Source: a virus. Taken from it: a stretch of 64,000 nt of DNA. The position numbers and the translations under genes are program-made. Of this stretch, positions 1 through 64,000 are shown in pieces. The stretch lies in IMG/VR virus record IMGVR_UViG_3300048838_001413, positions 4,836-68,835 of that record; one strand, given 5' to 3'. Within the stretch, counting starts at the first letter, position 1; every line of letters begins with the position of its first letter. Under the pieces are notes generated by a model. That model was given only the letters and a program-made list of their open reading frames with translations. It ran no database searches and had not been told where the DNA came from.

Positions 1-310
1 TAATCCTGATTTCATCGAAGGATTCAGGAAAGGGATAATCTTTCTGCATTGTATTATTATCAAAACAATCGCAAAGGTTTGACCATGCAGCATGAAAGGC
101 AAGCAATGATTCAACCTTTTGTCGTTGGTTATTGTCAGTACTAACCAACGATAAGTGTTCATTCCCATTCTCTATGTCAGTCATACATGAATAGACTCCA
201 ACCTGTTCGGGAGTAATCCATATTACTGTACCATTTTCGAGAATAACAAAGTTATGTGTTTCACCACCGCCTGCTATTTCTGAATAAGTTTCTCTGATGT
301 TTGTGTTCAT
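1..310 (-). CDS. Hypothetical early protein (runs off the window edge)
   Basis: ATG at 310, 16 nt downstream of pseudoknot repeat copy 1; open frame MNTNIRETYSEIAGG... Confidence 0.7.
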   Translation of the reverse strand, partial: MNTNIRETYSEIAGGGETHNFVILENGTVIWITPEQVGVYSCMTDIENGNEHLSLVSTDNNQRQKVESLLAFHAAWSNLCDCFDNNTMQKDYPFPESFDEIRI

Positions 311-326
311 TTCGATTAAGATTTTC

Positions 327-359
327 GGCAGGGTTAACGCTGGCCGGCTGCCACTCAGC
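327..359 (-). repeat. Early-gene leader pseudoknot repeat, copy 1
   Basis: + strand GGCAGGGTTAACGCTGGCCGGCTGCCACTCAGC. Confidence 0.9.
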
Positions 360-379
360 TTTGAAAAATTTTCCAATTT

Positions 380-793
380 TTAAATCTGATCTCTATAGGG
401 ATCATTTAACGCATCGTTGACATCTTCCCAACATGCGAGATACCATTCCTGAGCATCTTCGCCCGAGAACCATGCGGGAGTAAAGCCCTTGATTCCGTGG
501 GCTTCGTGAAATTCGCCGCTGATCTCGAAAGGTTCAGCAATGCCATGTTCGTCGAACTTGATGTCAAGCGATATTCCATACCCGTAAGGGTCGGGCAGGT
601 GCTCAAACACCTGTTTCATCAGGGCATCAACTTTCGGGGCTTCTTCATCGGTAAAAAGCCGGTTGTTTCCTATGGTAATTACATCAGCAGCCGGATCGTC
701 GGGGTGATATAGTTCACCATTTTTTGCTAACTGAGCGAGAAACCTTTTGGCTTCTGCCTCTGAATTGATACTTTCGGGGAGGGTTGTTTTCAT
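380..793 (-). CDS. Hypothetical phage protein
   Basis: 137 aa ORF, co-oriented with neighbours. Confidence 0.75.
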   Translation of the reverse strand: MKTTLPESINSEAEAKRFLAQLAKNGELYHPDDPAADVITIGNNRLFTDEEAPKVDALMKQVFEHLPDPYGYGISLDIKFDEHGIAEPFEISGEFHEAHGIKGFTPAWFSGEDAQEWYLACWEDVNDALNDPYRDQI

Positions 794-1311
794 ACATAGA
801 ATTTGTTAATTGACCAATAAAGTTTTTCGCTGATCTGTTTTGCCTTATATAACGGGCAAAACTTTGCACCGGCCTCAAACTGTGACGGGGTGAGGGGTGT
901 TTTGTATTCGTTTTCGCCATTCAACCAGGCGTTGAATTGCCCGAGAAGCGAAACGATGAAAGGGGATTTTTGATTTTGTGCCCAACCATACCAAAATTTT
1001 AAACGATCGGATAAATCTGAAAATCTGATAAACGCATCTTTGCTTAGGCTGAGCACACATTTTCCGGCCAATGCAACCGAAAATTTGAGTGCAACTTCGT
1101 GCCGGAGGTAATCTGCCTCATTCATCCATTCGGGCAGAATTTCGGTGCGCTGCTTATACATAGGCACATCGATAGACTGATCGAAGTCGTGAGAAACAAA
1201 CTTTTTGGTAAGCTGTTTCAGGTCGCCGGTAAAGTTCTCAGCGAAGCATAAAGCACCGTAAGTGCCTTGATTTTCGCCATCGGCGTGATAGATGATAACT
1301 TGCTTTTTCAT
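790..1311 (-). CDS. Hypothetical protein (likely start MKKQVII at 1311)
   Basis: Start abuts the stop of 1313..1549; stop overlaps the next start. Confidence 0.7.
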   Translation of the reverse strand: MKKQVIIYHADGENQGTYGALCFAENFTGDLKQLTKKFVSHDFDQSIDVPMYKQRTEILPEWMNEADYLRHEVALKFSVALAGKCVLSLSKDAFIRFSDLSDRLKFWYGWAQNQKSPFIVSLLGQFNAWLNGENEYKTPLTPSQFEAGAKFCPLYKAKQISEKLYWSINKFYV

Positions 1312-1312
1312 G

Positions 1313-1549
1313 TTATTTAGGATTAACTGCCTCTTCTTCCATGTGATAATTGGCAGATCTGTTTTGCGTTTGGTTGATGTGCTGCATATTATACACATCA
1401 TCACTGAGAAGCTTGCCTTCTGTGCTTGCTTTTGCGTGTCGTTTGGCAAATGCAATGGCTTTTCCTTTCGAGGTAAACAGCCCCAAAATAGCCATGCTTG
1501 CGTATTCATGCCACGCATTACATGAATAAAGGATTGTTGTTTTTTTCAC
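1313..1549 (-). CDS. Hypothetical protein
   Basis: 78 aa, start 17 nt after repeat copy 2. Confidence 0.7.
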   Translation of the reverse strand: MKKTTILYSCNAWHEYASMAILGLFTSKGKAIAFAKRHAKASTEGKLLSDDVYNMQHINQTQNRSANYHMEEEAVNPK

Positions 1550-1566
1550 TTTTATTGGGTATTAAA

Positions 1567-1599
1567 GGCAGGGTTAACGGAGGCCGGCTGCCACTCTCC
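1567..1599 (-). repeat. Leader pseudoknot repeat, copy 2
   Basis: GGCAGGGTTAACGGAGGCCGGCTGCCACTCTCC. Confidence 0.9.
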
Positions 1600-1607
1600 T
1601 GATTGGG

Positions 1608-1736
1608 TTAAGGAATAACCTTGCTTTTCTTGTTATCGATTAAGCAGAAATACACACCTTTTTGGTTGATTTTTGCTTTTGCTATTTTGTAAAGCAGGTT
1701 TTTATTTTTCAGCGTTTCAAGTTTGATGATTTTCAT
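1608..1736 (-). CDS. Small basic protein (42 aa, below the ORF-track cutoff)
   Basis: MKIIKLETLKNKNLL...KVIP; fills the gap between a CTATA-N16-ATTGG motif and repeat copy 2. Confidence 0.5.
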   Translation of the reverse strand: MKIIKLETLKNKNLLYKIAKAKINQKGVYFCLIDNKKSKVIP

Positions 1737-1760
1737 GGCTGTAAAATTTTTCCAATTATT

Positions 1761-3158
1761 TTATTCAGCCATTATAGCAGTTAAGTTGTTGGCAAAATCC
1801 CACAGTTCGTCGGTATGCTTTACCCACCACACTTTCGAGAAACGTGACCAGCGAAACCCTGTCATTTTCAGCAATTCGATGATGGTATCATCCGGTTTGG
1901 ATGAAAAGGAAATTTCAATGCCGTTTTTCTCTTCGTTTTTACGCACTACAATGCCGGCGTTATCGATGGGTTCAGCGTGCATGGGTTCGGTTTCGTCCGG
2001 TTGCTCCGTGATGGCTTTCCATTTGTGATTTTCCTGATCACGAACGATAGAAAAGGGGGTTGATGGGATTTCGAGTTGATAGAAAATACGATTCAACTCT
2101 TCCCGCTCTGTACCAAATTCGTTTGTTTTGTGATTTTCTTTGACAAGCGCCGCTATAATAGCCTCGGTTTCGTCAGACATTGAGCGATCTTCAAACACAT
2201 AATTGCATCCGCCGAAAACTTCGTTGAAAAGATCGGGGCTGTAGTCACGGAAATCGCCTGACGAATCGGTAACGTGATCTTCATACTTTGAAGAGATCTC
2301 CTTCACCTGGTTTTTAGTTGGCCCGTCCGTCCAGCGAATATCACAGGAAGAATACGAACTTGTGATGCTGAATTTTACTTCCGGAAAAAGGCGTTTCAAT
2401 TCAATGCGAAGATTCACGGCCACATGCTTTCCACCGCCTGAATTTCGGGAAGGTTTCTGCAAATACGGGTAACTTTGCTCAATCTCAGCGATCTGAGCAT
2501 CGCGCTCAGCTTTGGCAGCGGCTTCACGGGCAGGGCGGGCATCCTCGTCGGCCTGAGCCTTGGCAAGTGCTTTTTCGAGTAATTCGGCAGCAAATTCAGG
2601 AGAAACAACATCGCCCTTTTTGTAGTATTTCCCAATGCCGGACTTGTGCTCAATATCACGCAGGTATGACAAGCTATCATGCGTAATTTGAAGATTGGTT
2701 TCGTTTACGGTGTAATAGTCAAACTCGTCCAGTTTGTAAATAATTAATCGTTTATCATAACTTACGTTCTGACCGGAATCATTCATGAAAACAACCTGCC
2801 CAACCTCGATTTTATACGCTTCGTCCTTTGATGGGAGTTCGTCGGTATTGGCCTGAAACTTTGCCAAAGCAGCCATATGCAGGGCTTTTACCTTTGCCTC
2901 TGTGGCTATTGCTTTTTCAGAACCGAGTTCGATGGTTTTTTCCATATCGCTCATTGAGAACGAAACGCAATACATAGAGCCTGATGTTCCGGCATCGTTT
3001 ACCTTCATGGCATAAGACCTTATGCCACCCCTGCCTTTAGAGGTTATTATCTCATAGCAATACCCTTTTATTTTGATAAGGGTTTCGCCCATCCACTCAC
3101 CATGGCTGCGGGTAATTCGGGTTTTTGGTTCTTCGGTAATGAATTTTGATTTTTCCAT
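1761..3158 (-). CDS. LPD29 (large polyvalent protein-associated domain 29)-containing protein
   Basis: VAVNLRIELKRLFPEVKFSI...IRWTDGPT motif; C-terminal GIEISFSSKP...GFRWSRFSKVWW domain. Confidence 0.7.
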   Translation of the reverse strand: MEKSKFITEEPKTRITRSHGEWMGETLIKIKGYCYEIITSKGRGGIRSYAMKVNDAGTSGSMYCVSFSMSDMEKTIELGSEKAIATEAKVKALHMAALAKFQANTDELPSKDEAYKIEVGQVVFMNDSGQNVSYDKRLIIYKLDEFDYYTVNETNLQITHDSLSYLRDIEHKSGIGKYYKKGDVVSPEFAAELLEKALAKAQADEDARPAREAAAKAERDAQIAEIEQSYPYLQKPSRNSGGGKHVAVNLRIELKRLFPEVKFSITSSYSSCDIRWTDGPTKNQVKEISSKYEDHVTDSSGDFRDYSPDLFNEVFGGCNYVFEDRSMSDETEAIIAALVKENHKTNEFGTEREELNRIFYQLEIPSTPFSIVRDQENHKWKAITEQPDETEPMHAEPIDNAGIVVRKNEEKNGIEISFSSKPDDTIIELLKMTGFRWSRFSKVWWVKHTDELWDFANNLTAIMAE

Positions 3159-3174
3159 TGGTTTGAAATTTTTC

Positions 3175-3208
3175 GGCAGGGTTAACTGAGGCCAGCTGCT
3201 ACTCTCGG
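3175..3208 (-). repeat. Leader pseudoknot repeat, copy 3
   Basis: GGCAGGGTTAACTGAGGCCAGCTGCTACTCTCGG. Confidence 0.9.
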
Positions 3209-3247
3209 TTAAAATTTTCCAATTCTGAGATTAAACCCTTATAGAGT

Positions 3248-3454
3248 TTATAATTCGTTAAAGAAAAAGTTGAAATACTCTTTGTTGTGCTCCTGATTAT
3301 TCAGGTAATTACACATTTGCTTTTTTAACGCCTTTGGCATAGCTTTGAATTGCTCCCTTGCCTGAGCTCTTTGCCCGTTGATTACAGATTCGACACACAT
3401 ATCGAAGTACTGTTCTACTGTTTTAAATCCGTAAAATTTTAAAAGCTTTTTCAT
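3248..3454 (-). CDS. Hypothetical protein
   Basis: 68 aa ORF lying between repeat copies 3 and 4. Confidence 0.75.
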   Translation of the reverse strand: MKKLLKFYGFKTVEQYFDMCVESVINGQRAQAREQFKAMPKALKKQMCNYLNNQEHNKEYFNFFFNEL

Positions 3455-3470
3455 TGGTTTGAAATTTTTC

Positions 3471-3504
3471 GGCAGGGTTAACTGAGGCCAGCTGCTACTC
3501 TCGG
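3471..3504 (-). repeat. Leader pseudoknot repeat, copy 4
   Basis: Identical to copy 3, including flanks. Confidence 0.9.
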
Positions 3505-3543
3505 TTAAAATTTTCCAATATTTGAGATAGTCCCTTATAGGGT

Positions 3544-4809
3544 TTAAGCCACTTCCAATTCGAGGACTTTCTTTATTTTCCGTATATTTTTTTTCACGGT
3601 TTTGATTATTTCGTCATGGTATTCCGTTGGCTGATTAAACTTTCCACGGGATTGCCTGATGTCGAAACTTTCGAGGTTAACTTCAATGGTTTCGAGCCTT
3701 TGTTCGCCTTTCTTTGCGCTAAGGATAAGGCTTTCGGGTTTTGCGTAATATTTGTTTTCAAATACGCAATGGTGTAACACATCGCCCTCGATCTGAAATT
3801 CCTGCACACTTTTAAGCGGGGTAATTTCGATATCCTTGCTTTTGATAAGCAGGTCGAAGAATTTTTCTTTTTCCTGTTGAAATTGTGCTTCGGCTTCCCT
3901 GATCTTTTTCGCATTTTCCTCAGCCGTTTGTTTACGACGAAATTCAGCCCGTTTTTTTGCCCAATAATCATGAGCCTGTTGCAGGTTTTCGGGGCATACA
4001 TACTTCGGGTTGCGTGTATCTTTGCCGAAAACAGTGAGATTATCAACCATATCCTGCCAATTGGTTACGTCAGAAACGATGTAATTATTCCGGATGCAGA
4101 TTTTAACGGTTGGCCAGTATTTATCAAGATTAAAACCTTTCACCAAATAATAGCCCAAAAGGTTCATCTGCTTTGCTTTCAGCAGGGTTTCGGCTCTGCA
4201 ATCCGTAATAATAGCCGGAAACAAATCAGAAAAGCTGATCGGGTGGCAGTCTTTTTCAAACCCGTTGCGCTTGATAATATCGATTACTTTTTGCCTCGGG
4301 TAAACGAACGGGAACAGGCGGTAACGCTGATGGAAATTCCGTATTTCCATTTCTGAGTTAAATGACCATAAATCGTAATAAAAGTAACTCATGCCGGTAC
4401 GTTTGGCGATGATGGTTTCTTTGCCATTGCTGTCGTACCACAACTGAACCACTTCGCTCCAAAAGTATTGGGCTTTTTTACCCACCTTGCAACTTTTTTC
4501 CACCCAAAAATATCTAACCACCTGATAGCCGTTTGATACGGTAAGAATTGCAGCATATTCTTTTCCGCTACAGGTTCGCGCTTTAGTACCGAGCAGTTCA
4601 AATGCTGAGCCACATTCGGGGCAGGTGTTTTCTTCGCCCTTATTAGGCCAGCGATGGCCGCACTCAAAACAAACGTACTCTTTTTTGGTGCGATAGCCCC
4701 AATTCGGGAAGCAGTTCTTAAACGCCCACGCCTTTTGCACTGCCGTGATTTTTGGCAGCTTTTTGCTCAGGCTGAGGATCTTTTCCTGTGTTTTATTTTT
4801 CGGCTTCAT
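3544..4809 (-). CDS. PcfJ domain-containing protein
   Basis: Zn ribbon CFECGH...CPECG; C-terminal EGDVLHHCVF...ETIEV...QSRG; adjacent to PcfK. Confidence 0.85.
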   Translation of the reverse strand: MKPKNKTQEKILSLSKKLPKITAVQKAWAFKNCFPNWGYRTKKEYVCFECGHRWPNKGEENTCPECGSAFELLGTKARTCSGKEYAAILTVSNGYQVVRYFWVEKSCKVGKKAQYFWSEVVQLWYDSNGKETIIAKRTGMSYFYYDLWSFNSEMEIRNFHQRYRLFPFVYPRQKVIDIIKRNGFEKDCHPISFSDLFPAIITDCRAETLLKAKQMNLLGYYLVKGFNLDKYWPTVKICIRNNYIVSDVTNWQDMVDNLTVFGKDTRNPKYVCPENLQQAHDYWAKKRAEFRRKQTAEENAKKIREAEAQFQQEKEKFFDLLIKSKDIEITPLKSVQEFQIEGDVLHHCVFENKYYAKPESLILSAKKGEQRLETIEVNLESFDIRQSRGKFNQPTEYHDEIIKTVKKNIRKIKKVLELEVA

Positions 4810-4820
4810 TTCAGGCAGTT

Positions 4821-5237
4821 TTAGAAAAGTGATAACTGGCTTTTGCTGTGGGATTGCTCCGGTTCGTCGGTTTCATCCGTTTCATCGGCCTCCGGTTCGG
4901 TTTCGTCGGGTTCATCGGTTTCATCGGTTTCATCGGTTTCCGTTTCCGTTTCGGGTTCAACCTCGACAACAGCCTCGGGAGCATGAATTACTTCACAGTT
5001 AACCGGTTGGCCAACCTCGAGGTTATCTTCGTCAAAGTAATGCACCGCCATGCCGTACACTTCGGCATCGGTAAAGGCATTGCAGCCGCTTTTCTTCACC
5101 TGATTGAGAATATAGGTTACACAGTCGTCAATGTTTTTCCCCTCTTTGCCCAGGGAAATAGCGAATTGATCATCACGAACGGCTCGCATGGCAATGTATT
5201 CGGTGATAACGTTTGTAAAACTTTCGGTAGCTTTCAT
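4821..5237 (-). CDS. PcfK-like protein with acidic DET-repeat tail
   Basis: KNIDDCVTYILNQVKKSGCNAFTDAEVYGMAVHYFDED; ends QLSLF. Confidence 0.85.
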   Translation of the reverse strand: MKATESFTNVITEYIAMRAVRDDQFAISLGKEGKNIDDCVTYILNQVKKSGCNAFTDAEVYGMAVHYFDEDNLEVGQPVNCEVIHAPEAVVEVEPETETETDETDETDEPDETEPEADETDETDEPEQSHSKSQLSLF

Positions 5238-5251
5238 TGGTTTGATATTTC

Positions 5252-5285
5252 GGCAGGGTTAACTGAGGCCAGCTGCCACTCTCAG
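5252..5285 (-). repeat. Leader pseudoknot repeat, copy 5
   Basis: GGCAGGGTTAACTGAGGCCAGCTGCCACTCTCAG. Confidence 0.9.
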
Positions 5286-5315
5286 TGAAAATTTTCCAAT
5301 ATTTAATCAAAGCCC

Positions 5316-5390
5316 TTATAGCAGTCTTACCAACTGAAAGGCCAGGTAAATTATCGCGATTGCGATAACCGCGGGGGTAATTAAACCCAT
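5316..5390 (-). CDS. 24-aa hydrophobic peptide
   Basis: MGLITPAVIAIAIIYLAFQLVRLL; single TM segment; fills an intergenic gap. Confidence 0.45.
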   Translation of the reverse strand: MGLITPAVIAIAIIYLAFQLVRLL

Positions 5391-5406
5391 GGCTGTGTTG
5401 CAGATT

Positions 5407-5616
5407 TTAATTGCTTTTTTCATGGCTGAGGAAGTTGTAAAATTTATTTTCGTTTTCAACATCGAGCATCCGGACGAAAGTGGTAATCGACCGGTTGCTT
5501 TTTAGGGTAAACTTATTCCATAAGTGAGCGGCCAAATCATTCCCGAATATTTTAGAGAATAAATCCGGTGTTGCTGTGCTCTCAAATGAAAGTAGTTTTT
5601 GGATTTCAGTTTTCAT
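5407..5616 (-). CDS. Hypothetical protein (start MKTEIQK)
   Basis: Overlaps the stop of 5606..5830. Confidence 0.65.
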   Translation of the reverse strand: MKTEIQKLLSFESTATPDLFSKIFGNDLAAHLWNKFTLKSNRSITTFVRMLDVENENKFYNFLSHEKSN

Positions 5617-5830
5617 TTTTATCCTCCCGTAATTTAGCTGCATAATACAGCGAATCAGGTTTCGAGAATCCGGCTTCCACGTAAGCGATAACCCATGCTT
5701 TATTTTCGGGATATCCCTGTTTTTGATAGTGAGTGGCGAGCCGGTTTGCTTTGTCAATTTTGACAAGCATGAAACAGCATATCACGATAACCAGCATGAC
5801 TGCTTTCGCTATGATTTTTTCGGTTTTCAT
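5606..5830 (-). CDS. Small membrane-anchored protein
   Basis: N-terminal hydrophobic helix. Confidence 0.65.
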   Translation of the reverse strand: MKTEKIIAKAVMLVIVICCFMLVKIDKANRLATHYQKQGYPENKAWVIAYVEAGFSKPDSLYYAAKLREDKNEN

Positions 5831-5842
5831 ACTTCCGCCCCC

Positions 5843-7546
5843 TTATATTGCGTGATAACTGAGGCCGACGGTCTGCATGGCTTCATCAAGCTGAGCACGA
5901 CGTTTCTTGGAAAACAAATAACCATCCCTGCGCTCAGTACCAACGAGGATTTTGCATTTACTTCCGTATTTGAGCAAAAATTCATCGGGCAGTAAATCGG
6001 TTAAGCCGACTACGCCAAATGCTTTTTCGGTAACGCTTTCAATTACCGTGAGTAATTCAGGAAGATCTTCCTGCTCCGGCTCCGGTTCGGTTTCATCCAC
6101 GATAGCCTCGGGAATTTCTTCGGCTTCGGGTTCGGGTTTCGGCATTCTTGCGATAATAATTTCCCCGATTTTTCTTTCGGGCTGAATAGGGTTCTCAACT
6201 ACTTCGGCCGGTGCTTCGGCCTCGGGTGAAATTTCCCCGTTTTCATTTTCGGGCTGAATAGTGGTTTCGGCAGGGGTTTCGGCAGGGGTTTCAGCTGCGA
6301 TGATTTCGTCGAAACGGGCTTTCACCTCGCTTGCCAAAATAGTTACACCGCACTTTGATTTCAGGACATCAAGCCCGTGTAAATGCGATAATACTGAATG
6401 CCGGCTGCTTTTGTTGCCATCGCCTGAACAATTCATGATGATTTCGTTACTCCAATCCCGCTCGCTTTTGCGATACATAGCCAACCATTTCTCCAAAAGA
6501 GATTCAGCTTGTACGTTGGAACCCTTGCCGATTTTGCTACCAAATACCGGCTCTCCGATCGCTGCATCATCGATCATAAGCGGCATTAACAGCGTATTGC
6601 CGTTAATAATCATTGCCCTGTTTGAAGCCGACATTTCTATCGTAGTTGATTCGCTTGAAGTGTCGATGCCCTTTATCATATACGAGCCATTAAAAGCGAT
6701 AGGGAAGTACTTTGCACCAAACAGTACGCACGGCAATTCTGTGCGATATTCTGTATTCAAATCCAAATCCTCGGATTCGATTACCAAGCGATCAGGATGG
6801 GCAATCATGAGAACATTTTGCGTTACCTTGTTTGCCGATTTCAGCGCGTTTTTAACAGCGGATACAAAATCCGAAGTTTTTACAATCAGGCTTGCCGGAT
6901 TGTCGATCGGTATTACATTCCAATACTCAGGGTATCTACCCTCGATTAACCTGAAATTAATAATCTGTTTTTCAGAGATTATTTCCAAGCGAGGGTATTG
7001 CGAATTGTCAAAACTCACAACACCCGCTGCTATATTCGCAGCTGCAGCTTTCGGGATAATGACATTGCTGACCGTGGTCTGCTTATCTTTAAACCAGCGA
7101 AGCATATGGGCATCGGTAGCTGCAATTTGTTTTCCGCCTAAAAATACGCCTGACATTGCCGGCCGCAGATCATCATTTCCTGTGAAAGGCACAAGGCTTG
7201 CTACCTGAGCGGCCTCTTCCTCGCTAATTGTGTCGATGTAATCTTTGCAAGGAATAGCAAGCGGAAATTCATCAATATTGCCAATCAACGCAAATTTGCT
7301 TGCAGAGTTTCCTTTTTTTACGTGAAGAAACCCGTCACGGATTTCGGCGGAATCGTAACTGCCCACTTTGTTCAGGGATGTCAGGTCAATTACCCCTTCG
7401 CCCTTGATGTCCGTTTGCACGGAAAGACGAATTTCGAGGTTGTCACTGGTCGCCCATCCGTTTTGAATTAAGGCGGTTTGATCGATGATCGGCAGGGTGC
7501 TGCCTTTGGTAAGTTTCATCATTCGTTTGATGTCACTGTTTTTCAT
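5843..7546 (-). CDS. DNA polymerase III beta-clamp-like protein with long C-terminal extension
   Basis: DnaN-like motifs DDLRPAMSGVFL, AATDAHML, IEGRYPEYWNVIP, IAFNGSY, LLMPL. Confidence 0.8.
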   Translation of the reverse strand: MKNSDIKRMMKLTKGSTLPIIDQTALIQNGWATSDNLEIRLSVQTDIKGEGVIDLTSLNKVGSYDSAEIRDGFLHVKKGNSASKFALIGNIDEFPLAIPCKDYIDTISEEEAAQVASLVPFTGNDDLRPAMSGVFLGGKQIAATDAHMLRWFKDKQTTVSNVIIPKAAAANIAAGVVSFDNSQYPRLEIISEKQIINFRLIEGRYPEYWNVIPIDNPASLIVKTSDFVSAVKNALKSANKVTQNVLMIAHPDRLVIESEDLDLNTEYRTELPCVLFGAKYFPIAFNGSYMIKGIDTSSESTTIEMSASNRAMIINGNTLLMPLMIDDAAIGEPVFGSKIGKGSNVQAESLLEKWLAMYRKSERDWSNEIIMNCSGDGNKSSRHSVLSHLHGLDVLKSKCGVTILASEVKARFDEIIAAETPAETPAETTIQPENENGEISPEAEAPAEVVENPIQPERKIGEIIIARMPKPEPEAEEIPEAIVDETEPEPEQEDLPELLTVIESVTEKAFGVVGLTDLLPDEFLLKYGSKCKILVGTERRDGYLFSKKRRAQLDEAMQTVGLSYHAI

Positions 7547-7563
7547 TTTGATATGGTTTTTTT

Positions 7564-7597
7564 GGCAGGGTTAACTGAGGCCGGCTGCCACTCTCGG
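7564..7597 (-). repeat. Leader pseudoknot repeat, copy 6
   Basis: GGCAGGGTTAACTGAGGCCGGCTGCCACTCTCGG. Confidence 0.9.
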
Positions 7598-7636
7598 TTG
7601 AAAATTTTCCAATATTTTAATTAAGCCCTTATAGGG

Positions 7637-8617
7637 TTAATCAATCCAAAAAGTTCCGCAGTCGAGGCACTTGTTTCCGCATGGGTAATTGTTTATATAA
7701 ATCACGTTTCGGTGCCGGGTATATTTCATATCACATGGGGTGCATTTACCGGCTTTGAATGTGGCCTCATAAATGCGATCTCTTTCGAGAATAGCATTGA
7801 GGCTGCTTTTGGGCGCTTCGATCGCAATTTCGTCATGCTTAAACGAAAAGCAGGTATCATCGCACCAGTTCGAGAACATTCCGCAAACATCATAAGTGTA
7901 ATTATAGCTGATGCTGCGTTCAAATTTCAGATTATCTCTATCGAAAGGAAGCTGAAATTCATGGCCGTTGATTTGGCAATTATCGCCGGAACCATTGCCT
8001 GTATTAATAATTGCGATATGTGCATTTTTGAAAATGACCACATTCATATCGTCTGAAATGTCGAGCAGATCATCAATTCCTGATGTAAAATATACGACCA
8101 ACTGGCCGCCATAACTTGCCTGTTGCAGCATCATATCAATCGCACTATCGTGTATTGAATTTGTAATTGACAGCGCTTTTTTTATGATTATTCTATCAAG
8201 GCGATATGCAGCAGCACTTTGACCCCAACCATCAAATTCAAGCCCCGTATCGTAAAAGAAAATTTCGTCGCCGGTGTTTTTAATCAGCTGTTTAATGTCG
8301 AGATCAACGCTGATAAGATCACGTGCCCAATCTTTGAAATCATCCTCCCATTCGGTTTGTTCGCCAAGTTCGGCTTCAATTTGTTGCGCGAAGTATTCGA
8401 GCACTTCGGTAACTGCATCTCTTTCAAGACCGCAGATATGCTCGAGGTTGCAATCCCACAACTCATTCTCAACCTCCAATAATCCTTCCTTTGAGGAAAT
8501 AATCTTTTCGATTTGCTCTTTGCCCAATTCCTCGCGATAATCCCAATAAACTTCCGGCTGATGTTTTTCGATGTAAGCGATGATCTCTGCTTTTAGGTTT
8601 TCTGAAAGGTTTTCCAT
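7637..8617 (-). CDS. Hypothetical protein with C-terminal Cys/His cluster
   Basis: 326 aa; ends CTPCD...H...PCGNKCLDCGTFWID. Confidence 0.8.
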   Translation of the reverse strand: MENLSENLKAEIIAYIEKHQPEVYWDYREELGKEQIEKIISSKEGLLEVENELWDCNLEHICGLERDAVTEVLEYFAQQIEAELGEQTEWEDDFKDWARDLISVDLDIKQLIKNTGDEIFFYDTGLEFDGWGQSAAAYRLDRIIIKKALSITNSIHDSAIDMMLQQASYGGQLVVYFTSGIDDLLDISDDMNVVIFKNAHIAIINTGNGSGDNCQINGHEFQLPFDRDNLKFERSISYNYTYDVCGMFSNWCDDTCFSFKHDEIAIEAPKSSLNAILERDRIYEATFKAGKCTPCDMKYTRHRNVIYINNYPCGNKCLDCGTFWID

Positions 8618-8632
8618 TTTCGTAATTATTTC

Positions 8633-8665
8633 GGCAGGGGTAACGCTGGCCAGCTGCCACTCAGC
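8633..8665 (-). repeat. Leader pseudoknot repeat, copy 7
   Basis: GGCAGGGGTAACGCTGGCCAGCTGCCACTCAGC. Confidence 0.9.
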
Positions 8666-8675
8666 TTGAAATTAA

Positions 8676-8831
8676 TTACCAGATTTCAGTCCCGTTTGGT
8701 AGCCGGTCAACTTTAAGCCAGTTTTTAATCCATTGCTTTGCAGCGTTGAGGCTTGATTGACTTTCCGGAAAGTTATAACCGTAAAAATTGCCCTGAAGCC
8801 GGAACCACCTGTATTCTTTTCGTTTTGCCAT
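8676..8831 (-). CDS. 51-aa protein not in the ORF track
   Basis: MAKRKEYRWFRLQGNFYGYNFP...GTEIW; ATG 15 nt after repeat copy 8. Confidence 0.7.
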   Translation of the reverse strand: MAKRKEYRWFRLQGNFYGYNFPESQSSLNAAKQWIKNWLKVDRLPNGTEIW

Positions 8832-8846
8832 TTTCGTAATTATTTC

Positions 8847-8880
8847 GGCAGGGGTAACTGAGGCCGGCTGCCACTCTCGG
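8847..8880 (-). repeat. Leader pseudoknot repeat, copy 8
   Basis: GGCAGGGGTAACTGAGGCCGGCTGCCACTCTCGG. Confidence 0.9.
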
Positions 8881-8895
8881 TTGAAAATTTTCCAA

Positions 8896-9174
8896 TTATT
8901 TTAAATTCTCATTATAGGGATATTTCCCCACACCATAAGGAAATTGAACTTTTTGCAAAATGGGCACATGCGCATTCCAAACAACGCGGATAGTTTGCCC
9001 ATTATAAAGCAACGAAATATCACCGGCTGAATAGAACGATCTTTGCACCAATCGTTTCCAATTGGCAATGAGTTCCTTTTTCGTTTTTATACGCCACCCA
9101 ATGTAGCTGTTTCCATACCTGACAACGTATTTGTCGGGTAAACTGTCGCTATAAGCATTCCAAATTCTTTCCAT
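8896..9174 (-). CDS. Hypothetical protein (start MERIWNAY)
   Basis: ATG downstream of the ATTGGAAAATTTT motif. Confidence 0.65.
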   Translation of the reverse strand: MERIWNAYSDSLPDKYVVRYGNSYIGWRIKTKKELIANWKRLVQRSFYSAGDISLLYNGQTIRVVWNAHVPILQKVQFPYGVGKYPYNENLK

Positions 9175-9229
9175 TTTATTTCGTTTTAAGTGAAAATTTT
9201 CCAATATTTTGAAACGGCCTTTATAGAGA

Positions 9230-9532
9230 TTATAATCTCGGCCTGACCTGTTCAACAAACCACCGGTTTTGCGGCCAATTCAACGGCATGTTATATTTTT
9301 CGGCGATCAGCTGATCGTACCTTTCGCTAAATCTTTCGTATTGTACCTCTCCGGCTCTTTTGCTTGAAATTCGTTGAACCAGTACAAGCTTTGTCCCGAA
9401 AAGTTTACGAAAGTTTCCGTCGGTTGTTTTCGGCAGCCTTGCGAAATTCCTTTCGCTGATAATGGTAACGCTCTCTTTCCCTTCGTAAGAAAGGTCGCTG
9501 AGCAAAACATGAAATTGTCGGTTGTTATACAT
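9230..9532 (-). CDS. Hypothetical protein (start MYNNRQF)
   Basis: ORF in a tightly packed operon. Confidence 0.65.
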   Translation of the reverse strand: MYNNRQFHVLLSDLSYEGKESVTIISERNFARLPKTTDGNFRKLFGTKLVLVQRISSKRAGEVQYERFSERYDQLIAEKYNMPLNWPQNRWFVEQVRPRL

Positions 9533-9543
9533 CGCTTTAATTT

Positions 9544-9750
9544 TTAAACGTTTATAATTATCCTGGGCGCAATGTCCCAAAATTTACTTTCCGGTGTGTC
9601 GGCCGGTGCTGTGAATGATTTCCGGTATTCTTGTCCGGTATCTCTCTCGTAATAAGAGAAAACAGCCCATGCAACCTTTTTGCGGCGATCTTTGCTATCC
9701 CTGCGGGAATGATCGTATTTCTCGAGGGATTTTCGGATTAAGTGCGACAT
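9544..9750 (-). CDS. Hypothetical protein
   Basis: 68 aa, operon packing. Confidence 0.65.
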   Translation of the reverse strand: MSHLIRKSLEKYDHSRRDSKDRRKKVAWAVFSYYERDTGQEYRKSFTAPADTPESKFWDIAPRIIINV

Positions 9751-9753
9751 TTT

Positions 9754-9996
9754 TTAGCCCTCCATTGCGAAAAATACACGAACCTTTGCGGGAAAGTATT
9801 GCAGATTTTGTTCAGTGATTACCACTTTCCCTTTATATATCGCCATTGTGCTCTCGTAAATATATTCGAGCTGTCGATAATGAATACGCTCGATAGGGCT
9901 GTTGTGGTTTTTGGCAAGTTCCTCGAAAGATTTAGTTCCGGCAGCTGTAGCCCGCTGCATGGTTGCCACCTCTCTACGCAAAAATGAAATATTCAT
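9754..9996 (-). CDS. Hypothetical protein
   Basis: Start 15 nt after repeat copy 9. Confidence 0.7.
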   Translation of the reverse strand: MNISFLRREVATMQRATAAGTKSFEELAKNHNSPIERIHYRQLEYIYESTMAIYKGKVVITEQNLQYFPAKVRVFFAMEG

Positions 9997-10011
9997 GATA
10001 TAAATAATTTC

Positions 10012-10044
10012 GGCAGGGGTAACGGAGGCCGGCTGCCACTCTCC
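10012..10044 (-). repeat. Leader pseudoknot repeat, copy 9
   Basis: GGCAGGGGTAACGGAGGCCGGCTGCCACTCTCC. Confidence 0.9.
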
Positions 10045-10073
10045 AAATTTTTTCCAATTTTTTTCAAAGCCCT

Positions 10074-10841
10074 TTATAGGGATTTAATAATCCATTCCTT
10101 ACGGTCGTTTTCCTCACGTTCCTCACGGGCTTTTGTTTCGAGTTTTTCAACCGATAGCATTAAATTCCATACGAAAATTGAGCCCCGAAGTTCATCCATC
10201 ATCTGCTGAACAGGTATCAAGCGCTTTTTAAACGATTGAATGAATTTATCTTTTGGCACCTCGGTTATTTTGCCATTATTCCCGATAAAGAACCGGTCAT
10301 TTCCCAACACGCTCGAAAGTAAGCTAACAACCTCCAAGGTTACATCTTCGGCCTTAATTTCTCCGTTATATATCCACCGCAATCCCCTGCTTGTGAAAAA
10401 TGATGTCGTTCTGCAAGCCAGTAAGCTTTTCAATGCTTTTTCAAGCTTTTCAACGCAAAATATATTGGTTCCGGTATCTCTCATGCCGTAATAGAATTCG
10501 CCGGTATAGCCAGCAAGTTCTTTCTTATCGTGATATGTAAAATCACGATGAAAATGTTTCAGGTAAGGGGTTACGATTGGCTGTAATTGCTCATGGTAAG
10601 GCTTTACTATCGGGTTTACATAACCCAAACCGCCGAGAGTTACCCCTTTCATGTAATACTTCGAGCGGGTAAAGTGGTTTCGCTCTGCAATGCTCATTAC
10701 GATTTCGCAAATGTGTTTTCCATTCACCTTAACCTCGAATTTGCAATAATTCGTGGTTTTAATCGAAGAGGTAAATTGTTCGGGGTTGCCGTATTTTTTC
10801 AGCATTTTCTCCCGCAAATTCGTGTAATTAATAGCGTTCAT
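10074..10841 (-). CDS. Hypothetical protein
   Basis: 255 aa ORF. Confidence 0.75.
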   Translation of the reverse strand: MNAINYTNLREKMLKKYGNPEQFTSSIKTTNYCKFEVKVNGKHICEIVMSIAERNHFTRSKYYMKGVTLGGLGYVNPIVKPYHEQLQPIVTPYLKHFHRDFTYHDKKELAGYTGEFYYGMRDTGTNIFCVEKLEKALKSLLACRTTSFFTSRGLRWIYNGEIKAEDVTLEVVSLLSSVLGNDRFFIGNNGKITEVPKDKFIQSFKKRLIPVQQMMDELRGSIFVWNLMLSVEKLETKAREEREENDRKEWIIKSL

Positions 10842-10845
10842 GGTT

Positions 10846-10938
10846 TCAGGGTTTTAAGTTGATTAGCAATATTGTTGCGAAAAATACCATCGCGACAATT
10901 ACAAACAATTTTTCGGCTGTTGACGGTTCAGTTTCCAT
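10846..10938 (-). CDS. 30-aa membrane peptide
   Basis: METEPSTAEKLFVIVAMVFFATILLINLKP; leader AATAATTACGAAAATG as in neighbouring genes. Confidence 0.55.
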   Translation of the reverse strand: METEPSTAEKLFVIVAMVFFATILLINLKP

Positions 10939-10998
10939 TTTCGTAATTATTTTCGGCATTTGTGAAAATTTTCCAATTATTTTAAATTCGCTTAATAG

Positions 10999-11235
10999 TT
11001 ATTCCCAATAAGCAATTTCAGACAACCGGTTCATGTTTTGCAAACCGGTGAAATGGTTGATAATTACCACGCTGAAAATGAAATTAGACGGGATATTAAG
11101 TACATTCGAGCAATAGCACTTGGCAACATTTACCGATTCAAACGCAGCCCCTTTTTCGATGTGATTATTCACATAATATGCAAGCCACGAAAGGGCTAAA
11201 AATTGCTGCGAGGTGAGATTTTTTTTGTAATCCAT
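10999..11235 (-). CDS. Hypothetical protein, first gene of the early region
   Basis: Start 16 nt after repeat copy 10. Confidence 0.7.
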   Translation of the reverse strand: MDYKKNLTSQQFLALSWLAYYVNNHIEKGAAFESVNVAKCYCSNVLNIPSNFIFSVVIINHFTGLQNMNRLSEIAYWE

Positions 11236-11251
11236 TTTCGTAATTATTATC

Positions 11252-11284
11252 GGCAGGGGTAACGGAGGCCGGCTGCCACTCTCC
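11252..11284 (-). repeat. Leader pseudoknot repeat, copy 10
   Basis: Identical core to copy 9. Confidence 0.9.
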
Positions 11285-11334
11285 TTATTATTACGTATAT
11301 ATATAACCGGCTGTCGTTCAGCGGTTTACAAATG

Positions 11335-11364
11335 CAAAGTTAACACTAAATTTGCATATGTCAA
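11335..11364 (-). promoter_or_regulatory. Bacteroidetes housekeeping-sigma promoter driving the early region
   Basis: Minus strand TTG-N19-TAACTTTG matches the -33/-7 consensus (TTTG/TAnnTTTG). Confidence 0.7.
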
Positions 11365-11730
11365 GCATTTACAGAAATATTTTTTATTCAGCTGATTTTC
11401 AGTACTTTGCAAGGCTTAATATATATGTTACCGACATACTAAAAAATGCCACAATATAAGGAACGGGCGCGCACGAATGGATTATATAGTGCAGATACTT
11501 TTTGCTGCATACTGGATTATTTTTTACCCGAAAATTAATCACGGGAAAAATTATCCCGAAAATAGTTATTCACGTTTGAGTGATCGGCCAAAAATTTTCC
11601 AATTTTTTTAAAAGCCCTTTATAGTATTATTCAAACGCACGTGAACACACGTACACGTATAGCCAACAGCTTGATAATCAAGCAGTTGCAAACGGCCGTT
11701 TACCTGGTAAGGGGGTAAAAATTGAGTAAT

Positions 11731-12246
11731 TCAGGCAAACGATCAGGCAAACGATCAGGCAAACGATCAGGCAAACGATCAGGCCAACGATCAGGCCAAC
11801 GATCAGGGAAACGATCAGGAAACGATCAGGAAACGATCAGGGAAACGATCAGGAAACGATCAGGCAAACGATCAGGCAAACGATCAGGCAAACGATCAGG
11901 GAAACGATCAGGGAAACGATCAGGCAAACGATCAGGGAAACGATCAGGGAAACGATCAGGCAAACGATCAGGCAAACGATCAGGAAACGATCAGGGAAAC
12001 GATCAGGAAACGATCAGGGAAACGATCAGGCAAACGATCAGGGAAACGATCAGGGAAACGATCAGGGAAACGATCAGGGAAACGATCAGGCAAACGATCA
12101 GGGAAACGATCAGGCAAACGATCAGGCAAACGATCAGGGAAACGATCAGGAAACGATCAGGGAAACGATCAGGCAAACGATCAGGCAAACGATCAGGCAA
12201 ACGATCAGGAAACGATCAGGGAAACGATCAGGGAAACGATCAGGCA
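11731..12246. repeat. Tandem array of 43 x 11-12 bp units AAACGATCAGG(C/G/-)
   Basis: Direct count of GATC-containing units. Confidence 0.97.
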
Positions 12247-12247
12247 T

Positions 12248-12281
12248 AAAAAAAACCGGCCGCAAATTTGCGGCCGGTTTT
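12248..12281 (-). terminator. Intrinsic terminator (possibly bidirectional)
   Basis: AAAACCGGCCGCAAA-TTTGCGGCCGGTTTT hairpin with an A/T tract. Confidence 0.8.
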
Positions 12282-12302
12282 AATACGGGAAAAAATAATT
12301 TT

Positions 12303-12791
12303 TTAGCTTAATGCCGCCTGAACATCGGGCAAATGTTTAACACTAAATATCCAGCCGGCTACCTTTTGGCCGTTTACGTTTAAAAACCCATTGAAGCGGC
12401 CGTTTAACGATTTTAAAACGTCCTTTATTGGCTTTGTGTCACCAATAACGGCAAAGCATTTTTCAGAATAGCTTATAATCTGAATTTCGGCGGGGGCTGC
12501 TGCTGCTTTTGCTTTTGGGGCTGCTGCTGCTTTTGGAAGTTGTTTTTTTACTTTTGGGGCTGCTGCTGCTTTTGGGGCTGCTGCTGCTTTTGGGGCTGCT
12601 GCTGCTTTTGGGGCTGCTGCTGCTTTTGGGGCTGCTGCTGCTTTTGGGGCTGCTGCTGCTGCTGCTGCTTTTGTTAGTACTGTAGTTGTTGTTGTCTTGT
12701 TTTCGTTAATTAATGCCATTATCATTGTAGCGGCATCTTTATCGCTGAGGTTCAGCGACTTAACGTAAGAAATTGTTTCATGTGTGTTCAT
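12303..12791 (-). CDS. Protein with histone H1-like AAAAPK repeats and a C-terminal YSEK-F-V-GDT domain
   Basis: 18-bp tandem repeats encode AAAAPK; has its own promoter and terminator. Confidence 0.75.
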   Translation of the reverse strand: MNTHETISYVKSLNLSDKDAATMIMALINENKTTTTTVLTKAAAAAAAPKAAAAPKAAAAPKAAAAPKAAAAPKAAAAPKVKKQLPKAAAAPKAKAAAAPAEIQIISYSEKCFAVIGDTKPIKDVLKSLNGRFNGFLNVNGQKVAGWIFSVKHLPDVQAALS

Positions 12792-12856
12792 AACGTATTG
12801 ATTTTAAGTGTGTTAGGTTCGTGACCGGCAGAACCTCGAAGCCGTTTGAAAGGACA

Positions 12857-12886
12857 AAGATAATATACATTTGCTGCTTTTGTCAA
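12857..12886 (-). promoter_or_regulatory. Bacteroidetes-type promoter for 12303..12791
   Basis: Minus strand TTGACA...TATCTTTG. Confidence 0.6.
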
Positions 12887-13000
12887 GTGTTATTTTTTAT
12901 CCGGCATATTATGTAATTGATTTTCAAGCTATTGACAAACGAAATTTAGAATCATTCTAAATAAGCCGTTCTATGTGTACCCGCCTGGGCGCGCGATATG

Positions 13001-13054
13001 TATCGCACATGCGAAACATATCGCACATGCGAAACATATCGCACATGCGAAACA
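13001..13054. repeat. 3 x 18-bp tandem repeat TATCGCACATGCGAAACA with an internal palindrome
   Basis: Each unit contains TCGCA-CA-TGCGA; a degenerate fourth copy follows. Confidence 0.9.
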
Positions 13055-13319
13055 TATCGCGCACACGAATTAAATCACCCGCGCGAATCATTACGCGCGC
13101 GCGCGATCATTTCGCGAAGGTATTCGTATGTAGGTAGGCTGCATATATCACCGAACAAACCGCACACAAACACACCATTCCATTAGGGCAAGCGCGGGAT
13201 CAATCAACACATAAACAGATCAAAAACGGTGGTTTTACGAGGGCTTACGGCCATATGCGTTTGAGCATGTGCGGTTTAAGCCCGGCTACATATGCAGGTA
13301 GAATGGATGGGATTTTGCC

Positions 13320-15035
13320 TTAAAAGCGAGGGTCAACGAAGGTGCTTTGGCGATGCAGGCGCGAGCCGTATTTTGTCCAGATGCGCTTGTCAACGGCATC
13401 GCCGAAGTGCGTAGCTTCTTCGGGGAGGACTGATTTGCGCTGCTCCGAACGCTTGTCTTTTTCGAACTTGCCGTTTGTTTCGCGCAAGCCCGTGTTTGTC
13501 ATGCTTATGAGCGTGTATTTACAGTTTTTGCCATTGAAAATGACCTTTGGGAAACCACTGTTTTCGCCTTTGAGTATGTTGAGCCAAAGCAGATATTTTT
13601 CGTGCTGAGGCGGTTCCATGCCCTTATGCACCTGCTGGCGAACTACCCATTTGTTTCGTATAAAACGATCTATGGCTTGTTCGTTGTAGGGTTTTGAGTT
13701 TTTGGCATTGGGCTGGCGGTGATCTCCGTACCTGTCGCGGAAGTAAATGACTTCTTTTTTGATGTGATTTTCGTAGTATTGGCAGAAATCATCAACCAGG
13801 TCGTCGATCATAACGCCGGAAGATTCGTCGGGTTTGACGTAAAATTCGTTTATGACACAATCCACGGGTTCAACCATGTTGTTTACGAAGTTGAAGTTCC
13901 GCTCCTGGCCAACGGAGAAGAGGCTGATCTTCGCGCCCCAATCGGGGCATACCTCGAGGGGTGCATTGGGATTGCAATCGAGATCCATTTGGGAATTGTG
14001 TTTCCCGAGTTTTTCGAAATCGTAATTTGAGTTTAAGGCCAGTGATTGAATAAACGCGTCGTTGGTTGCGCTGTAGTACACATGGCGGGTGTTGTCGATG
14101 TGGTAGTAACAGTTTTCGACGCGATCGATAACCCAGTTGAGAATTTCGATAAGGAAAGTGAGCAGGGCTTGTTTATCGTATTCACGGACGATGTAGCTCA
14201 TTCCAAGGTTTTCGATGTTGTCGAACGCATTGGCCAGGGTAAAGAGAACGCCGCTTTTGGAAGTGAACGGAGTAATTTTCTGCTTCAGGCGGATGATTTC
14301 GTTCCAAAGGGATTTGAAGAAAGCGCGGTCGCTGTTTTTGTAGGCTGAAATAAGGTCGAGCTGAAGTTTAACAATGCGGTTCCATATCTCGAAAAGCCTG
14401 ATTCCGGCTTCTTCTTCGTAGTAATCGGCATATTGAAGGAGCCATTTTTGTTCGGGCATGAAGGGCATTGAACTGACGTACCTGAAGCCGTGGTGCTGTT
14501 TGATGGGGTTTTTACACCTGATGCCGAAATGTTCCTCGTTGCCACGGTTTGTGGGCGATGTTTCCTGATCGTATCGCTCTTTGTTGATGGTGAGGGCTTC
14601 GTCAACGATTTCGCGGTCAACGTTGGGTCCTCTGGAGCTTCCGATCCTTTCCTGGGAAAGCATGAGGAACCCGGTGCCATTGCTGAACGAAATGAAGTTT
14701 TCGTATTTAAGCACAGGCTCGAGAGGGGTAATGAAGCTTCGCGGTGGTTTTTGGCCGATCACGTAATGTCCTCCGACACCGGGTTCGTACTTTTTATAGC
14801 CAATTTGTTCGAGAAACTTAAAGGTAGATGGGAGTGTACGTGTGAGCAGCTGGCCGTATGTTTGTCCGGTAATTGAACAAATAGACCGTGGCATTTCGCG
14901 CGAAACTTTGTTCATTTCCCAACCCACGATGAAGCTTTTCCCGGTACCACGCCCCCATATATCGACTTCGGATTTTGGGTTGTTGGCAATGGAGATCAGC
15001 TGAGGATTATTGAGTTTAATGAGTTCAGGAATCAT
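13320..15035 (-). CDS. Terminase large subunit
   Basis: Walker A GRGTGKS, Walker B IVDEA, C-terminal nuclease-like acidic motifs (DWG...THFGDAVD). Confidence 0.85.
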   Translation of the reverse strand: MIPELIKLNNPQLISIANNPKSEVDIWGRGTGKSFIVGWEMNKVSREMPRSICSITGQTYGQLLTRTLPSTFKFLEQIGYKKYEPGVGGHYVIGQKPPRSFITPLEPVLKYENFISFSNGTGFLMLSQERIGSSRGPNVDREIVDEALTINKERYDQETSPTNRGNEEHFGIRCKNPIKQHHGFRYVSSMPFMPEQKWLLQYADYYEEEAGIRLFEIWNRIVKLQLDLISAYKNSDRAFFKSLWNEIIRLKQKITPFTSKSGVLFTLANAFDNIENLGMSYIVREYDKQALLTFLIEILNWVIDRVENCYYHIDNTRHVYYSATNDAFIQSLALNSNYDFEKLGKHNSQMDLDCNPNAPLEVCPDWGAKISLFSVGQERNFNFVNNMVEPVDCVINEFYVKPDESSGVMIDDLVDDFCQYYENHIKKEVIYFRDRYGDHRQPNAKNSKPYNEQAIDRFIRNKWVVRQQVHKGMEPPQHEKYLLWLNILKGENSGFPKVIFNGKNCKYTLISMTNTGLRETNGKFEKDKRSEQRKSVLPEEATHFGDAVDKRIWTKYGSRLHRQSTFVDPRF

Positions 15036-15036
15036 G

Positions 15037-15630
15037 TTAAGTATTCATAATTTCCTCGGCCTGCACGTCGGTTATTTCGGCACCTGCAAACAGAATACGG
15101 TTAAGTTCCTGAAGCGTTGCATCGGGAAGGCTTTTGAGTTTTGAGAAGTCGAGTTTAACTTCCTGATTGTTTTGCTGAATGAGGATGTAGAACTCATGTT
15201 TTTCGGTGAGGCGCGGATCGTTTGGGTCGTCGGGTTTTTTGCCCAGGGCTTTAATGAGGTTGGCGTGCTCCATGGCAATAACGCGTTGCGCGTTGGGTTC
15301 GTTGTTGGTTTTTGCCCGGTCGATATTTTTGATGATGTCGTTAATGAGCCAGGTTTGCCAAAAGTCGAAATCGAAGCTGTGTATCGTGTTGAACAGTCGT
15401 TTGGCGATAGAAATATCGAGATAGGCACGCGACCGGCCTATCTCGGGATATTTGGCCATGTGCAGGGCGACCGCGTTTTTGGTAACGGGTGAGTTGTCGA
15501 GGACTCTGGCCGCTGAAAGGATACGGCTGAACATGACCTGTTGTTCGTGGTTAAGCGGCGATGCTTCGGGCGTAAGTATATGGGCTTTGATCAGCTCATA
15601 GTTTACTTCGTCGATTGGTGTACGTGGCAT
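15037..15630 (-). CDS. Putative terminase small subunit
   Basis: Immediately upstream of the large subunit; HTH-like segment; typical size. Confidence 0.55.
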   Translation of the reverse strand: MPRTPIDEVNYELIKAHILTPEASPLNHEQQVMFSRILSAARVLDNSPVTKNAVALHMAKYPEIGRSRAYLDISIAKRLFNTIHSFDFDFWQTWLINDIIKNIDRAKTNNEPNAQRVIAMEHANLIKALGKKPDDPNDPRLTEKHEFYILIQQNNQEVKLDFSKLKSLPDATLQELNRILFAGAEITDVQAEEIMNT

Positions 15631-15654
15631 TTTGCTGAGTTTTTTAGGGAGTTA

Positions 15655-15822
15655 TTACCACCAAAATATTCCGCCCCAAATGAGGACGAAAATAATGAGG
15701 ATGGCGAGGGTGATTTGAGCAATAATGTTTCGGAAAGATTTATCGCCGCTGATTTTGTTAAAGATTTGAATAAGCAGCGCGGTGATTACAAATGTGAACG
15801 GAATCCATGACCAGTGTATCAT
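15655..15822 (-). CDS. 55-aa two-TM membrane protein (not in the ORF track)
   Basis: MIHWSWIPFTFVITALLIQIF...IIAQITLAILIIFVLIWGGIFWW; ATGA overlap with the upstream stop. Confidence 0.6.
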   Translation of the reverse strand: MIHWSWIPFTFVITALLIQIFNKISGDKSFRNIIAQITLAILIIFVLIWGGIFWW

Positions 15823-16484
15823 TGTTTTTTTGGTTTTGGTTTTGTTTTGGTTGATTTTGGTTGTTTGGGTTTGGCAACAGGAGCCTCACCTTCAGGAGCC
15901 TGCTCAGGGAAAAGAATGCTCATATCGGGCTGGATTGAGCGTTCGTAGTAATCTTCTTTGGCATTGTAAAGCATTTCGATGCGAAGCGAATGCTGCTGAA
16001 TGGATTCGGAAAGCAGTTTGCGTTTAAGGTTGTACGTGGGGTGGTTTTTCTGCGGAATGGCCTCACGTTCAGACGAAAGCTTGCTTCGTAACTTGAAAAG
16101 CTTCGCGTGCTCTTTGATGATTCGGGTGATAAATGCCGGCGTTGTTTTGTTTTTGTTGCTGACCTGTTTTGTTTTGATAGGAGCAGCCGGAGCCGATGGG
16201 ATGGGGGGTTCAGGGGTTTTTGCCGGAACGGTTTTCTGTTCAGGTTCGGGGATCTTTGCTTTGGGATCTTCGACCGGAGGTTCGGGTTTGGTTTCGGTGG
16301 GAGTTACATTTGTAATTCCGGCCAGTTTTTTAAGTTCATACTCGAGCTTACCGGCATAGGTTTTTTCGCGGCCACGGAATATTCGTGACATCTGCGGGCG
16401 ATAGGCGAACATGATCTCGATTCCTTCATCGTAATTTTTGGTTTTGAGCCATTCTTCTACGATTTGTTTGAGGGTGTGTGTCAT
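15819..16484 (-). CDS. Hypothetical phage protein
   Basis: 221 aa with a Pro/Lys-rich linker. Confidence 0.75.
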   Translation of the reverse strand: MTHTLKQIVEEWLKTKNYDEGIEIMFAYRPQMSRIFRGREKTYAGKLEYELKKLAGITNVTPTETKPEPPVEDPKAKIPEPEQKTVPAKTPEPPIPSAPAAPIKTKQVSNKNKTTPAFITRIIKEHAKLFKLRSKLSSEREAIPQKNHPTYNLKRKLLSESIQQHSLRIEMLYNAKEDYYERSIQPDMSILFPEQAPEGEAPVAKPKQPKSTKTKPKPKKQ

Positions 16485-17413
16485 AAAGTGTTGATGAATT
16501 GAGTGAGTTTGAAACGAAGTTTAACTTCAAGGGCAGGCGTTTTGTATTTTGTAAAAAGCCTGGTGATGTTGTGGTTATGAAAGTAGTTGTTAAAAATTTC
16601 GATCCCGAATAGATACTGCTGGCCATTGTGATACCATTTTGCAATGTCGGCGACTTTATCGCCATCAATATCGATGCTCTCGTAAATTGATCTCTCGGGA
16701 AACTGCGAGATCATCCAGTACTTAAAGCTGTTGTTGAGCGCTGCATCGTTGTAGCCGACAAATTGGGCGTTTTCTGTACGTTTGATAATATCGGCGAGGC
16801 TGTATGTTTTGTATAACGTAACCTTTTGATCGACCAGGTGATCGGCAGGCAGCGCGAGTACATTGCCGTAAATAGATCGAAAGGTGATTCCGATATCGTC
16901 GATAAAGTCGAACGCGCTCATAACTTCGGGAAACTTATATTTATTCATAAGCATGGGCGCATGGTAATCGTATTGCAGTGTAGGCAGCCCGGAGATCTGC
17001 AAGAGATCGAAAGTACGCCTGAGCCTGAACCTGTAGTGCTGAGTAACCCAAAAGCCTGACGGACGATCTTTCATATCGCCTTTGTGCATCCATGGAATCT
17101 GACTGGCAATCATTGGTTTGTTGATGATGAAATCGTCGTTCATAAAGAGGAAATCATCGGAGAGGTCTTTTTCCTGGCACGCCCTGAGAATTTTGAGGGT
17201 CATGTTGCCATCGGCGTTGATGCTTGAAAGTTCGTCGGGGTGATAGATGTGAATTACCTTATCGGACAAGAACCCGGGGTTTTCGCCGATGATGTAGATG
17301 TTCCTTACCCCTTTGAGGTTTTTTTGCACGGACCGGAGGGAAACCCTGAGTTCGTTGTTGTGCCAGGCAGAGCCGGAGCCAAGGATATAAACGAGGTCAA
17401 TTCTGCGCTTCAT
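16481..17413 (-). CDS. Stealth-family-like sugar-phosphate transferase
   Basis: IDLVY (CR1-like), ELRVSLRSV...NIYII and DDFLFMNDDF (CR2-like). Confidence 0.7.
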   Translation of the reverse strand: MKRRIDLVYILGSGSAWHNNELRVSLRSVQKNLKGVRNIYIIGENPGFLSDKVIHIYHPDELSSINADGNMTLKILRACQEKDLSDDFLFMNDDFIINKPMIASQIPWMHKGDMKDRPSGFWVTQHYRFRLRRTFDLLQISGLPTLQYDYHAPMLMNKYKFPEVMSAFDFIDDIGITFRSIYGNVLALPADHLVDQKVTLYKTYSLADIIKRTENAQFVGYNDAALNNSFKYWMISQFPERSIYESIDIDGDKVADIAKWYHNGQQYLFGIEIFNNYFHNHNITRLFTKYKTPALEVKLRFKLTQFINTL

Positions 17414-18174
17414 AAGTTCTGTAATTGACGATAAAGCTTTTGCAATTTGGGGTTGAGCCTGATGTCGTTCTGTTCGTTTTCGGGAAAAATAAACCCGCGT
17501 TCGTCGAGTACACGATAATGCTTTCCGTATTTGAGGTCAAGCCCGTTTGCCCACGCCAGCTGACGTCTTTTGAGGTTTTCGATACGGTTTCGGATTGGTT
17601 TACCGGCATTCATTTCGAAGATGCAGCCACCTTTGTCGAAGTAATTCTTTTCGTTATCGATTAGGATTTTGTCGGGTTTAATGACAATTTCGTGGCTATA
17701 CTTTGCAATGAAAGTGCGAATGCTGTTATCGCGATAAAACAGGTTTCTGCGGAAAGGATTAACCGGGGTATCCGGATTGAGGCGACTGTATTGGAGCAGC
17801 GTGTCGGGTTTTGTATGGTAGAAGGTGATTTGCTGCATTGATACCGAGTTATACCCTAAAATGTTAGCCAGGACTGTCATTTGGGGTATTGTTATTCTTT
17901 CGGTAACAAAGAACATATCCATGCCGGCATAAATGAACCATTTGGGTCTATCGATGTGAATTTGCAGGGTCATGGCCTCGAGCAGGGGTGTGAGGTGAAA
18001 TGCGCCATCGGTATCGATAGAAATGTGCCTGATGTTGTTTTTTTCGAGGTATTCTTTGGTACCATCGGTGCTCATGTTGTCGATAACGAACATTTCGATT
18101 CGCTGCTGATTGCACCACTGGTGCTGAAGCGGCAGGAGGTTAATTTCGTTGTAAGCGAGGAAGTATGCAATCAT
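17410..18174 (-). CDS. Glycosyltransferase family 2-like protein
   Basis: YNE...VIDNMSTDGT motif. Confidence 0.75.
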   Translation of the reverse strand: MIAYFLAYNEINLLPLQHQWCNQQRIEMFVIDNMSTDGTKEYLEKNNIRHISIDTDGAFHLTPLLEAMTLQIHIDRPKWFIYAGMDMFFVTERITIPQMTVLANILGYNSVSMQQITFYHTKPDTLLQYSRLNPDTPVNPFRRNLFYRDNSIRTFIAKYSHEIVIKPDKILIDNEKNYFDKGGCIFEMNAGKPIRNRIENLKRRQLAWANGLDLKYGKHYRVLDERGFIFPENEQNDIRLNPKLQKLYRQLQNL

Positions 18175-19292
18175 GGCCGTAAAGCGTTATAAGTTGAAAG
18201 ATACTGTTTGAGGTATAAAGGGTTTTTGGCTTTTGCAAAAACTCTTTCCATGAAAATACCATCGGCCTGATATAGATCGAGCCTCCACCGGGTATCTCCA
18301 ATGAGGCTGAGATCCATAATGGCGTTTCCTGAGTCGATATGATTTACTTTGACGGTTCCGCCGATACGGTGGGAGCCATCGGTATTCTGCTGGTCGAAGT
18401 GGATGAAGTCGTTTTTAAGCCCGTTGATTGTTTTGTACAGATCGGGGTGCATGAGGGTATCATCGTCGAGGAAGTAAACGAAGTTTTTGTACTTTTTATC
18501 GGGCGGTGATTTGGTAATGAGGTCGAGTGCGAAATTACGCTGGCCGTTTCCTGACGAGCTTTTGTCTTTAAACCAATACGCTTCAGCGCTTTTGGGTATA
18601 TTAACCAGGTCGGAAGGTTGTTTGTGGGCATCAATAACCACGATCCATCGGAACATGCGCCAGGGGATATTAATACTTTCGGCGATTTTAGCGAGGTTAT
18701 TGAGCCTGGAGCAAGGAGTGATGATATTGATAAAGCTATGATATCCGAGGTGAGCGCGATAATTATAACCTTCGCCGAGCCTGCAGTAATGCAGCACATA
18801 AATTCCGCGCATAAGCAGAATGGGCAGGTTTTGTGCGTGCAGTGCTTTTCCGATTGCTGTATCGACGGCTTCGATGGTTTCGTGCCGGGTTCGGTGCAGC
18901 ACATTATCGCGGATTTTTAACCAGGTATTTTTTTGGATAACCATGAGGTGCCCGGTGATGTTTCCGGATAAGGGTTTGACCTCGAATTTGAAATCGCGGG
19001 CATGGTTATCGGCCACTTTTTTATGAAACAATATATCGGCAGAGTTCTGATCACCATCTCTGGGGATAATGTAATGATAGTGGCAGCGGGAGGCATAGCA
19101 AGTGAACATGCCTGTATCGGGAAACTTATTGATGTACTCCTGAATGTGATGTCCGAAGTCGGCACGAAGGAAAGCGATGTCGCCATCCATAATGGCGAGC
19201 CAGTCGTTATCGTTTGGTAAACGGTTGAATTCCTGATCGTAAGCCAGTGCAAGTTTCTTATCGAAAGCGTAAGGCGTTGAGAAATAAAGCAT
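18171..19292 (-). CDS. Two-domain GT-A fold glycosyltransferase
   Basis: N-domain WLAIMDGD; C-domain IITPCSR...GQRNFALD...VYFLDDD. Confidence 0.75.
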   Translation of the reverse strand: MLYFSTPYAFDKKLALAYDQEFNRLPNDNDWLAIMDGDIAFLRADFGHHIQEYINKFPDTGMFTCYASRCHYHYIIPRDGDQNSADILFHKKVADNHARDFKFEVKPLSGNITGHLMVIQKNTWLKIRDNVLHRTRHETIEAVDTAIGKALHAQNLPILLMRGIYVLHYCRLGEGYNYRAHLGYHSFINIITPCSRLNNLAKIAESINIPWRMFRWIVVIDAHKQPSDLVNIPKSAEAYWFKDKSSSGNGQRNFALDLITKSPPDKKYKNFVYFLDDDTLMHPDLYKTINGLKNDFIHFDQQNTDGSHRIGGTVKVNHIDSGNAIMDLSLIGDTRWRLDLYQADGIFMERVFAKAKNPLYLKQYLSTYNALRP

Positions 19293-19312
19293 ATATAAAT
19301 CAATTGGTTAAG

Positions 19313-19348
19313 CGAATGTAGTATGGACGTAAAAGAAAGAAAAGGACA
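19313..19348 (-). promoter_or_regulatory. Late promoter motif for the GT/terminase operon
   Basis: TGTCCTTT-N20-TACATTCG. Confidence 0.7.
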
Positions 19349-19371
19349 GACGGAAAGGGCTAAAAACGCAA

Positions 19372-19393
19372 CAAGCCCCGGTTAGGGGGCTTG
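19372..19393 (-). terminator. Hairpin or terminator after 19419..19838
   Basis: CAAGCCCC-N6-GGGGCTTG. Confidence 0.55.
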
Positions 19394-19418
19394 CAGATCG
19401 GATAGTTGAGGGCAGGGT

Positions 19419-19838
19419 TTAATAGTAGGGAATAGACAAGAGATTGGTGAGGTGAGGCAGCTCGTTGATAGAACAACTATATACCCAGGCTCGAGGTGCA
19501 TGTACATCGACTGTTTCGTTCAGGTAGTTCTGATTATAAGATAGCAAGAGCAATTTGTTATCCTTATCAGGGGGTTTAACAGCGACAAACAAAAACGCGG
19601 GTTGAGTTTCGCGGAAACTGAATACAGCTGCATAAACAGGCTCAATCGTTTGATCGGCCACAAGATTTGGTGCCTGACTTGTGAAAACAAAGTCGGTTGT
19701 CGAATCGAAGTCAATATCGACATTAACCTGAATTCCAGGCGGTGCTTTTCCCAGGTTTGAATACTCAACCTGATTGGCGACGGCGCAAGTTCCAACAAAA
19801 ATGAGAATCATTGCTAAAAATCCGAACACTCTTTGCAT
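19419..19838 (-). CDS. Putative exported protein (start MQRVFGF)
   Basis: Signal-peptide-like N-terminus downstream of a late promoter motif. Confidence 0.55.
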   Translation of the reverse strand: MQRVFGFLAMILIFVGTCAVANQVEYSNLGKAPPGIQVNVDIDFDSTTDFVFTSQAPNLVADQTIEPVYAAVFSFRETQPAFLFVAVKPPDKDNKLLLLSYNQNYLNETVDVHAPRAWVYSCSINELPHLTNLLSIPYY

Positions 19839-19879
19839 GGTTTTTCTTTTTAGATTAATAAATGGGTGAATAAGTGAAG

Positions 19880-19915
19880 CAAATATATAGAGAGTAGTAT
19901 GGATGTGAAAGGACA
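19880..19915 (-). promoter_or_regulatory. Late promoter motif
   Basis: TGTCCTTT-N20-TATATTTG. Confidence 0.7.
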
Positions 19916-19934
19916 GATAACAGCGGGAAAAGAT

Positions 19935-19962
19935 GAAGCCCCGCTGGGAGAGGCGGGGCTTC
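19935..19962 (-). terminator. Hairpin or terminator ending the capsid operon
   Basis: GAAGCCCCGC-N8-GCGGGGCTTC. Confidence 0.55.
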
Positions 19963-19990
19963 GGGCGCAAACTGAGAAACGGGATCCGGA

Positions 19991-20344
19991 TTAAAGATGA
20001 TTTGAGCGACGATTTTTTTTATTACCGCGGGGGCTTTTGATTTTATCAGTACCGGGAACGGTTTTTATTTTTTCTTCGATATATTCATCAGTGTTGGAGG
20101 CACTATCACAGGGATCATCAGTTTGCTTTTGGGTATCTTCCTGATCGTTTGAATTATCGGGAGCGACACCATAGAATTCGGTTAATCCGAGCGGGGTCGG
20201 TTGCAGATAGATGCAGTTATTTTCAAAGAGTTCTTTAACCAGCTGAAGGTCAAGATTTGGGTTAGCAAAGTCGATACGTCCATGTTTCGGGAAGATAACG
20301 GGACCCGGAACAATTCCGACGACTTTAAAATATTTCTGCCACAT
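19991..20344 (-). CDS. Hypothetical structural-module protein
   Basis: 117 aa in the capsid operon. Confidence 0.65.
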   Translation of the reverse strand: MWQKYFKVVGIVPGPVIFPKHGRIDFANPNLDLQLVKELFENNCIYLQPTPLGLTEFYGVAPDNSNDQEDTQKQTDDPCDSASNTDEYIEEKIKTVPGTDKIKSPRGNKKNRRSNHL

Positions 20345-20355
20345 GGTTACAAGGA

Positions 20356-20916
20356 TTATACTCCACTACCGCTTGAAGCGATTGTGAGGGGCACGGTTCC
20401 GGTGTAAGCGAGGATGTTGGAAGTTTTGTAAGTAAATTCCATACCTACACCCCTTCTGGCAGCGGTTTCTTTACCTGTACCTGCACCTTCGGCATCGCTT
20501 TCGAGGGTAGCGGGACGGATGGCATCACCGAGGAGGAACATCTGGCCGTTGTTATCGGGTACGATAAAGACCATGTTTTCGTTTTTGGTGGCGTTGCGGA
20601 AACCAAGGATTTTCTCGAGTAAGCCAGGGTGGAAAAGGCGGAGGTGCATCACGAAAGATTTACCATCTTTTTCGCCTACAGTTTCCATTTGAAGTTCACC
20701 GGTATCGTCGGTGATGTACATTTCAAACATTCTTTTGCCAGGCTTCATGGTAATATTTCCGGTTAAGGCTCCGAGTGCCTCGAGGTCAGCAGCTTCGGTA
20801 GTTGGTTTTGTCGGCCATGTTGCAACATCGGCATGAAGTCCGAAGTACAGCTTTTGAGCGATACCGCCCATGTTTTCGCCGTTGATAAGGTTTTTGTTTA
20901 TGTCCTGAAAGTTCAT
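20356..20916 (-). CDS. Putative major tail (tube) protein
   Basis: 186 aa, beta-rich, follows the capsid gene; assigned from position and composition. Confidence 0.5.
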   Translation of the reverse strand: MNFQDINKNLINGENMGGIAQKLYFGLHADVATWPTKPTTEAADLEALGALTGNITMKPGKRMFEMYITDDTGELQMETVGEKDGKSFVMHLRLFHPGLLEKILGFRNATKNENMVFIVPDNNGQMFLLGDAIRPATLESDAEGAGTGKETAARRGVGMEFTYKTSNILAYTGTVPLTIASSGSGV

Positions 20917-21001
20917 GGTAGATTGATGTTAGGATTGTTTGAGTTTTTAATTTTGAGAACCGGGCGGTTTTCAGGCCGCCCGTTTTCCCGAGAGAATCAG
21001 A

Positions 21002-21982
21002 TTATAAACTTCCAGATCCAGCCGGTCTGAGATTCGTCCAAACGGCAGCATCCATCCCGAAACCAATACCTTCCCACCAGTCAGCCATAAGGAAAACCGA
21101 ACGTTTGGATTCCTCGATGTTGAATTTGGTTTTGTTTTCACCTTTTTTGGTAAGGTGAATAAGGTTGGCTTTAGGGGTAGCAAAAATAACATCTGAGCCA
21201 GAAAGAGAAGGCAGGGGAACGATTTGTTGCGGGGTGAAGTCAATTGCACCAGTGATGCCTTTTTTAATATCACCTTCGCCGGCGAAAGAGTAGAACCCTT
21301 GCACCCTTTTATCGCGGTGGTAATATTTAGCCCATTTAGGTGACATATGAACGTTCATTGCAACATTCTGATAAATTTCGGAAATACCGTCAACGAAAAG
21401 TTCAACCTGATCGAAGATGGAATCTTTGTCAAGCGCACCGATGTTAACGGAGTTGATGGTTTCACCATTTACTCCCTGCTGAAGGAGATAGATAATACCA
21501 TTCATAGAGTTACCGGTAATGCCGGCAGCATTTGGGGTGGGTTCAATAAACACACCGTTACCGTATTCTTTCAGCTCCATGTCGCGGTTGATGGCGGCAA
21601 TGTAACCCTGTTCGGGATGCTCGATAAGGAATTTAACGATGGGCCAATCTTTGCGAGTGACTGAACCACTTGCAAGGAATCCAAGCCATGTGGCTTCGAT
21701 GTCGTCGGGATCGATTTCTTCGTCGATCTTCATCTTGTAAAGACGAAGTTCGTTGGCGGTGAACGATGCAGGGTTTTTGGGAGTCCAACCTTTCTGGAAA
21801 GACTGCACGATGTTACCCATTACGAGTTTACCGAGTTTGAATACGGTATCGTCGGTTTTTACGGCAGTGCAAAAGCCCGGGGTAACAAGCCCCTGGGTAA
21901 GCATACCAAGAATCCGCGCTTTGTTTTGACCAGCCTGTTCGTAGTAGGCTCCGTATTCGGTGATGATGTCAGCGATGTTCAT
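21002..21982 (-). CDS. Major capsid protein
   Basis: 326 aa directly after the Clp protease/scaffold gene; HK97-like size. Confidence 0.75.
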   Translation of the reverse strand: MNIADIITEYGAYYEQAGQNKARILGMLTQGLVTPGFCTAVKTDDTVFKLGKLVMGNIVQSFQKGWTPKNPASFTANELRLYKMKIDEEIDPDDIEATWLGFLASGSVTRKDWPIVKFLIEHPEQGYIAAINRDMELKEYGNGVFIEPTPNAAGITGNSMNGIIYLLQQGVNGETINSVNIGALDKDSIFDQVELFVDGISEIYQNVAMNVHMSPKWAKYYHRDKRVQGFYSFAGEGDIKKGITGAIDFTPQQIVPLPSLSGSDVIFATPKANLIHLTKKGENKTKFNIEESKRSVFLMADWWEGIGFGMDAAVWTNLRPAGSGSL

Positions 21983-22038
21983 TTTGGAAGATTGTTTAGG
22001 TTAACGAGAAGAGTATCTGAGAGGTGAAAGAGAGATTT

Positions 22039-23244
22039 TTATTTTAGAGCAAATTGCTGATTGTGTGGCAGTTTGTCGATGGTATTCCAATCGACATCGT
22101 TGGAAGAAGTGTGGGGATCCTGAGTGCTCATGTTTCCGATAGGATTGTCGCCTGGTTTGCTGGCGATGATCTGCCTTATGGCAACGACTTTTTCGGAGAA
22201 TGTGGCAGCTGCGGCAACAGATTCGTGGATTGCATCGATGGCAGTATTGTTTTCGGCCATTTCGGTATTAATCCGCTGAGCTTCGGTTCTTTCGGTTTCG
22301 ACATTTTGCTGAGCGGTGGTGAGTTCGTTGGCGATTCTGGTGATTTCGGCATCGCGCAGGGCGATGGTGGAATTTGCAGTACCAAGGTCGTCGTTGGCGG
22401 TACCAAGGTCGGCCTGAGCCTGAGCGAGGTTGTCGGTAGCGATTTTCAGTTCGTTGGTAAAGCGGAGGATTTCGGTATTGTGGAAATTTCCTTTGTCGTT
22501 GATGGTTTGCAGTTGCTCGAGGGATAAGAATACACCATCGGCAGAGCTTTCAATGCCTTCAAAGCCAAGAAGATCATTGATAAAATTAAAATTTGTGTTC
22601 ATAACGGGAGGAGATTTTTGTACGGGGTTGGATTGATTTTTACGAGTTGGTGAGGGAAGTCCACAAGCAGTAATCATGGCAACCCTTGATAAATCATTTA
22701 AGAAGTTGGTTTGAGAACCTGACATGGTTTTGATTTCGTGGACGAAGCCCCATTCGAGGGCTTCATCGGCGGTAAGCCATGTACTTTGTTTCATAAGGTC
22801 GAGTAAATCTTTGATAGGTTTACCGGTAGCGCCAGCATAAATTTTGGCTATCTGCAGGGTCATTTTGGCATTTTCGTTTTTTTCTTTTTCGAGGCGCTGT
22901 ATAAGCGCATCGATATCATCTTCGTTCATGTAACCGAACTCGTCGATCCATGACATTGCTTTGTGAACGAGGAAAAAAGCGTTGGAGGATATTACACGTT
23001 TTTTCGCACCCATAGGAAATATGGTAGCGGCAGAAGCGCTGAAGCCGCTAAAAAACACAGACACATTTCCGTGTAATGCGAATTTATCGAGCATCGCGAG
23101 TGCATCGTCGAGTTTACCACCGAGCGAGCTGACGGTACAATCGACTTCATCACCATCGTGACCATCGAGCATCTGGTTGAGCCACTGTTTAGAGTAGCCC
23201 CAGGATCCTATGAATCCATCTATATTGAGCGATAATTTAGCCAT
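22039..23244 (-). CDS. ClpP-like prohead protease with C-terminal scaffold coiled coil
   Basis: SLGG, SASAAT, FLVHKA, TWLTADEALEWGFV motifs. Confidence 0.9.
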   Translation of the reverse strand: MAKLSLNIDGFIGSWGYSKQWLNQMLDGHDGDEVDCTVSSLGGKLDDALAMLDKFALHGNVSVFFSGFSASAATIFPMGAKKRVISSNAFFLVHKAMSWIDEFGYMNEDDIDALIQRLEKEKNENAKMTLQIAKIYAGATGKPIKDLLDLMKQSTWLTADEALEWGFVHEIKTMSGSQTNFLNDLSRVAMITACGLPSPTRKNQSNPVQKSPPVMNTNFNFINDLLGFEGIESSADGVFLSLEQLQTINDKGNFHNTEILRFTNELKIATDNLAQAQADLGTANDDLGTANSTIALRDAEITRIANELTTAQQNVETERTEAQRINTEMAENNTAIDAIHESVAAAATFSEKVVAIRQIIASKPGDNPIGNMSTQDPHTSSNDVDWNTIDKLPHNQQFALK

Positions 23245-23260
23245 TGCTGTAAATTTTCAG

Positions 23261-23296
23261 CAAATAACGCATAAGGTTAATAATATAAAAAGGACA
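23261..23296 (-). promoter_or_regulatory. Late promoter motif for the head operon
   Basis: TGTCCTTT-N20-GTTATTTG. Confidence 0.65.
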
Positions 23297-23319
23297 AAAA
23301 GCGCTATAAATCAGCTGAA

Positions 23320-23763
23320 TCAGAACGATTGAGCAATGTTGGGCATAGATTTATAGGGCAATTCACCAACAAACATAATGTCGTAACCCGGTTTGTCGGT
23401 ATTGAAGTCGCCGGTGAAAGAGAGTGCGTTTTCTTTATCACCAAGACGAATCCATGTGTTTTCGTCGGTTAACAAGAGGAGAACCACGTTGGGCACCGAG
23501 ATTTCGCTGAGGGCTGAATCGTTGTTGTTGTTGTAGCCCTGAAGCCTTGCAGAAACGGTGTGTTCGTAGAATTTACCGTTTTCGTTTTCGATATGCCTGG
23601 CTTCATGATTGATAGAATCTATTGAACACTGAATAAGGTACACATTGTTATTTGAAATAACATTGACCTGATTGCTTTCGATAGAAACGATGTTTGATGT
23701 CGGGATTACGATTAATTTAACGTAACCGGGCAACAGTTCCGAGTTTTTAGTTATTGTTTTCAT
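23320..23763 (-). CDS. Hypothetical protein
   Basis: 147 aa ORF. Confidence 0.7.
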   Translation of the reverse strand: MKTITKNSELLPGYVKLIVIPTSNIVSIESNQVNVISNNNVYLIQCSIDSINHEARHIENENGKFYEHTVSARLQGYNNNNDSALSEISVPNVVLLLLTDENTWIRLGDKENALSFTGDFNTDKPGYDIMFVGELPYKSMPNIAQSF

Positions 23764-24292
23764 TTGCTAATATATGTGGTGTTTCAATTGTCCCTAATTC
23801 ATACAGGTGTCCCAAAGATTTTTTCTCTAATTCGACCCTGATAATATCAATAATTTTGAGTCTTGAAATATCGGCGTTGCGAAAATAGTCTTTTTTTATT
23901 GAATCGAAAGACCAAATATCTTCGGAAAAGCCAAATTTTTCCTGAAAGGTTCTTATTGCCTGATTCTGAAGCATAACAGAATCGTAAACAGCGACCATTG
24001 ATCTCATAAAGAATTTTGCTTTTGCTTCGACTTCGCGGTGAAAAGCGCGTGCATCGGTGGTCGTAATTTCCCAGCCATAGCGATAGAAGTCGTCCTCAGA
24101 GATAATAATATCGACTTTATCTTTATAAAGCCAAACGGGCACCGGTCTTGATTTTCGTCGGTTTGATTTACGTTGCAATCTTCGGCGAAGATTGTTGTAG
24201 AGTTCCTGGTTCTTTTTGAGATCGACGGGAGATCCGTAATTGAGTTCGAGGAATCGTTTAACGTAAGACTTGCAAGTGATAGATAAGATCAT
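23747..24292 (-). CDS. Hypothetical basic protein, candidate late regulator
   Basis: 181 aa between the replication and head modules; function inferred from position only. Confidence 0.65.
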   Translation of the reverse strand: MILSITCKSYVKRFLELNYGSPVDLKKNQELYNNLRRRLQRKSNRRKSRPVPVWLYKDKVDIIISEDDFYRYGWEITTTDARAFHREVEAKAKFFMRSMVAVYDSVMLQNQAIRTFQEKFGFSEDIWSFDSIKKDYFRNADISRLKIIDIIRVELEKKSLGHLYELGTIETPHILANENNN

Positions 24293-24332
24293 TTTTTTTG
24301 AGTTGAGTGTTAAGTCAAAAAGATGGATAAGT

Positions 24333-24581
24333 TCATGGCAGAGCAGGATCAGGAGGTTTTATGAGTTTAGATTTTTTGAATATCCGAATGAGGCTATTCA
24401 TTTCCATTTGGTTTTTATTTCCGTTGCTTAGGTTTTTGACGGTGTGAATAACATCGTGCGGACCGGGACCGGTGGAATCGGAAGCTACAATACTGTAGCA
24501 AACGCCATCGACTTCGAATTCGTTCTGACCTAACTCAAAAGAGAATATGGCCATATCGTTGCGGATCGTCATAACCATCAT
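24333..24581 (-). CDS. Hypothetical protein
   Basis: 82 aa ORF. Confidence 0.6.
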   Translation of the reverse strand: MMVMTIRNDMAIFSFELGQNEFEVDGVCYSIVASDSTGPGPHDVIHTVKNLSNGNKNQMEMNSLIRIFKKSKLIKPPDPALP

Positions 24582-24584
24582 GGC

Positions 24585-24812
24585 TCAGATGCGATTTGGA
24601 TTGATACGGAGGTAAAGCCACTGAATATTATACCTGCGGCTTGCCGTGAGCTTGCTTTGCTTGTTTTCGATAAGGGAGAAGTGATCGCTGAGCTGCTGAT
24701 AGGATTTAATGCCGATTTCGCTGGTGATAATTTTCTGACGACCCATTGCAGTGAGTTCTCTGAACCTTTTTTCGAATTTTTCGGTACCGGTTGATTTTTT
24801 CTTTTTGGCCAT
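24585..24812 (-). CDS. Hypothetical basic protein
   Basis: 75 aa ORF. Confidence 0.55.
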   Translation of the reverse strand: MAKKKKSTGTEKFEKRFRELTAMGRQKIITSEIGIKSYQQLSDHFSLIENKQSKLTASRRYNIQWLYLRINPNRI

Positions 24813-24892
24813 GGATTCAATTTTTAAGGGGTTAAACGGAGGTGTAATTCACAAAAAAAATAAATATTCACAGGGTTGAGGCTATAAATGCC

Positions 24893-25120
24893 ACCTACAA
24901 TCAACTACACTCAACTACAAGCATTAAAGTGCTAATAAACAGACGACTAACGGAACTACAAAGGACATAAAAGTGTAGCTATTGTAGTTATTTGTAGTTT
25001 TTAAGTTAATTTGTAGTTGAGTGTAGTTGCTTGTAGTTTTGGGCAATGTGGTTGTAGTTTTCATAAGTAGCTGATTTTGTGTTTTTATGGGTTTGTAGTT
25101 GAGTGTAGTTGAGTGTAGCT
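24893..25120. repeat. Iteron-like TGTAG(T/C)T repeat cluster, putative replication origin
   Basis: About 14 copies in inverted and direct orientation, often 10 bp apart, just downstream of the primase gene. Confidence 0.7.
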
Positions 25121-25133
25121 GGGGTTTTTTACT

Positions 25134-28100
25134 TTAAAAAGGTGGTATAATTTCACCGCTTTTGTTAAACAGGTCATTTTGAGGCTGTTGAGTTGTGCCG
25201 GGTAAATTCTGGTTATTTTCGTCGTCAACCTGAGTGGTTATTACATTTATGCCATAATTTTTGACGATGTTTTCGTAATGGAAGGCGTGAGCTGTTGTAA
25301 TCTGCCTTTTTACTTTACCGCTCATATCGAAGTCGGAGCTTTCGCCTTCTTTCATGATAAACGGGCATGATAATTTTTTGCCGAGGTATTCTTTTGAGTT
25401 CATAAGGTAGAACTCGAGGGTTTTGATGGGCAGCACAAAATCGCGGGTAGATGCACCATGCTTACGATACTTCTGAAATATGCGTGTGTGGTTGAGGTAG
25501 ATTACATCGGCCGGAGGGGTAAAGTCGTAGTTTCGTTCACCGATGTTAACTTTGGTTTCGGTTTTAACGAGGAAGTCCACTTTTTCGAGCAGTTCTCTTT
25601 CTTTGACGAGGAAGTTAAATATTTCCCAGAAATTGGCTACATCGTTTGTTTTTTTGGTTTCGGAGTTCTGCCTGAGAATAAGAGGCACTGTCATTTCGAG
25701 CAGGGATTTGAAGGAGAAATTCACGGGCACTTTATCAGCAAGTGTATGGAAAGCGGCGAGAATAATCGCCCAATTGCGGAAGATACGATCTTCGATCACC
25801 TGGTCGTCGAGCAAGCTGTTGATTTGTGTACAAACGAAGTCGTAGCTTTCGAAAAATGTATTTAGGAAGTGTTCGCGATGTGAAAGCACCTGATGTGTAA
25901 GGTGTGTAACGCCGGCATTGAGAATAACCTTCAGGTCGTTGAAGTTTGTTTTTTCGGTGTCGGAGTATTCGGTTTGGTTGAATGTTAGAAATATAAGCCT
26001 TGAAAACAGCGCAATGTCGGCGGTGGGCATTTCCTGACCGGTAAGCATTAAACCTATGTCAACATTGGTGGTTTCTTTTTTCTTGTCTTTTTCCATGTTC
26101 ATGCGTGTACGTCCGGTGCCATCCCAAATGCCTTTGAGGAATTCTATTTTTTCGAACTCGACATTGTTTTTGTATTCGTCGATGTGGCAAAGTGCATTGG
26201 CGTGCTGAGCCACGTGATCGGCGAGGGCAGCTTTTGACGTATTGTTGATGTTTGGTCCTTTTTGGAGTTTACCAAAGAAGTGCAGCATAGAAATTGCCAT
26301 TTCGGTTTTTCCGGCACCTTTTGGACCGAAGAGGTTTAGCACGGGGAAGAATCCGAAACGGTTGGCAATAATATCGCGGTAGCATGTGGCAAGGAAGAAA
26401 CAATATGCTATGCGTGCATTCTGGCCGAAAACGGTTTCGAGTTTAAAAACCACTTCAGCCATGGATATTTGCCCTGGCATGTGAATAAATTTTCGTTCGG
26501 CCACAAAAAGAGAATCTTCGCGTTCGTAAATTTTGGAGAAAGCGGGAATGTAGTAGTTGGTGTCGTGATGTCTGACGATTCCGAATTCGTTTACTTTAGA
26601 GAACTGGCCGTTGTAAATTCCGTTTCCCCACGCCCAAAAACCGTGCTTTTGCCAACCGAGTTGTTTGATTTCGGTGCAGGTTTCTGTTTTTTCGTAGATG
26701 TATCTTTTGAGTTTATTGAGTTCAATTTCGGAAGCCTCCCACAGGAAGTTGCCAAGCGATTCGACCCGGAGCCTGAACGACTGCATACTGACGAGATCCT
26801 TTTGCATGAATTCAATGATCTGAGAATATCCGAATTCATTTTTTATTTCGAACAAGCGTTTTGAATCGATTACGGATTGAACGTGAAACAGTGGTTTCAT
26901 GGTGAAGTTTGAGCCTCTGACAACCCCGTTTTTGGTATTGAAGAAGTACTGATTATCATCTTCGTAGAATCCAAATTTTTCGAAATCATCGGCTTTGACG
27001 AATTCGGGAATTTTGAACCGGTTATCTTCTTTTTTTTCGTCGGGAGCGTTTAGTTTATTGATTTGTTTGAGTTCGTCAGTCCAGGCTTTTTTTGGTTTGA
27101 TGATTGCGCTTACCTGTTCGATATATAGTTCCTGAGTGCTGGATGAAAATTTGCCGATCAGATCGCTGACATAGGCAATGATCTGTTGTTTCTGATCGGG
27201 TTTGCTTGCCAGTGTGGCTTTGTTCTTACAGAACCACAGGATGTAATCGGAGATATTTTGTGCTTCGTATTCATAGAAATCGGTTTTGGCGAAGAAAGAA
27301 TCGGGATCCTCTTTTTTCTCTTTCTCCTTAAACATGGGCAGGGTAATGACATTGACGAATAATCCTGCATTGATGAATTTGACTGCATGATTATCGACTG
27401 CGAGCATACCTGGCGCATCGCCATCGCCTATAATGGTAACACGGGTGCAGTACTTTGCGATAAAGGTTACATGCTGATCGGTTAGCCCGGTGCCGAGGGG
27501 TGCGATTGTGTTGATTGGGCCGACTTCCTGCATACGTATCACATCGGGGTTTCCTTCGACCAGATAGGCATGTTTGGTTTTGCGGATCTCGTTGATGGCG
27601 GTAGTGATTCCGTAAAAAGATTTGCTTTTGCTGTAAATTTCTGTTTCGCGTGAGTTGATGAATTTTGGTGTTTTGGGGTCTTTTTCGTGTGGTGTAACTC
27701 TTCCGGAGAAAGCGATAATGCTTCCGGATTCGTTGGTGATCGGGAACATGATACGGTTTCGGAAAGTGTCGAAGGTTTTATCATTTTTTTGCGAAACAAG
27801 CCCGACGGCCATGAGATCGGCGATATTATGTCCTTTGCTGATTGCGTAGTCGGAGAGCGCCTGCCAACTATCGGGCGCATATCCGATAGACCATTTAACG
27901 ATGATGTCCTCGGAGAATCGTTCCTTTACATAAATGAGGGCATTTTCGTTTTCGGGAAGCCTGAGCTGATCGACAAAGAACTGCTGAGCCATTCTCATAA
28001 TGGAGAAAAGCTTTTCGCGTTTGGCGTTTGCTTCGGGATCGTAAGGAATATCTGATTTCAGATCGATGGTAAGTGCATGGTCTTTTGCAATGGTTTTGCA

Positions 28101-28331
28101 GGCTTCGATAAAGTCGAAGTGTTTGTGCAGCATCACGAATTTAATTGCATCACCCCCGACGCCGCACCCGAAACATTTAAAGGTGTTTGTACGCGGAAAC
28201 ACGAACATTGAAGGTGTTTTCTCGTCGTGAATCGGGCAGCAACCTTTGTAATTAACGCCGGCTTTATTAAGGGTTATATACCGACTGATGATGTCGTAAA
28301 TTGGTGTGTCGTGTATTTCGTCGGTTTTCAT
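25134..28331 (-). CDS. DNA primase (CHC2 Zn finger + TOPRIM) fused to a P-loop helicase-like domain
   Basis: CPIHDEKTPS...CFGCG; FRNRIMFPI; VEGNPD; DGD; GPKGAGKT. Confidence 0.92.
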   Translation of the reverse strand: MKTDEIHDTPIYDIISRYITLNKAGVNYKGCCPIHDEKTPSMFVFPRTNTFKCFGCGVGGDAIKFVMLHKHFDFIEACKTIAKDHALTIDLKSDIPYDPEANAKREKLFSIMRMAQQFFVDQLRLPENENALIYVKERFSEDIIVKWSIGYAPDSWQALSDYAISKGHNIADLMAVGLVSQKNDKTFDTFRNRIMFPITNESGSIIAFSGRVTPHEKDPKTPKFINSRETEIYSKSKSFYGITTAINEIRKTKHAYLVEGNPDVIRMQEVGPINTIAPLGTGLTDQHVTFIAKYCTRVTIIGDGDAPGMLAVDNHAVKFINAGLFVNVITLPMFKEKEKKEDPDSFFAKTDFYEYEAQNISDYILWFCKNKATLASKPDQKQQIIAYVSDLIGKFSSSTQELYIEQVSAIIKPKKAWTDELKQINKLNAPDEKKEDNRFKIPEFVKADDFEKFGFYEDDNQYFFNTKNGVVRGSNFTMKPLFHVQSVIDSKRLFEIKNEFGYSQIIEFMQKDLVSMQSFRLRVESLGNFLWEASEIELNKLKRYIYEKTETCTEIKQLGWQKHGFWAWGNGIYNGQFSKVNEFGIVRHHDTNYYIPAFSKIYEREDSLFVAERKFIHMPGQISMAEVVFKLETVFGQNARIAYCFFLATCYRDIIANRFGFFPVLNLFGPKGAGKTEMAISMLHFFGKLQKGPNINNTSKAALADHVAQHANALCHIDEYKNNVEFEKIEFLKGIWDGTGRTRMNMEKDKKKETTNVDIGLMLTGQEMPTADIALFSRLIFLTFNQTEYSDTEKTNFNDLKVILNAGVTHLTHQVLSHREHFLNTFFESYDFVCTQINSLLDDQVIEDRIFRNWAIILAAFHTLADKVPVNFSFKSLLEMTVPLILRQNSETKKTNDVANFWEIFNFLVKERELLEKVDFLVKTETKVNIGERNYDFTPPADVIYLNHTRIFQKYRKHGASTRDFVLPIKTLEFYLMNSKEYLGKKLSCPFIMKEGESSDFDMSGKVKRQITTAHAFHYENIVKNYGINVITTQVDDENNQNLPGTTQQPQNDLFNKSGEIIPPF

Positions 28332-28401
28332 ATTCGGGAGAGGTTATGGAAAGGGGTGTTGGCTTTAGCTTTTGTGGGACGAGGGGGACGGGTGTGGACG
28401 C

Positions 28402-30027
28402 TCATATAGCTTGTTGTTTGCTGCTGATGAACTGATTCAATGCTTTTACAACCGGTTCAATAATAATTCGTGCCCATTCGGGCGGGACTGCATTTCCAAT
28501 GAGTTTGGTTTGCTGTTTGCGGGATAATCCAAGTTGTTTATTGGTAAAATAACCTTTTGGGAAGGTGCTGATCTGCGCCAGTTCTTCGGGATCGAGGAAA
28601 CGCATTTTGATGTCGAAATCAATTTCGCCGTTCAGTATAGCGGTAATGAGTGCTTTGTTGGTTGGGCTTGTGGTGATTGTACCGAGGGGATATTCAAGGT
28701 TTTGGCTTTGTGATTGCTGGTTTCCTGAACTTGAAAAGTGAGCCGTAATGAATTGAATCTTTTCCTTAGTGGTAATTGAATTTAGAGGCTCGTCGATGGA
28801 TTGGTTATTGCCCGTTGAAAAATGATGGCTGATAAGCTGAAACTTTTCTTCAGTACTTGTTGCTCCGAGCGGTTCTTCCAGGCTTTTTGCATTTGCACCG
28901 GGATTGCCGTTGCTGTTGTATTGTGCAGCAATAAACTGCTTTTCGATTGTAACCAGGTGTTTTGAATTTTCGGTGGTAATTGTATTTGCTGGTCCATCAA
29001 GATCGTGAGCTGTTGTTTCGCGGCCATAATAATCGCTGAGGAATTGAAGTTTTTCAACGGTAATAAGTTGTTTGGTTTCGCGTGTCAGGATTGGATTGAG
29101 GGGTTCGTCGGGGGTGTTGAAATTGTCGGTATAGCAATGATCGGTAACGAATTGTTTTTTATCAACAGTAACCAGAACATGCCGGTCTTTTGTGGTAATG
29201 GTATTTAAAGGAGCGTGGATTGTCTGAGCGTTTAATCCGCTTCCGTAATACTGAAAAATGAAGCAGAGTTCGGGTGCATATTTTTTTATACCTCCGGCAA
29301 TTCGTTTGAGTGAATTAGGCACAAGCGGAACGCGCTTTCCTTTTCTGACATTAGGATTAAACTGCCTTCCGAAAATGCTTTCGCCCTCTTTTTCGAGATT
29401 GATAAATGATTTGCAGGCCACCCATTTTTTGAGTCCACCTTTACCGGTTTTGCTATGTGTTGGCTTTGGCCAATCGATTGGTAATCCTATTTCGACCTGA
29501 ATAAAGAAAGCGAAGTATCTTACTCTTCGGGTAGGTATTCCGAAATCTGCGGCATTGCAAATCATTTCGTGGTATTCATACCCGAGGGCTTTGATTGCAT
29601 TTTTCCATCGTTCGAATTCCTGCCCTTTTTTTGATTTATCGATTGTGCCATCGGGTTCAACGGGAGCCCAATCACGAAATTCCGGGACATTTTCAATCCC
29701 CACGGCCAAAGGCATACCGTGTTTGATATATCGCACAAGTTCCCAGCCGAGGGTATAAGAACCTATCTTTTTATTTTTCCCGCCATTGGCCCGTGAATGT
29801 TGTGTACATTCGATTGAAGCCCACATAAAATCGACCTTTTCGACTTCGTGTTCGTCCTGTTTGTAAATGTCGGCCCAAAAGTGTTTAATTCCTTTGTGGT
29901 TGAATAAATTGGTTCGGATAGCAAGTTTGTCGTGATTGAGCACATACTTAACCTTTAGACCAGGTATCTTGCTCATTGCTTCAGTAACTCCGCCACCACC
30001 GGCTAAAAAATCTCCCGCTGTTATCAT
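28402..30027 (-). CDS. DNA (cytosine-5) methyltransferase
   Basis: FLAGGGG, ECTQHS, ENVPEF, TRRVR, IGNAVPP motifs. Confidence 0.9.
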   Translation of the reverse strand: MITAGDFLAGGGGVTEAMSKIPGLKVKYVLNHDKLAIRTNLFNHKGIKHFWADIYKQDEHEVEKVDFMWASIECTQHSRANGGKNKKIGSYTLGWELVRYIKHGMPLAVGIENVPEFRDWAPVEPDGTIDKSKKGQEFERWKNAIKALGYEYHEMICNAADFGIPTRRVRYFAFFIQVEIGLPIDWPKPTHSKTGKGGLKKWVACKSFINLEKEGESIFGRQFNPNVRKGKRVPLVPNSLKRIAGGIKKYAPELCFIFQYYGSGLNAQTIHAPLNTITTKDRHVLVTVDKKQFVTDHCYTDNFNTPDEPLNPILTRETKQLITVEKLQFLSDYYGRETTAHDLDGPANTITTENSKHLVTIEKQFIAAQYNSNGNPGANAKSLEEPLGATSTEEKFQLISHHFSTGNNQSIDEPLNSITTKEKIQFITAHFSSSGNQQSQSQNLEYPLGTITTSPTNKALITAILNGEIDFDIKMRFLDPEELAQISTFPKGYFTNKQLGLSRKQQTKLIGNAVPPEWARIIIEPVVKALNQFISSKQQAI

Positions 30028-30085
30028 AATTGATTTGGTTAATGCACGCGCTCAGACAGCGCGTGCATATGGATTGAATGAATGC

Positions 30086-30406
30086 TTAGAATTCTGCTTC
30101 CGGATCAGCTTCGTGGCCTGGCAGCTGAATTTTCATTTTGCTGACATACTCTTTTATGTCCCATGCCTGAATAGGAGCAACCCTGAGATTACGTGCCATT
30201 TCCCGTGCAAGATCTTCGGTGATTGGGTTGATGGCGTAGATTGCTGTAATGTTGACGATTCGGGTGAACTGAGCTGAAGATTCTGTTTCGGGAACGTCGA
30301 TACGTACCATCGCGCCTCCGGCGATAGATTCTTCGGTAACTAATCCGGCAATGCGTGTGTGGCCAAACAATTCGACCAAAGCCCATGCTGAAAATTTATC
30401 GTTCAT
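30086..30406 (-). CDS. Conserved phage hypothetical protein
   Basis: VELFGHTRIAG...VRIDVP. Confidence 0.7.
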   Translation of the reverse strand: MNDKFSAWALVELFGHTRIAGLVTEESIAGGAMVRIDVPETESSAQFTRIVNITAIYAINPITEDLAREMARNLRVAPIQAWDIKEYVSKMKIQLPGHEADPEAEF

Positions 30407-30481
30407 AAAGATGATTTTTAAGTGACCTTTCGGCCACGGTTAGAAAAATTGAATTATTGAGAATTAAATCCGGGATTACAG

Positions 30482-31456
30482 CTAAGGAATCTGGTTCCAT
30501 TCCATACCATTGAGCAGTCGGTTGTGGATGCCTTTTTTGGCTTTTGAGAGAATGGCAACAGGATATTTACAGGTTTTCATGTCGCCTCCGCATTTTGGGA
30601 TTGTGCCGTCGATGCTAACGAGTTTATCGCCGGGTTTTACCCACATTTTCTGCTGCCATTCGAGGAATCGGTTGAAGTATTTGAATTGTGGCACCCCGTT
30701 AGACATGTTGATCCATGAGGTATAATATGCACCCCAGCCTTTGAAGAAGAAAGGTTTATCGAACAGAACGCACTGCCGGCGGATATCTTCAACCCAATGC
30801 GGGTGCATGGGTGTGGCTTTGTTTCCGGTCATTCCTCCACAGATAACCCATTGTATGTTTGAGATATAGTTATAGAAGCGTGGGCTGATGAAGTCGAGCA
30901 GGAAATTGCGCCTGAGCAGGTGGGTGGTGGTGAGGTTGATGGGACCGGTGAGGGGTTCTATGCTGACGAAGCGAACGTGTGCCGGCACATTAATAAGAAC
31001 GGGAATTCTATCGTCGGCATCGGCCTGGTTTGTGACAGTAACGCCGCACCATATGTTTTGCGGCAGTTTTTTGAGGTCGTTGGCACTTAGCCATGTTTCG
31101 ATGTAATTGAGCATGGTGTCGGCCTGCTGAGTAAGCAGCATGAAGGTGTGTTCGCGGTGCGTATTCATAACCCTCATAACCGCGAAGAATTGAGCTATGG
31201 TGAAAGCGGGATCGAATAAATCGCCCATTGAACCGACGAAAACGCGTTTTGGTTTTCTCCATTTAGAGGGTTCGTTGATCACTTCGGGATGGAAAGTTGG
31301 TAAAAAACCGTTTCGATACTTTTCGCGAACTTTCGGATTTGGATTGTTTTTCATCCGGTTGGCGAAACTTTTTGCATAGCAATTCGGGCATGATTTAGAA
31401 CAACCAGTAATAGGATTCCAAACTGTGGGTGCCCATTCGATTTTACTGTCTGACAT
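30482..31456 (-). CDS. Phage Gp37/Gp68 (DUF5131) radical-SAM-like protein
   Basis: SKIEW...WNPITGCSKSCPNCYA (CxxxCxxC), FVSIEPL, WVICGG, PFFFKGWG. Confidence 0.88.
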   Translation of the reverse strand: MSDSKIEWAPTVWNPITGCSKSCPNCYAKSFANRMKNNPNPKVREKYRNGFLPTFHPEVINEPSKWRKPKRVFVGSMGDLFDPAFTIAQFFAVMRVMNTHREHTFMLLTQQADTMLNYIETWLSANDLKKLPQNIWCGVTVTNQADADDRIPVLINVPAHVRFVSIEPLTGPINLTTTHLLRRNFLLDFISPRFYNYISNIQWVICGGMTGNKATPMHPHWVEDIRRQCVLFDKPFFFKGWGAYYTSWINMSNGVPQFKYFNRFLEWQQKMWVKPGDKLVSIDGTIPKCGGDMKTCKYPVAILSKAKKGIHNRLLNGMEWNQIP

Positions 31457-31499
31457 TGTTTGAGGTTTTGAGGGTTAAAGGGATTATTGGAATGAATCT

Positions 31500-32222
31500 T
31501 TAAGGTTTGCGGTGGTTTTCATGTTTTGCGGTTTCCTCGTTGATTAACAGGGTTACAAAATTTTCGGATTCTAAGAGAATTTTGGTATTGTTGTATAATT
31601 CCCATGTAGGGTTAAGGTTGCCTGTGTACATGGGGATTGCGGAAAGCGTGTCGTGAATGGAAAGCAGGGCAACTTGTATGGAGTTACGGACAATTTCACT
31701 GGGGTATTCGGTGCCTGTTATAAAGCTACTGCCGACAAATCCGTAAACGAAAGGGCGGAATTTTTCAAAGAGTTCCCGGGCTTTGATTTCTTTTTTTGAC
31801 ATTTGGCAATGATCGTTCACAATGATTTCGAATGTTTTGTTTCCGATGGTAATAGGGCCGATGCCTGATTCCAAATGTTCTCTGACCTGGGCTAAGAGTT
31901 GGTCGAACTTATCGGGGTTTTTTGAAGCAACTTGTCTGGTTTGTGTTTCAACCTGTTGCCAGAATTGGGCTTGGGGGAATGGCTCAGGTTTTTTGATGAT
32001 TGCAGTTTCGGCAGCTATGTATGACTCGGAGATCATGTATTTCTTTTTGTTTGGTTGTATGTGCATGGTGTCAATGCAATTGATACAAGTTTTCATTCCC
32101 ATGTATGTACTGCTGCAATCGCACCCACATCTATGACATTTTATTGACCGATCTTGCGCCAGTTCCCTGTCTTGCGCCATTTGTTTAAGGGTTTCTTCTG
32201 ATAAGTTGTTTGATTTTTTCAT
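31500..32222 (-). CDS. Hypothetical protein with Zn-ribbon-like cysteines
   Basis: CHRCGC...CINC. Confidence 0.65.
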   Translation of the reverse strand: MKKSNNLSEETLKQMAQDRELAQDRSIKCHRCGCDCSSTYMGMKTCINCIDTMHIQPNKKKYMISESYIAAETAIIKKPEPFPQAQFWQQVETQTRQVASKNPDKFDQLLAQVREHLESGIGPITIGNKTFEIIVNDHCQMSKKEIKARELFEKFRPFVYGFVGSSFITGTEYPSEIVRNSIQVALLSIHDTLSAIPMYTGNLNPTWELYNNTKILLESENFVTLLINEETAKHENHRKP

Positions 32223-32263
32223 GGTGGGGTTTGGGTTGGTTAATAGGATATATACTTTGTTTC

Positions 32264-32773
32264 CTACTTATGTGCATCGCCTCCGGTAAGCTTGCACAGG
32301 AACTTCATAATCATTTCGAGTTCGGGATTTCGAAAGGCGTAAGAGAGATAATCAACCGGCTTTCTGTAATGATGTGCATTACATTTAATATGATGCCTGC
32401 AAGCCTTTGCTGATAAGAACGCATTGGTATAAACTTTTTGAGTTGATATATGAACTTTGCGGTAATTGACCTCGAGAATATTTTCTCTGGCCAGCCAATC
32501 CATTTCGCTAAAAAGTTTTTCGTGTTTCTTGTTACCGATTTCCCATTCTTTGTATTCAAAAATGGCTTCTTTAATTTCTTTCTCGGTGCTAATTACGCTC
32601 CCATCGCAATGCCATGCTTCTTCACCCTGGCCTTCTCCTACCGATATTTCAACTTCGTCCTGTACCTGAAATATGTAAGGCATGGCAGTTGCCCGGTGGT
32701 CTTGTGTATTTAATTCCTTTGATAAGTTCATTAAGAACTCATACATTTCGTCGCTTACCTGTATTGTTTTCAT
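32264..32773 (-). CDS. Conserved phage hypothetical protein
   Basis: TQDHRATAMP...RNPE. Confidence 0.7.
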   Translation of the reverse strand: MKTIQVSDEMYEFLMNLSKELNTQDHRATAMPYIFQVQDEVEISVGEGQGEEAWHCDGSVISTEKEIKEAIFEYKEWEIGNKKHEKLFSEMDWLARENILEVNYRKVHISTQKVYTNAFLSAKACRHHIKCNAHHYRKPVDYLSYAFRNPELEMIMKFLCKLTGGDAHK

Positions 32774-32780
32774 GTTTTAA

Positions 32781-33038
32781 TTATTTGAATAAATCAAGTT
32801 GATCAAGTTTTTTCTTACTGGTTTTTGAGTCGATAACTTCGACTTCGTTCAGGTACATTACCGGATTTTTAGGATCGAGCAGAAAAGATGCGAGAATCAT
32901 TTTGGTTCCGATATATTCGTCGAGAAGTTGTTGTGCTTCTCTCCTGGCTTCGGATATACTGCCGACGATAACGCCTTCGTGTTGCTTGTATCTTGAATCG
33001 ATACAGAATACAATGTATCGTAAATCCGTGATATCCAT
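32781..33038 (-). CDS. Hypothetical protein
   Basis: 85 aa, ends QLDLFK. Confidence 0.65.
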   Translation of the reverse strand: MDITDLRYIVFCIDSRYKQHEGVIVGSISEARREAQQLLDEYIGTKMILASFLLDPKNPVMYLNEVEVIDSKTSKKKLDQLDLFK

Positions 33039-33046
33039 TTTGCGCT

Positions 33047-33367
33047 TTATTTTTCGGGTTCGGGAGATTCAATAAGTTCTACAGTTGCGGCCATGAATAA
33101 CAATTGATTCATTCCGGCCTGGTTGTAAACCTCCGTGTCACTTATTTTTAATAGTGCCGGAATTTCTTCGATGTTATTGGCTTTCATCACAACCTGTATA
33201 AGATCCTTAAAGGGTTTTATCCGATCGTTGTATTTATCTCCGAAGAAGTTTTTTGCAGTATCTCTACAGTCGTAAAGCTTTGCTGCCATTTGTACTTTGT
33301 TCATGCGGTGGGAATTATTAATCGTGATAAATGGTTGGCCTTTCGACGTTTTTTGCTTTTGCTTCAT
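33047..33367 (-). CDS. Hypothetical protein (start uncertain)
   Basis: ORF in operon. Confidence 0.6.
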   Translation of the reverse strand: MKQKQKTSKGQPFITINNSHRMNKVQMAAKLYDCRDTAKNFFGDKYNDRIKPFKDLIQVVMKANNIEEIPALLKISDTEVYNQAGMNQLLFMAATVELIESPEPEK

Positions 33368-33884
33368 TTTTAAGCTTTTTGATAAGGTCGTCGTTTGGGT
33401 GCGGGGGGATGATTGCGGTTCTATCTATTTGCGGGATTTGGGCAACCGGCTCCGGCTGAGCTTCGGTTTCTCCGGTGGGTGCCTGATCGGTGGTTTTGGG
33501 TTCTGATGGTTGGGGGTGTTTGCGGCGCGCTGAAAGTGGTTTGAGGTTGTGCCCCCGTTGCTGGTGTGCATATTTCATCTGATGGCTTCTGCAGCAAAAT
33601 TTATGTCCCTGAACCGGGGTAATCTTGTCGCAAAACAGGCAGCGAGAAGTAATTTCATTTTCATTAAGAGAAGCTATTGCTTTGGTTTTGGTGGTTTGTA
33701 CCTGAAGCTTATCCATGGCTTGACGCAGCTGTTTGTTATATTCTTCAAGTTCGGCTCTGGAACATTTCAGGTCATTCATCTTGCTGATTAATTTTTCCAT
33801 TTCATTCGCGCTCTCAATGAGCGCCTTGGAAAGAGAATTGATTGCCTGTACGAATCCGATAATTGTTTTGGTGTTGATTTTCAT
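33318..33884 (-). CDS. Coiled-coil/Zn-finger hypothetical protein (start MKINTK)
   Basis: CLFC...FCCRSH. Confidence 0.6.
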   Translation of the reverse strand: MKINTKTIIGFVQAINSLSKALIESANEMEKLISKMNDLKCSRAELEEYNKQLRQAMDKLQVQTTKTKAIASLNENEITSRCLFCDKITPVQGHKFCCRSHQMKYAHQQRGHNLKPLSARRKHPQPSEPKTTDQAPTGETEAQPEPVAQIPQIDRTAIIPPHPNDDLIKKLKNEAKAKNVERPTIYHD

Positions 33885-33886
33885 GG

Positions 33887-34486
33887 TTATTTGATTATTG
33901 GGTTTTTTAAAAGGTACATCCATGTTTCGAGGAATGCTTTTTGGGCAAATCGTGGTTCCCAGTTCCATTTGTCGGGCTTATATTTACAAAAGACAGAGCT
34001 TTTGAATTGTATGTCTTTTTGAAATAGGGTGTTGTTGTAAAATAGTGCCTGTTCTTCGAGATCAAGGGCGAGATCGTCGAATTCTTTAATGAGCGGATAT
34101 TTGTCGTAGTTCAGGTAAAGTGACTTAAAAACAGCCCTGAGAATGCGATCTTCGATTACGCTGTATTTTGAGCCGAGCATGATTTTGAGGGGACGTATAA
34201 CATCGCCGCAATAGGCTTCAGCGGCATCGTGCATCATTGCGATTTTTGCGAGTTCGGGACCGGCGAGCCAGGCCACGAGGCATGAGTGCTGAGCGACTGA
34301 GTAGAAACAATTAATGTTTCCGCCAAACCTGCACATTTTGGAGAGCGCGCTGGATATGTCGAAAATACTGATCTCTGTTGGGTCGGGGTCGAGCAAATTG
34401 ATGATGTGCCCCGAAGCTGTTGTCATGTGGCCAAATGGCAGTGATTTAAGGAAACTGCTGTTGGTTAACTGGATTTTTTGCACCAT
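33887..34486 (-). CDS. HD-superfamily phosphohydrolase (YfbR/5'-deoxynucleotidase-like)
   Basis: CRFGG...YSVAQHS...MHDAAEAYCGDVIRPLK. Confidence 0.85.
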   Translation of the reverse strand: MVQKIQLTNSSFLKSLPFGHMTTASGHIINLLDPDPTEISIFDISSALSKMCRFGGNINCFYSVAQHSCLVAWLAGPELAKIAMMHDAAEAYCGDVIRPLKIMLGSKYSVIEDRILRAVFKSLYLNYDKYPLIKEFDDLALDLEEQALFYNNTLFQKDIQFKSSVFCKYKPDKWNWEPRFAQKAFLETWMYLLKNPIIK

Positions 34487-34631
34487 TCGTGTATTAGTTT
34501 AAGATGAAGCTTTTGCAGATAAAAGTACCGGTAGGCCATTAATTGAATGGTGAGGAATCGGGGATCTTGCCGCTGCATGATTGCATTGACTTTATTGATT
34601 TTTTGCCAAATGCAAATTTCCTCAGCGGTCA

Positions 34632-34880
34632 TCATGGATAGATGTTTTTGATGTCGAGGCGAATCAGCTTGTTGTCGTGCGAAACAATCACATGATTGCT
34701 TGCGATTTCGGATATGGTGCATGCTTCCCGGTTTCCGCCCAGGAAGAAGGTGCATTTCTGACCTTTTGAGAGGTTCCGGATGAATTTTTTGTGTTTGAGG
34801 TTTTCTCTGATATAGTATGCGACTATCAGAACATTCGCAATGACGATAAACGCGAGCAAAAATTTGGTAGCGTTGTTCAT
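34632..34880 (-). CDS. Small membrane-anchored protein
   Basis: N-terminal TM helix. Confidence 0.6.
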   Translation of the reverse strand: MNNATKFLLAFIVIANVLIVAYYIRENLKHKKFIRNLSKGQKCTFFLGGNREACTISEIASNHVIVSHDNKLIRLDIKNIYP

Positions 34881-34884
34881 GGCT

Positions 34885-35073
34885 TTATGAATAAGAGTGA
34901 ATAATAAGATCGTCGATTTCGTTGAAGTCGATTTTTGATTTTAGAATTGCCAGCGCACCTTCATTTGAAGTTGTCTTGATGGTGATGGTTCTTGGCGATT
35001 CGGCTCCATGTACCATTAGTGAGTAACTGATGGTTATGGGTCTGGCCTTTTTTCTTTTTTTGAGGGGATTCAT
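34885..35073 (-). CDS. Hypothetical protein
   Basis: 62 aa ORF. Confidence 0.55.
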   Translation of the reverse strand: MNPLKKRKKARPITISYSLMVHGAESPRTITIKTTSNEGALAILKSKIDFNEIDDLIIHSYS

Positions 35074-35112
35074 ACCTAAAAAGGTTTTATGATTACACTA
35101 ATGTGGATATGC

Positions 35113-35337
35113 TCAATTGAGGGAATTGATATTTTGTTTGATGTCGTTAAGGTTTTTCTGATGATTTTCGGCCATCTCGATCAGGTGTTTCATGATCTCG
35201 ATATTGTGCCTTTTAAGGGTTGCCACTTTTTGGATGTGGCTTTTGGAAAACTTCTTATCCATTGACTCCCAGCATATTTTGACGTAACGTGCTGGAAGTT
35301 TATTTGTTAAATTTTCTAAAGAATTGCAACTATTCAT
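35113..35337 (-). CDS. Putative Cro-like regulator
   Basis: First gene divergent from the repressor; small and helical. Confidence 0.45.
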   Translation of the reverse strand: MNSCNSLENLTNKLPARYVKICWESMDKKFSKSHIQKVATLKRHNIEIMKHLIEMAENHQKNLNDIKQNINSLN

Positions 35338-35493
35338 GAGAGAGTGTTGTTTTTGTGTGTAGTTTGTGCTACCTTAGTGCATAATTTGTGCGTCAAATGT
35401 ACAACCAAAAAGACGAAAATCTACTTTAGTTGATAAAAAAAGTGGATTATCGAGAAATTTATATTCAGTCTAAATAAAAACAACAGAGCAAAA

Positions 35494-35868
35494 ATGGATT
35501 TCAAGAAGATCGAAACACTTGTAAACAAGCGATTTGCATTTGTTTCAGAGTTTGTCGCAGCGTCGGGTATTGCGAATGCGACCTACTACAAAATGATGAA
35601 AACGCAAAATACTAACGTAGATACCCTGGAAAAGATCAGTTCAGCGCTTGGTGTGTCACCGGCATATTGGTGGACGGAAAGCGAAGAGCTTGTTACTCAG
35701 GAACAAAAGCCTCAATATGGCTATGTGAGTAAACGGGTTTATGATGATTTGATGGATAAATGGAACGAAGATCGAAGCCGCATGACGCGACAGATCGATT
35801 TTCTTCATAATCTGATCAATCAGCATAATATCAAGGATGCGAAATCGGTAAAGGAAAGCATTGGTTAA
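35494..35868 (+). CDS. XRE-family HTH repressor (CI-like)
   Basis: SEFVAASGIANATYYKM...VDTLEKISSALGVSPAYWW; divergent arrangement. Confidence 0.85.
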   Translation: MDFKKIETLVNKRFAFVSEFVAASGIANATYYKMMKTQNTNVDTLEKISSALGVSPAYWWTESEELVTQEQKPQYGYVSKRVYDDLMDKWNEDRSRMTRQIDFLHNLINQHNIKDAKSVKESIG

Positions 35869-36033
35869 ACAACTAATGTAGATATTCCTCCACTTTAATA
35901 CATTGAAATATAATGTATTAGTAATATATAACTAACACATAAACTAATAGAAAGATGTTGAAAAGTGTATTAAAAAGAGTAAAAACAAATTCACAATACG
36001 CTGAGAATCAGGTATTGGGTGGTGTTGTAGCGT

Positions 36034-36051
36034 GTCCTGCTCCCGCTACCA
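36034..36051 (+). other. Putative attP core (initiator tRNA-Met 3'-end-like)
   Basis: GTCCTGCTCCCGCTACCA resembles a T-arm 3' side, acceptor stem and CCA; no tRNA 5' part upstream; lies just upstream of the integrase. Confidence 0.7.
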
Positions 36052-36075
36052 ATAACAGTTACAATGTTGAAAATG

Positions 36076-36107
36076 AGGCGTTTGCGATGTGCGAACGCCT
36101 TTGTTTT
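36076..36107 (+). terminator. Terminator downstream of the attP core
   Basis: AGGCGTTTGC-GATGT-GCGAACGCCT followed by TTGTTTT. Confidence 0.65.
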
Positions 36108-36188
36108 AATACAGAAAAATCAGACACATGGATTTGGATTGTATGTGTTGGGGTTTTTGGTGTTTATCGTTTAGTAGAGTAATAAGTT

Positions 36189-37313
36189 ATGGAAAAGTAC
36201 AGAAAAGCAAAGCTTAATGACCGGGACAATGATTTGTTGAAACAATGGTATGTTGAGTATATGTTTGAGCATCCGGAAAAGGGTGTTCTTGTTCCCTTCA
36301 GGAAGTATATTTCATTAAAACTTAAAACAGGTACGGCACGCAGAATGAAAGCGGATCAGTTGGTTCGTGAGTTAAATGAGTGGCTGGCTATGGGCGGAGA
36401 TCCGTTTGCAACGGAGAGCCTGGGAAAAACAAAAACACTTACGGCCGTAAAACGGATTCTTGCGCTGAAGAAAGCCACCAGCCGGCCACGGACTTATACT
36501 ACCTATAAGGATGCTGTAAATAAGATTGAGAACTTTTTGATTGAGCGAAAGCTGACTGATCTGGCGGTTGAGGATGTTTCGGTAACGGTTGGCCAACAAT
36601 TTTCGGATTACCTGATAGAGAAGCTCCGGCTCGGGAACCGGAGCCATAACAATATGATTAATAATATGCGAACGATGTGGACGATGATGAACAAGCGATT
36701 TAACGTTCATATCAATCCATGGCAGGCGGTTGATTTTTTGCCGGAAACAGAGCCAAGTATCGTGATGTTTACGCCGGCAGAAATGAAAAAGGTAAGAACG
36801 CAGCTTCGCAAAGATGATTTCCAGTTGTGGCTTTGCGCGGGATTGGTTTTTTATTGTGCTTTGCGGCCACAGGAGATTGTAAGATTGAAGGTGTTTAATA
36901 TTATAACCGAGGAAGAGGGTTTGCTGCTTGACGGGCGAATAACGAAGAATAAGAAAAGCACATGGGTGAATATTCCATCGCCTGAACTTGTGAAAGATTT
37001 TAAAAGCCTGAAGCTTGAAAGCCTGGATTCGGAAATGTATATTTTCGCGAAGAATTTGTTACCAGGTACAAAAGAGATAGCGCCTACCCGAATAGCTGAG
37101 CGTTGGCGAAAGTGGGCTGATGCGAATAAGATAGATAAGGGAATTTATGATTTGAAACACAATGCTGCCGGGATGGCCAGTGATGCAGGAATACCCTTGC
37201 GGGAATTGCAGCTGCATTTCAGGCATCATTCGCTGGAGCAGACAGAGCAGTATATAAAGCGATTCAGGCGGGAGGTAAATACAGGATTTAATAAGCGCTA
37301 CCCGAAGATGTAA
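36189..37313 (+). CDS. Tyrosine recombinase (phage integrase)
   Basis: ALRPQEI, TKNKK, YDLKH, RHHSLEQTEQY catalytic boxes. Confidence 0.9.
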   Translation: MEKYRKAKLNDRDNDLLKQWYVEYMFEHPEKGVLVPFRKYISLKLKTGTARRMKADQLVRELNEWLAMGGDPFATESLGKTKTLTAVKRILALKKATSRPRTYTTYKDAVNKIENFLIERKLTDLAVEDVSVTVGQQFSDYLIEKLRLGNRSHNNMINNMRTMWTMMNKRFNVHINPWQAVDFLPETEPSIVMFTPAEMKKVRTQLRKDDFQLWLCAGLVFYCALRPQEIVRLKVFNIITEEEGLLLDGRITKNKKSTWVNIPSPELVKDFKSLKLESLDSEMYIFAKNLLPGTKEIAPTRIAERWRKWADANKIDKGIYDLKHNAAGMASDAGIPLRELQLHFRHHSLEQTEQYIKRFRREVNTGFNKRYPKM

Positions 37314-37701
37314 CAATCACCTCCGGTTCAACGATCTCGAGATCTTCCATTTCAGCATATTCATTATTTAATCGTGCATGTTCGTTAAAACAAGCGTTGG
37401 CCTCTGTTGGCCCGGCTACATGCTTTTTCCACATCTCAAACATTGCTTTTTCGTATTGTTCATCAGCGTGAAGCATGTAACCGTGTTTTACGCCTTTTGA
37501 ATAAGCAATCTTTATCCGGTGCGAAATGATTCTTTTATGAGAATTTTCGCGCTGTGTTTTTTCAAGTTGTGCTTGGGATTTTGAAAGCTGAACTGCATAT
37601 CGTTCCGCAATTTTGATGATGTCGCTGCGCGATATGGAAAGATACTGGTTATCCTTACCGGTAACTTCGCGAATTATTCCGTTGAGCAGCGGCTTTGACA
37701 T
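37288..37701 (-). CDS. Hypothetical protein (start MSKPLL)
   Basis: ORF at the end of the tail operon. Confidence 0.6.
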   Translation of the reverse strand: MSKPLLNGIIREVTGKDNQYLSISRSDIIKIAERYAVQLSKSQAQLEKTQRENSHKRIISHRIKIAYSKGVKHGYMLHADEQYEKAMFEMWKKHVAGPTEANACFNEHARLNNEYAEMEDLEIVEPEVIVTSSGSAY

Positions 37702-37703
37702 CT

Positions 37704-37919
37704 TCAGAAGTAAGTATGCACCTGAACATTTTTGAACAAGATCCCATCCACCCACAGCGCGATTACCAACAATGCCGCGAGCGCAAGCATTATGATTGTT
37801 GACCAGTTTAAAAACTTTTTGCTGAGCCAGGGCTTTTTAAGCCAGTATAGCACACTGCTTACTAAGAACACCAGTGCAAAAACTGCAAATGCAATACTGA
37901 TTACGGTTGTTGCGGTCAT
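37704..37919 (-). CDS. Two-TM small membrane protein
   Basis: Two hydrophobic helices. Confidence 0.6.
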   Translation of the reverse strand: MTATTVISIAFAVFALVFLVSSVLYWLKKPWLSKKFLNWSTIIMLALAALLVIALWVDGILFKNVQVHTYF

Positions 37920-37948
37920 TGTTTGTGTATGAATTTTACAAAGTTGAA

Positions 37949-38353
37949 CTAAACTGCTTTTGTTTCAATATAGATTGCGCCTCCTGAGCCATCAATTAAT
38001 GCCTGATGTTCGGATTCGATATAATTGCAATATATCAGCACTTCGCTATCTCGTTGTTCCATTTGCAGTTTTCTGACCACTGCCAGATCGAATAACAAAG
38101 CGGGATAAACTGTTACAATTGATTCAGGTGCAACGATGCGGAATTGGCAATCATCGTGATGCCAATCATTTATGGGCATTGATGGCATTACCCATTCACC
38201 GTTTATAAGTTGCTTGCCGATTGCGTAAAAGCCGGATTCATCGGGTATAATTTCATCGTGCGGAAATGGATAGGATGGAGTTCCTTCATCCCATATCATA
38301 CGTGTGATTACCTCGTTGTTGTATATTACTGCGTATTTCATGTTACCCTCCAT
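37949..38353 (-). CDS. Putative tail fibre assembly protein
   Basis: Follows the Gly-rich fibre gene; KYAVIYNNEV...IGKQLINGEW. Confidence 0.55.
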   Translation of the reverse strand: MEGNMKYAVIYNNEVITRMIWDEGTPSYPFPHDEIIPDESGFYAIGKQLINGEWVMPSMPINDWHHDDCQFRIVAPESIVTVYPALLFDLAVVRKLQMEQRDSEVLIYCNYIESEHQALIDGSGGAIYIETKAV

Positions 38354-39680
38354 ATATTTCCATTACAATACAAAGTCCATCAGCACCATCACCACCATTG
38401 CCACCTGAGTAGCCGTTTGTTGAAGCTGCACCGCCTCCGCCTCCGCCTCCGTAATTACCTCCGTTACCTCCGTTGCCTGAGTTGGCTGCTGATGCGCTGC
38501 CGCCTCCCGACCCTGACGTACCGTAGCCATGCGTGGTTGCAAATAATCCGTAGGCTTGTAGTAATTGATCGCCCCAATTATCAACACCGTTATTCCCACC
38601 GCCTCCTCCTGCTGTTCCAAATAATATTGCTGCGCTTTGGGCATCCGAAGCGTTGTACATTCGTGCCCCTACTCCGCCATTCCTTTGCGTATTTGAAGCG
38701 TCGAGCCCACCCCCCCCTGATCCACCAAAATACCCAAACCCGGTAGTTTTTAATACAGTTGAAATCGTTCCTCCTCCTACTCCTCCTGTTGGATTTGCTG
38801 ATGCGCCGCTGTAATAAGCTATCGGGTGAATAGAATAAAATTCTTGCGGAGGAATTTGATTAGCAGTTGATAGAGGTGCGCTTACTTCTCCACCTGAAGT
38901 AATCCCGCCTCCTTTACCGTTACTTCCTCCAAGTGCTTTGCATAGTATCCCAAATGTGGTATCTCCCCCAGCATTTCCATTACCCCCATCAGTATTATCT
39001 GCCGATATTGTACCGCCTGATCCAGCAGAACCGACAGTAATAGTTTCAGTATCGCCCAACTGACTTGCTAATATTAATCTTTTTATAATAATGCCTGCAC
39101 CGCCTCCGCCGCCACCCCTTCTAACTGTTCCTGCTGCGCCCCTTCTGCCTGCGCCACCGCCTGCACCTGCACCAATACAAACCACCACTATAGCATAAAG
39201 CCCCGTAGGTTTAGTCCAAGTCGCACCGGATGTATAATATCGCACTATCGGGTCGGTGCCGCCGCCGCCGGATTCAACCGTTCCTGTTACGCCAAGAATA
39301 ATAATATCTTTTTTGATATTTGCAGCGATAATCTTAGCCTGTTCGGTTGCAGAAATCTTTACAACGCCACTTCCTGAGTGTTTCCCGGATGCGATGGTTA
39401 CTTCCTGAGCAACGGTTGTTATGTCGGTTGAAACAGTACCCCGATCAACCATTGTTCCTGTTTTACGGGGTGTTGTGCCTGCATAAAAGGTTTTTGAAGC
39501 GACAACATCGCCAACGGCTGCATCGGCATCGGATATATCAGTACCGGCAGGAATGCTTGCAATAAGGGTGTCGTATTCGTCAAGTTTGGTTGTTCCGACT
39601 GTCACACCTTTAGCCTCTAAAGCTGTTTTCATGTCAGCTTTGGCAGTTTGAAGTCTTGTTATTTCGCTGGCTATACTCAT
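38343..39680 (-). CDS. Glycine-rich tail fibre protein
   Basis: SIASEITRLQTAK N-terminus; TWTKPTG...IGAGAGGG Gly-rich domain. Confidence 0.75.
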   Translation of the reverse strand: MSIASEITRLQTAKADMKTALEAKGVTVGTTKLDEYDTLIASIPAGTDISDADAAVGDVVASKTFYAGTTPRKTGTMVDRGTVSTDITTVAQEVTIASGKHSGSGVVKISATEQAKIIAANIKKDIIILGVTGTVESGGGGTDPIVRYYTSGATWTKPTGLYAIVVVCIGAGAGGGAGRRGAAGTVRRGGGGGGAGIIIKRLILASQLGDTETITVGSAGSGGTISADNTDGGNGNAGGDTTFGILCKALGGSNGKGGGITSGGEVSAPLSTANQIPPQEFYSIHPIAYYSGASANPTGGVGGGTISTVLKTTGFGYFGGSGGGGLDASNTQRNGGVGARMYNASDAQSAAILFGTAGGGGGNNGVDNWGDQLLQAYGLFATTHGYGTSGSGGGSASAANSGNGGNGGNYGGGGGGGAASTNGYSGGNGGDGADGLCIVMEIYGG

Positions 39681-39883
39681 AAGGCTGCTAATAAGGTTTC
39701 GATGTCACCTAAATCTGCTTCGTTTGGCATGGTTGTGTAAGTGTTTACACCCGTACCGACGGCGATTCTTTGTTCATCAGTAATCCAATAGGGTTCAGCC
39801 TCAAATAAGTCGTTGGCTGTTTTCTGCGCTTCGAGGTTTGCCCTCGTTGTGCGAAGAAGCTGAATTCTTATTTTCCTGGCCAT
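39677..39883 (-). CDS. Small tail-associated protein
   Basis: IQLLRTT...EPYWITDEQRIAVG, similar to the N-terminus of the neighbour. Confidence 0.6.
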   Translation of the reverse strand: MARKIRIQLLRTTRANLEAQKTANDLFEAEPYWITDEQRIAVGTGVNTYTTMPNEADLGDIETLLAAL

Positions 39884-39893
39884 CGAAATTTAA

Positions 39894-40478
39894 TTAGAAA
39901 GTTCCACCATCAACGGTTGTAACCCATGTTGGATTTTGGCCTGCGCCACCTGTTTGAAGAAATGCGCCAGCAGTACCGGCAGCAAGTCGGGCATAAGCAC
40001 TTGCCCCGCGATACATGATGTCGCCCTGCGCTTCAGAAGCAAATGAAAGCGCTACGGTAACATAGGCATTTGCAGCACCAGCAACCATTTTCAGTCCGGC
40101 TGCATCAACACGCAAAACTCCATTCGATCCGTTTGATCCTAAATAATCGGCTGTAGCTCCGGCAGCTGCGGCTACTTTTTCATCAGAGCTGCCCGGAGGG
40201 ATGTTCAGCGCAGATTTAAAATCGCTGAATGCCACTTTCTTTTGCCTTGGTGCATTGGCGGCCACGCTGGTGTCGCTGATTAACAAAAGATCATCATCAG
40301 CAATTACTCCGATGGCATCCAGAGGCGCAAGGTCGGTTTTTACGGGAACTTTGGTTTCAGCTCCGGTACCAAAGTACAATTCCTGGGTGTCGGTACAAAA
40401 AAGAGGTTCGCCACTTTCCATTCCGGAAGTGGGAAGCGCTGCTTTTGTTCCTTGTCTGACTTTAATTTTTACTGACAT
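39894..40478 (-). CDS. Tail fibre-type protein with a hyaluronidase/Mtd-like N-terminal domain
   Basis: KIKVRQGT...GEPLFCTDTQELYFG; ends DGGTF. Confidence 0.65.
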   Translation of the reverse strand: MSVKIKVRQGTKAALPTSGMESGEPLFCTDTQELYFGTGAETKVPVKTDLAPLDAIGVIADDDLLLISDTSVAANAPRQKKVAFSDFKSALNIPPGSSDEKVAAAAGATADYLGSNGSNGVLRVDAAGLKMVAGAANAYVTVALSFASEAQGDIMYRGASAYARLAAGTAGAFLQTGGAGQNPTWVTTVDGGTF

Positions 40479-40503
40479 TTTGATTGGTTTTTATTGGTGA
40501 TTA

Positions 40504-40767
40504 TTAAGGTTGAAAAAGCCCTCCGAATATTACTCCGGTCAGGTGTTCTGCATTTACTTGTTTTGCGTCTTTTGGTTTGATTGTGGTTAAAGTGTCAGCC
40601 TCCCAAAGAGTATCGCCCGATGGTCCGGGTAGTCCTTGTGGTCCAACTTCTAATCCCATCTGCACCGCCTGTAAATGAATAGGTTCTTCAATCTTAACAG
40701 ATTGAAGATTTATGGCCGGTTCAACGCGCACATTTAATGGAATAGGAATGTCAACACCTTCGCTCAT
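40504..40767 (-). CDS. Small tail-associated protein with a short collagen-like stretch
   Basis: GPQGLPGPSG. Confidence 0.6.
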   Translation of the reverse strand: MSEGVDIPIPLNVRVEPAINLQSVKIEEPIHLQAVQMGLEVGPQGLPGPSGDTLWEADTLTTIKPKDAKQVNAEHLTGVIFGGLFQP

Positions 40768-41084
40768 TTTATCAGTTCTTTTGTGATTGTGAAGGTGCCT
40801 GCCAGTATAGTGATTGGACCTTGCTGGTTAACAACTTCAACCTCGTAGTTGTGACTTCCTGCCTTTCCCTTTGTATCAACAGGCAGCAGAGGAATGGTAA
40901 TTGTTTGAGCCTCGATTGTTAAACCAGCCGGGTTTTTTATGAGTATCCTTCCGGCTTTATCAGTTACGCGAAAGTTAACGGTACGGCCAGTCATATTAAG
41001 CGCTTCAGGCACAATGATTACAATATCGGCGATATCGCCGGCCTGTCGCGTGAGATTGATGTTAGCTTTTAAATAAGTTGGCAT
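40764..41084 (-). CDS. Ig/BppU-like tail protein (start MPTYLKA)
   Basis: Beta-rich; ATG follows a late promoter motif. Confidence 0.55.
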   Translation of the reverse strand: MPTYLKANINLTRQAGDIADIVIIVPEALNMTGRTVNFRVTDKAGRILIKNPAGLTIEAQTITIPLLPVDTKGKAGSHNYEVEVVNQQGPITILAGTFTITKELIK

Positions 41085-41102
41085 ACCGGTGTGTTTTTCG
41101 TG

Positions 41103-41139
41103 CAAATATATTATTACAGGCATGAGAAATAAAAGGACA
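41103..41139 (-). promoter_or_regulatory. Late promoter motif
   Basis: TGTCCTTT-N21-TATATTTG. Confidence 0.7.
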
Positions 41140-41154
41140 GATTAAAGCTTGCGT

Positions 41155-43245
41155 TTATTCAAAATTCCAGCCGGTGTTATTCCCTGAGTTGGTTGAGTTT
41201 CGTGCTATCCATGCGCTGTTTACATTAATGCCCATGATGCGCCTGATGCTTGCCTTTGCAATGCCGGCAGCTTTGTTTATTGATGCCCAGGTTTTGCCGA
41301 GGAAGGTTTTGATGCGGGGAGATCCGGTGACGCTTGACCAGGATATATTGCAGTATTCGACTGTGAAATCGTTTGTAGAAAGGTTGACGATCTTATGCTG
41401 AGCGGCTGTCATGCTTGTAATTGTGATCGGTAAAAGTTCTGTTCCGTTCGCCGTAAGGTTATATAATTCATTTGTACCCATTTCCGAAAAGCGCACTCTT
41501 TTGCCTGCATCTATAATTAAACTGTTTATTCTTGTCTTTACTAAGGTGCCAAGACTGCTTATTTCAGTAAAGCCTGTGTTAGATCCTTCAAATATCAAAA
41601 TATTAAGCTGTAGTGTGGTAGAATTAAAATAATTAGTTGCGTTAGCGACGCTTGATGAAGGTGATATTCGAATTGTTGATGTACCACATTCAACTCCGTT
41701 TCCGGAAATATATAGAGCAATACCATAAGCACAGGTTAATGTTAGTGTACCGCTACGTAAAAAAAACGCCCTTCCAAAGTAGTTTAACTGTCCTGCAATT
41801 AAATTATAATCATTCATATCAATCCCGCCAAGTGTATTAGCAAGAAATTGGATGCTGTTTGAACAAGTAACATCTGAAAGGAAAATAAGATTTACATTAT
41901 AATTAGCCACGGTTATTGCTTTAATATCAACCCCGCTTGTATTCAAATAAGTGTTAATTCTGCTGTAGAAGTAAATAGAAAAAGTTGAACTTGTAAAGTC
42001 TAAAAGAGAACTTAAATAAATGGAACCGAAGACAATAAACCTAAAGTGATTTGAGGACCCTGTGGCAATATTTAAGTTATAAGTAATTGCCGAACAATCA
42101 AAATCAGTGCATGTTGACGTTGAATCGTAATTAATATCAGTAATCCCAAGTAAACTATTTTCGTCAATTATAACATTATCGTGGCAAAGAGGGTAATAAT
42201 TACCTGTTCCGCTTCCACCCGTTGCTGAAAACCATTTTGAAGTATCTGACCAGTTGCCCCCTGCACCATACCAATAGCAAGTTTTGCTCGCTGAAAATAA
42301 AATTCCCGAATTGTTGCCTGCGTTTCCTATACCGCCTGTTACTGCTGACAAATCCCAACTTGCACTACCTGCTCCAGTTATATTCATAAAGTCAGCATAC
42401 CGGATATTATTACTGTTAGATGTAATTGTTCTCCTTGTATTTATTGCAGATGAACGTATCCAGGTTCTTCTTTTGTTGCTTAACCCATCAACAGTAAATA
42501 AATTTAGAATATTGATGTTAGCTGATAATTCAACAGATTTCCAACCATCAGAATCATGACTTTCTATTATTAAATTATAAAATGTTGTAGCCCCTGAAAT
42601 TTCGGCTATACCGCTCCTTATTTTAATAGTGCCTGTGTTGTAATTAAATGTAAAATTTATAGAATTTGAATTTTGCCACCTGAATACGCTTATTGTTCCG
42701 GACCCTAAAGTAAGCGTTTTTGTTCCTGCAGCTGTAACTATTGTATTGAGTATAATTGTATAATTATTAACATTTAATTCGCCATTGAATAATGTAATTG
42801 AAGCTGTTGTTGATTGAAAGTTATTTAATAGGGTCCAACTGCCTCCAACTCCATTAAAATGGATAGCACTGAATGAAAGAACAGCAGGGATATTGATAGT
42901 TTCCGCTGATGTTGAACGAAAAATAATTTGAGAAGTGCTTGACCAATTCAATATTACGCTTCCTGGTATATCAATTGAACCATAAATGTTTAACTTTTTA
43001 TTGTTAGATGAATTATTAAATGTTAAAACCTTTGATGTTAAACCGGAAGTATCAAAATCATGACAATTACCATCAACATTAAGGCTTATTGTAAAGTTTG
43101 TTGTATGACTATTATTGTCGATATACACATCATCCGCACTCGTCGGCAAAAATCCCGCGCCTGGTGATCCGCCAGAAGAATCTGACCAATGGTTCGTAGC
43201 ATCGCTCCAGTTTCCTGTACCTCCAACCCAATATCTTGCTGCCAT
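41155..43245 (-). CDS. Putative tail spike / beta-helix receptor-binding protein
   Basis: Duplicated YW.G..GNWSD...W motif; Asn/Ser/Thr/Ile-rich; low GC. Confidence 0.6.
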   Translation of the reverse strand: MAARYWVGGTGNWSDATNHWSDSSGGSPGAGFLPTSADDVYIDNNSHTTNFTISLNVDGNCHDFDTSGLTSKVLTFNNSSNNKKLNIYGSIDIPGSVILNWSSTSQIIFRSTSAETINIPAVLSFSAIHFNGVGGSWTLLNNFQSTTASITLFNGELNVNNYTIILNTIVTAAGTKTLTLGSGTISVFRWQNSNSINFTFNYNTGTIKIRSGIAEISGATTFYNLIIESHDSDGWKSVELSANINILNLFTVDGLSNKRRTWIRSSAINTRRTITSNSNNIRYADFMNITGAGSASWDLSAVTGGIGNAGNNSGILFSASKTCYWYGAGGNWSDTSKWFSATGGSGTGNYYPLCHDNVIIDENSLLGITDINYDSTSTCTDFDCSAITYNLNIATGSSNHFRFIVFGSIYLSSLLDFTSSTFSIYFYSRINTYLNTSGVDIKAITVANYNVNLIFLSDVTCSNSIQFLANTLGGIDMNDYNLIAGQLNYFGRAFFLRSGTLTLTCAYGIALYISGNGVECGTSTIRISPSSSVANATNYFNSTTLQLNILIFEGSNTGFTEISSLGTLVKTRINSLIIDAGKRVRFSEMGTNELYNLTANGTELLPITITSMTAAQHKIVNLSTNDFTVEYCNISWSSVTGSPRIKTFLGKTWASINKAAGIAKASIRRIMGINVNSAWIARNSTNSGNNTGWNFE

Positions 43246-43246
43246 A

Positions 43247-44494
43247 TTACAAAAGTTCTACCTGAACCAGTTCGGGCTTGAAATAAATATGCGTTGCGCT
43301 TATTGCGAGGCCAAGCAGCTGACCCACATCGTTTGATCCGGATACCAGTGTTTGAGTAAATGCGCCGGATGAAGTGCTCAGGTAAACCGGAGCTCCGACT
43401 GTTAAACCGGTTAATCCGGCTATAACTCCTATGAGCAGAAATTCTCCCGAGGCATCAGCCGCCGTTGTTGCAACAGAAACGGCAAAAGCAAAAGAAGTTG
43501 CGACTGCATCGGCATCTGCTTTGTAGAGTTTACCTGCATTCATGTAACAAACATCGCCGGGTGCAAGGTTTTCGCCTGCTGTAAACATTGCCGTAAATCC
43601 CTGAAAGGTAAGTGTGCTGGTATCGAGCAAAAGGCTGGCACCGCCTCCGGAGGGAGTTTGCCATTCGGTGTCCCAATCGTCGGCACTCTTTTTCGCAAGT
43701 ACCTGGTTTATGGTACCGCCAGCCGGGACTTGATGAATTATCGAGGTGGTAAGCCGTTCACGCCAAAATCCATTAAAATCGGCTTCAACCGGTTTAGCAA
43801 TTTCTTCATGAGTTATGAGAATTGCTTCATATGCCGCCGTTAAATTTGGAACTAAAGTAAACGCATCGCCAGGTGCATCGCGCCAGGCAATGTAACAATA
43901 ATGGCCAAGAGCACCAGCTGTGGCATCTTCGCCAATGTATTTCACCCAAAGCCCGGTAAAATTACCTGCAGCCGGAGCCGGAATTTCGGTATCGGTTGTA
44001 AGTACTGCAATGTATTTCAGCGCAGCATCAGGCGTTAATGAAAAATCAGTTCCCTCATCATCGGAAGCGTAAGCGATATAAAGATATGCGCTGTCGCCAT
44101 CCTCACCAGCCGCCTGAACGCCTGTGTCCGTTTCGCCTATCCACCAGTTGCCGTTTGGCCCGATAAATGGGGTTTCTCCGTCAAGCCCTTCAGGAAGATC
44201 GACGAGTTCGATGGCGCCGGTTTCGGCATTGGTGTGGAGCCATTTATTGCGTTTTGCAAGGGGTACCGATGGGTGGTCGAGTGGTTCGTCGATTTGGTGG
44301 GCGCGCTGGTGCGATTGTACCGGCGGAACAGATCCACCACCGAGGCAGATAATCTGTTCGGTGCCATCGAGCAGAATCCTTTTGCTGAACCACAGTCCAT
44401 CGACTTCGTTGTGCACAAGGGTTTCGGTGTCAATTTGATTGACGGTTGGGATTGCCCCCTGAACTCTTGTCCGTTTTATTTTCAGATAAGCCAT
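43247..44494 (-). CDS. Tail fibre-like structural protein
   Basis: PFIGPNGNWWIGETDTG and YLYIAYASD motifs. Confidence 0.65.
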   Translation of the reverse strand: MAYLKIKRTRVQGAIPTVNQIDTETLVHNEVDGLWFSKRILLDGTEQIICLGGGSVPPVQSHQRAHQIDEPLDHPSVPLAKRNKWLHTNAETGAIELVDLPEGLDGETPFIGPNGNWWIGETDTGVQAAGEDGDSAYLYIAYASDDEGTDFSLTPDAALKYIAVLTTDTEIPAPAAGNFTGLWVKYIGEDATAGALGHYCYIAWRDAPGDAFTLVPNLTAAYEAILITHEEIAKPVEADFNGFWRERLTTSIIHQVPAGGTINQVLAKKSADDWDTEWQTPSGGGASLLLDTSTLTFQGFTAMFTAGENLAPGDVCYMNAGKLYKADADAVATSFAFAVSVATTAADASGEFLLIGVIAGLTGLTVGAPVYLSTSSGAFTQTLVSGSNDVGQLLGLAISATHIYFKPELVQVELL

Positions 44495-45675
44495 CAGGAA
44501 GCGGTTTCGATTTTATGTATGGGCAGGTAATTGTAAGTAAACTGAAAATAGTACATTCCCTGGCGGTCGGTTTTGCGGATGATCTGCTGCTTAGGGAAGC
44601 CGATGGGGTAAAGTTTGCCGCTGATGATTTCGTAAGCATCGTCAGACTCGAAGAATTGCGGCATAGCTGCCATAGTTTCGGCAGAAACGAAACCTGAGTT
44701 ACATTCCACAGTTTCCTCGTAAGCGGTTCTTATGGTTTTGCGTGCATTGCCCTGAATTCCATACCAGGGTAAAACGGTAATAATTTCGGGTTCGTAATCG
44801 CCTGACTGCTGTGTTTTTCCGGTAGCCACAAAAGTATCGTATCCGCCCAGGGAATTGCGGAAAATAAATTCGCGGCGCTGAGGGTAATTTGTTTCGTCGA
44901 GGATGTAGGTGTGTTTTGAGCTTACTGCAACAGTTGGACTCTTACCGATTTCAACGTCATAGCTTTCGAGTGTTTCGTCGGGATAGTTGGCTGCCATGTA
45001 GGCATCGAGGCCAAGTGCGTTATGACCGACATGAAATTCGACAACGTGGTATGGCCTGCCAACTGGTCCAATCGGGCTTCCCATCGGTGTGCGTGTAACA
45101 CGTGTGCCGCTTTTGAATTTAAGGGTAACGAGCATATACAGGCTATCCCCTTCTTCAGGCCAGTAATAGCAAAAGAAAAGTTTTTCGGTTTGCGCTTTGC
45201 TGACGTAGTGAGTAGATGGCCAGAACGTTAAAAAATTATGGGTAGTTGTAAGATAATTGAGGAAGGATGTGTAATTGCGATAGAACCAGGTGTGCAGATA
45301 TGCCGGAATACGGCCATAAACGACGTAGTATTCCTGTACATCGATTTGTGTATCTTCGATTGGCGGAGCTCCGTAAAATTCCTCGAAGGTAAGTCCGAAA
45401 ATGGCAAAGTTACCGGTAGCGTATCGGGGGATATCTCCATCGGGGAAGAGGAAAACAGGGTTTAGTATAGATTTAAAGTATTCGCTGATTTCAAAAGCAC
45501 AAATACCAGCAGAATCGGCGGGAGCGCTATCTTGTCCGATAGTCGCCTGCCCCTGCTTAATTGTGACATCAACCCTGAGATTATCTTCGGTTGTTTCGTC
45601 GCTCTGAAGCCGCCATATTGAAGGGTTGTGGCTGAGTCCGAGCGCGGGAGGTTGAGATATTAGAGTCAATGCCAT
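44494..45675 (-). CDS. Minor tail protein (start MALTLIS)
   Basis: FRNSLGGYDTF motif; follows a late promoter motif. Confidence 0.65.
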   Translation of the reverse strand: MALTLISQPPALGLSHNPSIWRLQSDETTEDNLRVDVTIKQGQATIGQDSAPADSAGICAFEISEYFKSILNPVFLFPDGDIPRYATGNFAIFGLTFEEFYGAPPIEDTQIDVQEYYVVYGRIPAYLHTWFYRNYTSFLNYLTTTHNFLTFWPSTHYVSKAQTEKLFFCYYWPEEGDSLYMLVTLKFKSGTRVTRTPMGSPIGPVGRPYHVVEFHVGHNALGLDAYMAANYPDETLESYDVEIGKSPTVAVSSKHTYILDETNYPQRREFIFRNSLGGYDTFVATGKTQQSGDYEPEIITVLPWYGIQGNARKTIRTAYEETVECNSGFVSAETMAAMPQFFESDDAYEIISGKLYPIGFPKQQIIRKTDRQGMYYFQFTYNYLPIHKIETAS

Positions 45676-45698
45676 AATGTAAAACTTTAAAAACGTGA

Positions 45699-45734
45699 CG
45701 AAAATAGAAGCGCGAAATGATAAAAAAAAGGACA
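45699..45734 (-). promoter_or_regulatory. Late promoter motif
   Basis: TGTCCTTT-N20-TATTTTCG. Confidence 0.65.
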
Positions 45735-45754
45735 GACAGCAAAGCCGGTTAAGT

Positions 45755-48004
45755 TCAGGAATCAGGATCCATATTTCGCCTGACCGCGATAATTTCGGAA
45801 GTTGAGATATGATCTTCACGGATATTGAACCGGACCTCTTTTAAAAGGAAGTCCACGCCGTGAACCCGGTGCCATTCAAAAAAGTCGAGCTGAGCAATTT
45901 CGAGGGGTGTTAATTGTTTATTAATGATAAAATCGCCGGGGCTTTTCAGTACAAAATCGACGAATCGTTTCAGTTTATTGTTGAAGATTCCGTAAACAGA
46001 TTCGAGGCGGAGTCCCTGATCGGTAATTCTATTGCCGGCATAATCGTAAACATCGTTTGATGCGAAAGGGTAGTTATCGCCGTTGCTATCGAGGTATCTG
46101 CCCCAATAGAAGAGTAGAGCCTGTAAATGATCGCCACGGTAAGCTTCGGGCAATTGCTTGAAATTGCCGGCATGGTGTACCAAAGGCACATGCCAGTCGC
46201 GCATAGGAGCGCTGATTGTTTTGTCGCCGTTTCCATCGATGGGATGCCAATAGTCCATGAGGACGGTATTGAGTTTATTTTCGATGGTAAACGGTTCGTT
46301 TTCGGAATTTTCGTCGATGTCTTTTACCTCGAGGGCGAAGTCGAAGCTATGGAAAACCCAGTTGAGGACGCCCATTTCGGGGTCGTAGTTCCAGACATAC
46401 CAGGCGTGTCGTGTTGTGACATAATAGCAGTCGTTTATTTGCGGATCGGTGATTCCGCTGAGATCATTTATTATGGTCACAGAGCCTTTAATGGTAAGCC
46501 CGTCGAGGGTTTTAACATACTTTTTCAGGTAGTCGCAATCCACGGGGGTATATTTGACAGAATACCCGCTGTAAGATTTATTCTGCAGCAGCGGTTTTCC
46601 GATCACATTGTCGGAGAATTCGATGGCTCCGGGTTTGGTGATGATATCGTCGATAAACTGAAATTCGATTTTGCGCCGGGTAGAATCCACTTTGAAAGTA
46701 AGCCCGAGCGCCATAGTTATGTTTTTGAGGAAATCAGAAAGGGGTTCCTCGGGCATACATTCGTTGAGGGTGATGGGGGTGTTTTCGTAAAAGTAATTGT
46801 TGATGAAGTAATTGTGAACGTACACAAGCTGCCTGAGCTCGTTTGTGGTGAAAACGTTGTTGATGATGTTATAGCCTATGTGTGCAAAAAGAGATTTAAT
46901 CATATAGGCCACGTATGGGAAAGGAGAGAACAGGTTGAGCAAAGCGTACCATATACCCTGGTTCTGACCCATGATTACATACGGAAACTTGCCGTTGATG
47001 TAGTAATTGATATAAGGGGCGAATTTGCCGTAATATTCCTGCAGGTCGGAGAAGTCGATCTGATACAGGCTTTCGGGGATATTGCCGAGGATGGTTGGGT
47101 TATTAACCGGAAAAACGGTGTAATTGTGATCGGGGTAAGCGTATGAAATTTCGGGCTGGAAAGGAGTAGAGCCATCGTCGATAACAATGGTAGATCCACC
47201 CATAATTGACATAATCACGTATTGAAAACCATAGCCCTGCACGGAATAGGCGGCCACGCAAAAGGTAAGGAAATCGCCCTGGTTAAAAGTCCATGTATGG
47301 TCATATCCATGGCTATCTGATTCAATGACATCCTGTTTTATCCGGATTCCGTTTTTATAAATTTCGAAAACTCTGGCGGTACCGGCGGGGAAAGTTTCGC
47401 CGAGCATGGTAATGGTACCGAATTTTGAATTGATAACCGCTTTAATGTTAAAATCGCCATCGTAGGGGATAGTCCATTGAAAGTTTGTCATGTTGAGGCA
47501 ATTGAGGGTATCAATACGCCTGGCATCGGGTTGAATCCAAATATTTTCGATAAAGAAGTCAGGTTTTTCGAAGAAGAAATTCTGATCGATTGAGAATTGC
47601 GAATATGAGATTTTGGGTTCAAAAGTAACCTGTTGATCGAGGTTAAGGTCTTTAAGGGTAGAATTTTTGAGTACCCGGGCAATATCTCCGGTATCGACCG
47701 GCATACTGATTTCGATTGACTCTTCAGACATTTCGGTGACAGTGGCCGTGCCTGAATAGAACAAAGGACCGAAGCGAAGTTCGAAAGGTTTTTGAACGGA
47801 TTGTTTGCCTTTGCGTGCCGGGCGATGGCCGAAGCTGAGTTCTGATTTCAGTTCGTTGGTAAAGGGTAGCGTAAAGTTAAAAATAAAGCTTCCCGGGATA
47901 TTGTTTTCGGTGGTTTGAAATATAGGCGAACGCAGCACCACGGGAATATCGGCTCCGCTGGTTGACACGTTTACAGAACCCAATTTAAGACTAAGGCGAA
48001 TCAT
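45755..48004 (-). CDS. Minor tail / baseplate hub protein
   Basis: 749 aa directly after the tape measure gene. Confidence 0.65.
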   Translation of the reverse strand: MIRLSLKLGSVNVSTSGADIPVVLRSPIFQTTENNIPGSFIFNFTLPFTNELKSELSFGHRPARKGKQSVQKPFELRFGPLFYSGTATVTEMSEESIEISMPVDTGDIARVLKNSTLKDLNLDQQVTFEPKISYSQFSIDQNFFFEKPDFFIENIWIQPDARRIDTLNCLNMTNFQWTIPYDGDFNIKAVINSKFGTITMLGETFPAGTARVFEIYKNGIRIKQDVIESDSHGYDHTWTFNQGDFLTFCVAAYSVQGYGFQYVIMSIMGGSTIVIDDGSTPFQPEISYAYPDHNYTVFPVNNPTILGNIPESLYQIDFSDLQEYYGKFAPYINYYINGKFPYVIMGQNQGIWYALLNLFSPFPYVAYMIKSLFAHIGYNIINNVFTTNELRQLVYVHNYFINNYFYENTPITLNECMPEEPLSDFLKNITMALGLTFKVDSTRRKIEFQFIDDIITKPGAIEFSDNVIGKPLLQNKSYSGYSVKYTPVDCDYLKKYVKTLDGLTIKGSVTIINDLSGITDPQINDCYYVTTRHAWYVWNYDPEMGVLNWVFHSFDFALEVKDIDENSENEPFTIENKLNTVLMDYWHPIDGNGDKTISAPMRDWHVPLVHHAGNFKQLPEAYRGDHLQALLFYWGRYLDSNGDNYPFASNDVYDYAGNRITDQGLRLESVYGIFNNKLKRFVDFVLKSPGDFIINKQLTPLEIAQLDFFEWHRVHGVDFLLKEVRFNIREDHISTSEIIAVRRNMDPDS

Positions 48005-48016
48005 AGGGATCAGTTG

Positions 48017-51000
48017 TTAGAATGAAGAATCTTTTTCGATTGTATCTACTTTTTCAGTCATATCCTCATAATCCTGGTACACGAGTTTTGCGCGGATGTT
48101 TCCTGATTTAAGGATTTGGTTAAGGGTTGTAAGTGCAGCTGTGAGTTCCCTGTAATTGGGTATCTCAGTTTCGCGGGGGCTGATTGGTTTGGTGTTGGAT
48201 GGCTTAGCACTACCGGCTCCTGAATCCTGATAGAAAAAACCTCCGTTAACTCTTCCGGGCAGCGATGGGATGGCAGCTGACAGATCGACGGTTTTGAGGT
48301 TATGGCTGATGCGTGCCATTTCGAGCATTTGAATAAGTGGTGCGATGGATGGATTATCCATTGCTTCATCGGGAATCACGTATTCGCGTGAGCCGGGTTT
48401 TTCGCCGGCCAGAATTGTAGGTTTATCAATCCAACCTCTTTTATCGGGCTGGTATGAGGCTTTGAATTTTTTCTTATCCTGAGCGCGGAAAACGTCGAAG
48501 AAACCACCTTCTTCCTTGCCGGGTAATTGAGGCAGCGGGGTTGATGCGATGATTCCGATCTGAAGTGCTCCGGCAGCTGCGGCCAGTGCCATGAGTGCGA
48601 TATTTGGATTGGCTTCGGCGATGGCCGCTGCCATGTTGATGATTGCCTGAAACATGGCTACATTTCTGTCGCGTATGGCTTGCTTGCGTGCATAAATCGC
48701 CTTTTGATTATCGAGCTTGCTGTCGAGTTCATCGGTTTTTTTGTTGTAGAGATCCTGGCTGATGATTCCCTTTTCGAGTTGATCGTCGAGCAGCTTTTTG
48801 CGGTAATTGATGCGTTTTTCGTATTCGGTAAGGGCTTTATCCTCTTTGTTTTTGATGATTGCATTGGTATCGGCCCAGGCATTAGACAAAGCATAAGCGG
48901 CCATAGCAATACTTTCGACCATATCTTCACCCTTTTTCAGGTTATCGAAAAGGGTTTTCCAGTCGTCGGTTGTGAATCCGAGGATATCGGTTTTGAACTT
49001 ACCTTTCATTTTGATGTCGTGCTCTTTTTCATCATCTTCGCCGGTAGCCTCTTTGCGTTCTTTTTTGAGCTGACGTAGCTTTTCGATTATTTCGTTGATC
49101 AGCTCCATGGTGGTATCGAATTCCTCCTGGCTTATGATTCCATCGGCGAGGGAAAGCCCCTCGAGTGCACCTCCATCTTTGAACGACTGCATTTCGGTGA
49201 GCAGGGTTTCGAGGTGTTGGATGGTGAGATCGGTTTCCTTGATTTGCTGATCTTTCTGAATTTTTAATCGCGCCTGATTGAGGGTTTTGATGTCTTTAAG
49301 TTCCTCGTCGGAATAAGTTTTTTTCAGGTGAGCCATGCCCTCTTCGTAGGTAGTGATAAGGTCGAGCTCTTTGATATGTTCGAGTTTCATGGCTGCCAGC
49401 GTGGTATCGAATGCAAGTTGCTTATCGTCGATATTCTTTTTGATGGCATCGGCATCTATTTTGTCGATGGCCAGCTGGTGTTTTTGTTTGAGCGTTTCAT
49501 AAGCCAGTGCTTCGGCTTCGGAGAGGTCTTTTTTCTGTTTGTGGAAGATGTTTAGTTTTTTGAGTTGATCGTTAAAATCGAGTTCAGCTTTTTGCACGGG
49601 CGATAATTCAATGCCGGCAGCATTGATTTCGTCGAGGCGTTTTTGTTTGTCGCGTTGAATTTCGAGTTCTTTATCGACGATTTTCTCCATGAGTTCGGTA
49701 CGATCTTCGGCATCTTTATCCATTTGTTTGAGCCTGCCTCTCATAAAGCTGAGGCTGATCTGGTCGAGTTTGTTGTTGAGATCTTCTTCGGTTTTGATAA
49801 GCCCTTTCTGGTATCTGCGTTTTGCGTTTATGCGTGCATTCATTTCGGCTTCATCGGAATATTTATCCTTTGTGCCTGAAACTCCACCTTCGTTTGTAAA
49901 TCCGGTGGTAGCATTTATGAGCTGTTTTTCGAGGTTGGTGATGATTGTTTCGGTGGTAAGGATACGGTTTAATAATTTTTCCTTCATTACTTCATCCGTA
50001 ACGTGTTTGAGCGCAAATTGATAATCGGCTAAGGACTTCTTCTGAAGTTCTATTTCTTCTTTAATGGAATCGGTTCGGGTATCTTTGGCTTTTTTGGCCA
50101 GCTCTTCCATTTGCTTTATATAATTTTTATTCAATCCCTCGAGGTGATTGTATTCTGATTCAAGACTTTTAATGAGAGCAGTGTTCATCTGGGTTTGAGG
50201 ATTTGCCCTCATATCGGCGAGATATTGTTCAATCTCGATTATTCTCACATTGTTGTCGATGATCTTTTGCTTGTAAGCTTCAGATTTTGCTTCAAGTGCA
50301 ATGATTTTGAGGCGTGTATGATATTCACGGTTAAGCGCCTGCATAATCTGAAAAATATCATTATACATTAGCTTTTCTTTATTAAGCCCTGCGAGCAATT
50401 CGGGATATTTCTGAATAAGGTCGCCTACCAGTTTATTGCGGAGTGCGCCGCCTTCGTTGGTGGCATTGATCATATTAAACAATTCTTCCAGTTCAGATCT
50501 TTCCTGTTGAACAGCCCTTGATCTGTCGGCATGAATGCGATTGTATTCTTCGTTGAGCGACATGGCTTCCTTAATGGCATCGGAAATTCTCATTCTGTAA
50601 ATGGAAACAGCGGCAACCACGGCCATGATTGCAGCGGCCAATAAAATCCATGGGTTTGTAAGTGTGATTGCCCTGAGTGCGATTTTTGCTTTCGCGGCCT
50701 TGTAAATACTTCCGGTCATGGCGAAATAGGCAACCTTTACGCGGAGCAAAGCGGCCTGTAAATATCCGGAAGTGATAATCTGTAACTTCTGCAGGGCAAC
50801 AATGGTTTTTAAGGCAGTACGGTAAACCAGGATGTAAGTAATGAGTGCTGCAATTGCGCTTCTGTGTTTATACACAAATCCGATAATTGCGCCGGTTGAT
50901 TTCATAAACTGTTCCTGCACGCTGAGTCCGTGCATATAAACCGGGAATAGTTTTTCGCCCAGTTCAACACGAAGGGCCTGAATGGATTTTTGTTTTTTCT

Positions 51001-52195
51001 CAACCTTAGCGGCGCCTGTTTCGTTTTTAATGGTAAACTCCTTCATGATACTGGTATTCTCTTCCATGGCTTTGCCTGCCAGGTTCATTTGCTCACGAAT
51101 TTCATTTACTTTGTTGACCATTGTACCCATAACCTGTGTCATACGCTGACCTTCGAGATCGGTTTCGCCAAGCAGTTTAACCAGCTGGGCGAATGAAGCA
51201 TTTCCTTCGCCTGCCCCTTTTAAGGTTTCAAAGAGCTGGAGCATGGTTTCGTTTGCATCGTTGGTAAACGCGGTAAGGTAATCCTCGATAGACATGCCCA
51301 TAATTTTGGCCATAGATTCAGTTTCGGTGGCCATTTTACTCATAAGCTTTGAATAAGCTGTGGCTGAAACTTCTGATTTCTGACCAAACCGATCGAGTGC
51401 AGCAGCAAGTCCGAGAATCTTATCGATAGACACTCCGGCCAATGGTGCAATACCGGCGGTTCGTTCAACGAAGTTGATTAAGAACCCTTCCTGAGCCGTG
51501 CTGGCCATTCCGAGTGCATTGACCGCGCTACCTACGCGGAGCATAGCTTCTTCTATGCCATATACTTTATCGAGGCTAAAGATTTCGACGGATTTACCGA
51601 TGGCGCGAATGGCATCTTCGGCATTTCCCCCGAGTTCCTTGCTGAGTGCAACCGATATTTTATCTGCGGCATTGGCAAAGCCGAGGAGATCCTGCTGGCC
51701 TCTGACCCCGAGTTTACCGGCCACATAAGCAAGATCGAGTAAATCGTTCTGAGCAGTACGGGTATTGATTTTCATCATTTCCTTGTTCAGCTCGATAACC
51801 TCCTGCCGTGTCATATCGGTTACTTTCATTACATCGGCGATTTTGTCGTCGAATTTCTGGAATTCGTCGGTGGCTCTTCGTGTACCCATAACGAGGCCTG
51901 TAATGGCACCGATTGTACCCATAATCACCGGCCAGTACTTGTTAAGGGCATTGGCCAGACCTTTGAGGCTGGTAAGGTTAATTTGAGTTACCCTCAGCTG
52001 TGCATTGTGCTGATCGATGATACCGCGGAGATTTCTGATTTGCGCCATTGTTCGGTTGTATTCGCGCGAGCCAATGGTCATTGTGCGGATGGTGCGGGAA
52101 AGCCTCAGAAATTCGGCATTGATGCTTTTTATATCATTTCGAACCTGCTTACCGTTGATATACAGGTTTATACGTCGGGTGTAGTTGCCAGCCAT
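48017..52195 (-). CDS. Tail tape measure protein (TP901-like)
   Basis: 1392 aa helical protein; DVMKVTD...AGKLG core; TM-like segment. Confidence 0.9.
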   Translation of the reverse strand: MAGNYTRRINLYINGKQVRNDIKSINAEFLRLSRTIRTMTIGSREYNRTMAQIRNLRGIIDQHNAQLRVTQINLTSLKGLANALNKYWPVIMGTIGAITGLVMGTRRATDEFQKFDDKIADVMKVTDMTRQEVIELNKEMMKINTRTAQNDLLDLAYVAGKLGVRGQQDLLGFANAADKISVALSKELGGNAEDAIRAIGKSVEIFSLDKVYGIEEAMLRVGSAVNALGMASTAQEGFLINFVERTAGIAPLAGVSIDKILGLAAALDRFGQKSEVSATAYSKLMSKMATETESMAKIMGMSIEDYLTAFTNDANETMLQLFETLKGAGEGNASFAQLVKLLGETDLEGQRMTQVMGTMVNKVNEIREQMNLAGKAMEENTSIMKEFTIKNETGAAKVEKKQKSIQALRVELGEKLFPVYMHGLSVQEQFMKSTGAIIGFVYKHRSAIAALITYILVYRTALKTIVALQKLQIITSGYLQAALLRVKVAYFAMTGSIYKAAKAKIALRAITLTNPWILLAAAIMAVVAAVSIYRMRISDAIKEAMSLNEEYNRIHADRSRAVQQERSELEELFNMINATNEGGALRNKLVGDLIQKYPELLAGLNKEKLMYNDIFQIMQALNREYHTRLKIIALEAKSEAYKQKIIDNNVRIIEIEQYLADMRANPQTQMNTALIKSLESEYNHLEGLNKNYIKQMEELAKKAKDTRTDSIKEEIELQKKSLADYQFALKHVTDEVMKEKLLNRILTTETIITNLEKQLINATTGFTNEGGVSGTKDKYSDEAEMNARINAKRRYQKGLIKTEEDLNNKLDQISLSFMRGRLKQMDKDAEDRTELMEKIVDKELEIQRDKQKRLDEINAAGIELSPVQKAELDFNDQLKKLNIFHKQKKDLSEAEALAYETLKQKHQLAIDKIDADAIKKNIDDKQLAFDTTLAAMKLEHIKELDLITTYEEGMAHLKKTYSDEELKDIKTLNQARLKIQKDQQIKETDLTIQHLETLLTEMQSFKDGGALEGLSLADGIISQEEFDTTMELINEIIEKLRQLKKERKEATGEDDEKEHDIKMKGKFKTDILGFTTDDWKTLFDNLKKGEDMVESIAMAAYALSNAWADTNAIIKNKEDKALTEYEKRINYRKKLLDDQLEKGIISQDLYNKKTDELDSKLDNQKAIYARKQAIRDRNVAMFQAIINMAAAIAEANPNIALMALAAAAGALQIGIIASTPLPQLPGKEEGGFFDVFRAQDKKKFKASYQPDKRGWIDKPTILAGEKPGSREYVIPDEAMDNPSIAPLIQMLEMARISHNLKTVDLSAAIPSLPGRVNGGFFYQDSGAGSAKPSNTKPISPRETEIPNYRELTAALTTLNQILKSGNIRAKLVYQDYEDMTEKVDTIEKDSSF

Positions 52196-52222
52196 GGTAG
52201 AGTTTGTATTAGAATTCGGTAG

Positions 52223-52258
52223 CTAAAGTAAAATGAGGCATCAGTGAATAAAAGGACA
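52223..52258 (-). promoter_or_regulatory. Late promoter motif for the tape measure gene
   Basis: TGTCCTTT-N20-TACTTTAG. Confidence 0.65.
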
Positions 52259-52273
52259 AGCAACGAAATGCTG

Positions 52274-52567
52274 TCAATCAGGAATCAGCACGAGCCAGTA
52301 TAGTTGGCCTTCGACTGATTTGTTGATAAAACCCTGGTTAATCATTTCATCGAAAATGGCTTCTTTGGATGCGTCGCAATGTTGCAGAACGGAATCAAAC
52401 AGTTCGGAAGCCGAGATAAGGTCGTCGCAATGAGCAGCAGATCCGGCCGGTAAAAACAGGCTTGAAATAACCTGCGGCAGATTAGCGGGAGGACCACCAA
52501 TAATAATCACGCCACCTTCACCGGGAGGCGTATCGTCGTTGAAATCTGATTTTTTCTTTTTAGACAT
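52274..52567 (-). CDS. Hypothetical protein
   Basis: 97 aa ORF. Confidence 0.6.
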   Translation of the reverse strand: MSKKKKSDFNDDTPPGEGGVIIIGGPPANLPQVISSLFLPAGSAAHCDDLISASELFDSVLQHCDASKEAIFDEMINQGFINKSVEGQLYWLVLIPD

Positions 52568-52573
52568 TTTGTT

Positions 52574-53053
52574 TTAGTTTATACGCATACGTGCTGCATT
52601 AACAGCGGCATCGGCATTTACTGAGGCTAAATCGTTGGCCAGTTTGGGAACGTTGCTGTCGATGATGTTGTTGAACCAGTCAACCGGTTTGCGACCTATG
52701 CCGGTTGAGTTTCCGCCACCCATTCTCACCACCATTCCATTCACCATTTTATATCCTTTTCCCACGCCTTTATGTACAAAAACGCCATGCCTTTCAAAAC
52801 GGAAGCTTGCACCTTCGGCAATTCCCTGGGCGTAGAAAATACGTTGGCGGATGCTATCGATAAGTTTTTCTTCATCGCGAACGGAGCCGAATTTATTTTT
52901 TCGCTGAACCGTTCCTTTTTTTCCTTTCGTGAACTGAGCTGCAGAAGCTTTGAGCTTACCGCGGACATTGGTGGTCCAGTCTTTCAGCAGTTGGTTTTGC
53001 TGCATGAAAGTATCCCAGGATATAACCGCGTTGGATGATGGATATGCGCTCAT
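52574..53053 (-). CDS. Putative neck / tail-completion protein
   Basis: RHGVFVHKGVG...RKPVDWFN; position in the module. Confidence 0.55.
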   Translation of the reverse strand: MSAYPSSNAVISWDTFMQQNQLLKDWTTNVRGKLKASAAQFTKGKKGTVQRKNKFGSVRDEEKLIDSIRQRIFYAQGIAEGASFRFERHGVFVHKGVGKGYKMVNGMVVRMGGGNSTGIGRKPVDWFNNIIDSNVPKLANDLASVNADAAVNAARMRIN

Positions 53054-53556
53054 GATGAAATCCATTTATCGGTGTCAACCGCTTCGGGGAAGAATGAATC
53101 AATATCAAAAGTGTAACGGATTCCGTAAAGGTTTCCGAGTTCGGAAGAGATAAGCCTGGCTTCGACAGAAGAGATATCGAAGCTTCGTACCGGGTTATCC
53201 GGCAATTGTTTATCGGCGCGGATACGAGCCAGAATATCGTCGCCAATTTCTTCGAGGTCGTCCCAGGTCTGATGGATTTTTTCGTAATCGTCCCTATCGG
53301 ACACATGACTGGCAAGCAGGAACCCGCTGGATCGTTTTTTAGAGATATTGTCGCTTTTCTGATCGGTAAGGGTGAAGCTATATCCCTCCATCACGAGCAA
53401 TGGATAACAGGCAGATTCAGGCAGCCCGGTAATTACTTCGTCGAGTTCGAGGCGGAAGAAGTGTTTTTCCTCGTTGCTGTGCCTGATTGCAATATGCTCA
53501 GTGGCGATGGTTCTGAAGTAATCGACCAGCGCCGAGAATTTACGACCTTTTTGCAT
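53050..53556 (-). CDS. Putative tail terminator / connector protein
   Basis: 168 aa in the head-tail module. Confidence 0.5.
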   Translation of the reverse strand: MQKGRKFSALVDYFRTIATEHIAIRHSNEEKHFFRLELDEVITGLPESACYPLLVMEGYSFTLTDQKSDNISKKRSSGFLLASHVSDRDDYEKIHQTWDDLEEIGDDILARIRADKQLPDNPVRSFDISSVEARLISSELGNLYGIRYTFDIDSFFPEAVDTDKWISS

Positions 53557-54301
53557 TTTCTTTGATTTTTCGGGTTATGTAGCGGAGTACATCGTGCAGG
53601 AGCATACCTGCATATTTTTCGGAATTGATGATATCATCGTTCACTATGCTATCGAAAACCTTCAGCCAGGATGAATTTTTCTTTGACACTTTGGTTTTAT
53701 CATCATCGATATTTTTTGTAAAAATGAGCGGGTACCTATCGGTGAGCCAATCTTTAATGAGGCGATAATTGATGGCCACGGCCTGTTTTACAAAGGGATC
53801 TGTTTTGGCTGCTGCTTTGGTTCGTTGTTCGATCAGGTTTTCGTTGAACCGTTTGTTACCCGGCCAGTAAAGGGTAGCGATGAATTTGTTAAGCGCTTCA
53901 TCGGCCTTTATTTTATCGGGTTCGATGGCATATTCGTTGAAATAGGTATCGATAAAGATAAACCGTCCGAATGTAAGGCCGTCTAATCCCTTTTTGGGAG
54001 GAATACCACAGGCGAGTTTTTTGATGATAAAGCTTTCGCGCGGGGTGAAGTCGCGGATAAAGTCGATGGCATCGATGATATTGTACACCATAAACGGGCT
54101 TAATCGTTTTGCGATGAAGCGTGGAATACCAAAGAATCCGGAGAGGAAAGTAACGTCGTCGTTTTTTTCTTCGGTGAGGTAGAATTTGGCGACAGTAACG
54201 AGCTGAGCCGGGGAAACCTCGGACCAGCTTTCGGGGTATTCTCTATCCCATTTAAGTGGGATAAAACCGAACAAATCATATTTTATCTGAATGGTTTTCA
54301 T
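53540..54301 (-). CDS. Putative tail assembly chaperone-like protein
   Basis: PESWSEV...LTFGRFIFIDTYF. Confidence 0.5.
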   Translation of the reverse strand: MKTIQIKYDLFGFIPLKWDREYPESWSEVSPAQLVTVAKFYLTEEKNDDVTFLSGFFGIPRFIAKRLSPFMVYNIIDAIDFIRDFTPRESFIIKKLACGIPPKKGLDGLTFGRFIFIDTYFNEYAIEPDKIKADEALNKFIATLYWPGNKRFNENLIEQRTKAAAKTDPFVKQAVAINYRLIKDWLTDRYPLIFTKNIDDDKTKVSKKNSSWLKVFDSIVNDDIINSEKYAGMLLHDVLRYITRKIKENAKRS

Positions 54302-55347
54302 CAGGTGAAGAAGGTTCGTTTTCCTGAATTATCGCGGTTGTGAAGCGCGTTAGATCGCGGGTTTGCATCTTCGGCCCAGCTTGCGGCATTATCGGCCAGA
54401 TACTTTTTAAGGCGGATAAAATACTCCTGGGCAATACGTTTGTTGCGTTCGATCAGGTCTTTCACCCTTGCTTCGTCGGTATTGATCTCGAGGTCGGAAT
54501 TTGTGAGGTTTTTGATTCCTTTGAGGTACAAACCACGCTCGGTGAGTTCAGCGCCGGAATCCTCCATCAGCATAGCCGTGCTGAGATAGGCCACCGGATC
54601 TCTGAGGTATGGCATTATTGCCTTGACCTTATCTGCCGGGTTTTCCTTTTTCAGTTCCTCAAAAATATAGGCCAGTGTTGACTCTCTGATATACTTAGAG
54701 AGTTCAAGTTCCTCCACGGTTTTCATGTACTGCCGCAAACGGTCGAAAACAATGCGCGAGTTGTTGATGTGGTAATGTACCTGAAAGGTTTTTGTGTCGG
54801 CAATAATCCGGCCTTTGTGCCTGTACATTTCGGTTTTGTAGGCATCGAAATACTGAATTCGGGTTTCGAGGATCTCGAGAATCACGTCAATGCCATCAAT
54901 ACCCGAGTTGCGGAAGTATTTTTTCAGGTTATCCTCCTGATACTTGAAAAGGGATTTCACTTGTTCGGATTCGCTTCTTTTGAATCCGGCATCGGAAGTG
55001 CTTACATTCAATTGATCGAATCCAATCCACAGGGCAATATTGGCGATTGATTTCTGCGTATAATAAAGCAGCATTGACCATGCCTTTTCTTCAGGGTTTA
55101 GATTGTTGTCGTCGAGATCTCCTGAAGTGGCTCCGATCAGGAAATTGTTATCCTGGATATCGGCAGTAATTTTATAGGTTTCAGGATTGTTGTGATAGGC
55201 AATGAGCATGGCATACATATCGCTTCCGAGGGCGGGTGCGATAAACGACATTTCAGCCTGCGCCAGGTGCGCCGAAATACGGTCGAATTCAAGCGCTTTG
55301 CCAACCCTGACAACTGCGCGAACTTCATCGATGGATTTGAGTAACAT
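54301..55347 (-). CDS. Head-tail adaptor-like protein (DUF6712-like; start MLLKSID)
   Basis: Directly after the portal gene; internally duplicated helical domain. Confidence 0.6.
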   Translation of the reverse strand: MLLKSIDEVRAVVRVGKALEFDRISAHLAQAEMSFIAPALGSDMYAMLIAYHNNPETYKITADIQDNNFLIGATSGDLDDNNLNPEEKAWSMLLYYTQKSIANIALWIGFDQLNVSTSDAGFKRSESEQVKSLFKYQEDNLKKYFRNSGIDGIDVILEILETRIQYFDAYKTEMYRHKGRIIADTKTFQVHYHINNSRIVFDRLRQYMKTVEELELSKYIRESTLAYIFEELKKENPADKVKAIMPYLRDPVAYLSTAMLMEDSGAELTERGLYLKGIKNLTNSDLEINTDEARVKDLIERNKRIAQEYFIRLKKYLADNAASWAEDANPRSNALHNRDNSGKRTFFT

Positions 55348-55348
55348 A

Positions 55349-56698
55349 TCAGGAAAGGGTTTTAGATGTTCCGGCCCCGGTGTCGAGGGTAGTAAGAATT
55401 GTTGATCTGAAACGGAGTTGTACATCGGTAATGCCGTTGTACTCGAGGAAGATTTCGAGCGGATCGAGGATATTTTGCCTGTCAATCCACGCGTTCGCGA
55501 TATTTACGAGGAATGCTTCGCGTATGTTTGAGCCGCCCTGATTGCTTGAATAGGTTCCCCCAGGCATACCAGCTCCCAAAACGTTTGGATTAATCATAAG
55601 TGCAAACAAGATCTCAGAGTTTGCCGCTGCTGAAGTAATGAGTTTGTCTCCGTCCTTGTATTTGTTGTCGAGGGGTTCGATGATCCATTGCTCTTCTGCT
55701 TTTCCGGAATTGGGGTTAATTTCAAAGAAAGTGAAAATTGGTTTATCGGCATTTTCGACACCGCAAAGATTTTCTTCGAGGCTATCCATGTAGGTTTCAA
55801 TGGCGGCTCGTCTAAGCGCGGGATCGGGGTAATCTTCTTTGGCGAATTTACGGTCCCAGAATGCGTAGGGTATTTTGACATGCCATTTCCAGGTGATTTG
55901 GTTCTGGTATGCTTTTTTGAGGAATGAAGGAACGCTTTTGGCAATATCAATCCAGCCGGCAAGGTAGGCCGACCACCATATAGGTTCGCCGTAATACTCA
56001 GCATTTGACCAGCTATCGCGGATTGCGAACACGAGGCTTTTGTTTGATATTTTGCCGGCCATTTTACGCCGGTTAATGTCGCCGAGGGGATCGTATTCGT
56101 CGAGCAGATCGAGCACTTCGAATTCACCATCTCCGGGAGTATCAGGCCATTTTCCGGAAACAACAACCTTTTCCATCACACCTTTTTTGGCGATGCTGAT
56201 GCGGCAGAACATTGAATTGATGGCATTGAGGCCAACCATTTTGGAACCATCTTCGTTGGGGATCAGCTGTACGTTTCCGCATCCGAACTTAAAGTAATCG
56301 CGGGTAGCCTTTTCGAGGTAACGCCTGACCATGCGCGAATTACAGAATCTAACGATTTCCTCGTCGTCGATTACCTCGAGCTGTTCGTTACCCTGATCGT
56401 CGTAGCCTTTCACATGGCAAGGGAAAACACCCTGGCCGAGTGTAAAATTGCGGATAAATTTAAGCCCGGTATTGAGCACGCCCACCGAACGAATAAGATC
56501 GTAAGCGGTTTTCGGGAAATCGTTGTTTGGTCCCCATGCAGCAACTTCGATGTTACCGACAGTGAGTTTATCTTCGGTAATTTCGGTTTGTGTAGTAACC
56601 TTTGGCTTTACCTCGGGAGCACCTGAAGTTGAGGCAAAATATTTGGTTCCGTAGGCAATGAGAGGAACACCGTGGTCATTAAATAGTATCTTGGTCAT
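55349..56698 (-). CDS. Portal protein
   Basis: 449 aa; WGPNNDFP, YYGEPIW, GGSNIREAF...R..ILDPL as in Bacteroidetes phage portals. Confidence 0.7.
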   Translation of the reverse strand: MTKILFNDHGVPLIAYGTKYFASTSGAPEVKPKVTTQTEITEDKLTVGNIEVAAWGPNNDFPKTAYDLIRSVGVLNTGLKFIRNFTLGQGVFPCHVKGYDDQGNEQLEVIDDEEIVRFCNSRMVRRYLEKATRDYFKFGCGNVQLIPNEDGSKMVGLNAINSMFCRISIAKKGVMEKVVVSGKWPDTPGDGEFEVLDLLDEYDPLGDINRRKMAGKISNKSLVFAIRDSWSNAEYYGEPIWWSAYLAGWIDIAKSVPSFLKKAYQNQITWKWHVKIPYAFWDRKFAKEDYPDPALRRAAIETYMDSLEENLCGVENADKPIFTFFEINPNSGKAEEQWIIEPLDNKYKDGDKLITSAAANSEILFALMINPNVLGAGMPGGTYSSNQGGSNIREAFLVNIANAWIDRQNILDPLEIFLEYNGITDVQLRFRSTILTTLDTGAGTSKTLS

Positions 56699-56970
56699 AG
56701 CTTTACTTTTTGATCGTTGAATTCAATGATGTTATCAATATGCACAGGATAAACGTGGCCGGTTGCATTGCCATCGGCATCGATTGGTCTTACACCGCGG
56801 AATCTGTTTTGCGACATATTGAATCGCAATCCGGTAGCCACAGCTTTCGGGAAGAAAACGATCTGTCCGTTTTTTTTAATGAATTTAATTGAGAAAACCA
56901 CCTGCTTACCGTAGGGGGTTTCCTTAATATCCATTTCGCGCAAAGCCTGAACCCGGAGAATAGCAGCCAT
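56695..56970 (-). CDS. Hypothetical protein
   Basis: 91 aa coupled to the portal gene. Confidence 0.65.
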   Translation of the reverse strand: MAAILRVQALREMDIKETPYGKQVVFSIKFIKKNGQIVFFPKAVATGLRFNMSQNRFRGVRPIDADGNATGHVYPVHIDNIIEFNDQKVKL

Positions 56971-57566
56971 TAGTATCCTTTTTCTTTGTCGCGTTCGTTA
57001 CCATCGTTCAGGCGATAGAGAAACTTAGCTGTTCGCCGGTCGCCAAACCACCAGGTAATTACAGAAACGGTGAGGTAAATCACCACGTCGCTTATTTCGG
57101 TGAACATTGCTCTGGCTTGTTCGGCCGACAATAAAGGTTCTTTGGCTGTAATGATTTCGATAACCTTGAACGTGAGGATTGTGGTGAGGGCAGTGAGATA
57201 CATTGTAAGTCCGGGACGGATAGAAGCACGCACAGTGTCAACCAGACCCATAAGGAACGCAATGAGTTTGCCGGTTTTGCTGCCATTGGCAGTAAGCAGG
57301 GAAAGTTTTTCGGCGGTAAGTACATCGGCCTGAGCGCCTTTGAGGCTTTCGAGATAAGCAGAAGCTTCGGCTTGCTCGATGGCAGCTTCGGTTCGGGTAG
57401 TTTCGACAGCGATCAGCAGTTTGGCTTCCTGTTCGCGTTCTTTGATGTCGAATTCCCTCATTTTGAGGTCGTGTTCGTTTTTGAGTTTCTGAGTTTTCAG
57501 ATTGGTGAAGCTGGTGATGATGTTTCCGAGGAATCCGGTAGCGACACCGAGGATTGTTTCAATCAT
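56970..57566 (-). CDS. Holin-like membrane protein
   Basis: VRASIRPGLT...TM helices...WWFGDR; adjacent to the endolysin candidate. Confidence 0.6.
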   Translation of the reverse strand: MIETILGVATGFLGNIITSFTNLKTQKLKNEHDLKMREFDIKEREQEAKLLIAVETTRTEAAIEQAEASAYLESLKGAQADVLTAEKLSLLTANGSKTGKLIAFLMGLVDTVRASIRPGLTMYLTALTTILTFKVIEIITAKEPLLSAEQARAMFTEISDVVIYLTVSVITWWFGDRRTAKFLYRLNDGNERDKEKGY

Positions 57567-57984
57567 TGTTGATGATTTTGAGGTTAAAACTATTGGAGAG
57601 TCCTATTTTTAGTGACATTTCGGAAAAAGCTTTGGTAGAATTGAGGATAGCCCTCTGATTTTTGATTTTACCCTGGTATGCACCGGGTAAAATGCAGCCA
57701 CGGGAATGGGTGAGGAAGTTTTTGCGGGTATCTCCGGCCAGATTGCCCTTGTGAAAGAGGACATATGATCGACCGGGGACATTGGAAACGATCCAGCATC
57801 GTCCGAATTTCGGGCTTTTGTAGGGTTTGCAGATATAATCCCCAGCAGGGATACGCGAAAAGCCAACCTCGTTATCGCGTTCGGGCAATTCGATGATGTG
57901 TACTTTGAGGCCAACTGAAGGCGCGATAAGTACAGCGAATGTACCCTGATCGGTAGGTTTTGAACGAATAAGGAAAGCATCCAT
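57559..57984 (-). CDS. DUF5675-family putative endolysin
   Basis: RIPAGDY, VPGRSYVLFHKGN, SRGCILPG. Confidence 0.75.
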   Translation of the reverse strand: MDAFLIRSKPTDQGTFAVLIAPSVGLKVHIIELPERDNEVGFSRIPAGDYICKPYKSPKFGRCWIVSNVPGRSYVLFHKGNLAGDTRKNFLTHSRGCILPGAYQGKIKNQRAILNSTKAFSEMSLKIGLSNSFNLKIINND

Positions 57985-58250
57985 TATTTACCTCCTTTTT
58001 CGATAAGTTTTTTAATCTCAGTCAGCTTATCGTTGATGTTTTGGAGCTGGTTTTCAACCAGCTCTTTGTTGGCTTTACATTCCACCGCTTTATCCATTCG
58101 TTCAATATCTTTTTCCATTTTGGTCATTTTGATATTGCCTGCTTCAAATCGGGTAGAAACGGATCTGTTGTGTGAAGAAATCATCTTAAAAACGATTATG
58201 AGAAGTGCGATGTATGAGGCGATAACACCCAATAATTGTTCGGCGGACAT
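57984..58250 (-). CDS. Small membrane protein of the lysis cassette
   Basis: N-terminal TM helix plus coiled coil. Confidence 0.65.
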   Translation of the reverse strand: MSAEQLLGVIASYIALLIIVFKMISSHNRSVSTRFEAGNIKMTKMEKDIERMDKAVECKANKELVENQLQNINDKLTEIKKLIEKGGK

Positions 58251-58266
58251 AGTTCTTGTTTTTCAG

Positions 58267-58302
58267 CAAAACTAAAGTGAGAAAGCGGCGATGGAAAGGA
58301 CA
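58267..58302 (-). promoter_or_regulatory. Late promoter motif for the lysis/portal operon
   Basis: TGTCCTTT-N20-TAGTTTTG. Confidence 0.7.
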
Positions 58303-58329
58303 GACGAAAAGTGCGGATTGGAAGGCAAT

Positions 58330-58353
58330 AAAAAAGGCCGCTGAGCGGCCTTT
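58330..58353 (-). terminator. Intrinsic terminator
   Basis: AAAGGCCGC-TCA-GCGGCCTTTTTT on the minus strand. Confidence 0.75.
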
Positions 58354-58360
58354 CGTGTAA

Positions 58361-58741
58361 TTATAACAGGTTGGAATCGGGAGGAGGGAGAGGTTCTTTT
58401 TTGGCAGTGGGTACCAGGTATGTAAACCGGTACCAATCGGCCAGGCGATTAACAGCAGGGGTGAGGGCGGCTATATCGGCAAGGTCGGGGCTGAGAGATC
58501 CGGGAAAAATTCTGACCGAGGCAATAAGCACGGCATCGCGGTTGGTGCCTGTAATGGTGCTGAGGAACTGCAGGTTGTGATACTGGTGGTATTTTTGCAG
58601 GTATTCCTGCTGATCGAGCGCTGATTGCCTTGACGTGTGCCTGAAAACCTGAAACAGCATAGCGGCTTTACTGTTCTGAAAGAAAATGAACTGTTTGTTG
58701 TCGGTGCTTGTGAGAAGTAATTTGGCGTTTTGTTTTGGCAT
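58361..58741 (-). CDS. Hypothetical protein (start MPKQNAK)
   Basis: ORF ending just before the terminator. Confidence 0.6.
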   Translation of the reverse strand: MPKQNAKLLLTSTDNKQFIFFQNSKAAMLFQVFRHTSRQSALDQQEYLQKYHQYHNLQFLSTITGTNRDAVLIASVRIFPGSLSPDLADIAALTPAVNRLADWYRFTYLVPTAKKEPLPPPDSNLL

Positions 58742-58861
58742 TGCGGGTTTTTTTTGGTGATGTGAATGAGTTGCGTATATATTTTTGGTGATACACGCCA
58801 AATGGTTTCCGCGATTAGCGGGGGATTGGGGTTATTGCGGGTATATATTCGTTGGCAGCAA

Positions 58862-59095
58862 TTAAAGCCCCAACGAGCGGCATATTTCAAACCTTTTTTG
58901 ATCTTTCCCCTGTTCATGTACATATTTAAGCACATCTGACCATCGATTGAATTTATCCACTTTAATATCACCCCAGCCGGATAATTCATAGGTTGAGAAA
59001 TATTTGTGTTTAAATCCTAAGTTGATTAAGGCATCAACAACATCTTTTTGAAATTTTGTGAGCTTTTGATATTGCTCTAATTCGTCTTTTTCCAT
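58862..59095 (-). CDS. Cassette 1 hypothetical protein (start MEKDELE)
   Basis: Between GTTGGCAGCA (58851) and TGCTGCCAAC (59111). Confidence 0.7.
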   Translation of the reverse strand: MEKDELEQYQKLTKFQKDVVDALINLGFKHKYFSTYELSGWGDIKVDKFNRWSDVLKYVHEQGKDQKRFEICRSLGL

Positions 59096-59113
59096 CTGAT
59101 TAAAATTAACTGC

Positions 59114-59207
59114 TGCCAACAGGTCGGTATGAAACAAGCCGCCGACAGCGATTTACAACTTTGAACAGTCTTACAAGCGGCCTGTTCATACCGCCAATGC
59201 GTTACCT
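59114..59207 (+). other. attC-like site 1
   Basis: TGCCAAC-aggt-CGGTATGAAACAAGCCGC...GCGGCCTGTTCATACCG-ccaatgc-GTTACCT. Confidence 0.85.
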
Positions 59208-59393
59208 GCCATTTTTACGGACATAGTAACCTACTAATCTTTTATGCTGAGATTCTTCCATTTTTTTAACAAGCTCTTTAAGAATTTGCAAGGTTTCGCT
59301 TTCATTTTGTTCATCGTCTGCGCCATCGGTATTGTGACCGATGAAATCTATTGCATCTTCAACCGCTTGTATATATTTGCTTTTTACGTGCAT
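59202..59393 (-). CDS. Cassette 2 hypothetical protein
   Basis: Between GTTACCTGCC (59201) and GGCAGGTAAC (59410); stop codon lies inside the R box. Confidence 0.7.
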   Translation of the reverse strand: MHVKSKYIQAVEDAIDFIGHNTDGADDEQNESETLQILKELVKKMEESQHKRLVGYYVRKNGR

Positions 59394-59412
59394 AATTTTG
59401 AAATAAAACGGC

Positions 59413-59509
59413 AGGTAACAAACAGTTTATAAAATGCTACGAGCCAAATAAGTGAAGTGAGTTGATTGGTAATTTTAGACAGCACTTCACAAACTGCCAT
59501 TCGTTGGCA
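59413..59509 (+). other. attC-like site 2
   Basis: AGGTAAC-aaa-CAGTTTATAAAATGCT...AGCACTTCACAAACTG-ccattc-GTTGGCA. Confidence 0.8.
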
Positions 59510-59514
59510 AACAT

Positions 59515-59802
59515 TTAAGATTCGTAATCAACAAGGCTTATGTGCGCTTGAAATTCAGGCGTTATCTGATAGATTTTTTTGCCTTCACGAATAATAAAAT
59601 GTGGTTCAAGTCTCAAATGCTGACAAACAAGCTTGATGCTGTTCATCGTTGAGTTATACTTTTGATTGGCTTTCTCAACCAATCGTTCAGCTTCTCTAAT
59701 TTCTTGGAGAGCTTGTTTTTGTTCTTCGGATAAATTGACAAGCATTTTAACGCCTTTGTCTTTATCTCCCTGTAATTCGTTGACTATTTCTGAAAATGAC
59801 AT
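59515..59802 (-). CDS. Cassette 3 hypothetical protein (start MSFSEIV)
   Basis: Between GTTGGCAAA (59503) and TTTGCCAAC (59816). Confidence 0.7.
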   Translation of the reverse strand: MSFSEIVNELQGDKDKGVKMLVNLSEEQKQALQEIREAERLVEKANQKYNSTMNSIKLVCQHLRLEPHFIIREGKKIYQITPEFQAHISLVDYES

Positions 59803-59817
59803 AATTAAAAAACGATT

Positions 59818-59947
59818 TGCCAACACTGCATAAAATTAAGCGGGCAGTGTTGTTATGTTTCCGCTTTTGGCTCTTTATTAAATTTTATTTCGGGCGGACA
59901 ATTCCGAGCCTTGAAAGCCCGCCTAATCTTATGCTTGAACGTTAGCG
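59818..59947 (+). other. attC-like site 3
   Basis: TGCCAAC-act-GCATAAAATTAAGCGGGC...GCCCGCCTAATCTTATGC-ttgaac-GTTAGCG. Confidence 0.85.
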
Positions 59948-59948
59948 G

Positions 59949-60539
59949 TCATTTTAAAGAGCATCCCGACTCCGACATTACCCAATCAAACATTCCACCG
60001 AAAAACTTTTCAGGATTATCAAACGCTTCCTTGCACTTTGATAAGAACAATTCCATTTTAGGCAATTCAGGCAAGTGCTTTTTTTCTACATTCCATAAAA
60101 GCTGATTAGGCTTTAGAACAAGTCCATTGGTTTTTACTTCCTCTAAATGTTCACCAAGCATCATATAATGAAATGCAGCTTTTATAGTTGGGCTTCTATT
60201 TGCCCCAGCTTGACAATGAAGTAATACTTTCCATTCAGGATTCCAAGTATAGATTTGATGTAAAACTTGCAATGCTCCAAACATTGAGTTTAAACCCATC
60301 AGTTCGCCACTTTCTCCCATCGGGAAATAGTAGTTAAGTTTTCCTTCTTTCATTATTTCTTCTGAATTACCTAAGTAAAATTCGTCTGATACGTTAATTA
60401 TTACTTGACATTCATTGTGTTTGCCTTCCGCTTTTATCTCTTTTGAAACAGGAAATCTATCAACGATTATGTTCTCGGAAATAAAACGAACCGCTAACAT
60501 CGGTTGGGCAAAATTGCCGTTTTCGTTTTCAATTGACAT
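59949..60539 (-). CDS. Cassette 4: protein-tyrosine / dual-specificity phosphatase-like protein
   Basis: CX5R loop VLLHCQAGANRS; between GTTAGCGGT (59941) and ACCGCTAAC (60490). Confidence 0.75.
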   Translation of the reverse strand: MSIENENGNFAQPMLAVRFISENIIVDRFPVSKEIKAEGKHNECQVIINVSDEFYLGNSEEIMKEGKLNYYFPMGESGELMGLNSMFGALQVLHQIYTWNPEWKVLLHCQAGANRSPTIKAAFHYMMLGEHLEEVKTNGLVLKPNQLLWNVEKKHLPELPKMELFLSKCKEAFDNPEKFFGGMFDWVMSESGCSLK

Positions 60540-60616
60540 TTTATCTTAATTTAAAAATTTGTAATCCTAATGAAGTTTTGTGTTCGGCAACTTCGCCAAG
60601 CCGAGAACCGTTACCA
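60492..60616 (+). other. attC-like site 4
   Basis: CGCTAAC-a-TCGGTTGGGCAAAATTGCCG...CGGCAACTTCGCCAAGCCGA-gaacc-GTTACCA. Confidence 0.85.
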
Positions 60617-60622
60617 GCAACT

Positions 60623-60868
60623 TTAAAAAGGCAGCCCCGACTGAGCAAGCCGATACTGGCTCATATATTCATCGAAGTAGTAACCTTCTTTTGTTGGTGG
60701 ATTACAATTTTTATCTACTCCATCATTCCAACCTTTGAGGCGGACAAAATAACCAGATTTGCTTTTGTGAAGCTGATTTACACACTGCTCATCAGAAAAG
60801 TATGCTGGTAACACATTATTGCCGACAATGTCGGGTTCTGGGTGTTCTTTAATATCCATGCTATTCAT
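60623..60868 (-). CDS. Cassette 5 hypothetical protein
   Basis: Between GTTACCAGCA (60610) and TGCTGGTAAC (60803); start lies inside attC 5. Confidence 0.65.
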   Translation of the reverse strand: MNSMDIKEHPEPDIVGNNVLPAYFSDEQCVNQLHKSKSGYFVRLKGWNDGVDKNCNPPTKEGYYFDEYMSQYRLAQSGLPF

Positions 60869-60938
60869 ACATATTTGTTTTAAGTTGAAAATTTGTGCTG
60901 TTTAAACCGCCACTGCGGCAATAATCTGACCGTTAGCA
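60806..60938 (+). other. attC-like site 5
   Basis: TGGTAAC-ac-ATTATTGCCG...CGGCAATAAT-ctgacc-GTTAGCA. Confidence 0.85.
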
Positions 60939-60945
60939 GAAAGCA

Positions 60946-61176
60946 CTACTCCATCGCTTCGTTAATACTTCCTACTGCTTCATCAATGCTATTCCACGCA
61001 TCCTCTAATGTTGAAACAGCTTCTTCAAACTTTTGTCCCTTTTCAGTTTGTTGCAATCCTTCTGAAAGGTTGTCAAACTTTTCTTGTTCACCATCTTTAA
61101 TGGCATCAATAATTTCTTGTGCTTCGCCAAGTAAAGCAAGAGCCTTTTCTAATTCTTTTCTGTCGTTTTTGTTCAT
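60946..61176 (-). CDS. Conserved small phage protein
   Basis: EQEKFDNLSEGLQQTEKGQ motif. Confidence 0.75.
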   Translation of the reverse strand: MNKNDRKELEKALALLGEAQEIIDAIKDGEQEKFDNLSEGLQQTEKGQKFEEAVSTLEDAWNSIDEAVGSINEAME

Positions 61177-61238
61177 CGTTGTTATTTTTAAAATTGTTGT
61201 TAATTAAAAGCGGTTGGGAAGTAGAATGCATAAATTTT

Positions 61239-61466
61239 TTATTTGTTAATATAGCAGTTCACAAAATCTTCCCAAGTGCAGCATAAATCCCCACAAAAAT
61301 CAAATTCTTCTTCTGTGATTTTAGAACCGAATTTCATTAAATCTGAATTTAATTTGTTCAATAGTTTTTCGTGAGCTAATCTTTCAGTTCTGCCTATAAC
61401 TTCTCTGTTTTCGACTGCTCCTATTTGGCTGTAAGTGGTTAAGAATTTTTGTGTATTTGCTTTCAT
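61239..61466 (-). CDS. Hypothetical protein (start MKANTQ)
   Basis: ORF in operon. Confidence 0.6.
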   Translation of the reverse strand: MKANTQKFLTTYSQIGAVENREVIGRTERLAHEKLLNKLNSDLMKFGSKITEEEFDFCGDLCCTWEDFVNCYINK

Positions 61467-61486
61467 AATTTTTAAGTGTTTATTTC

Positions 61487-61729
61487 TTATCTTAAAAACG
61501 CTTCGTTGAAAGAAACAACTTTTAGCGGTTGTCTTGTCCATGTACCAACAGGGGATAATATGATTCCAATTGATGAACCTCTGCTCATGGATTCAGCATG
61601 TTCAAAGTAAATCGGGAAAGAATGCTTCCATTCCATGTTTGGGTTTCTTAATAAGTGCCTTGCTTCATTAAATTGTTCTTCGTTGACAATTTCAAGACAT
61701 TCATCTGAATCAAATTGAAAGTTTTTCAT
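61487..61729 (-). CDS. Hypothetical protein
   Basis: 80 aa ORF. Confidence 0.6.
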   Translation of the reverse strand: MKNFQFDSDECLEIVNEEQFNEARHLLRNPNMEWKHSFPIYFEHAESMSRGSSIGIILSPVGTWTRQPLKVVSFNEAFLR

Positions 61730-61741
61730 CGCTTAATTCGG

Positions 61742-62212
61742 TTAATGATTTATTTGGGCACATAATTCTTTTCCTGTTAAAATTACAACGATTTTAAGGG
61801 TGCTTAATTCGCGGCCAAATTTGCGAACAACTTCCTCAATTTTTTTGATATGCCGTTCGCGGGCTTTGTCGGAATTTTTGTACCGGTTAAAAACAATGGA
61901 GCTGAGAAATTCACGGGTGTGGCCAGTGTATTTTGCTATACCCGCCACCGTAAAGGGGTAACGATCAAAGAACTCAGCAACATCCATGCTTCCTTCTTCA
62001 TCGAGTCCCGAAAGCCTTATGCCCGATAACTCAGCTCCGATCTTGTTCAGATATTCATTCACCAGCACCAGGTTATTGTAGTCGGTATTGGTGTATTGTT
62101 TGGTTTTTGTCAGTTTTACAATCCATTCGCGGCTCCGGTGCAGCGAAACAGCAATCTGACTTTGTTTGAACGGGTATTTTTCAAATACCATCTGAAGATT
62201 TAACATCATCAT
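61742..62212 (-). CDS. Tandem double-HTH-like regulator (start MMMLNLQ)
   Basis: Internal duplication FEKYPFKQSQIAVSLHRSREW / FDRYPFTVAGIAKYTGHTREF. Confidence 0.65.
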   Translation of the reverse strand: MMMLNLQMVFEKYPFKQSQIAVSLHRSREWIVKLTKTKQYTNTDYNNLVLVNEYLNKIGAELSGIRLSGLDEEGSMDVAEFFDRYPFTVAGIAKYTGHTREFLSSIVFNRYKNSDKARERHIKKIEEVVRKFGRELSTLKIVVILTGKELCAQINH

Positions 62213-62226
62213 AATTTTTTTTTTGG

Positions 62227-62257
62227 CAAAGATAAGTACATATGTGGCAAATGTCAA
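62227..62257 (-). promoter_or_regulatory. Bacteroidetes-type promoter of the operon containing the cassette array
   Basis: Minus strand TTG-N20-TATCTTTG. Confidence 0.7.
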
Positions 62258-62347
62258 CCACAAAATTGTTAAATTTTTCCAATTTGGCCGATATGCCGAA
62301 TAGAAAAAATATTCAGCTACACTCAGCTTCAAATCCTTTGCCGTGTA

Positions 62348-62860
62348 TCAGAAATGAACTTTGCGTTTCCAGGTAACTTTTGAGGACCAGGATCCGATTG
62401 ATTCCTTTCGCAGAATGCCATAGTAATAAAACTGGTAGTAAATGGTTCCGGATTCGCACAGTGTATCGCCGACCATGAATGCAGTAACGTTCCACTGCCA
62501 TATTGTACGCTGAATGCCGCAAGTGGTGTTTGTTTGATCGAATACCATTTCATAGCGCATGGTATCGCAAGGAGTAACCAGATCGAAGGTATCGGGATGT
62601 GAATACCATTGCACTTTGAACAACGAATCATTCAGGTATTGAATGCGCCGCCATGCCGGCATTGTTTTGGAAGCGACATTGGGCAGGTCGAAGGTATTTT
62701 CGCCTTGCCACTCGCCTTCTTTTGGGGTTCTCACGTCTTTGTTGGTGCGGAATCCCCTGGCTGTTCTGTTTGTAATCTCTGAACCAGGGTTTTCAGGTTC
62801 TTTTTCGCACGATATAAGGCATATCATCATGCCCAATGCGAACATCATAAGTGTTTTCAT
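62348..62860 (-). CDS. Putative lipoprotein
   Basis: MKTLMMFALGMMICLIS-C lipobox; start 15 nt after repeat copy 11. Confidence 0.7.
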   Translation of the reverse strand: MKTLMMFALGMMICLISCEKEPENPGSEITNRTARGFRTNKDVRTPKEGEWQGENTFDLPNVASKTMPAWRRIQYLNDSLFKVQWYSHPDTFDLVTPCDTMRYEMVFDQTNTTCGIQRTIWQWNVTAFMVGDTLCESGTIYYQFYYYGILRKESIGSWSSKVTWKRKVHF

Positions 62861-62875
62861 TTTACATTGATTTAC

Positions 62876-62908
62876 GGCAGGGTTAACGGAGGCCAGCTGC
62901 TACTCTCA
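62876..62908 (-). repeat. Leader pseudoknot repeat, copy 11
   Basis: GGCAGGGTTAACGGAGGCCAGCTGCTACTCTCA. Confidence 0.85.
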
Positions 62909-62913
62909 GGGTA

Positions 62914-63276
62914 TTATTTTTTGTGCTGATCGCTGAATTTGAACCGCACGATTTTTACTGCATCGTGAAATACCACAGCATTTATTTTTACGCCTATAGC
63001 TGTTTTCAGGCGTTCGCAGGTAATTTTATAGCTTTCGCGGCAAGGCTCGATCAATGAGGCATAGTATTGAGCATCGGTCAATGCAGGCGGGGGCGGGGGT
63101 ATGGTTTCGGGTTCAATGGGTTGGCCGACGACCACGGCAATATCTTCGCAGGTTTTTTCAAGACCCTCGAGTTTTTTTGTGCTTAATTTTTGCAGGAAGT
63201 CGAGGCGAAATCCGTTTCGGGTAAGAATCCGGATGATGGTTTCCCGGTAATTGGCTTCAACAGGAGAATAATTCAT
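62914..63276 (-). CDS. Hypothetical protein
   Basis: Start 17 nt after repeat copy 12. Confidence 0.7.
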   Translation of the reverse strand: MNYSPVEANYRETIIRILTRNGFRLDFLQKLSTKKLEGLEKTCEDIAVVVGQPIEPETIPPPPPALTDAQYYASLIEPCRESYKITCERLKTAIGVKINAVVFHDAVKIVRFKFSDQHKK

Positions 63277-63293
63277 TTTTATAAGGATTTATT

Positions 63294-63326
63294 GGCAGGG
63301 TTAACGCTGGCCGGCTGCCACTCAGC
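63294..63326 (-). repeat. Leader pseudoknot repeat, copy 12
   Basis: GGCAGGGTTAACGCTGGCCGGCTGCCACTCAGC. Confidence 0.9.
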
Positions 63327-63338
63327 TGAAAAATTATT

Positions 63339-63629
63339 TTAGAAATTACCGTCAATCCGGCCATCAATAATGGCATTGAATGTTGTGTAAATGTCTGATC
63401 CCTTTCGATAGTGCCCTGCTTTGGTGGTGCTGGATAATGGACCAGCGACCTTATGCAATAATGTTGCGTATAAAAGTGTATCAATCATTCGCATGTCGGC
63501 AATGGCTTCTTTCGGTTCGGCATTCTCGAGAGCTGCTTCCATAAACAGCAATACTTCATGTTCTTTCATCACAGAAGTGTTGTACTTTACACAGGAAACA
63601 CGAGGTTTGAAGTTGGCTTGAATTTTCAT
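63339..63629 (-). CDS. Hypothetical protein
   Basis: 96 aa ORF. Confidence 0.65.
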   Translation of the reverse strand: MKIQANFKPRVSCVKYNTSVMKEHEVLLFMEAALENAEPKEAIADMRMIDTLLYATLLHKVAGPLSSTTKAGHYRKGSDIYTTFNAIIDGRIDGNF

Positions 63630-63635
63630 AATCCG

Positions 63636-63872
63636 CTATTTAACATTCAGGTTTGGAAATTTATGGCCAAGGTGTTTTCCGATTCTTGCCTCGAGTTGTG
63701 TTTTGAGGTTTTTCTTCCTGGTTAACAACGACTGAGATTTTTGCAGTACAAGCAGATCATCAATCAGCTCGAGTTCATCAAGCATATCTTGTTTAGATTT
63801 GATGTCGGGTGACTTCTGCAGTACTTTTACCCATGTGGGTAATTCTCTGATTTGAATTTGGCTGAATCCCAT
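63636..63872 (-). CDS. Hypothetical protein (start MGFSQIQ)
   Basis: ATG 18 nt after repeat copy 13. Confidence 0.65.
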   Translation of the reverse strand: MGFSQIQIRELPTWVKVLQKSPDIKSKQDMLDELELIDDLLVLQKSQSLLTRKKNLKTQLEARIGKHLGHKFPNLNVK

Positions 63873-63890
63873 TGTTTTGGTGTTATTATT

Positions 63891-63923
63891 GGCAGGGTTA
63901 ACGCTGACCGGCTGCCACTCAGC
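63891..63923 (-). repeat. Leader pseudoknot repeat, copy 13
   Basis: GGCAGGGTTAACGCTGACCGGCTGCCACTCAGC. Confidence 0.9.
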
Positions 63924-63954
63924 TTGAAAAATTTCCAATAATTGAGATAGTCCC

Positions 63955-64000
63955 TTATAGGGCTTTTCTTCTGATGATTTTCACTGCTGCATGAAACACA
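63955..64000 (-). CDS. 3' end of a probable paralog of 62914..63276
   Basis: VFHAAVKIIRRKAL* resembles VFHDAVKIVRFKF. Confidence 0.5.
   Translation of the reverse strand, partial: VFHAAVKIIRRKAL

Follow-up and report, generated by a model that had tools for sequence, protein, structure and literature searches.

Starts of early genes in this phage are preceded by a recurrent ~34-nt element whose interleaved arms covary as an H-type pseudoknot and which ends 14-19 nt before the start codon in all 23 copies, drawn from four genomes. Our tentatively favored explanation is that the element forms a pseudoknot in the mRNA, marks the edge of the ribosome landing pad and controls translation, 5′-end stability or both. 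The host group is Bacteroidales and the phage is temperate. "The window" refers throughout to the whole 64-kb stretch that was analyzed (64,000 nt of the 68,835-bp virus record).

A pattern search for GGCAG-N16-CTGCC (≤1 mismatch) gave 14 matches in the window, compared with 0.76 expected from shuffled sequences (maximum 3; none of 100 shuffles reached 14). The match at 30120 is a chance occurrence unrelated to the pseudoknot family. The other 13 are the copies listed in the initial annotation, each at its listed position and with exactly the reported gap to the start codon. An unfiltered covariance-model search of both strands of the window recovered the identical 13 copies at 50.5-57.4 bits; the next-best match scored only 11.4 bits, which agrees with the earlier remark that the structural and replication modules hold no copy. 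All 13 lie on the coding (minus) strand, and they precede 12 ATG codons and one GTG that open ORFs of 51-567 aa. The full record has 17 pattern matches in a single orientation, with none on the opposite strand and none for a reversed-pattern control. Sixteen are distinct copies, as the 17th (window 63891) falls in the duplicated record end, where the final 175 nt repeat genome positions 1-99 and 2089-2198. There, the sequence downstream of copy 66 runs directly into the sequence upstream of copy 2089, with the junction placed precisely at the 34-nt motif; this join could reflect a genuine deletion variant or an artefact of assembly. A further seven copies come from three other phage or prophage genomes.

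Copy 1 (327..359, 57.4 bits) has the arms b GCUG and b′ CAGC and stands, with a 16-nt A-rich spacer, before a 119-aa ORF that opens with the ATG at 310. The same arms occur in copy 7 (8633..8665; GUUACC variant; 15-nt spacer; 326-aa ORF 7637-8617), which has the upstream stop codon 10 nt before it, in copy 12 (63294..63326; 17-nt spacer; 120-aa ORF 62914-63276) and in copy 13 (63891..63923; 18-nt spacer; 78-aa ORF 63636-63872), the record-end duplicate of the copy at genome 66. GGAG/CUCC arms characterize copy 2 (1567..1599; 17-nt spacer; GTG of a 78-aa ORF, 1313-1549), copy 9 (10012..10044; 15-nt spacer; 80-aa ORF 9754-9996) and copy 10 (11252..11284; 16-nt spacer; 78-aa ORF 10999-11235), the first in the leftward early region. 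CGAG/CUCA arms are found in copy 3 (3175..3207; AGCAG/CUGCC; 16-nt spacer; 465-aa LPD29-domain protein 1761-3158), copy 4 (3471..3503; 33-mer identical to copy 3; 16-nt spacer; 68-aa ORF 3248-3454), copy 6 (7564..7596; 17-nt spacer; 567-aa protein 5843-7546) and copy 8 (8847..8879; 15-nt spacer; 51-aa ORF 8676-8831). Copy 5 (5252..5284; UGAG/CUCA; 14-nt spacer) precedes a 138-aa PcfK-like gene (4821-5237) followed by a PcfJ-like gene (3544-4809). Copy 11 (62876..62908; UGAG/CUCC, AGCAG/CUGCC; 15-nt spacer) precedes a 170-aa ORF (62348-62860) whose ortholog in genome G003 also has a copy. All coordinates are on the minus strand.

Compensatory changes occur in both helices. S1 (b/b′) is found as GCUG/CAGC, GGAG/CUCC and UGAG/CUCA, to which the other three genomes add GUUG/CAAC or CCUG/CAGG, and S2 occurs as GGCAG/CUGCC and, in the added genomes, as AGCAC/GUGCU. 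Across the 23 copies (18 distinct rows), 95.1% of pairing cells are paired versus 75.5% in shuffles. Changes on both sides were detected in five of nine pairs, and the covariation score was reached by none of 500 shuffles (18 distinct rows). Slid-alignment controls paired in 29-56% of cells, and an extended fold model gave 96.6% paired versus 82.4% shuffled. The initial proposal of interleaved arms covarying as an H-type pseudoknot is thus borne out for both helices, also between genomes, and the idea of a portable structured element gains support from compensation in both, within and between genomes. This covariation signal draws on only four genomes and few independent events. Nested folding energies were no better than those of shuffles (z −0.72 to +0.79, six copies), which is expected for a short pseudoknot, yet lends the fold no support. 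The two helices presumably form simultaneously. A more fitting drawing of the structure is an interrupted hairpin of 8 bp (U7-G12/C29-R34 plus G15G16/C27C28), with the 4-nt 5′ flank b predicted to pair with b′ within its 10-nt loop.

Seventeen of the 33 columns are invariant across the four genomes, unpaired loop bases included, and the linker from b′ to the 3′ arm is an invariant GUUAMCC. This conservation exceeds the needs of folding alone and favors a trans-acting operator, in which a phage or host RNA-binding protein would read the knot and its invariant loop bases (A5, G15G16, G22U23U24A25, C27C28) and, once bound, block or cooperatively coat the A-rich initiation region, switching the early regulon off or on together. 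In T4, RegA represses ~30 early mRNAs; here, 16 cistrons could be controlled by a single factor. A knot with an unstructured A/U-rich translation initiation region (TIR) is also the architecture of the gene 32 operator as described in PMC3014915. We nevertheless consider this reading doubtful: the annotated parts of the phage yielded no candidate RNA-binding protein and no SSB or RegA-like gene, and none of ten small early proteins has a Pfam family above threshold.

The imperfect copies bear on which strand folds. They had been described as G-T wobbles on the plus strand and A-C mismatches in the mRNA. This is correct for copies 3, 4, 6 and 8, which carry C·A or A·C in the mRNA; copy 11 differs, having one A·C and one U·C, the latter mismatched on either strand. 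The distinct rows contain seven non-Watson-Crick cells (C·A at 1-21 three times, A·C at 8-33 three times and one G·U), and on the plus (template) strand, six of the seven cells with a transition-type mismatch become G·T. That bias suggests action at the DNA level, whereby the template (window plus) strand would extrude as a hairpin, pseudoknot or cruciform and work either as a signal (promoter-like or regulatory) or as a preferred recombination site at which gene cassettes are shuffled. Promoters in ssDNA are known from the leading regions of conjugative elements, and the neighboring genes (PcfJ, PcfK, LPD29, methyltransferase) resemble such regions. The record-end chimera joins exactly at the motif, as though it had arisen by loss of the cassette that copies 66 and 2089 flank, but it can be an assembly artefact of the 34-nt repeat. 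Against a DNA-level role, one homolog has a G·U on the mRNA strand at pair 8-33, and an extra closing pair, 7-34 (16 of 22 distinct rows have U·G there, four U-A and one C-G), is compatible with the mRNA strand alone; this pair varies one-sidedly and could be a coincidence. Both observations weaken the template-strand ssDNA alternative raised in the initial annotation. Copies of the element also follow promoters of three unrelated types or lie in gaps that contain no promoter, and there is no reason to expect ssDNA entry in this phage, which encodes a tape measure protein and an integrase. N4-type hairpin promoters go with a virion RNA polymerase gene and place a hairpin upstream of the transcription start. 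Here, an N4-type virion RNA polymerase is absent: the largest window ORF is the 1392-aa tape measure protein, with no giant polymerase-size ORF, no ORF in the remaining 4.8 kb of the record exceeds 646 aa, and a canonical promoter ends 50 nt before one of the pseudoknot copies. Overall, we judge a DNA-level role very unlikely, and the strand that folds is probably the RNA.

The sequences upstream of the copies are varied. About ten copies are preceded by a bipartite CCCTATAAGGG/ATTGGAAAATTTT element, which copy 2 lacks, copy g4367 lies downstream of a late-type TGTCCTTT/TAATTTTA promoter, and four copies have no recognizable promoter or occur in gaps of ≤58 nt. A canonical Bacteroidetes-type promoter (11335..11364, minus strand; TTGACA, 16 nt, TAACTTTG) ends 50 nt upstream of copy 10 and is assigned only by its match to TTTG/TAnnTTTG, which we take to be the Bacteroidetes promoter consensus. 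If this promoter is active, copy 10 would lie within a 5′ UTR. The coding strand of the full record has 20 TAnnTTTG boxes, of which only one (w11335-11342) is just upstream of a copy, and the repeated box before copies, ATTGGAAAATTTT, differs from the host consensus. Given three promoter types or none upstream, the pseudoknot appears to behave as a transcribed leader module and not as a promoter. The earlier designation as an early-gene leader holds in that the element precedes early starts, but it is not strictly bound to early promoters.

Terminator-like sites in w1-13000 numbered 18, versus 17.0 in shuffles; the one strong terminator is outside the early region, and none of the sites coincides with the pseudoknot, which has no U-tract. 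Ten of the 16 copies have a small hairpin ahead of them, directly following the stop codon of the upstream gene, as well as an AU-rich box at a distance of 4-9 nt from the knot. This arrangement is consistent with a role in processing or stability, in which the knot would be a 5′-end protector or exonuclease block and the upstream AU-rich AUUGGAAAAUUUU an endonuclease site, the early transcript being cut into stable monocistronic units. Either as a −7-like promoter element or as a cleavage site, the box would put the knot at the very 5′ end, and the outermost pair, 1-21, is the least conserved (unpaired in 5 of 18 rows). We think this distinctly unlikely, as a fixed 14-19 nt to the start codon is needless for pure 5′-end protection and copy w11252 would sit ~43 nt inside its own transcript.

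Bacteroidia ribosomes do not use Shine-Dalgarno pairing, and no Shine-Dalgarno-like core was found in the spacers of the 23 copies, which consist of 55% A, 23% U, 14% C and 7% G. The 3′ end of the knot coincides with the onset of this A-rich, G-poor stretch. Adenines occupy position −12 in 21, −13 in 20, −6 in 20 and −3 in 14 of the 23 spacers. According to work on Flavobacterium johnsoniae, A at −3, −6, −12 and −13 stimulates initiation and the −14 to −11 tract is near S1 (Baez et al., 2019, PMC6847099). Complementarity to a Bacteroidales 16S rRNA was not above that of shuffles (62, 93 and 11 of 200 shuffles equaled it).

In the landing-pad explanation that we favor, the element would be transcribed within early mRNAs and fold into a compact ~34-nt H-type pseudoknot, with its 3′ end adjoining a 14-19 nt A-rich, G-poor pad that would be the Shine-Dalgarno-less landing site of Bacteroidia ribosomes. 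The knot would lock the GC-rich leader into a self-contained fold and so determine the 5′ limit of an initiation region that stays open at all times, near the S1/30S platform contact with mRNA. This fixed limit would set ribosome-start efficiency for each cistron on a long, terminator-free early transcript. For copies directly behind a promoter, the knot would be the 5′-terminal structure of the mRNA and should slow 5′-end-dependent decay. We infer these effects on ribosomes or decay from sequence patterns. It seems rather unlikely that the knot is itself a Shine-Dalgarno-independent recruiting signal, a bacterial counterpart of a small IRES that docks on S1 or on the 30S platform and hands the A-rich pad to the decoding site. 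If it were, phage early cistrons would get privileged initiation inside a long polycistronic mRNA, and Bacteroidota phages with different families of knots would have solved one problem convergently. A natural pseudoknot-less variant (10936..10977, minus strand) has ATTGGAAAATTTT, a remnant ending in TGCC and the usual A-rich spacer before the ATG of a 31-aa hydrophobic ORF (10843-10938). This variant and the late genes show that the knot is dispensable for translation in this host.

The pseudoknot is kept at orthologous genes despite diverged proteins. Methyltransferase orthologs in G003 and G001 are 51-53% identical to the one here, and the gene has a copy in front of it in this phage and in both of those genomes; for the 170-aa gene, identity to the G003 ortholog is 41%, and the copy is retained there as well. 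The downstream genes include a methyltransferase, LPD29, PcfK and ORFs without assignment, and the knot appears to mark the boundaries of mobile gene cassettes with anti-defense-like genes (methyltransferase, PcfJ/K, LPD29). We also identified a second start-linked covarying element ("family B") in related Bacteroidales phages and once in this phage. Its 4-bp stem is 100% paired, with compensatory changes in three of four pairs, and has an AGGGCA loop in which GGC(A) can pair with the 5′ flank (U)GCC, a pairing that is invariant and hence only putative. Like the pseudoknot, family B precedes early-gene starts, in phages related via a 571-aa packaging-like protein and PcfK; it differs in sequence and leaves 8-10 nt between its end and the start, compared with 14-19 nt for the pseudoknot. 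The PcfK ortholog is preceded by the pseudoknot (family A) in this phage and by family B in L022.

These findings address how individual cistrons, especially phage messages, are selected for initiation in Bacteroidia. A 34-nt knot that is used 16 times by one phage and ends at the 5′ edge of the landing pad is a compact, testable handle, and the genome itself offers a knot-less control and compensatory variants. If ribosomes prove to be its target, the knot would represent a new class of translation signal, with possible use as an expression part in Bacteroidales genetics. An action on decay, or the binding of a regulator, would define an RNA-level phage early-gene regulon.

As first suspected, the element appears not to belong to a described RNA family: Rfam 15, whose families include preQ1-I, SAM-II, guanidine-III, pistol and twister-sister, gave no match at gathering scores in the 64-kb window, and at E up to 10 in w7400-11400 (five copies) the sole match was a spurious one to a lncRNA (E 5.9). 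A literature search did not find it described. The preQ1-I riboswitch has an A-rich 3′ tail in the P1 groove and is associated with queuosine or preQ1 genes. This candidate was rejected, as the linker GUUAMCC is not A-rich, none of the assigned downstream genes is a queuosine or preQ1 gene, and only H-type topology and size are in common. A new class of small ligand-sensing riboswitch or self-cleaving ribozyme is highly improbable. Rfam riboswitch and ribozyme models gave no match in w7400-11400 even at E up to 10, and the sixteen downstream genes are functionally unrelated, unlike a metabolite regulon. To our knowledge, all known self-cleaving ribozymes are longer than 34 nt. Phages do commonly hold multi-copy structured RNAs without an assigned role, and the ~34-nt length, H-type fold and conserved loop bases match the smallest aptamers, such as preQ1-I as described in PMC11625349.

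Several phage and bacterial systems share individual features with the element. PeSL cassettes of T4-type phages (~100 bp, repeated, intergenic) flank small accessory genes (PMC2839356, PMC4122927). As described there, they too are repeated cassettes with a stem-loop and translation start signals, and their copies recombine, shuffling genes. PeSLs consist of a sigma-70 consensus promoter and a terminator stem-loop, whereas here the structure is downstream of promoter-like boxes, has no U-tract and is independent of promoter type. A host-consensus promoter per cassette is ruled out by the single adjoining box (w11335-11342) among 20, and a PeSL-type terminator or attenuator by the w1-13000 counts and the lack of a U-tract. 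The SAS/ESAS elements of Cluster K mycobacteriophages, reported in 11-19 copies, in one orientation and in the non-structural half of temperate siphophages (PMC3203893), are likewise asymmetric conserved motifs at a short fixed distance from the starts of unrelated genes. According to that report, SAS is 13 bp long, lies 3-7 bp from the start and has an AGGAG core, and the authors found the ESAS inverted repeats unsupportive of RNA pairing; the element here is 33-34 nt long, lies 14-19 nt from the start, lacks a Shine-Dalgarno sequence and shows clear base-pair covariation. The Escherichia coli rpsO (S15) operator and S1-dependent structured leaders likewise contain a pseudoknot, located within or next to the initiation region, that interacts with 30S and S1 (PMC7038950). 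The rpsO knot, which overlaps with the TIR, acts together with S15 to trap the ribosome, whereas the knot here ends upstream of −14 and has no known protein partner. The T4 gene 32 pseudoknot, as presented in PMC3014915, lies outside the ribosome footprint and acts on initiation and mRNA stability. It nucleates gp32 and is a single copy through which one gene is autoregulated via gp32 in a Shine-Dalgarno-using host, whereas 16 copies precede unrelated genes here, in a Shine-Dalgarno-blind host and with no sequence similarity or known protein partner. Like the T4/RB69 gene 32 leader described in that source, a stretch of phage mRNA where an H-type pseudoknot precedes an unstructured A/U-rich TIR, the element combines a covarying knot with a spacer of 78% A+U.

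A 33-34-nt element, here called the knot or family A, lies upstream of start codons on the minus (coding) strand of the source phage, and the initial annotation had counted 13 copies in the window, folded as an H-type pseudoknot. A scan for GGCAG-N16-CTGCC with at most one mismatch found 14 sites where 0.76 were expected, and 13 of these coincide with the copies reported. Run without filters, a covariance model derived from those copies recovered precisely the same 13 (50.5-57.4 bits; next match 11.4 bits), and the distances from knot to next start codon were identical to those first given. The observation of a repeated, start-linked pseudoknot is confirmed and strengthened. Positions below are prefixed w for the window and g for the whole record.

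The source record, an IMG/VR virus entry of which the window covers bases 4836-68835, is 68,835 bp long, is rated complete by CheckV, and contains 17 motif matches in a single orientation. Its last 175 nt (w63826-64000; record positions 68661-68835) are a chimera, of which the first 99 nt repeat genome positions 1-99 and the last 110 nt repeat positions 2089-2198, overlapping in the 34-nt motif at which they are joined. Because this end duplicates the two other regions, the number of distinct copies is 16 and the true circle measures ~68,660 bp. The chimera reflects either misassembly at the repeat or a variant without the methyltransferase cassette. Nearly all genes of the window are on the minus strand, and the copies occupy an unbroken leftward block of ~19 kb that runs from w11284 over the record ends as far as w62348. 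Besides numerous small ORFs, the block has genes for a methyltransferase-like protein of 646 aa and for proteins with PcfJ, PcfK and LPD29 domains. The window also encodes a 1392-aa tape measure protein, a head maturation protease, a primase, a DNA methyltransferase and a tyrosine integrase; a search for tRNA-like genes found none. From its sequence, the virus is read as a probable temperate siphovirus-like phage.

The first exact motif pattern retrieved no stretches from IMG/VR, and one tolerating change in the second helix gave a single true match, the viral fragment G156. A looser pattern returned 18 stretches, 17 of them new; none of the 17 gave a model score where the pattern had matched, and these were counted as chance. 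Relatives sought through a 567-aa early protein yielded none. The marker chosen for this phage group was a 571-aa protein (w13320-15035) that adjoins a glycosyltransferase cluster, has no PHROG match at E <= 0.001, and counts 904 homologs among Bacteroidota at identities as low as 65%; those named are from Bacteroidales, Prolixibacteraceae and other Bacteroidota MAGs. Through it 71 loci were fetched, and related loci come from Draconibacterium, Mariniphaga, Marinifilum and other Bacteroidales genomes. The closest relative by this protein (L063, 83%) carries a GC-rich minisatellite (L063 11725-11930, units GCAGCCCCGGCCAAAACGGCCAAA) in the same place, downstream of the 571-aa protein gene, as the GATC minisatellite of the source phage (w11731-12246).

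Among the fetched loci, a generic pseudoknot descriptor picked out a copy with an altered second helix in L064, and the model, run against all 71 (690,749 bases), matched two copies in L064 only. With model R1 and whole-genome searches, the tally outside the source genome came to four distinct full copies plus a decayed one in genome G001, two copies in G003 and one in G156. When the model was run with stricter filters against 151 genomes from the same order as G003, that genome alone matched and the 150 others did not. A weak match in genome G002 (E 0.67) was left out of the count, and in GenBank phages family A produced nothing but a chance 20-nt match to a tail gene of a mycobacteriophage. 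The four genomes together contain 23 full copies, with 18 distinct 33-mers among them. The decayed copy (L099 14621-14650, G001; 12.3 bits) has lost 4 nt of GUUA, and just 2-5 nt separate its end from the start codon that follows, which belongs to the 567-aa-protein ortholog; the copy looks like an element being lost.

On the coding strand the consensus is b(4)-AGU-GGCAG-CYGGC-b'(4)-GUUAMCC-CUGCC. The proposed covariation of the b/b' arms, interleaved with GGCAG/CUGCC, holds: the arms occur as GCUG/CAGC, GGAG/CUCC, UGAG/CUCA, GUUG/CAAC and CCUG/CAGG, and the second helix also changes between genomes, from GGCAG/CUGCC in the source genome and G003 to AGCAC/GUGCU in G001 and G156, which amounts to two double changes. 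Modelled cells are paired in 95.1% of cases, against 75.5% in shuffled data and 29-56% in slid controls. Both sides change in five of the nine pairs, none of 500 shuffles reached the covariation score, and the column pairs with the highest mutual information are the modelled ones. Nested MFE folding of the knot was uninformative.

The second helix is extendable over a 2-nt bulge through invariant G15G16 and C27C28, and a further pair (7-34) is possible between U7 and the base that opens the spacer. Of the 23 copies, 18 have G and 4 have A at this spacer position, although the spacer overall has only 7% G; in the sole C7 copy the base is G. Adding these pairs brings the paired cells to 96.6%, compared with 82.4% in shuffles. 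The extended fold can be modelled as an 8-bp interrupted hairpin with a 10-nt loop that would pair with the 5' flank, the simultaneous presence of both helices being part of the model. Its dimensions (S1 4 bp, L1 2 nt, L2 1 nt, L3 5 nt) are sterically ordinary by the usual pseudoknot loop rules. Pairing column 8 with column 14 in place of 33 was rejected, since it suits the source genome and fails in G001 (A.A, A.C); A8 is seen solely with T14 in the source genome, a link that fails in G001. Every copy also contains 6-bp palindromes (columns 10-17 and 22-27), one being GTTAAC in 12 of the 16 copies of the source record and the other GCCGGC or CAGCTG, as set by column 14.

The initial annotation had cautioned that some imperfect pairs are mismatched in the mRNA and could form in single-stranded DNA of the template strand, and the knot may act as a DNA-level structure. 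The cells behind this caveat are real: on the mRNA strand, three distinct rows show C.A at pair 1-21 and three show A.C at pair 8-33. They perhaps represent two or three events, because copies with the same arms probably share ancestry. On the other side, a G.U on the mRNA strand is present in one G001 copy, and the U.G of pair 7-34, seen in 16 of 22 rows, can pair on that strand only; both favour the mRNA.

Promoter context matters more for the strand question than these cells. A canonical promoter, TTGACA-N16-TAACTTTG, lies 50 nt upstream of copy w11252, and copy g4367 is preceded by TGTCCTTT-N20-TAATTTTA, a type found before late genes. A bipartite hairpin-plus-box element, CCCTATAAGGG / ATTGGAAAATTTT, precedes about ten copies at a variable 4-9 nt. 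No promoter could be recognised for copies w8633, w1567, w62876 and w63294, the first of which begins 10 nt past the upstream stop codon. No intrinsic terminators were found inside the knot-bearing block. Occurring behind any promoter or none, always in sense and always at a set distance before the start codon, the knot is, we infer, a transcribed leader module and not a promoter. As a rival reading, it may be a protein operator. A sigma-54 reading (TGGCAG-N5-..GC) was rejected by inspection, since the -12 position lands in the variable b' arm.

Three near-identical promoters of the canonical Bacteroidetes type (TTGACA, 16-18 nt, TAnnTTTG) are on the minus strand: w11335-11364 heads the knot-bearing early block, w12855-12886 drives a 162-aa gene (w12303-12791) that ends in the only strong terminator (w12252-12281), and w62227-62257 is upstream of gene 61742-62332. 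The late-type promoter (source genome outside the window, G000:C1 4393-4433, locus L003) is 2 nt upstream of a knot copy in the 'early' block, and its TGTCCTTT box recurs before late genes in the source phage and the related loci L026, L027 and L080.

Spacers of the 23 copies are 14-19 nt long (16 nt in eight, 15 in six, 17 in five, 14 in two, 18 and 19 in one each) and consist of 55% A and 7% G. The A residues fall at -12 in 21 copies, -13 and -6 in 20 each, -14 in 17 and -3 in 14. Ribosome profiling and reporters in F. johnsoniae showed that initiation is stimulated by A at -3, -6, -12 and -13, with the mRNA tract from -14 to -11 near S1 (Baez et al. 2019, PMC6847099), and Bacteroidia ribosomes are reported to ignore Shine-Dalgarno sequences (PMC9976891). 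Complementarity of the element to 16S rRNA was not above that of shuffles. Given this pattern of A and ribosomes blind to Shine-Dalgarno pairing, the knot stops exactly where a near-optimal Shine-Dalgarno-less initiation region begins, which accounts for the narrow spacing. Most likely, judging from sequence, it is a transcribed pseudoknot leader that would bound the Shine-Dalgarno-less ribosome landing pad of early cistrons and tune their translation, promoter-proximal copies also tuning 5'-end stability. It may instead be a processing or stability element.

The source genome also has leaders in which ATTGGAAAATTTT is joined straight to an A-rich spacer and start, with or without the CCCTATAAGGG hairpin and with no knot (w10936-10977, w1749-1756, w9198-9228 and, outside the window, genome 3714-3757). 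At w10936-10977 (minus), where a ...TGCC remnant is followed by a 31-aa hydrophobic ORF (10843-10938), the knot looks precisely deleted. A second start-linked element, family B, is found in related phages (L022/L038, L024, L036, L046/L083 and L072), 8-10 nt from the start codon, with loop AGGGCA and a 4-bp covarying stem (CCCC/GGGG, CUGC/GCAG, CCAC/GUGG, CCGC/GCGG, CCCA/UGGG). The (U)GCC of its conserved 5' box could pair with the loop in a putative second helix, the bases of which never vary. The source phage has a similar leader (G000:C1 about 2972-3017, minus, outside the window; L002 2384-2429), with box GCCACGCCAUCGGCU, stem CCCC/GGGG and loop AGGCA, 9 nt upstream of the start of a 270-aa gene (2153-2965), so both kinds of element occur in one phage. 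Moreover, the PcfK ortholog is led by family A in the source phage and by family B in L022, and the two families therefore hold equivalent positions. GenBank phages gave one 44-nt, 82% family B match and 10 chance matches; the former (MT836733.1 5636-5679) is in an unannotated 16-kb 'Bacteriophage sp.' from human faeces, which hints that family B may extend to gut phages.

The initial annotation did not recognise the element as a described RNA family, and no Rfam model matches. A riboswitch or ribozyme is a further possible rival reading. The literature searched, judged by titles and abstracts, contained no description of such an element. Three known systems are comparable: the PeSL cassettes of T4-type phages, described as repeated promoter and terminator cassettes that mediate gene shuffling (PMC2839356, PMC4122927); the SAS/ESAS of Cluster K mycobacteriophages, described as start-linked repeats of unknown function without covariation (PMC3203893); and the T4 gene 32 leader, in which a pseudoknot precedes an unstructured TIR (PMC3014915). 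The knot has position or architecture in common with each of these, but appears to lack the features that define them.

Follow-up and report, generated by a model that had tools for sequence, protein, structure and literature searches.

A probable five-cassette array of an integron-like phage system in a tailed-phage genome

The stretch of DNA analysed here (the window, 64,000 nucleotides of a viral genome) probably contains a recombinase-less array of five gene cassettes that belongs to an integron-like phage system, the recombinase of which would be Xer/IntI-like and without the IntI insertion. Integrons are viewed as a bacterial device. The evidence points instead to a phage-native and abundant platform for gene capture, which differs in its enzyme, in the polarity of its genes, and in the geometry of its sites. 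The carrier phages most likely infect Bacteroidota.

The array is hosted by the genome of a tailed phage, with PHROG matches that include a tape measure protein, a primase, and a head protease. The source record is an IMG/VR virus assessed by CheckV as 100% complete, and the whole genome measures 68.8 kb. The array region has a G+C content of 0.35–0.37, against about 0.44–0.47 elsewhere. A direct search of the genome gave no match to TIGR02249, the IntI model, and the only tyrosine recombinase is an ordinary, distant Xer-like integrase. The surroundings of the array are as follows:

36189–37313, plus strand: sole tyrosine recombinase gene of the genome, 374 aa, 21 kb from the array, unrelated to the array-linked recombinase family described below
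58361–58741, minus strand: phage ORF that flanks the array on its downstream side, 126 aa when counted from the ATG, phage-like in G+C content, not a recombinase
60946–61176, minus strand: flanking phage gene of family phrog_4068 (ORF6, E=4.7e-21), upstream of the array by direction of transcription

Between the two flanking genes lie five imperfect hairpins bounded by AAC...GTT, each 94–133 nt long when measured from the 7-nt AAC box to GTT+4, and together spanning 59114–60938. Each of the five ORFs is on the minus strand and is bracketed by an exact inverted pair of 9–10 nt boxes, given below with the ORFs. The two boxes of any one hairpin mismatch each other; the matching pairs bracket genes instead. 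The initial annotation, which was made from the letters alone, had described all of this: a phage genome without IntI, a normal phage integrase as its only recombinase, five palindromes of 94–133 bp, matching boxes around every gene, and all ORFs on the minus strand. The palindromes and the box pairs were all recovered where it had placed them.

58862–59095, minus strand: ORF1, 77 aa, no family; cassette 1 is 58852–59201; boxes GTTGGCAGCA (58851) and TGCTGCCAAC (59111)
59202–59393, minus strand: ORF2, 63 aa, no family; cassette 2 is 59202–59503; boxes GTTACCTGCC (59201) and GGCAGGTAAC (59410), the TAA stop lying within the latter, an AAC box
59515–59802, minus strand: ORF3, 95 aa (103 aa from a GTG at 59826), no family; cassette 3 is 59504–59941; boxes GTTGGCAAA (59503) and TTTGCCAAC (59816)
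59949–60539, minus strand: ORF4, 196 aa, dual-specificity-phosphatase-like, with the motif HCQAGANRS; cassette 4 is 59942–60610; boxes GTTAGCGGT (59941) and ACCGCTAAC (60490)
60623–60868, minus strand: ORF5, 81 aa, no family; cassette 5 is 60611–60932; boxes GTTACCAGCA (60610) and TGCTGGTAAC (60803)
59114–59207, minus strand: hairpin A, 94 nt; on the coding strand, its GTT arm has two bulges of one base each
59413–59509, minus strand: hairpin B, 97 nt, weakest of the five; the attC-type stem includes several G:T pairs and differs from the minimum-free-energy fold (stem score 37 on the minus strand, below 26 on the plus strand)
59818–59947, minus strand: hairpin C, 130 nt; its coding-strand stem is 18 bp long
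60492–60616, minus strand: hairpin D, 125 nt, with the ATG of ORF4 in its loop; member of a repeated family found in many contexts in lake-water contigs
60806–60938, minus strand: hairpin E, 133 nt, with the ATG of ORF5 in its loop; an E-like copy (77.7% identity) occurs in the related locus L004

The loop thus supplies the start codon in two of the five cassettes, and ORF5 runs from the loop of hairpin E through its 3' arm and GTT box. The same arrangement, a start codon inside an A/T-rich loop, is seen in 9 of 31 intervals of related arrays.

Across the 68.8-kb genome, a scanner for AAC..GTT hairpins returned six clusters, namely the five array hairpins and an iteron region, while ten first-order Markov shuffles gave 0–5 (mean 1.9). 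Pairs of the form GTTN6...N6AAC, 9 nt each and 150–900 nt apart, are not rare by themselves: the window has 10, and 200 shuffles had a mean of 4.43 and a maximum of 11. However, a single 2.1-kb segment with an expectation of about 0.15 contains five of the ten, which coincide precisely with hairpin ends and number one to each gene.

The repeated nature of hairpin D raises a different explanation, that the hairpins are a miniature mobile repeat (of the MITE, REP or IS200/IS605 type) inserted between existing phage genes. Two lake-water runs do show D-like copies in many different contexts, and pieces of this kind, with breaks at 60491–60495 and 60612–60613, are present in at least 13 contigs of run X2. 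This explanation is scarcely credible, as the exact box pairs bracket genes while each hairpin's own boxes are mismatched. Unlike the flanking gene, none of the five ORFs has a PHROG match, the region is lower in G+C, and target duplications and a transposase are both absent.

The two ends of the array have distinctive sequences:

60932–60943, minus strand: distal array boundary, the AAC box CTTTCTGCTAAC of the first hairpin in coding-strand reading, without a complementary partner
58841–58862, minus strand: proximal array end, a lone AAC box ATTGCTGCCAAC followed by GAATATATAC, with no hairpin after it; fits the attI-like junction pattern of the recombinase loci

At the distal end, nothing in the window pairs with the last GTT box, GTTAGCAG (60932), and the AAC box CTTTCTGCTAAC is interpreted as what remains of the left half of the site into which the array was first inserted. 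When the window and related arrays are set out as ten rows, the AAC box of the first hairpin is partnerless in eight, and these boxes likewise begin with CTT. At the proximal end, the lone 10-nt AAC box is the exact reverse complement of the GTT box of the last hairpin, a relationship that holds in nine of ten rows (the window and eight further arrays). The attI-like pattern, scored as a consensus from junctions upstream of array-linked recombinase genes, has eight matches in 128 kb (both strands), one of them exactly at this end of the array.

Several lines of evidence bear on which strand is folded. With DNA parameters, the minus/plus energies of the five hairpins are −17.8/−14.6, −11.4/−11.3, −18.0/−15.5, −15.8/−11.3, and −17.2/−14.1 kcal/mol. 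The minus strand is therefore stabler in four and equal in the fifth, and a stem score that tolerates G:T pairs is higher on the minus strand in all five. In a set of 36 hairpins (these five and 31 from eight related loci), delimited by a purpose-made scanner and its thresholds, the coding strand is stabler in 33, by a mean of −1.96 kcal/mol, with 1.83 G:T pairs against 0.86 and a purine content of 0.54. A class 1 control (R100 and three plasmids), in which the scanner recovered only two true attC sites, those of aadA1 and aac(6')-IIc, gave the expected sign but a difference of only 0.2–0.4 kcal/mol. As this was too weak, a published set was used for comparison: the recombined bottom strand of 263 attC sites is favoured by −2.12 kcal/mol, has 1.24 G:T pairs against 0.39, and is enriched in purines (Nivina et al. 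2016, PMC5027507). Selection on the mRNA could account for part of the coding-strand G:T bias of the phage hairpins.

Folding, G:T pairs and purine content, together with a sequence breakpoint and cassette indels described below, support the identification of the folded, recombined strand with the coding strand. The ORFs are therefore inverted relative to classical cassettes. The initial annotation had argued for both points, from the pattern of stem mismatches, and both stand. It had noted the inversion for this array only, and here it has to be amended, since the whole family is inverted: in the related arrays, the longest ORF is co-directional with the recombinase in every interval that has one (30 of 31). 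Extrahelical bases were dropped as a criterion of orientation: they are not regular in this family, and the spacers are asymmetric in the opposite direction. The longer spacer is on the AAC arm of the coding strand in 28 of 33 hairpins, in the sense opposite to the extrahelical-base rule for attC bottom strands. Given this contrary asymmetry, structure alone cannot settle the orientation.

The hairpin family is associated with a recombinase of its own. The related locus L024 has a cassette with an ORF4 homologue (84% identity) as well as D-like hairpins, and its lone AAC box (14215–14224) adjoins a tyrosine recombinase gene on the same strand. The product is a simple, Xer-like protein of 266 aa with 21% identity to the integrase at 36189–37313; the window genome has no member of its family. 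It is 27% identical to IntI1, with gaps over IntI1 residues ~197–265, and scores 156 bits against TIGR02249, below the cut-off of 265 bits; the IntI-specific insertion is absent. Among the 120 matches listed, its relatives are named XerD or integrase, never integron integrase. At least 4760 recombinase clusters matched at E<=1e-40 among 8000 candidates scored.

From 215 matches to this recombinase in IMG/VR, 80 loci were kept. Fifty-five have at least 1.5 kb of upstream sequence; within 4.5 kb, 49 of these show at least two hairpins and 41 at least three. Of 233 hairpins upstream of recombinases, 215 fold better on the recombinase-sense strand and eight on the other, identical loci included. 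The junction AAC|TATnATATA precedes the recombinase gene in 58 of 59 distinct loci. Its box has an exact 10-nt upstream partner in 36 of the 58, and 27 of the 36 partners are at the 3' end of a detected hairpin. The link between recombinase and arrays is one of adjacency only. A PF00589 search of four further viral records found the Xer-like recombinase in one (G001) and no tyrosine recombinase in three. G004, a CheckV-complete 100-kb phage with arrays, is devoid of tyrosine recombinases. The systematic tie between the hairpin family and a phage Xer-like recombinase makes a phage recombinase acting in trans likelier than a host IntI, the enzyme that the initial annotation had thought probable.

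The sites themselves share some, but not all, features of attC. Their length is within the 57–141 nt given for attC palindromes (PMC5027507), their ends are AAC...GTT, and the cassette footprint, in which an R'' box is complementary to the far box of the cassette rather than to its own R', is exact in all five cases; boxes chain in the same way in L017, L024, L012, and L028. The better-folding strand has more G:T pairs and purines, as in attC, although here it is the coding strand. In these respects, the attC reading of the initial annotation holds. It fails on spacer geometry, extrahelical bases, the side of the ORF, and the length of the R box. Rather than 5–6 unpaired nucleotides per arm (5 and 6 nt in the aadA1 attC control), the modal spacers are 5 nt on the AAC arm and 1–2 nt on the GTT arm. 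An attC site regularly has two or three extrahelical bases on the arm that faces the bottom-strand AAC, set apart by a 6-bp stem. Most of the phage stems run without interruption, and their bulges follow no regular pattern: of 33 hairpins, 7 have more of them on the 3' arm and 5 have more on the 5' arm. Each ORF is encoded on the folded strand, after its hairpin, and not on the top strand ahead of its site. At 10–12 bp, the R boxes exceed the 7 bp of attC, and their position 11 is a T:G pair. The hairpins do not qualify as canonical attC sites. As for a complete platform, the window has only the attI-like junction sequence and no adjacent recombinase gene, while relatives have an analogous form, with recombinase and conserved junction.

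These comparisons bear on the possibility of a classical CALIN, in which true bacterial attC sites were placed by a host IntI and can be recombined in trans, and the neighbouring Xer-like recombinase in related loci is an ordinary phage integrase there by chance. A CALIN is defined by two or more attC sites that share a strand inside 4 kb and have no IntI nearby; the array is spaced accordingly and lacks IntI, and would qualify if its sites count as attC. The AAC/GTT ends, box complementarity, size, and bottom-strand-like bias are all integron features. Phages are also known to carry occasional integron fragments or CALINs, and IntI1 proved able to recombine five of the six phage attC sites tested (Qi et al. 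2023, PMC9892861); Polaribacter phage P12002L, studied in the same paper, has three hairpins of similar look on its coding strand. A classical CALIN is nevertheless unlikely. Besides the geometry, the missing extrahelical bases and the longer R boxes, IntI is absent from the window genome, the G001 recombinase falls under the TIGR02249 cut-off, and three records have no tyrosine recombinase. The presence of arrays at 49/55 recombinase loci and of the junction motif at 58/59 is hard to credit to coincidence.

Comparison of near-identical sequences locates the edges of a cassette. Loci L024 and L005 share 5437 nt at 100% identity, up to a point inside AACGGTT, 5' of a hairpin, beyond which they diverge. 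Homology between L012 and L013 begins at the AAC box, and a Logan contig 96.5% identical to the window, with ORF4 and hairpin D, breaks at 59941. These breakpoints at the coding-strand AAC, 5' of the hairpin, and the better fold of that strand together define the cassette as a hairpin plus the ORF that follows. The linkage of ORF4 to its hairpin across older relatives was discarded as a test of the crossover, being clean on neither side, and only near-identical pairs were therefore used to place it. ORF modules also occur with other hairpins, the joint falling exactly on the GTT side: an E-like hairpin precedes ORF4 in L004, a different hairpin is joined to an ORF module in L007, and in L024 a D-like hairpin precedes a different ORF. 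Logan contigs with ORF1-like sequence break at 59119–59121. A one-sided crossover does not predict such GTT-side joints, which require that the other strand be exchanged, that homologous exchange take place, or that cassettes form repeatedly.

The initial annotation had expected cassette-precise variation among related phages, and this exists in the cultured Freya phages of Polaribacter, beside a related integrase. Freya_10 equals Freya_9 plus a 307-nt unit of hairpin and ORF at ...CCAAC|ACCCCTATAAC, next to the integrase gene, and Freya_5 and Freya_6 differ by other units at an identical junction. The text available of the paper on these phages (PMC8776804) reports the integrase and genome sizes of 44.0–48.9 kb, and makes no mention of hairpins or cassettes, with no occurrence of ‘hairpin’, ‘indel’ or ‘variable region’. 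For the window array itself, searches of GenBank phages and IMG/VR proteins turned up no close relative, and no empty site or indel was found. The genome had no GenBank phage match by megablast or blastn, the protein of 61742–62212 had no relative in IMG/VR, and that of 57559–57984 had a single match (37% identity). An ORF6 homologue (78% identity) in L037 is in an ordinary phage setting free of hairpins and so gives no usable empty site. Two sequencing runs hold small shares (0.07) of the sequence and show breakpoints, but no joint across a cassette. One joint, 60513->60591 (side 23; one contig), was considered as an excision and rejected, as it lies inside hairpin D and was taken as a variant hairpin.

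The Freya indels and the L024/L005 breakpoint also weigh against the idea that the hairpins are RNA elements of a polycistronic transcript (stabilisers, processing sites, or translation platforms), with incidental box pairs and no recombination of DNA. Pairs compatible with G:U on the transcribed-sense strand fit that idea, as do A/T-rich loops with start codons in 9/31 intervals, and two array hairpin stems are among the four terminator-like hits on the minus strand. It is very improbable all the same: gene-flanking box pairs are exact in all five cassettes, boxes chain in other arrays, and no Rfam family matches the hairpins. A role in RNA could coexist with recombination, but not replace it.

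For the favoured reading, an integron-like phage system, a mechanism can be proposed. On the coding strand, each cassette begins at AA|C and continues with a 5-nt spacer, a stem of ~19 bp, an A/T-rich loop, and the return stem, followed by a 1–2 nt spacer, the GTT box, the ORF, and a complementary box ending in AA. Crossover takes place at AA|C, equivalent to G|TT on the plus strand, and the hairpin thus travels with the ORF downstream of it. The site of entry, attI-like in sequence (CTTTCTGCTAA|C GAATATATAC), would have separated two phage genes, and the five cassettes may have arrived there either singly or as a block. The enzyme would be the 266-aa, simple Xer/IntI-like tyrosine recombinase without the IntI insertion, presumably acting on single-stranded DNA; in complete platforms, its gene sits directly 3' of the array, past the AAC|TATnATATA junction. 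As the window phage lacks this gene, present-day shuffling, if the array is active, would depend on a copy supplied in trans, such as one in a co-infecting phage.

Once in place, the cassettes would be transcribed as part of a phage operon that starts near 62257 and ends with the terminator at 58333. The candidate signals are:

62229–62257, minus strand: promoter-like site TTGACA-17-TATCTT, 10/12 consensus matches, best of the region; candidate driver of the operon with the array
58333–58353, minus strand: intrinsic-terminator-like hairpin, a 10-bp perfect stem (inverted pair I7) and then a T run; predicted end of the operon

Both had been proposed from the letters alone, at 62227–62257 and 58330. 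The promoter-like site is present, but such sites are not enriched in the region (14 against 11.3 in shuffles). Nor is the Bacteroidetes-type −7 motif, TAnnTTTG, enriched in the window (48 matches against 61 expected). The terminator is as described and was read by eye, having been missed by the automated scan because its loop is below the minimum size set for it.

The likeness to classical integrons and CALINs is thus extensive: single-gene units parted by imperfect AAC...GTT hairpins, a box past the hairpin complementary to one at the far end of the next gene, a strand that folds better and is richer in G:T pairs and purines, and an AA|C crossover with the hairpin 3' of it on that strand. 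The recombinase gene follows array and junction, just as a bottom-strand intI follows attI (checked on R100). The phage family differs from classical integrons in that its ORFs are on the folded strand and co-directional with the recombinase (5/5 in the window), its spacers are unequal, its stems lack regular extrahelical bases, its R boxes are longer, its loops often hold a start codon, and its linked recombinase has no IntI insertion.

Xer-dependent integration of single strands is known from IMEX of the CTX-phage type, in which a simple Xer-family recombinase acts on a folded ssDNA hairpin with binding arms of about 11 bp, and a single strand exchange is resolved by replication. Whole genomes are inserted in this way into host dif by the host XerCD. 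The simple Xer-family enzyme, the hairpin and the arms of ~11 bp are shared with the phage arrays. CTX-type IMEX are not known to have multi-cassette arrays or a recombinase gene beside an attI-like site. A further parallel is offered by ‘inverted integron-integrase’ integrons of Treponema and others (Cury et al. 2016, PMC4889954), in which recombinase and cassette ORFs also share a strand. There, intI is inverted relative to attC and upstream of the array, while the cassette ORFs stay on the top strand. In the phage family, the recombinase keeps its classical place relative to the hairpins, and the ORFs are inverted instead.

On balance, the evidence leans slightly towards a broader picture, in which Bacteroidota phages, from 40-kb siphoviruses to jumbo phages of >250 kb, may run their own analogue of the integron. 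It would comprise the 266-aa recombinase, the AAC|TATnATATA site, and hairpin cassettes with genes on the recombined strand, often starting in the loop. Accessory genes (phosphatases, ADP-ribosyltransferases, and methyltransferases) would circulate by this means between unrelated phages, and recombinase-less arrays would be served in trans on co-infection. A phage version of the integron is apparently widespread and undescribed; the only literature found on such an analogue was Qi et al. 2023 (PMC9892861). If the picture is true, it would explain how small accessory genes, probably for host takeover or counter-defence, move between unrelated phages, and why metagenome assemblies break at such regions. 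It would also provide a natural experiment on the evolution of hairpin recombination sites and of IntI-type specificity. The idea is directly testable, because the cultured Freya phages differ by single cassettes beside the integrase.

The phosphatase-like ORF4 is the one cassette gene of the window with a recognisable affiliation. Its match to Pfam DSPc (E=1.3e-5, 25.4 bits) is under the 33.5-bit cut-off; it has 112 homologues, many with a precomputed PF00782 assignment. Representative bacterial genomes contain one real relative (49%, in a Peregrinibacteria MAG), with no array. Residues H108, C109, G112, R115, and S116 are invariant across 30 sequences.

The window covers positions 4836-68835 (C1) of a 68,835-bp IMG/VR virus record that CheckV rates as 100% complete. 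PHROG matches to tape measure (1.5e-84), primase (1.1e-91), DNA methyltransferase and head maturation protease mark its source as a tailed phage. The initial annotation had placed five hairpins, five box pairs and minus-strand ORFs at 58851-60938, a description that is correct to the base. The elements of this array are as follows.

Features of the window array (cassettes run AA/C to AA/C on the coding, minus, strand; the slash marks the join here and below)
59114-59207, hairpin A, AAC start and GTT end on the plus strand
59413-59509, hairpin B, AAC start and GTT end on the plus strand
59818-59947, hairpin C, AAC start and GTT end on the plus strand
60492-60616, hairpin D, AAC start and GTT end on the plus strand
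60806-60938, hairpin E, AAC start and GTT end on the plus strand
58852-59201, cassette 1
59202-59503, cassette 2
59504-59941, cassette 3
59942-60610, cassette 4
60611-60932, cassette 5
60946-61176, next gene, phrog_4068
62257-62229, minus strand, promoter-like site, consensus match
58333-58353, minus strand, terminator, read by eye

All five inverted box pairs are exact over 9-10 nt, with one minus-strand ORF inside each. The two boxes of a single hairpin do not match each other past AAC/GTT; the match always spans a gene, the trace left when cassettes are joined at one fixed position within the box. G+C content is 0.35-0.37 in the array, against about 0.44-0.47 in the surrounding phage. None of the five array ORFs has a PHROG family. 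The ORF4 product is dual-specificity-phosphatase-like (motif HCQAGANRS), and ORF1, ORF2, ORF3 and ORF5 were not assigned to any Pfam or PHROG family.

Across the whole genome, the hairpin scanner returned six clusters, namely the five array hairpins and one iteron region, while shuffled genomes gave 0-5 (mean 1.9). Nine-nucleotide GTTN6/N6AAC pairs are by themselves not rare: shuffles contain 4.43 on average and the window 10. Five of these ten, however, are concentrated in 2.1 kb, with one for each gene, and coincide with hairpin ends; the number expected there is about 0.15. The scanner's sole other match, at 24890-25125, is a cluster of TGTAGTT(G) and ACTACA repeats, present in either orientation, in the intergenic stretch ahead of the primase gene; it resembles iterons and could serve as a replication origin or as a binding array for a regulator.

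The limits of a cassette can be read from array ends, breakpoints and a natural insertion. The AAC box of the first hairpin is partnerless in 8 of 10 rows, and in 9 of 10, including the window, the array closes with a lone AAC box whose sequence is exactly reverse-complementary to the GTT box of the last hairpin. L024, a 48-kb viral contig bearing the ORF4 cassette, is 100% identical to the related locus L005 over 5437 nt, and divergence begins inside AACGGTT, on the 5' side of a hairpin. A Logan contig with 96.5% identity to the window contains ORF4 and hairpin D and breaks at 59941. Among the cultured phages of Polaribacter, Freya_10 corresponds to Freya_9 with an extra 307-nt unit, which reads ...CCAAC / GTTCT-hairpin-GTTAGCAAC-ORF-GTTGCTAAC / ACCCCTATAAC... 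Together, these observations define the cassette on the coding strand as AA/C, hairpin, ORF and next AA/C. They also bear out the earlier proposal that the ORFs run opposite to those of classical cassettes. The deposited Freya_1 (L124) and Freya_8 (L127) records have position 1 at or just past an AAC junction, corresponding to Freya_10 positions 4098 and 903, respectively; these breakpoints may have guided how the authors assembled the genomes or chose their start.

Folding with DNA parameters gave a more stable minus (coding) strand in four of the five window hairpins and a tie in the fifth. With 31 hairpins of related arrays included, the coding strand was the more stable in 33 of 36 (mean gain 1.96 kcal/mol), with 1.83 G:T pairs against 0.86 on the other strand and a purine content of 54%. 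According to passages of Nivina et al. 2016 (PMC5027507), stability, G:T and purine bias are signatures of the recombined attC bottom strand. Hairpin structure alone leaves orientation ambiguous, and it is the comparative evidence that decides it. It would be wrong to class these sites as canonical attCs. On the coding strand, family spacers measure 5 nt on the AAC side but no more than 1-2 nt on the GTT side, the stem of about 19-20 bp is mostly unbroken, and family hairpins have no regular extrahelical bases. The canonical aadA1 attC (from R100) has spacers of 5 and 6 nt, together with two extrahelical bases. The window boxes follow the syntax of this family (AT-box-AAC and GTT-box-GT), and their R helix is 12 bp, with a T:G pair on the coding strand.

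A one-sided crossover does not account for some re-pairings of ORF and hairpin at the GTT box. ORF4 homologues of 84-86% identity have other hairpins attached exactly at GTG/TTAGCGG, an E-like one in L004 and another in L007, while L024 has a D-like hairpin ahead of an ORF other than ORF4. Logan contigs with ORF1-like sequence break at 59119-59121. Thus, over longer times, ORF and hairpin separate at the GTT box too. This may reflect rare exchange of the other strand, homologous exchange in shared boxes or repeated cassette formation. At L024 8230-8300 (= L005 4046-4116), a D-like hairpin before an ORF4 homologue is without most of its 5' arm but retains the loop and 3' arm, encoding the N-terminus MSIEEQNGNFAKPV. 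It looks like a cassette fixed in place through decay of its own site.

A candidate enzyme lies beside the related arrays. The L024 array ends in a lone box, TGGTGCTAAC (14215-14224), with a tyrosine recombinase gene directly downstream on the same strand. Its product is 27% identical to IntI1, is missing about 48 residues at the IntI1-specific insertion, and reaches the cut-off of none of the XerA, XerC, XerD and IntI models. Relatives in IMG/VR number 215, and 80 loci were kept for analysis. Among the 55 with at least 1.5 kb upstream of the recombinase, 49 have at least two hairpins within 4.5 kb of it, and 41 have at least three. The regions upstream of the recombinases, 234 kb in all, contain 233 hairpins, whereas shuffles of the window genome yield about 0.03 per kb. 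The recombinase-sense strand is the better one in 215 of these 233 hairpins and the other strand in 8, with a few identical loci counted repeatedly. After removal of duplicates, 58 of 59 loci have a variable box ending TAAC followed by a conserved TATnATATA at a fixed distance before the gene. The junction box has an exact 10-nt upstream partner in 36 of the 58, located at the 3' end of a detected hairpin in 27 of the 36. Junction sites include AAC/TATTATATATA and, in Freya, AAC/ACCCCTATAAC.

On its bottom strand, the classical integron has the same layout as this phage platform (attC, gene, attI, intI; checked on R100). The difference is that phage cassette genes sit on that strand. Five large platform-bearing records (256-362 kb) are CheckV 85-100% complete viruses, with terminal repeats in one and rpoB in none. 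Among the 120 listed of 4760 clusters of recombinase relatives (E<=1e-40), source names are XerD or integrase, never 'integron integrase'. The closest relatives in GenBank phages, at about 38% identity, are 'integrases' from the Freya phages of Polaribacter and the Ingeline phages of Cellulophaga.

Cargo or neighbouring genes at L024 10263-10787 and 7307-7834 encode an ART-PolyVal ADP-ribosyltransferase (5.9e-19) and an Rv2179c-like 3'-5' exoribonuclease (1.1e-8); 8 of 10 tested ORFs lack a Pfam family. Many recombinase contigs stop 31-185 nt upstream of the gene (L055, L072, L074-L076, L089, L109 and L122), and L023 and L025 end within the array. Assemblies seem to break at arrays, so array frequency is probably underestimated.

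The proximal end of the window array, AAC GAATATATAC, fits the junction pattern, which has only 8 matches on both strands of the window. Past it come a phage ORF and then the terminator, with no recombinase, and no member of the array-linked family was found in the window genome. The window array is therefore the equivalent, for the phage system, of a CALIN (attC cluster without integrase). It lies at an attI-like site between two phage genes and would be co-transcribed with them. The enzyme first proposed, a host IntI acting in trans, is probably wrong, since related arrays adjoin an Xer-like recombinase without the IntI insertion. Direct repeats ATTGCGGGT(T8/ATATATT)xGT at 58740-58758 and 58834-58852 (79% identical, 94 nt apart), one copy adjoining the proximal junction, may have arisen by duplication of part of the original insertion site. 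The 100-kb, CheckV-complete virus G004 (L028) is a second case of recombinase-less arrays, with two separate hairpin arrays (366-1721 and 11094-13222) and no tyrosine recombinase in its genome.

Hairpins also contribute coding sequence. For 9 of 31 intervals (in the window, for 2 of 5), the A/T-rich loop holds the ATG of the downstream ORF, and the reading frame then continues via the 3' arm and GTT box. The in-frame products are MSIENENGNFAQPM/LAVR for hairpin D, ...DIVGNNV/LPAY for hairpin E and, for the E-like hairpin in frame with ORF4 in L004, ...AIVGNNV/LAVR. Stop codons lie inside the next AAC box or at most 16 nt from it in 16 of 30 ORF-bearing intervals. At L024 8980-9046 and 13485-13560, two cassettes have a near-identical hairpin and ~90-nt leader with TAnnTTTG-like motifs ahead of unrelated ORFs, which suggests promoter-bearing leaders that move together with the hairpin.

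Cassette arrays carried by phages are not in themselves new, since passages of Qi et al. 2023 (PMC9892861) report integron components and 17 CALINs in phage genomes. Our literature search found no phage-encoded platform with a non-IntI recombinase, no cassettes with genes on the recombined strand, and no match to the site geometry of this hairpin family; the Freya paper (PMC8776804) makes no mention of hairpins or cassettes. Anatomy and orientation in the original reading were largely right, and the window finding opens onto a widespread phage integron analogue. Polaribacter phage P12002L (L129), included in the Qi et al. study, has three hairpins of the same architecture on the coding (minus) strand (32791-32924, 39516-39709 and 40758-40948), and its genome annotation lists no integrase. 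Its annotated 44-aa gp57 lies entirely within one hairpin loop.

Follow-up and report, generated by a model that had tools for sequence, protein, structure and literature searches.

An integron-like cassette array in a phage genome, with hairpin sites preceding the ORFs and predicted translation starts in hairpin loops

The window, a stretch of 64,000 nucleotides from the IMG/VR virus record IMGVR_UViG_3300048838_001413, carries an integron-like array in which attC-like hairpin sites alternate with ORFs, and the relatives of the phage point to hosts among the Bacteroidota. The components of the array are listed here in window coordinates.

58851–60938: integron-like array of five attC-like hairpin sites and five minus-strand ORFs
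58773–58857, minus strand: attI-like array end, with the half-core GTTGGCA at 58851–58857 (plus-strand reading) and no hairpin beyond
58862–59095, minus strand: cassette 1 ORF, 77 aa from the ATG at 59095, no family matches
59114–59207, minus strand: site A, attC-like hairpin, TGCCAAC to GTTACCT on the plus strand
59202–59393, minus strand: cassette 2 ORF, 63 aa, ATG 20 nt past the core of site B
59413–59509, minus strand: site B, AGGTAAC to GTTGGCA, inverted repeat I9
59515–59805, minus strand: cassette 3 ORF, 96 aa from the ATG at 59805
59818–59947, minus strand: site C, TGCCAAC to GTTAGCG, inverted repeat I1
59949–60539, minus strand: cassette 4 ORF, 196 aa, dual-specificity-phosphatase-like, ATG in the loop of site D
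60492–60616, minus strand: site D, CGCTAAC to GTTACCA on the plus strand, arms at 60500–60519 and 60585–60604 (I2)
60623–60868, minus strand: cassette 5 ORF, 81 aa, no family matches, ATG in the loop of site E
60806–60938, minus strand: site E, TGGTAAC to GTTAGCA, arms at 60812–60824 and 60916–60928 (I11)

AAC and GTT cores are present in all five sites, and their outer four bases fit RYYY and RRRY loosely, as exemplified by GTTACCT. The 7-mers flanking each of the five ORFs are perfectly complementary, with all 20 of 20 variable bases matched; between the two cores of a single site, by contrast, only 9 of 20 agree. Complementarity across the ORF recurs in related arrays and linked sites are nearly always of the form AAC-G ... 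T-GTT (14 loci, scanned without a filter). A scan of the whole genome for AAC...GTT hairpins yielded 52 hits, many of them in a tandem repeat, against 5, 9 and 10 in block shuffles; since the scan is non-specific alone, it was applied only together with the core-complementarity link.

The attI-like end carries two copies of a TATATAC-type motif, at 58773–58782 and 58840–58849. Site E is the last complete hairpin at the other end, and no TGCTAAC partner for it was found on the plus strand to the right of 60938; an inverted repeat near 61215–61275 lacks cores and was not counted as a further cassette. The region 60001–62000 has a GC content of 0.36, compared with 0.40–0.47 in the remaining 2-kb bins. 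An Rfam scan of the window at gathering thresholds gave no matches and a tRNA scan gave no genes. The best sequencing run contained 0.15 of the sampled words and the array as a whole was present in none of the runs, and we therefore claim no habitat.

Cassettes 4 and 5 start within a site, and in the other three the ATG lies downstream of the core. For cassette 1 it follows the core of site A, with the frame open upstream to a TTG at 59137 inside the site, and the frame of cassette 3 is open upstream as far as a GTG overlapping the core of site C. The cassette 4 protein matches Pfam DSPc at an E-value of 1.3e-5 with 25.4 bits, under the cut-off of 33.5, and it carries the motif HCQAGANRS, which conforms to the catalytic-loop pattern HCxxGxxR(S/T).

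The initial annotation had placed the start of cassette 4 in the hairpin loop and its N-terminus in the stem arm and core, and this is borne out: the ATG occupies 60537–60539 in the loop of site D, the first 15 codons lie inside the site, and the arm and core encode the residues NGNFAQPM-LAVR. Its similar claim for cassette 5 also holds, with loop ATGs at 60866–60868 and 60857–60859 and with DIVGNNV-LPA encoded by the arm and core of site E, and the stop codon of cassette 2 (59202–59204) does lie inside the core GTTACCT of site A (59201–59207). True starts beyond the cores would have overturned these assignments, but past the cores no in-frame ATG, GTG or TTG occurs for 48 codons in the phosphatase-like ORF or for 49 in the 81-aa ORF, and phosphatase homologues are conserved from the first residues past the core. 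The sequences upstream of this phage's own long genes are A-rich and G-poor with no Shine-Dalgarno motif, and the loop of site D is alike in this respect. Canonical promoters of Bacteroidetes carry a -7 element TAnnTTTG, and none was seen on inspection of the D loop by eye. One metatranscriptome contig, for which DNA carry-over is possible, spans a phosphatase homologue and its upstream site, and comparison of contigs at the D cores gave breakpoints and no sign of transcription starts.

Site D belongs to a widespread family whose loop contains an A-rich start region and an ATG. Its 3' arm was found in 61 IMG/VR stretches, amounting to 63 copies including that of the window (62 elsewhere), while blastn of the site against 50,697 phage records gave no match. 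In a covariance model site D scored 143.9 bits on the minus strand versus 26.7 bits on the plus strand, and site E scored 31.2 bits. For site E four more copies were found, and a protein search of viral contigs for relatives of its 81-aa ORF gave none.

The reading frame is preserved across these copies to an extent that suggests translation from the loop ATG. In 62 of the 63 D copies the long ORF and the loop ATG share a frame, and the remaining copy (L062) is fused to an upstream ORF. In 55 copies both the loop ATG and the long ORF are in frame 0, and in all of these the distance from ATG to core is a multiple of three despite its variation (-42, -51, -54, -63); in another seven the loop ATG is displaced by one base and the long ORF (73–259 aa) is displaced likewise. 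All five E copies precede different ORFs, each in frame with an ATG at -57. The proposal that the sites double as translation start and coding sequence thus gains support from frame co-variation.

The sites might be genuine and the loop ATG nevertheless unused, the ORFs starting instead at the NTG over the core (an ATG in D and a GTG in E) or at some unconventional codon beyond it. The codon over the core does read ATG in site D, GTG in sites C and E, and TTG in site B, and it is in frame with the ORF at four of the five window sites. Such a start is nevertheless hard to reconcile with the seven shifted D copies, where the ATG over the core opens only 7–25 codons and the long ORF follows the loop ATG, or with the varying but in-frame spacing just described and the presence of an in-frame loop ATG in nearly every D copy and every E copy. 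We give this explanation very little weight. In the frame-0 D copies and in site E, translation could also begin at the ATG or GTG that overlaps the core.

The cargo that follows site D comprises about 33 unrelated families (clustering gave 35, including one fragment and one artefact), and DNA methylases were detected by Pfam among the 33 representatives as PF01555 (three), PF00145 (two), PF05063 (one) and PF02384 (one). The leader is recognisable, as had been predicted: that of the site D type reads MS.E..NGNFAKPM-L on these proteins and that of the site E type ..IVGNNV-L on five. For one methylase, relatives that are not in cassettes start with MK(I/V)LNLYAG, whereas the 13 cassette forms read ...PM-LAPVRVLNLYAG, without a start codon past the core, in a comparison that covered 43 of 63 returned loci. 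Among 145 sites detected by the model, 89 contain an ATG from which an ORF of 60 aa or more reads through in the sense direction, compared with 3 in the antisense direction, proportions that are biased towards long-loop sites because most loci were gathered using site D itself; leaving out 40 exact D-type sites, the numbers are 50 and 3 of 105.

The strong support for the sites comes from comparison and not from folding of single sequences. The latter is only moderately better than in shuffles, with z values of -1.4 to -2.9 for the minus strand and +0.2 to -2.5 for the plus strand. Site A folds at -17.8 kcal/mol (z -2.88) on the minus strand versus -14.6 kcal/mol on the plus strand, and site C at -18.0 versus -15.5 kcal/mol. 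Site B has three G.T wobble pairs, on the minus strand only, but its full hairpin is not the minimum-energy fold (z -1.75) and it scored under our hairpin-scan threshold. In the alignment, all 19 of the 19 stem pairs have changed on both sides in a compensatory manner, and the share of cells that pair is 96.3% compared with 73.4% in shuffles and 35–44% in slid controls, the alignment having been fitted to the model. The strand on which the G.T wobbles are fixed is the ORF-sense one. Apart from one 1x1 mismatch within the stem, the main irregularity is a bulge of 3–4 nt on the AAC-bearing arm in 139 of the 145 sites, with 0 nt opposite in 138.

Since the stems co-vary, it is therefore the DNA or RNA structure, and not the peptide, that appears to be conserved, and this bears on the suggestion that the peptide scar could be used to find such arrays. 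Although the leader is recognisable, it makes a weak search key, both because a single DNA arm can be read in two frames, as NGNFAKPM or ERQFCQTD, and because compensatory stem changes rewrite the peptide; a search with the DNA sequence or structure works better for finding sites.

Comparison of loci that share an ORF together with its upstream site revealed breakpoints exactly at AAC and GTT and not within the arms, the sequences differing right after RYYYAAC. A 200-aa methylase occurs in eight distinct downstream contexts among ten loci, a 98-aa ORF in four and a 101-aa ORF in three, and the upstream D-type site is retained in all 13 cassette forms of the methylase. The last element of related arrays is a half-core with a TATAT(A/G) motif behind it, so that a bare half-core and an attI-like motif lie downstream of the ORFs and a complete hairpin lies at the upstream side. 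These breakpoints and array ends show that the ORFs are directed towards attI, opposite to the orientation in canonical integrons, and that the hairpin is mostly 5' of its own ORF; attC at the 3' end of the ORF and ORFs reading away from attI and Pc, as in the canonical layout, are not what is found.

In the model implied by the initial annotation, which retains the canonical orientation, the hairpin would be the attC of the upstream ORF, start and leader would be borrowed from the preceding cassette, and shuffling would make new fusions. Many canonical cassettes have their stop in or beside the next core, and the similar position of the stops here fits this model. So does the position of the bulge: according to Nivina et al. 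(2016), in canonical attC sites the cleaved AAC faces an arm with extrahelical bases, and the central spacer is unpaired on both sides, a layout that these sites do not show, and by the extrahelical-base rule it would be the other (plus) strand that is recombinogenic here. Exchange at the ORF-side core also occurs, since five different site bodies precede one methylase family, and phosphatase homologues from other metagenome contigs have a variant-D site or an E-like site in front of them; the travelling of the hairpin with its ORF is therefore a tendency and not a rule. Against the canonical orientation stand the constant D-type site upstream of the methylase, the divergence right after the AAC past the stop in the three ORFs above, the half-core and attI-like motif at the downstream end of the ORFs with the complete hairpin at the upstream end, and the common frame of ORF and loop ATG, and we judge it unlikely. 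As to the predicted fusions on shuffling, exchange at the ORF-side core and deletion fusions such as L062 do occur but look rarer; on short time scales, the breakpoints indicate, the hairpin remains with the ORF that it initiates, and ordinary shuffling would therefore keep the leader.

By our own site criteria the five sites of the window are unaccompanied by an integrase; a CALIN, or cluster of attC sites lacking an integrase, is defined by two or more attC sites under the IntegronFinder model with none close by. The integron-integrase model TIGR02249 had no match in the genome of the window, and its sole tyrosine recombinase, 22 kb away, is unrelated. Eight related arrays do adjoin a Xer/IntI-like recombinase. 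Its gene lies 50–130 nt past the array end in the same direction in L025/L106, L030 (truncated), L067, L068, L072 and L105, and is inverted in L087 and L103; AAC|nnnTATAT(A/G) follows the terminal half-sites beside the gene in L030, L067, L068, L072, L105 and L106. Against the integron-integrase profile these recombinases reach 218 bits, below the cut-off of 265, with positions 181–237 unmatched, a segment which we take to be the place of the IntI-specific insertion. They are about equally similar to VchIntIA (2a3v, 138 bits in two stretches) and to XerA/XerC-like proteins (130–136 bits), and an adjacent integrase with the IntI-specific insertion, by which a complete integron is recognised, was not found. 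Homologues were absent from all five whole phage records with large arrays.

That last result could favour a reading of the hairpins as regulatory RNA stem-loops, acting as terminators, stabilisers or in translational control, and shuffled by homologous recombination between them. The wobble pairs on the mRNA-sense strand would also fit, as would the D arms, which hardly vary, have the length needed for homologous exchange and occur with differing loop subtypes between identical arms. Homologous exchange would not explain why breakpoints fall precisely at AAC/GTT instead of in the arms, or why each ORF retains its four variable core bases and has complementary ones on its other side (the loci contain 188 perfect links, perfect complementarity being the search criterion itself). 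Nor would it account for the TATAT motif that terminal half-cores share on their far side or, in eight arrays, for the recombinase gene that comes next. This reading seems to us highly improbable.

We consider it probable that positions 58851–60938 constitute an integron-type array with starts supplied by the loops, hairpins upstream of ORFs that read towards attI, and a Xer/IntI-like recombinase acting in trans. The array would comprise an attI-like end and five cassettes, in a phage lacking an integrase. Each cassette, in the ORF sense, would run from a core RYYYAAC-G through the 3–4-nt bulge, the 5' arm, a variable loop and the 3' arm with T-GTTRRRY into the ORF body, and its last element would be a half-core RYYYAA that complements the core on the ORF side. 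Sites D and E are of the long-loop kind, in which the loop would hold an A-rich initiation region and the ATG, and translation would begin there and cross the 3' arm and core, giving each protein a leader of 15–20 residues with a sequence set by the hairpin and not by protein function. The main point of strand exchange would be the AAC in the core distal to the ORF, with the ORF-sense strand as the reacting one, possibly folded as a single strand during recombination; the hairpin would therefore travel with its ORF, and the ORFs would read towards attI. The enzyme responsible would probably be a Xer/IntI-like tyrosine recombinase.

Integron cassettes usually consist of a promoterless ORF followed by attC and are expressed from a common promoter at attI. 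Where the site precedes the ORF and carries the start codon, each cassette would therefore be a self-contained translation unit, and the site would be doubly constrained, as hairpin and as coding sequence, which offers a natural experiment in the shaping of a peptide by DNA structure. For annotation, identical 15-residue N-termini are to be expected on unrelated phage proteins and gene callers should not trim them, and DNA or structure searches for the sites offer a way to detect cassette arrays in phage metagenomes. We regard as evenly balanced the further proposition that this is a distinct gene-capture system of Bacteroidota phages and of elements in Bacteroidota genomes, in which the hairpin doubles as the expression module, supplying 5' leader, start codon and the first 15–20 codons, cassettes are stacked towards attI, the enzyme is Xer-like, without the IntI insertion to judge from the unmatched profile segment, and the bulge is one-sided. 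If so, IntegronFinder-type searches for complete integrons would miss it, and it would explain how phages exchange start-less anti-restriction genes, methyltransferases for example, as ready-to-express units. The array points to a lineage of integron-like platforms in the Bacteroidota, for which In0 elements alone had been recorded earlier, together with one complete integron in Salinibacter ruber (IntegronFinder 2.0, PMC9024848).

The array resembles integron cassettes and attC sites, of class 1 and of the Vibrio chromosomal arrays, in its imperfect hairpins bounded by RYYYAAC and GTTRRRY-type cores, in the complementarity of variable core bases across the cassette and in exchange at the conserved AAC, and also in the sharing of one site family by many unrelated cassettes, comparable to the near-identical repeats of Vibrio, and in its attI-like end. 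It differs in that the ORFs are directed towards attI, with the hairpin 5' of the ORF and the start codon apparently supplied by the loop, in that a one-sided bulge of 3–4 nt replaces the central spacer and extrahelical bases of attC, and in that no IntI was found and the associated recombinases fall below the integron-integrase cut-off. The promoter-stem-loop (PeSL) cassettes of T4-type phages, the shuffling of which has been ascribed to homologous recombination, are similar in combining small accessory ORFs, a hyperplastic phage region and conserved stem-loop intergenic modules with expression signals; unlike them, the arrays described here show core-precise breakpoints and complementary half-cores. 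A start supplied to a cassette is also exemplified by ORF-11 in attI1. In fused cassettes, aacA4 borrows its start from upstream sequence, as described in a review (PMC8876359), and there too a start-less ORF is translated from the initiation region of a site or neighbour with an N-terminal extension, but those cases are sporadic and dependent on context or attC deletion, whereas here the start would be built into the conserved loop of a whole site family. By sequence, the array-associated recombinases, which are absent from the phage of the window, resemble the 'integron-like' subgroup of simple tyrosine recombinases, in which the IntI insertion is reported as not conserved throughout (Smyshlyaev et al. 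2021, PMC8138268). Our literature searches turned up no account of cassettes that start inside attC loops or of ORFs directed towards attI; the abstract and section 3.4 of the study of phage CALINs by Qi et al. (2023, PMC9892861) are silent on starts inside attC, leader peptides and this orientation, on which its Tables S1–S4 might bear. With those CALINs, one of which is in the Flavobacteriia phage Polaribacter P12002L, the arrays described here have in common that attC sites are assembled without an integrase and that the cargo includes DNA methyltransferases.

The virus record (68.8 kb) carries a completeness rating of 100%, the window being its final 64 kb, and almost all genes in it are encoded on the minus strand. 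The interval 58851-60938 holds five small minus-strand ORFs interspersed with five imperfect attC-like hairpins, labelled A to E:

59114-59207, hairpin A
59413-59509, hairpin B
59818-59947, hairpin C
60492-60616, hairpin D
60806-60938, hairpin E

On the plus strand, each hairpin starts with a core of the form xxxxAAC and ends with one of the form GTTxxxx. For all five ORFs the cores on either side complement each other perfectly, at 20 of 20 variable bases, as against just 9 of 20 for the pair of cores within each hairpin. This pattern is the footprint expected of integron-type exchange within the core. The array ends in a half-core (58851-57) plus two TATATAC-type repeats, and a search for a partner to the outer core of site E found none. 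The GC content is 0.36 in 60001-62000 versus 0.40-0.47 for the remaining 2-kb bins. Just past site E, region 60946-61729 carries three small minus-strand ORFs, one matching phrog_4068, of unknown function (E 4.7e-21), and another weakly matching phrog_5638, together with an inverted repeat at about 61215-61275 that has neither AAC nor GTT cores; these ORFs were excluded from the array as delimited here.

The initial annotation had placed the start codons of two cassette genes inside attC sites, and this was borne out. The ATG of the phosphatase-like 196-aa ORF (59949-60539) occupies 60537-60539 in the loop of D, with residues 8-19 encoded by the arm and core, and the loop of E contains both candidate ATGs of the 81-aa ORF (60623-60868). 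The second cassette ORF (59202-59393) was said to stop in an R box, and its stop codon does fall within the core GTTACCT. Past the core, the phosphatase-like ORF has no in-frame ATG, GTG or TTG over the next 48 codons and the 81-aa ORF has none over 49, which speaks against true starts downstream of the R boxes. For the other three window cassettes the ATG is downstream of the core. The 196-aa protein carries the motif HCQAGANRS and matches DSPc weakly, at 25.4 bits, without reaching the cut-off of 33.5. Two relatives encoded outside such sites (L005 and L007) have unrelated N-termini of similar length, and conservation begins at the residues just past the core.

When the 196-aa ORF was used as a protein query, nine loci matched its first 16-29 residues only, and these carry the same hairpin ahead of other genes. 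An exact search of IMG/VR with the 3' arm of D returned 61 stretches, giving 63 copies when the window is counted. In 55 of the 63, a loop ATG is separated from the core by a multiple of three bases and the long ORF is in its frame. The loop ATG is offset by one base in seven (L017, L020, L031, the first copy in L049, L054, L065 and L067); there the long ORF (73-259 aa) is offset likewise, and the ATG that overlaps the core has an open frame of no more than 7-25 codons. The same D arm DNA thus gives NGNFAKPM in one frame and ERQFCQTD in the other. The remaining copy, in IMG/VR contig L062, has a deletion fusing the 3' arm to an ORF that lies upstream: ahead of a 101-aa ORF the 5' half of the D-type hairpin is missing, and the upstream ORF reads in frame through the 3' arm that is left and on into the cassette ORF, apparently a natural fusion protein formed at a hairpin.

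The cargo behind D sites comprises about 33 unrelated families (35 clusters, including one fragment and one artefact). Among 33 representatives, Pfam identified DNA methylase PF01555 in three, PF00145 in two, and PF05063 and PF02384 in one each, with no match for most. Within one methylase family, non-cassette forms have the N-terminus MK(I/V)LNLYAG and 13 cassette forms read ...PM-LAPVRVLNLYAG, without a start codon past the core, in a comparison covering 43 of 63 returned loci, from which those equal in identity and E-value to retained ones were left out. Site E has four further copies, and the ORFs behind all five are distinct and in frame with an ATG at -57.

Folding of single sequences gave only a moderate gain over shuffles for sites A-E, and the minus strand folded better than the plus strand at all five (z -1.4 to -2.9 versus +0.2 to -2.5). 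A covariance model built from 35 D sites found 224 matches across 630 kb of fetched loci, with sense scores far exceeding antisense ones (143.9 versus 26.7 bits for window site D); site E scored 31.2 bits. In the 150 top-scoring matches, of which 145 are distinct, 96.3% of cells were paired versus 73.4% when shuffled and 35-44% with slid partners, in an alignment that was fitted to the model and is thereby biased towards structure; the slid controls support a real structural signal. Changes on both sides occur in 19 of 19 stem pairs, and at three positions a G.T wobble, able to pair on the ORF-sense strand only, is nearly fixed. Compensatory stem changes alter the leader peptide, as in L114, where the same methylase has a different leader. 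It is the hairpin structure, rather than the leader, that is conserved.

Of the 145 sites, 89 contain an ATG in sense from which an ORF of 60 aa or more reads through, versus 3 in antisense; after removal of the 40 exact D-type sites, the counts are 50 versus 3 of 105. Core complementarity validated 157 distinct cassettes: 76 have the first ATG past the core, 42 have one solely in the site and 27 have both, while 11 lack a sense ORF of 35 aa or more and one opens upstream of the site. These proportions are biased because most loci were collected through site D. The proposed double use of the site is largely right; the accompanying suggestion of fusions on shuffling is weaker.

For ORFs found in several contigs, similarity ends exactly past the AAC that lies 3' of the stop codon (eight distinct downstream contexts among 10 loci for a 200-aa methylase, four for a 98-aa ORF and three for a 101-aa ORF), and also exactly ahead of the AAC at the distal end of the upstream hairpin. 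The core on the ORF side is exchanged too: five hairpin bodies precede one methylase family (80-93% protein identity), phosphatase homologues on contigs of other metagenomes stand behind a variant-D or E-like hairpin, and in many contigs only D matches, with divergence at both cores. What stays constant is therefore the ORF together with its pair of complementary half-cores, and the upstream hairpin stays with that ORF over short divergence, if not always. The outer core of the D site is replaced in L019, L034 and L073. Upstream of the ORFs, arrays end in a complete hairpin, and downstream in a bare half-core followed by a common motif, AAC plus about 3 bases and TATAT(A/G), which was read by eye at about 17 of 44 terminal half-sites; the array of the window has this layout. 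Some cassettes in contigs of Bacteroidota metagenome-assembled genomes (L103 4559-6671, L087 967-3341, L086 and L083) reach 1.5-2.5 kb, with large ORFs of 175-506 aa in the reverse of the usual orientation; one of those in L103 has a DPPY motif, typical of DNA methylases.

No match to the integron-integrase model was found in the genome of the window. The sole tyrosine recombinase of the phage (36189-37313, plus strand; PF00589, 38.6 bits) is distant from or unrelated to the array-associated recombinases and is probably the phage's own integrase; its strand is opposite to that of almost all other genes. Elsewhere, a tyrosine recombinase gene lies 50-130 nt past the TATAT motif in the same direction (L025/L106, L030, where it is truncated, L067, L068, L072 and L105) or is inverted (L087 and L103). 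The L103 enzyme passes the XerA-type model (234.5 bits, cut-off 220) and falls under the cut-off of the integron-integrase model (218.5 bits versus 265), leaving profile positions 181-237, presumably the IntI-specific insertion, unmatched. The L105 enzyme is as near to VchIntIA as to XerA (138 versus 130-136 bits). Members without the insertion occur in the 'integron-like' recombinase subgroup (PMC8138268). None of five whole phage records with large arrays encodes an array-associated recombinase, so the enzyme would usually act in trans.

Two other repeated elements occur in the window. GGCAGGGTTAAC occurs 13 times (at most one mismatch, 0.21 expected), all on the plus strand, in 327-11263 and 62876-63902. 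It forms part of a short hairpin that precedes the ATG of minus-strand genes by about 15-25 nt, and ahead of several of these starts it reads 'taaccctgcc'. Probably it serves a single gene block, spanning the record ends, as a phage-specific promoter or regulatory element. A tandem repeat of the 12-base unit GGAAACGATCAG (11900-12244, 29 copies, 94% matches), which may begin earlier since the scan started at 11900, could represent replication-origin iterons or a binding array.

D arms were detected in 17 stretches of species-representative genomes, mostly short contigs of metagenome-assembled genomes, 15 of them from Bacteroidota lineages by record title; integrons have been reported to be rare in Bacteroidetes (PMC9024848). 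Phage attC arrays lacking an integrase and carrying methyltransferase cargo were already described by Qi et al. 2023 (PMC9892861), and single cassettes that borrow a start codon, such as aacA4, are also known (PMC8876359). In full-text literature searches, nothing turned up on attC loops that contain start codons, on hairpin-set leaders or on cassettes that read towards attI. Under the definition given in Nivina et al. 2016, the bottom strand is the one exchanged at 5'-AAC; in these arrays it corresponds to the mRNA-sense strand. The arm bearing the exchanged AAC has a one-sided bulge of 3-4 nt in 139 of 145 sites, with 0 nt opposite in 138, a layout unlike the extrahelical bases of canonical attC; under the canonical rule it would indicate the other strand, which counts against taking the mRNA-sense strand as the exchanged one. 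Read on the opposite strand, the arrays that end next to a recombinase gene show the canonical order of integrase, attI and cassettes, but all ORFs are reversed, such that they read towards attI, each with its hairpin 5' of it. We suggest that Bacteroidota phages carry an integron-like variant of the known systems, in which hairpins with a putative role in recombination would double as putative translation-start modules.
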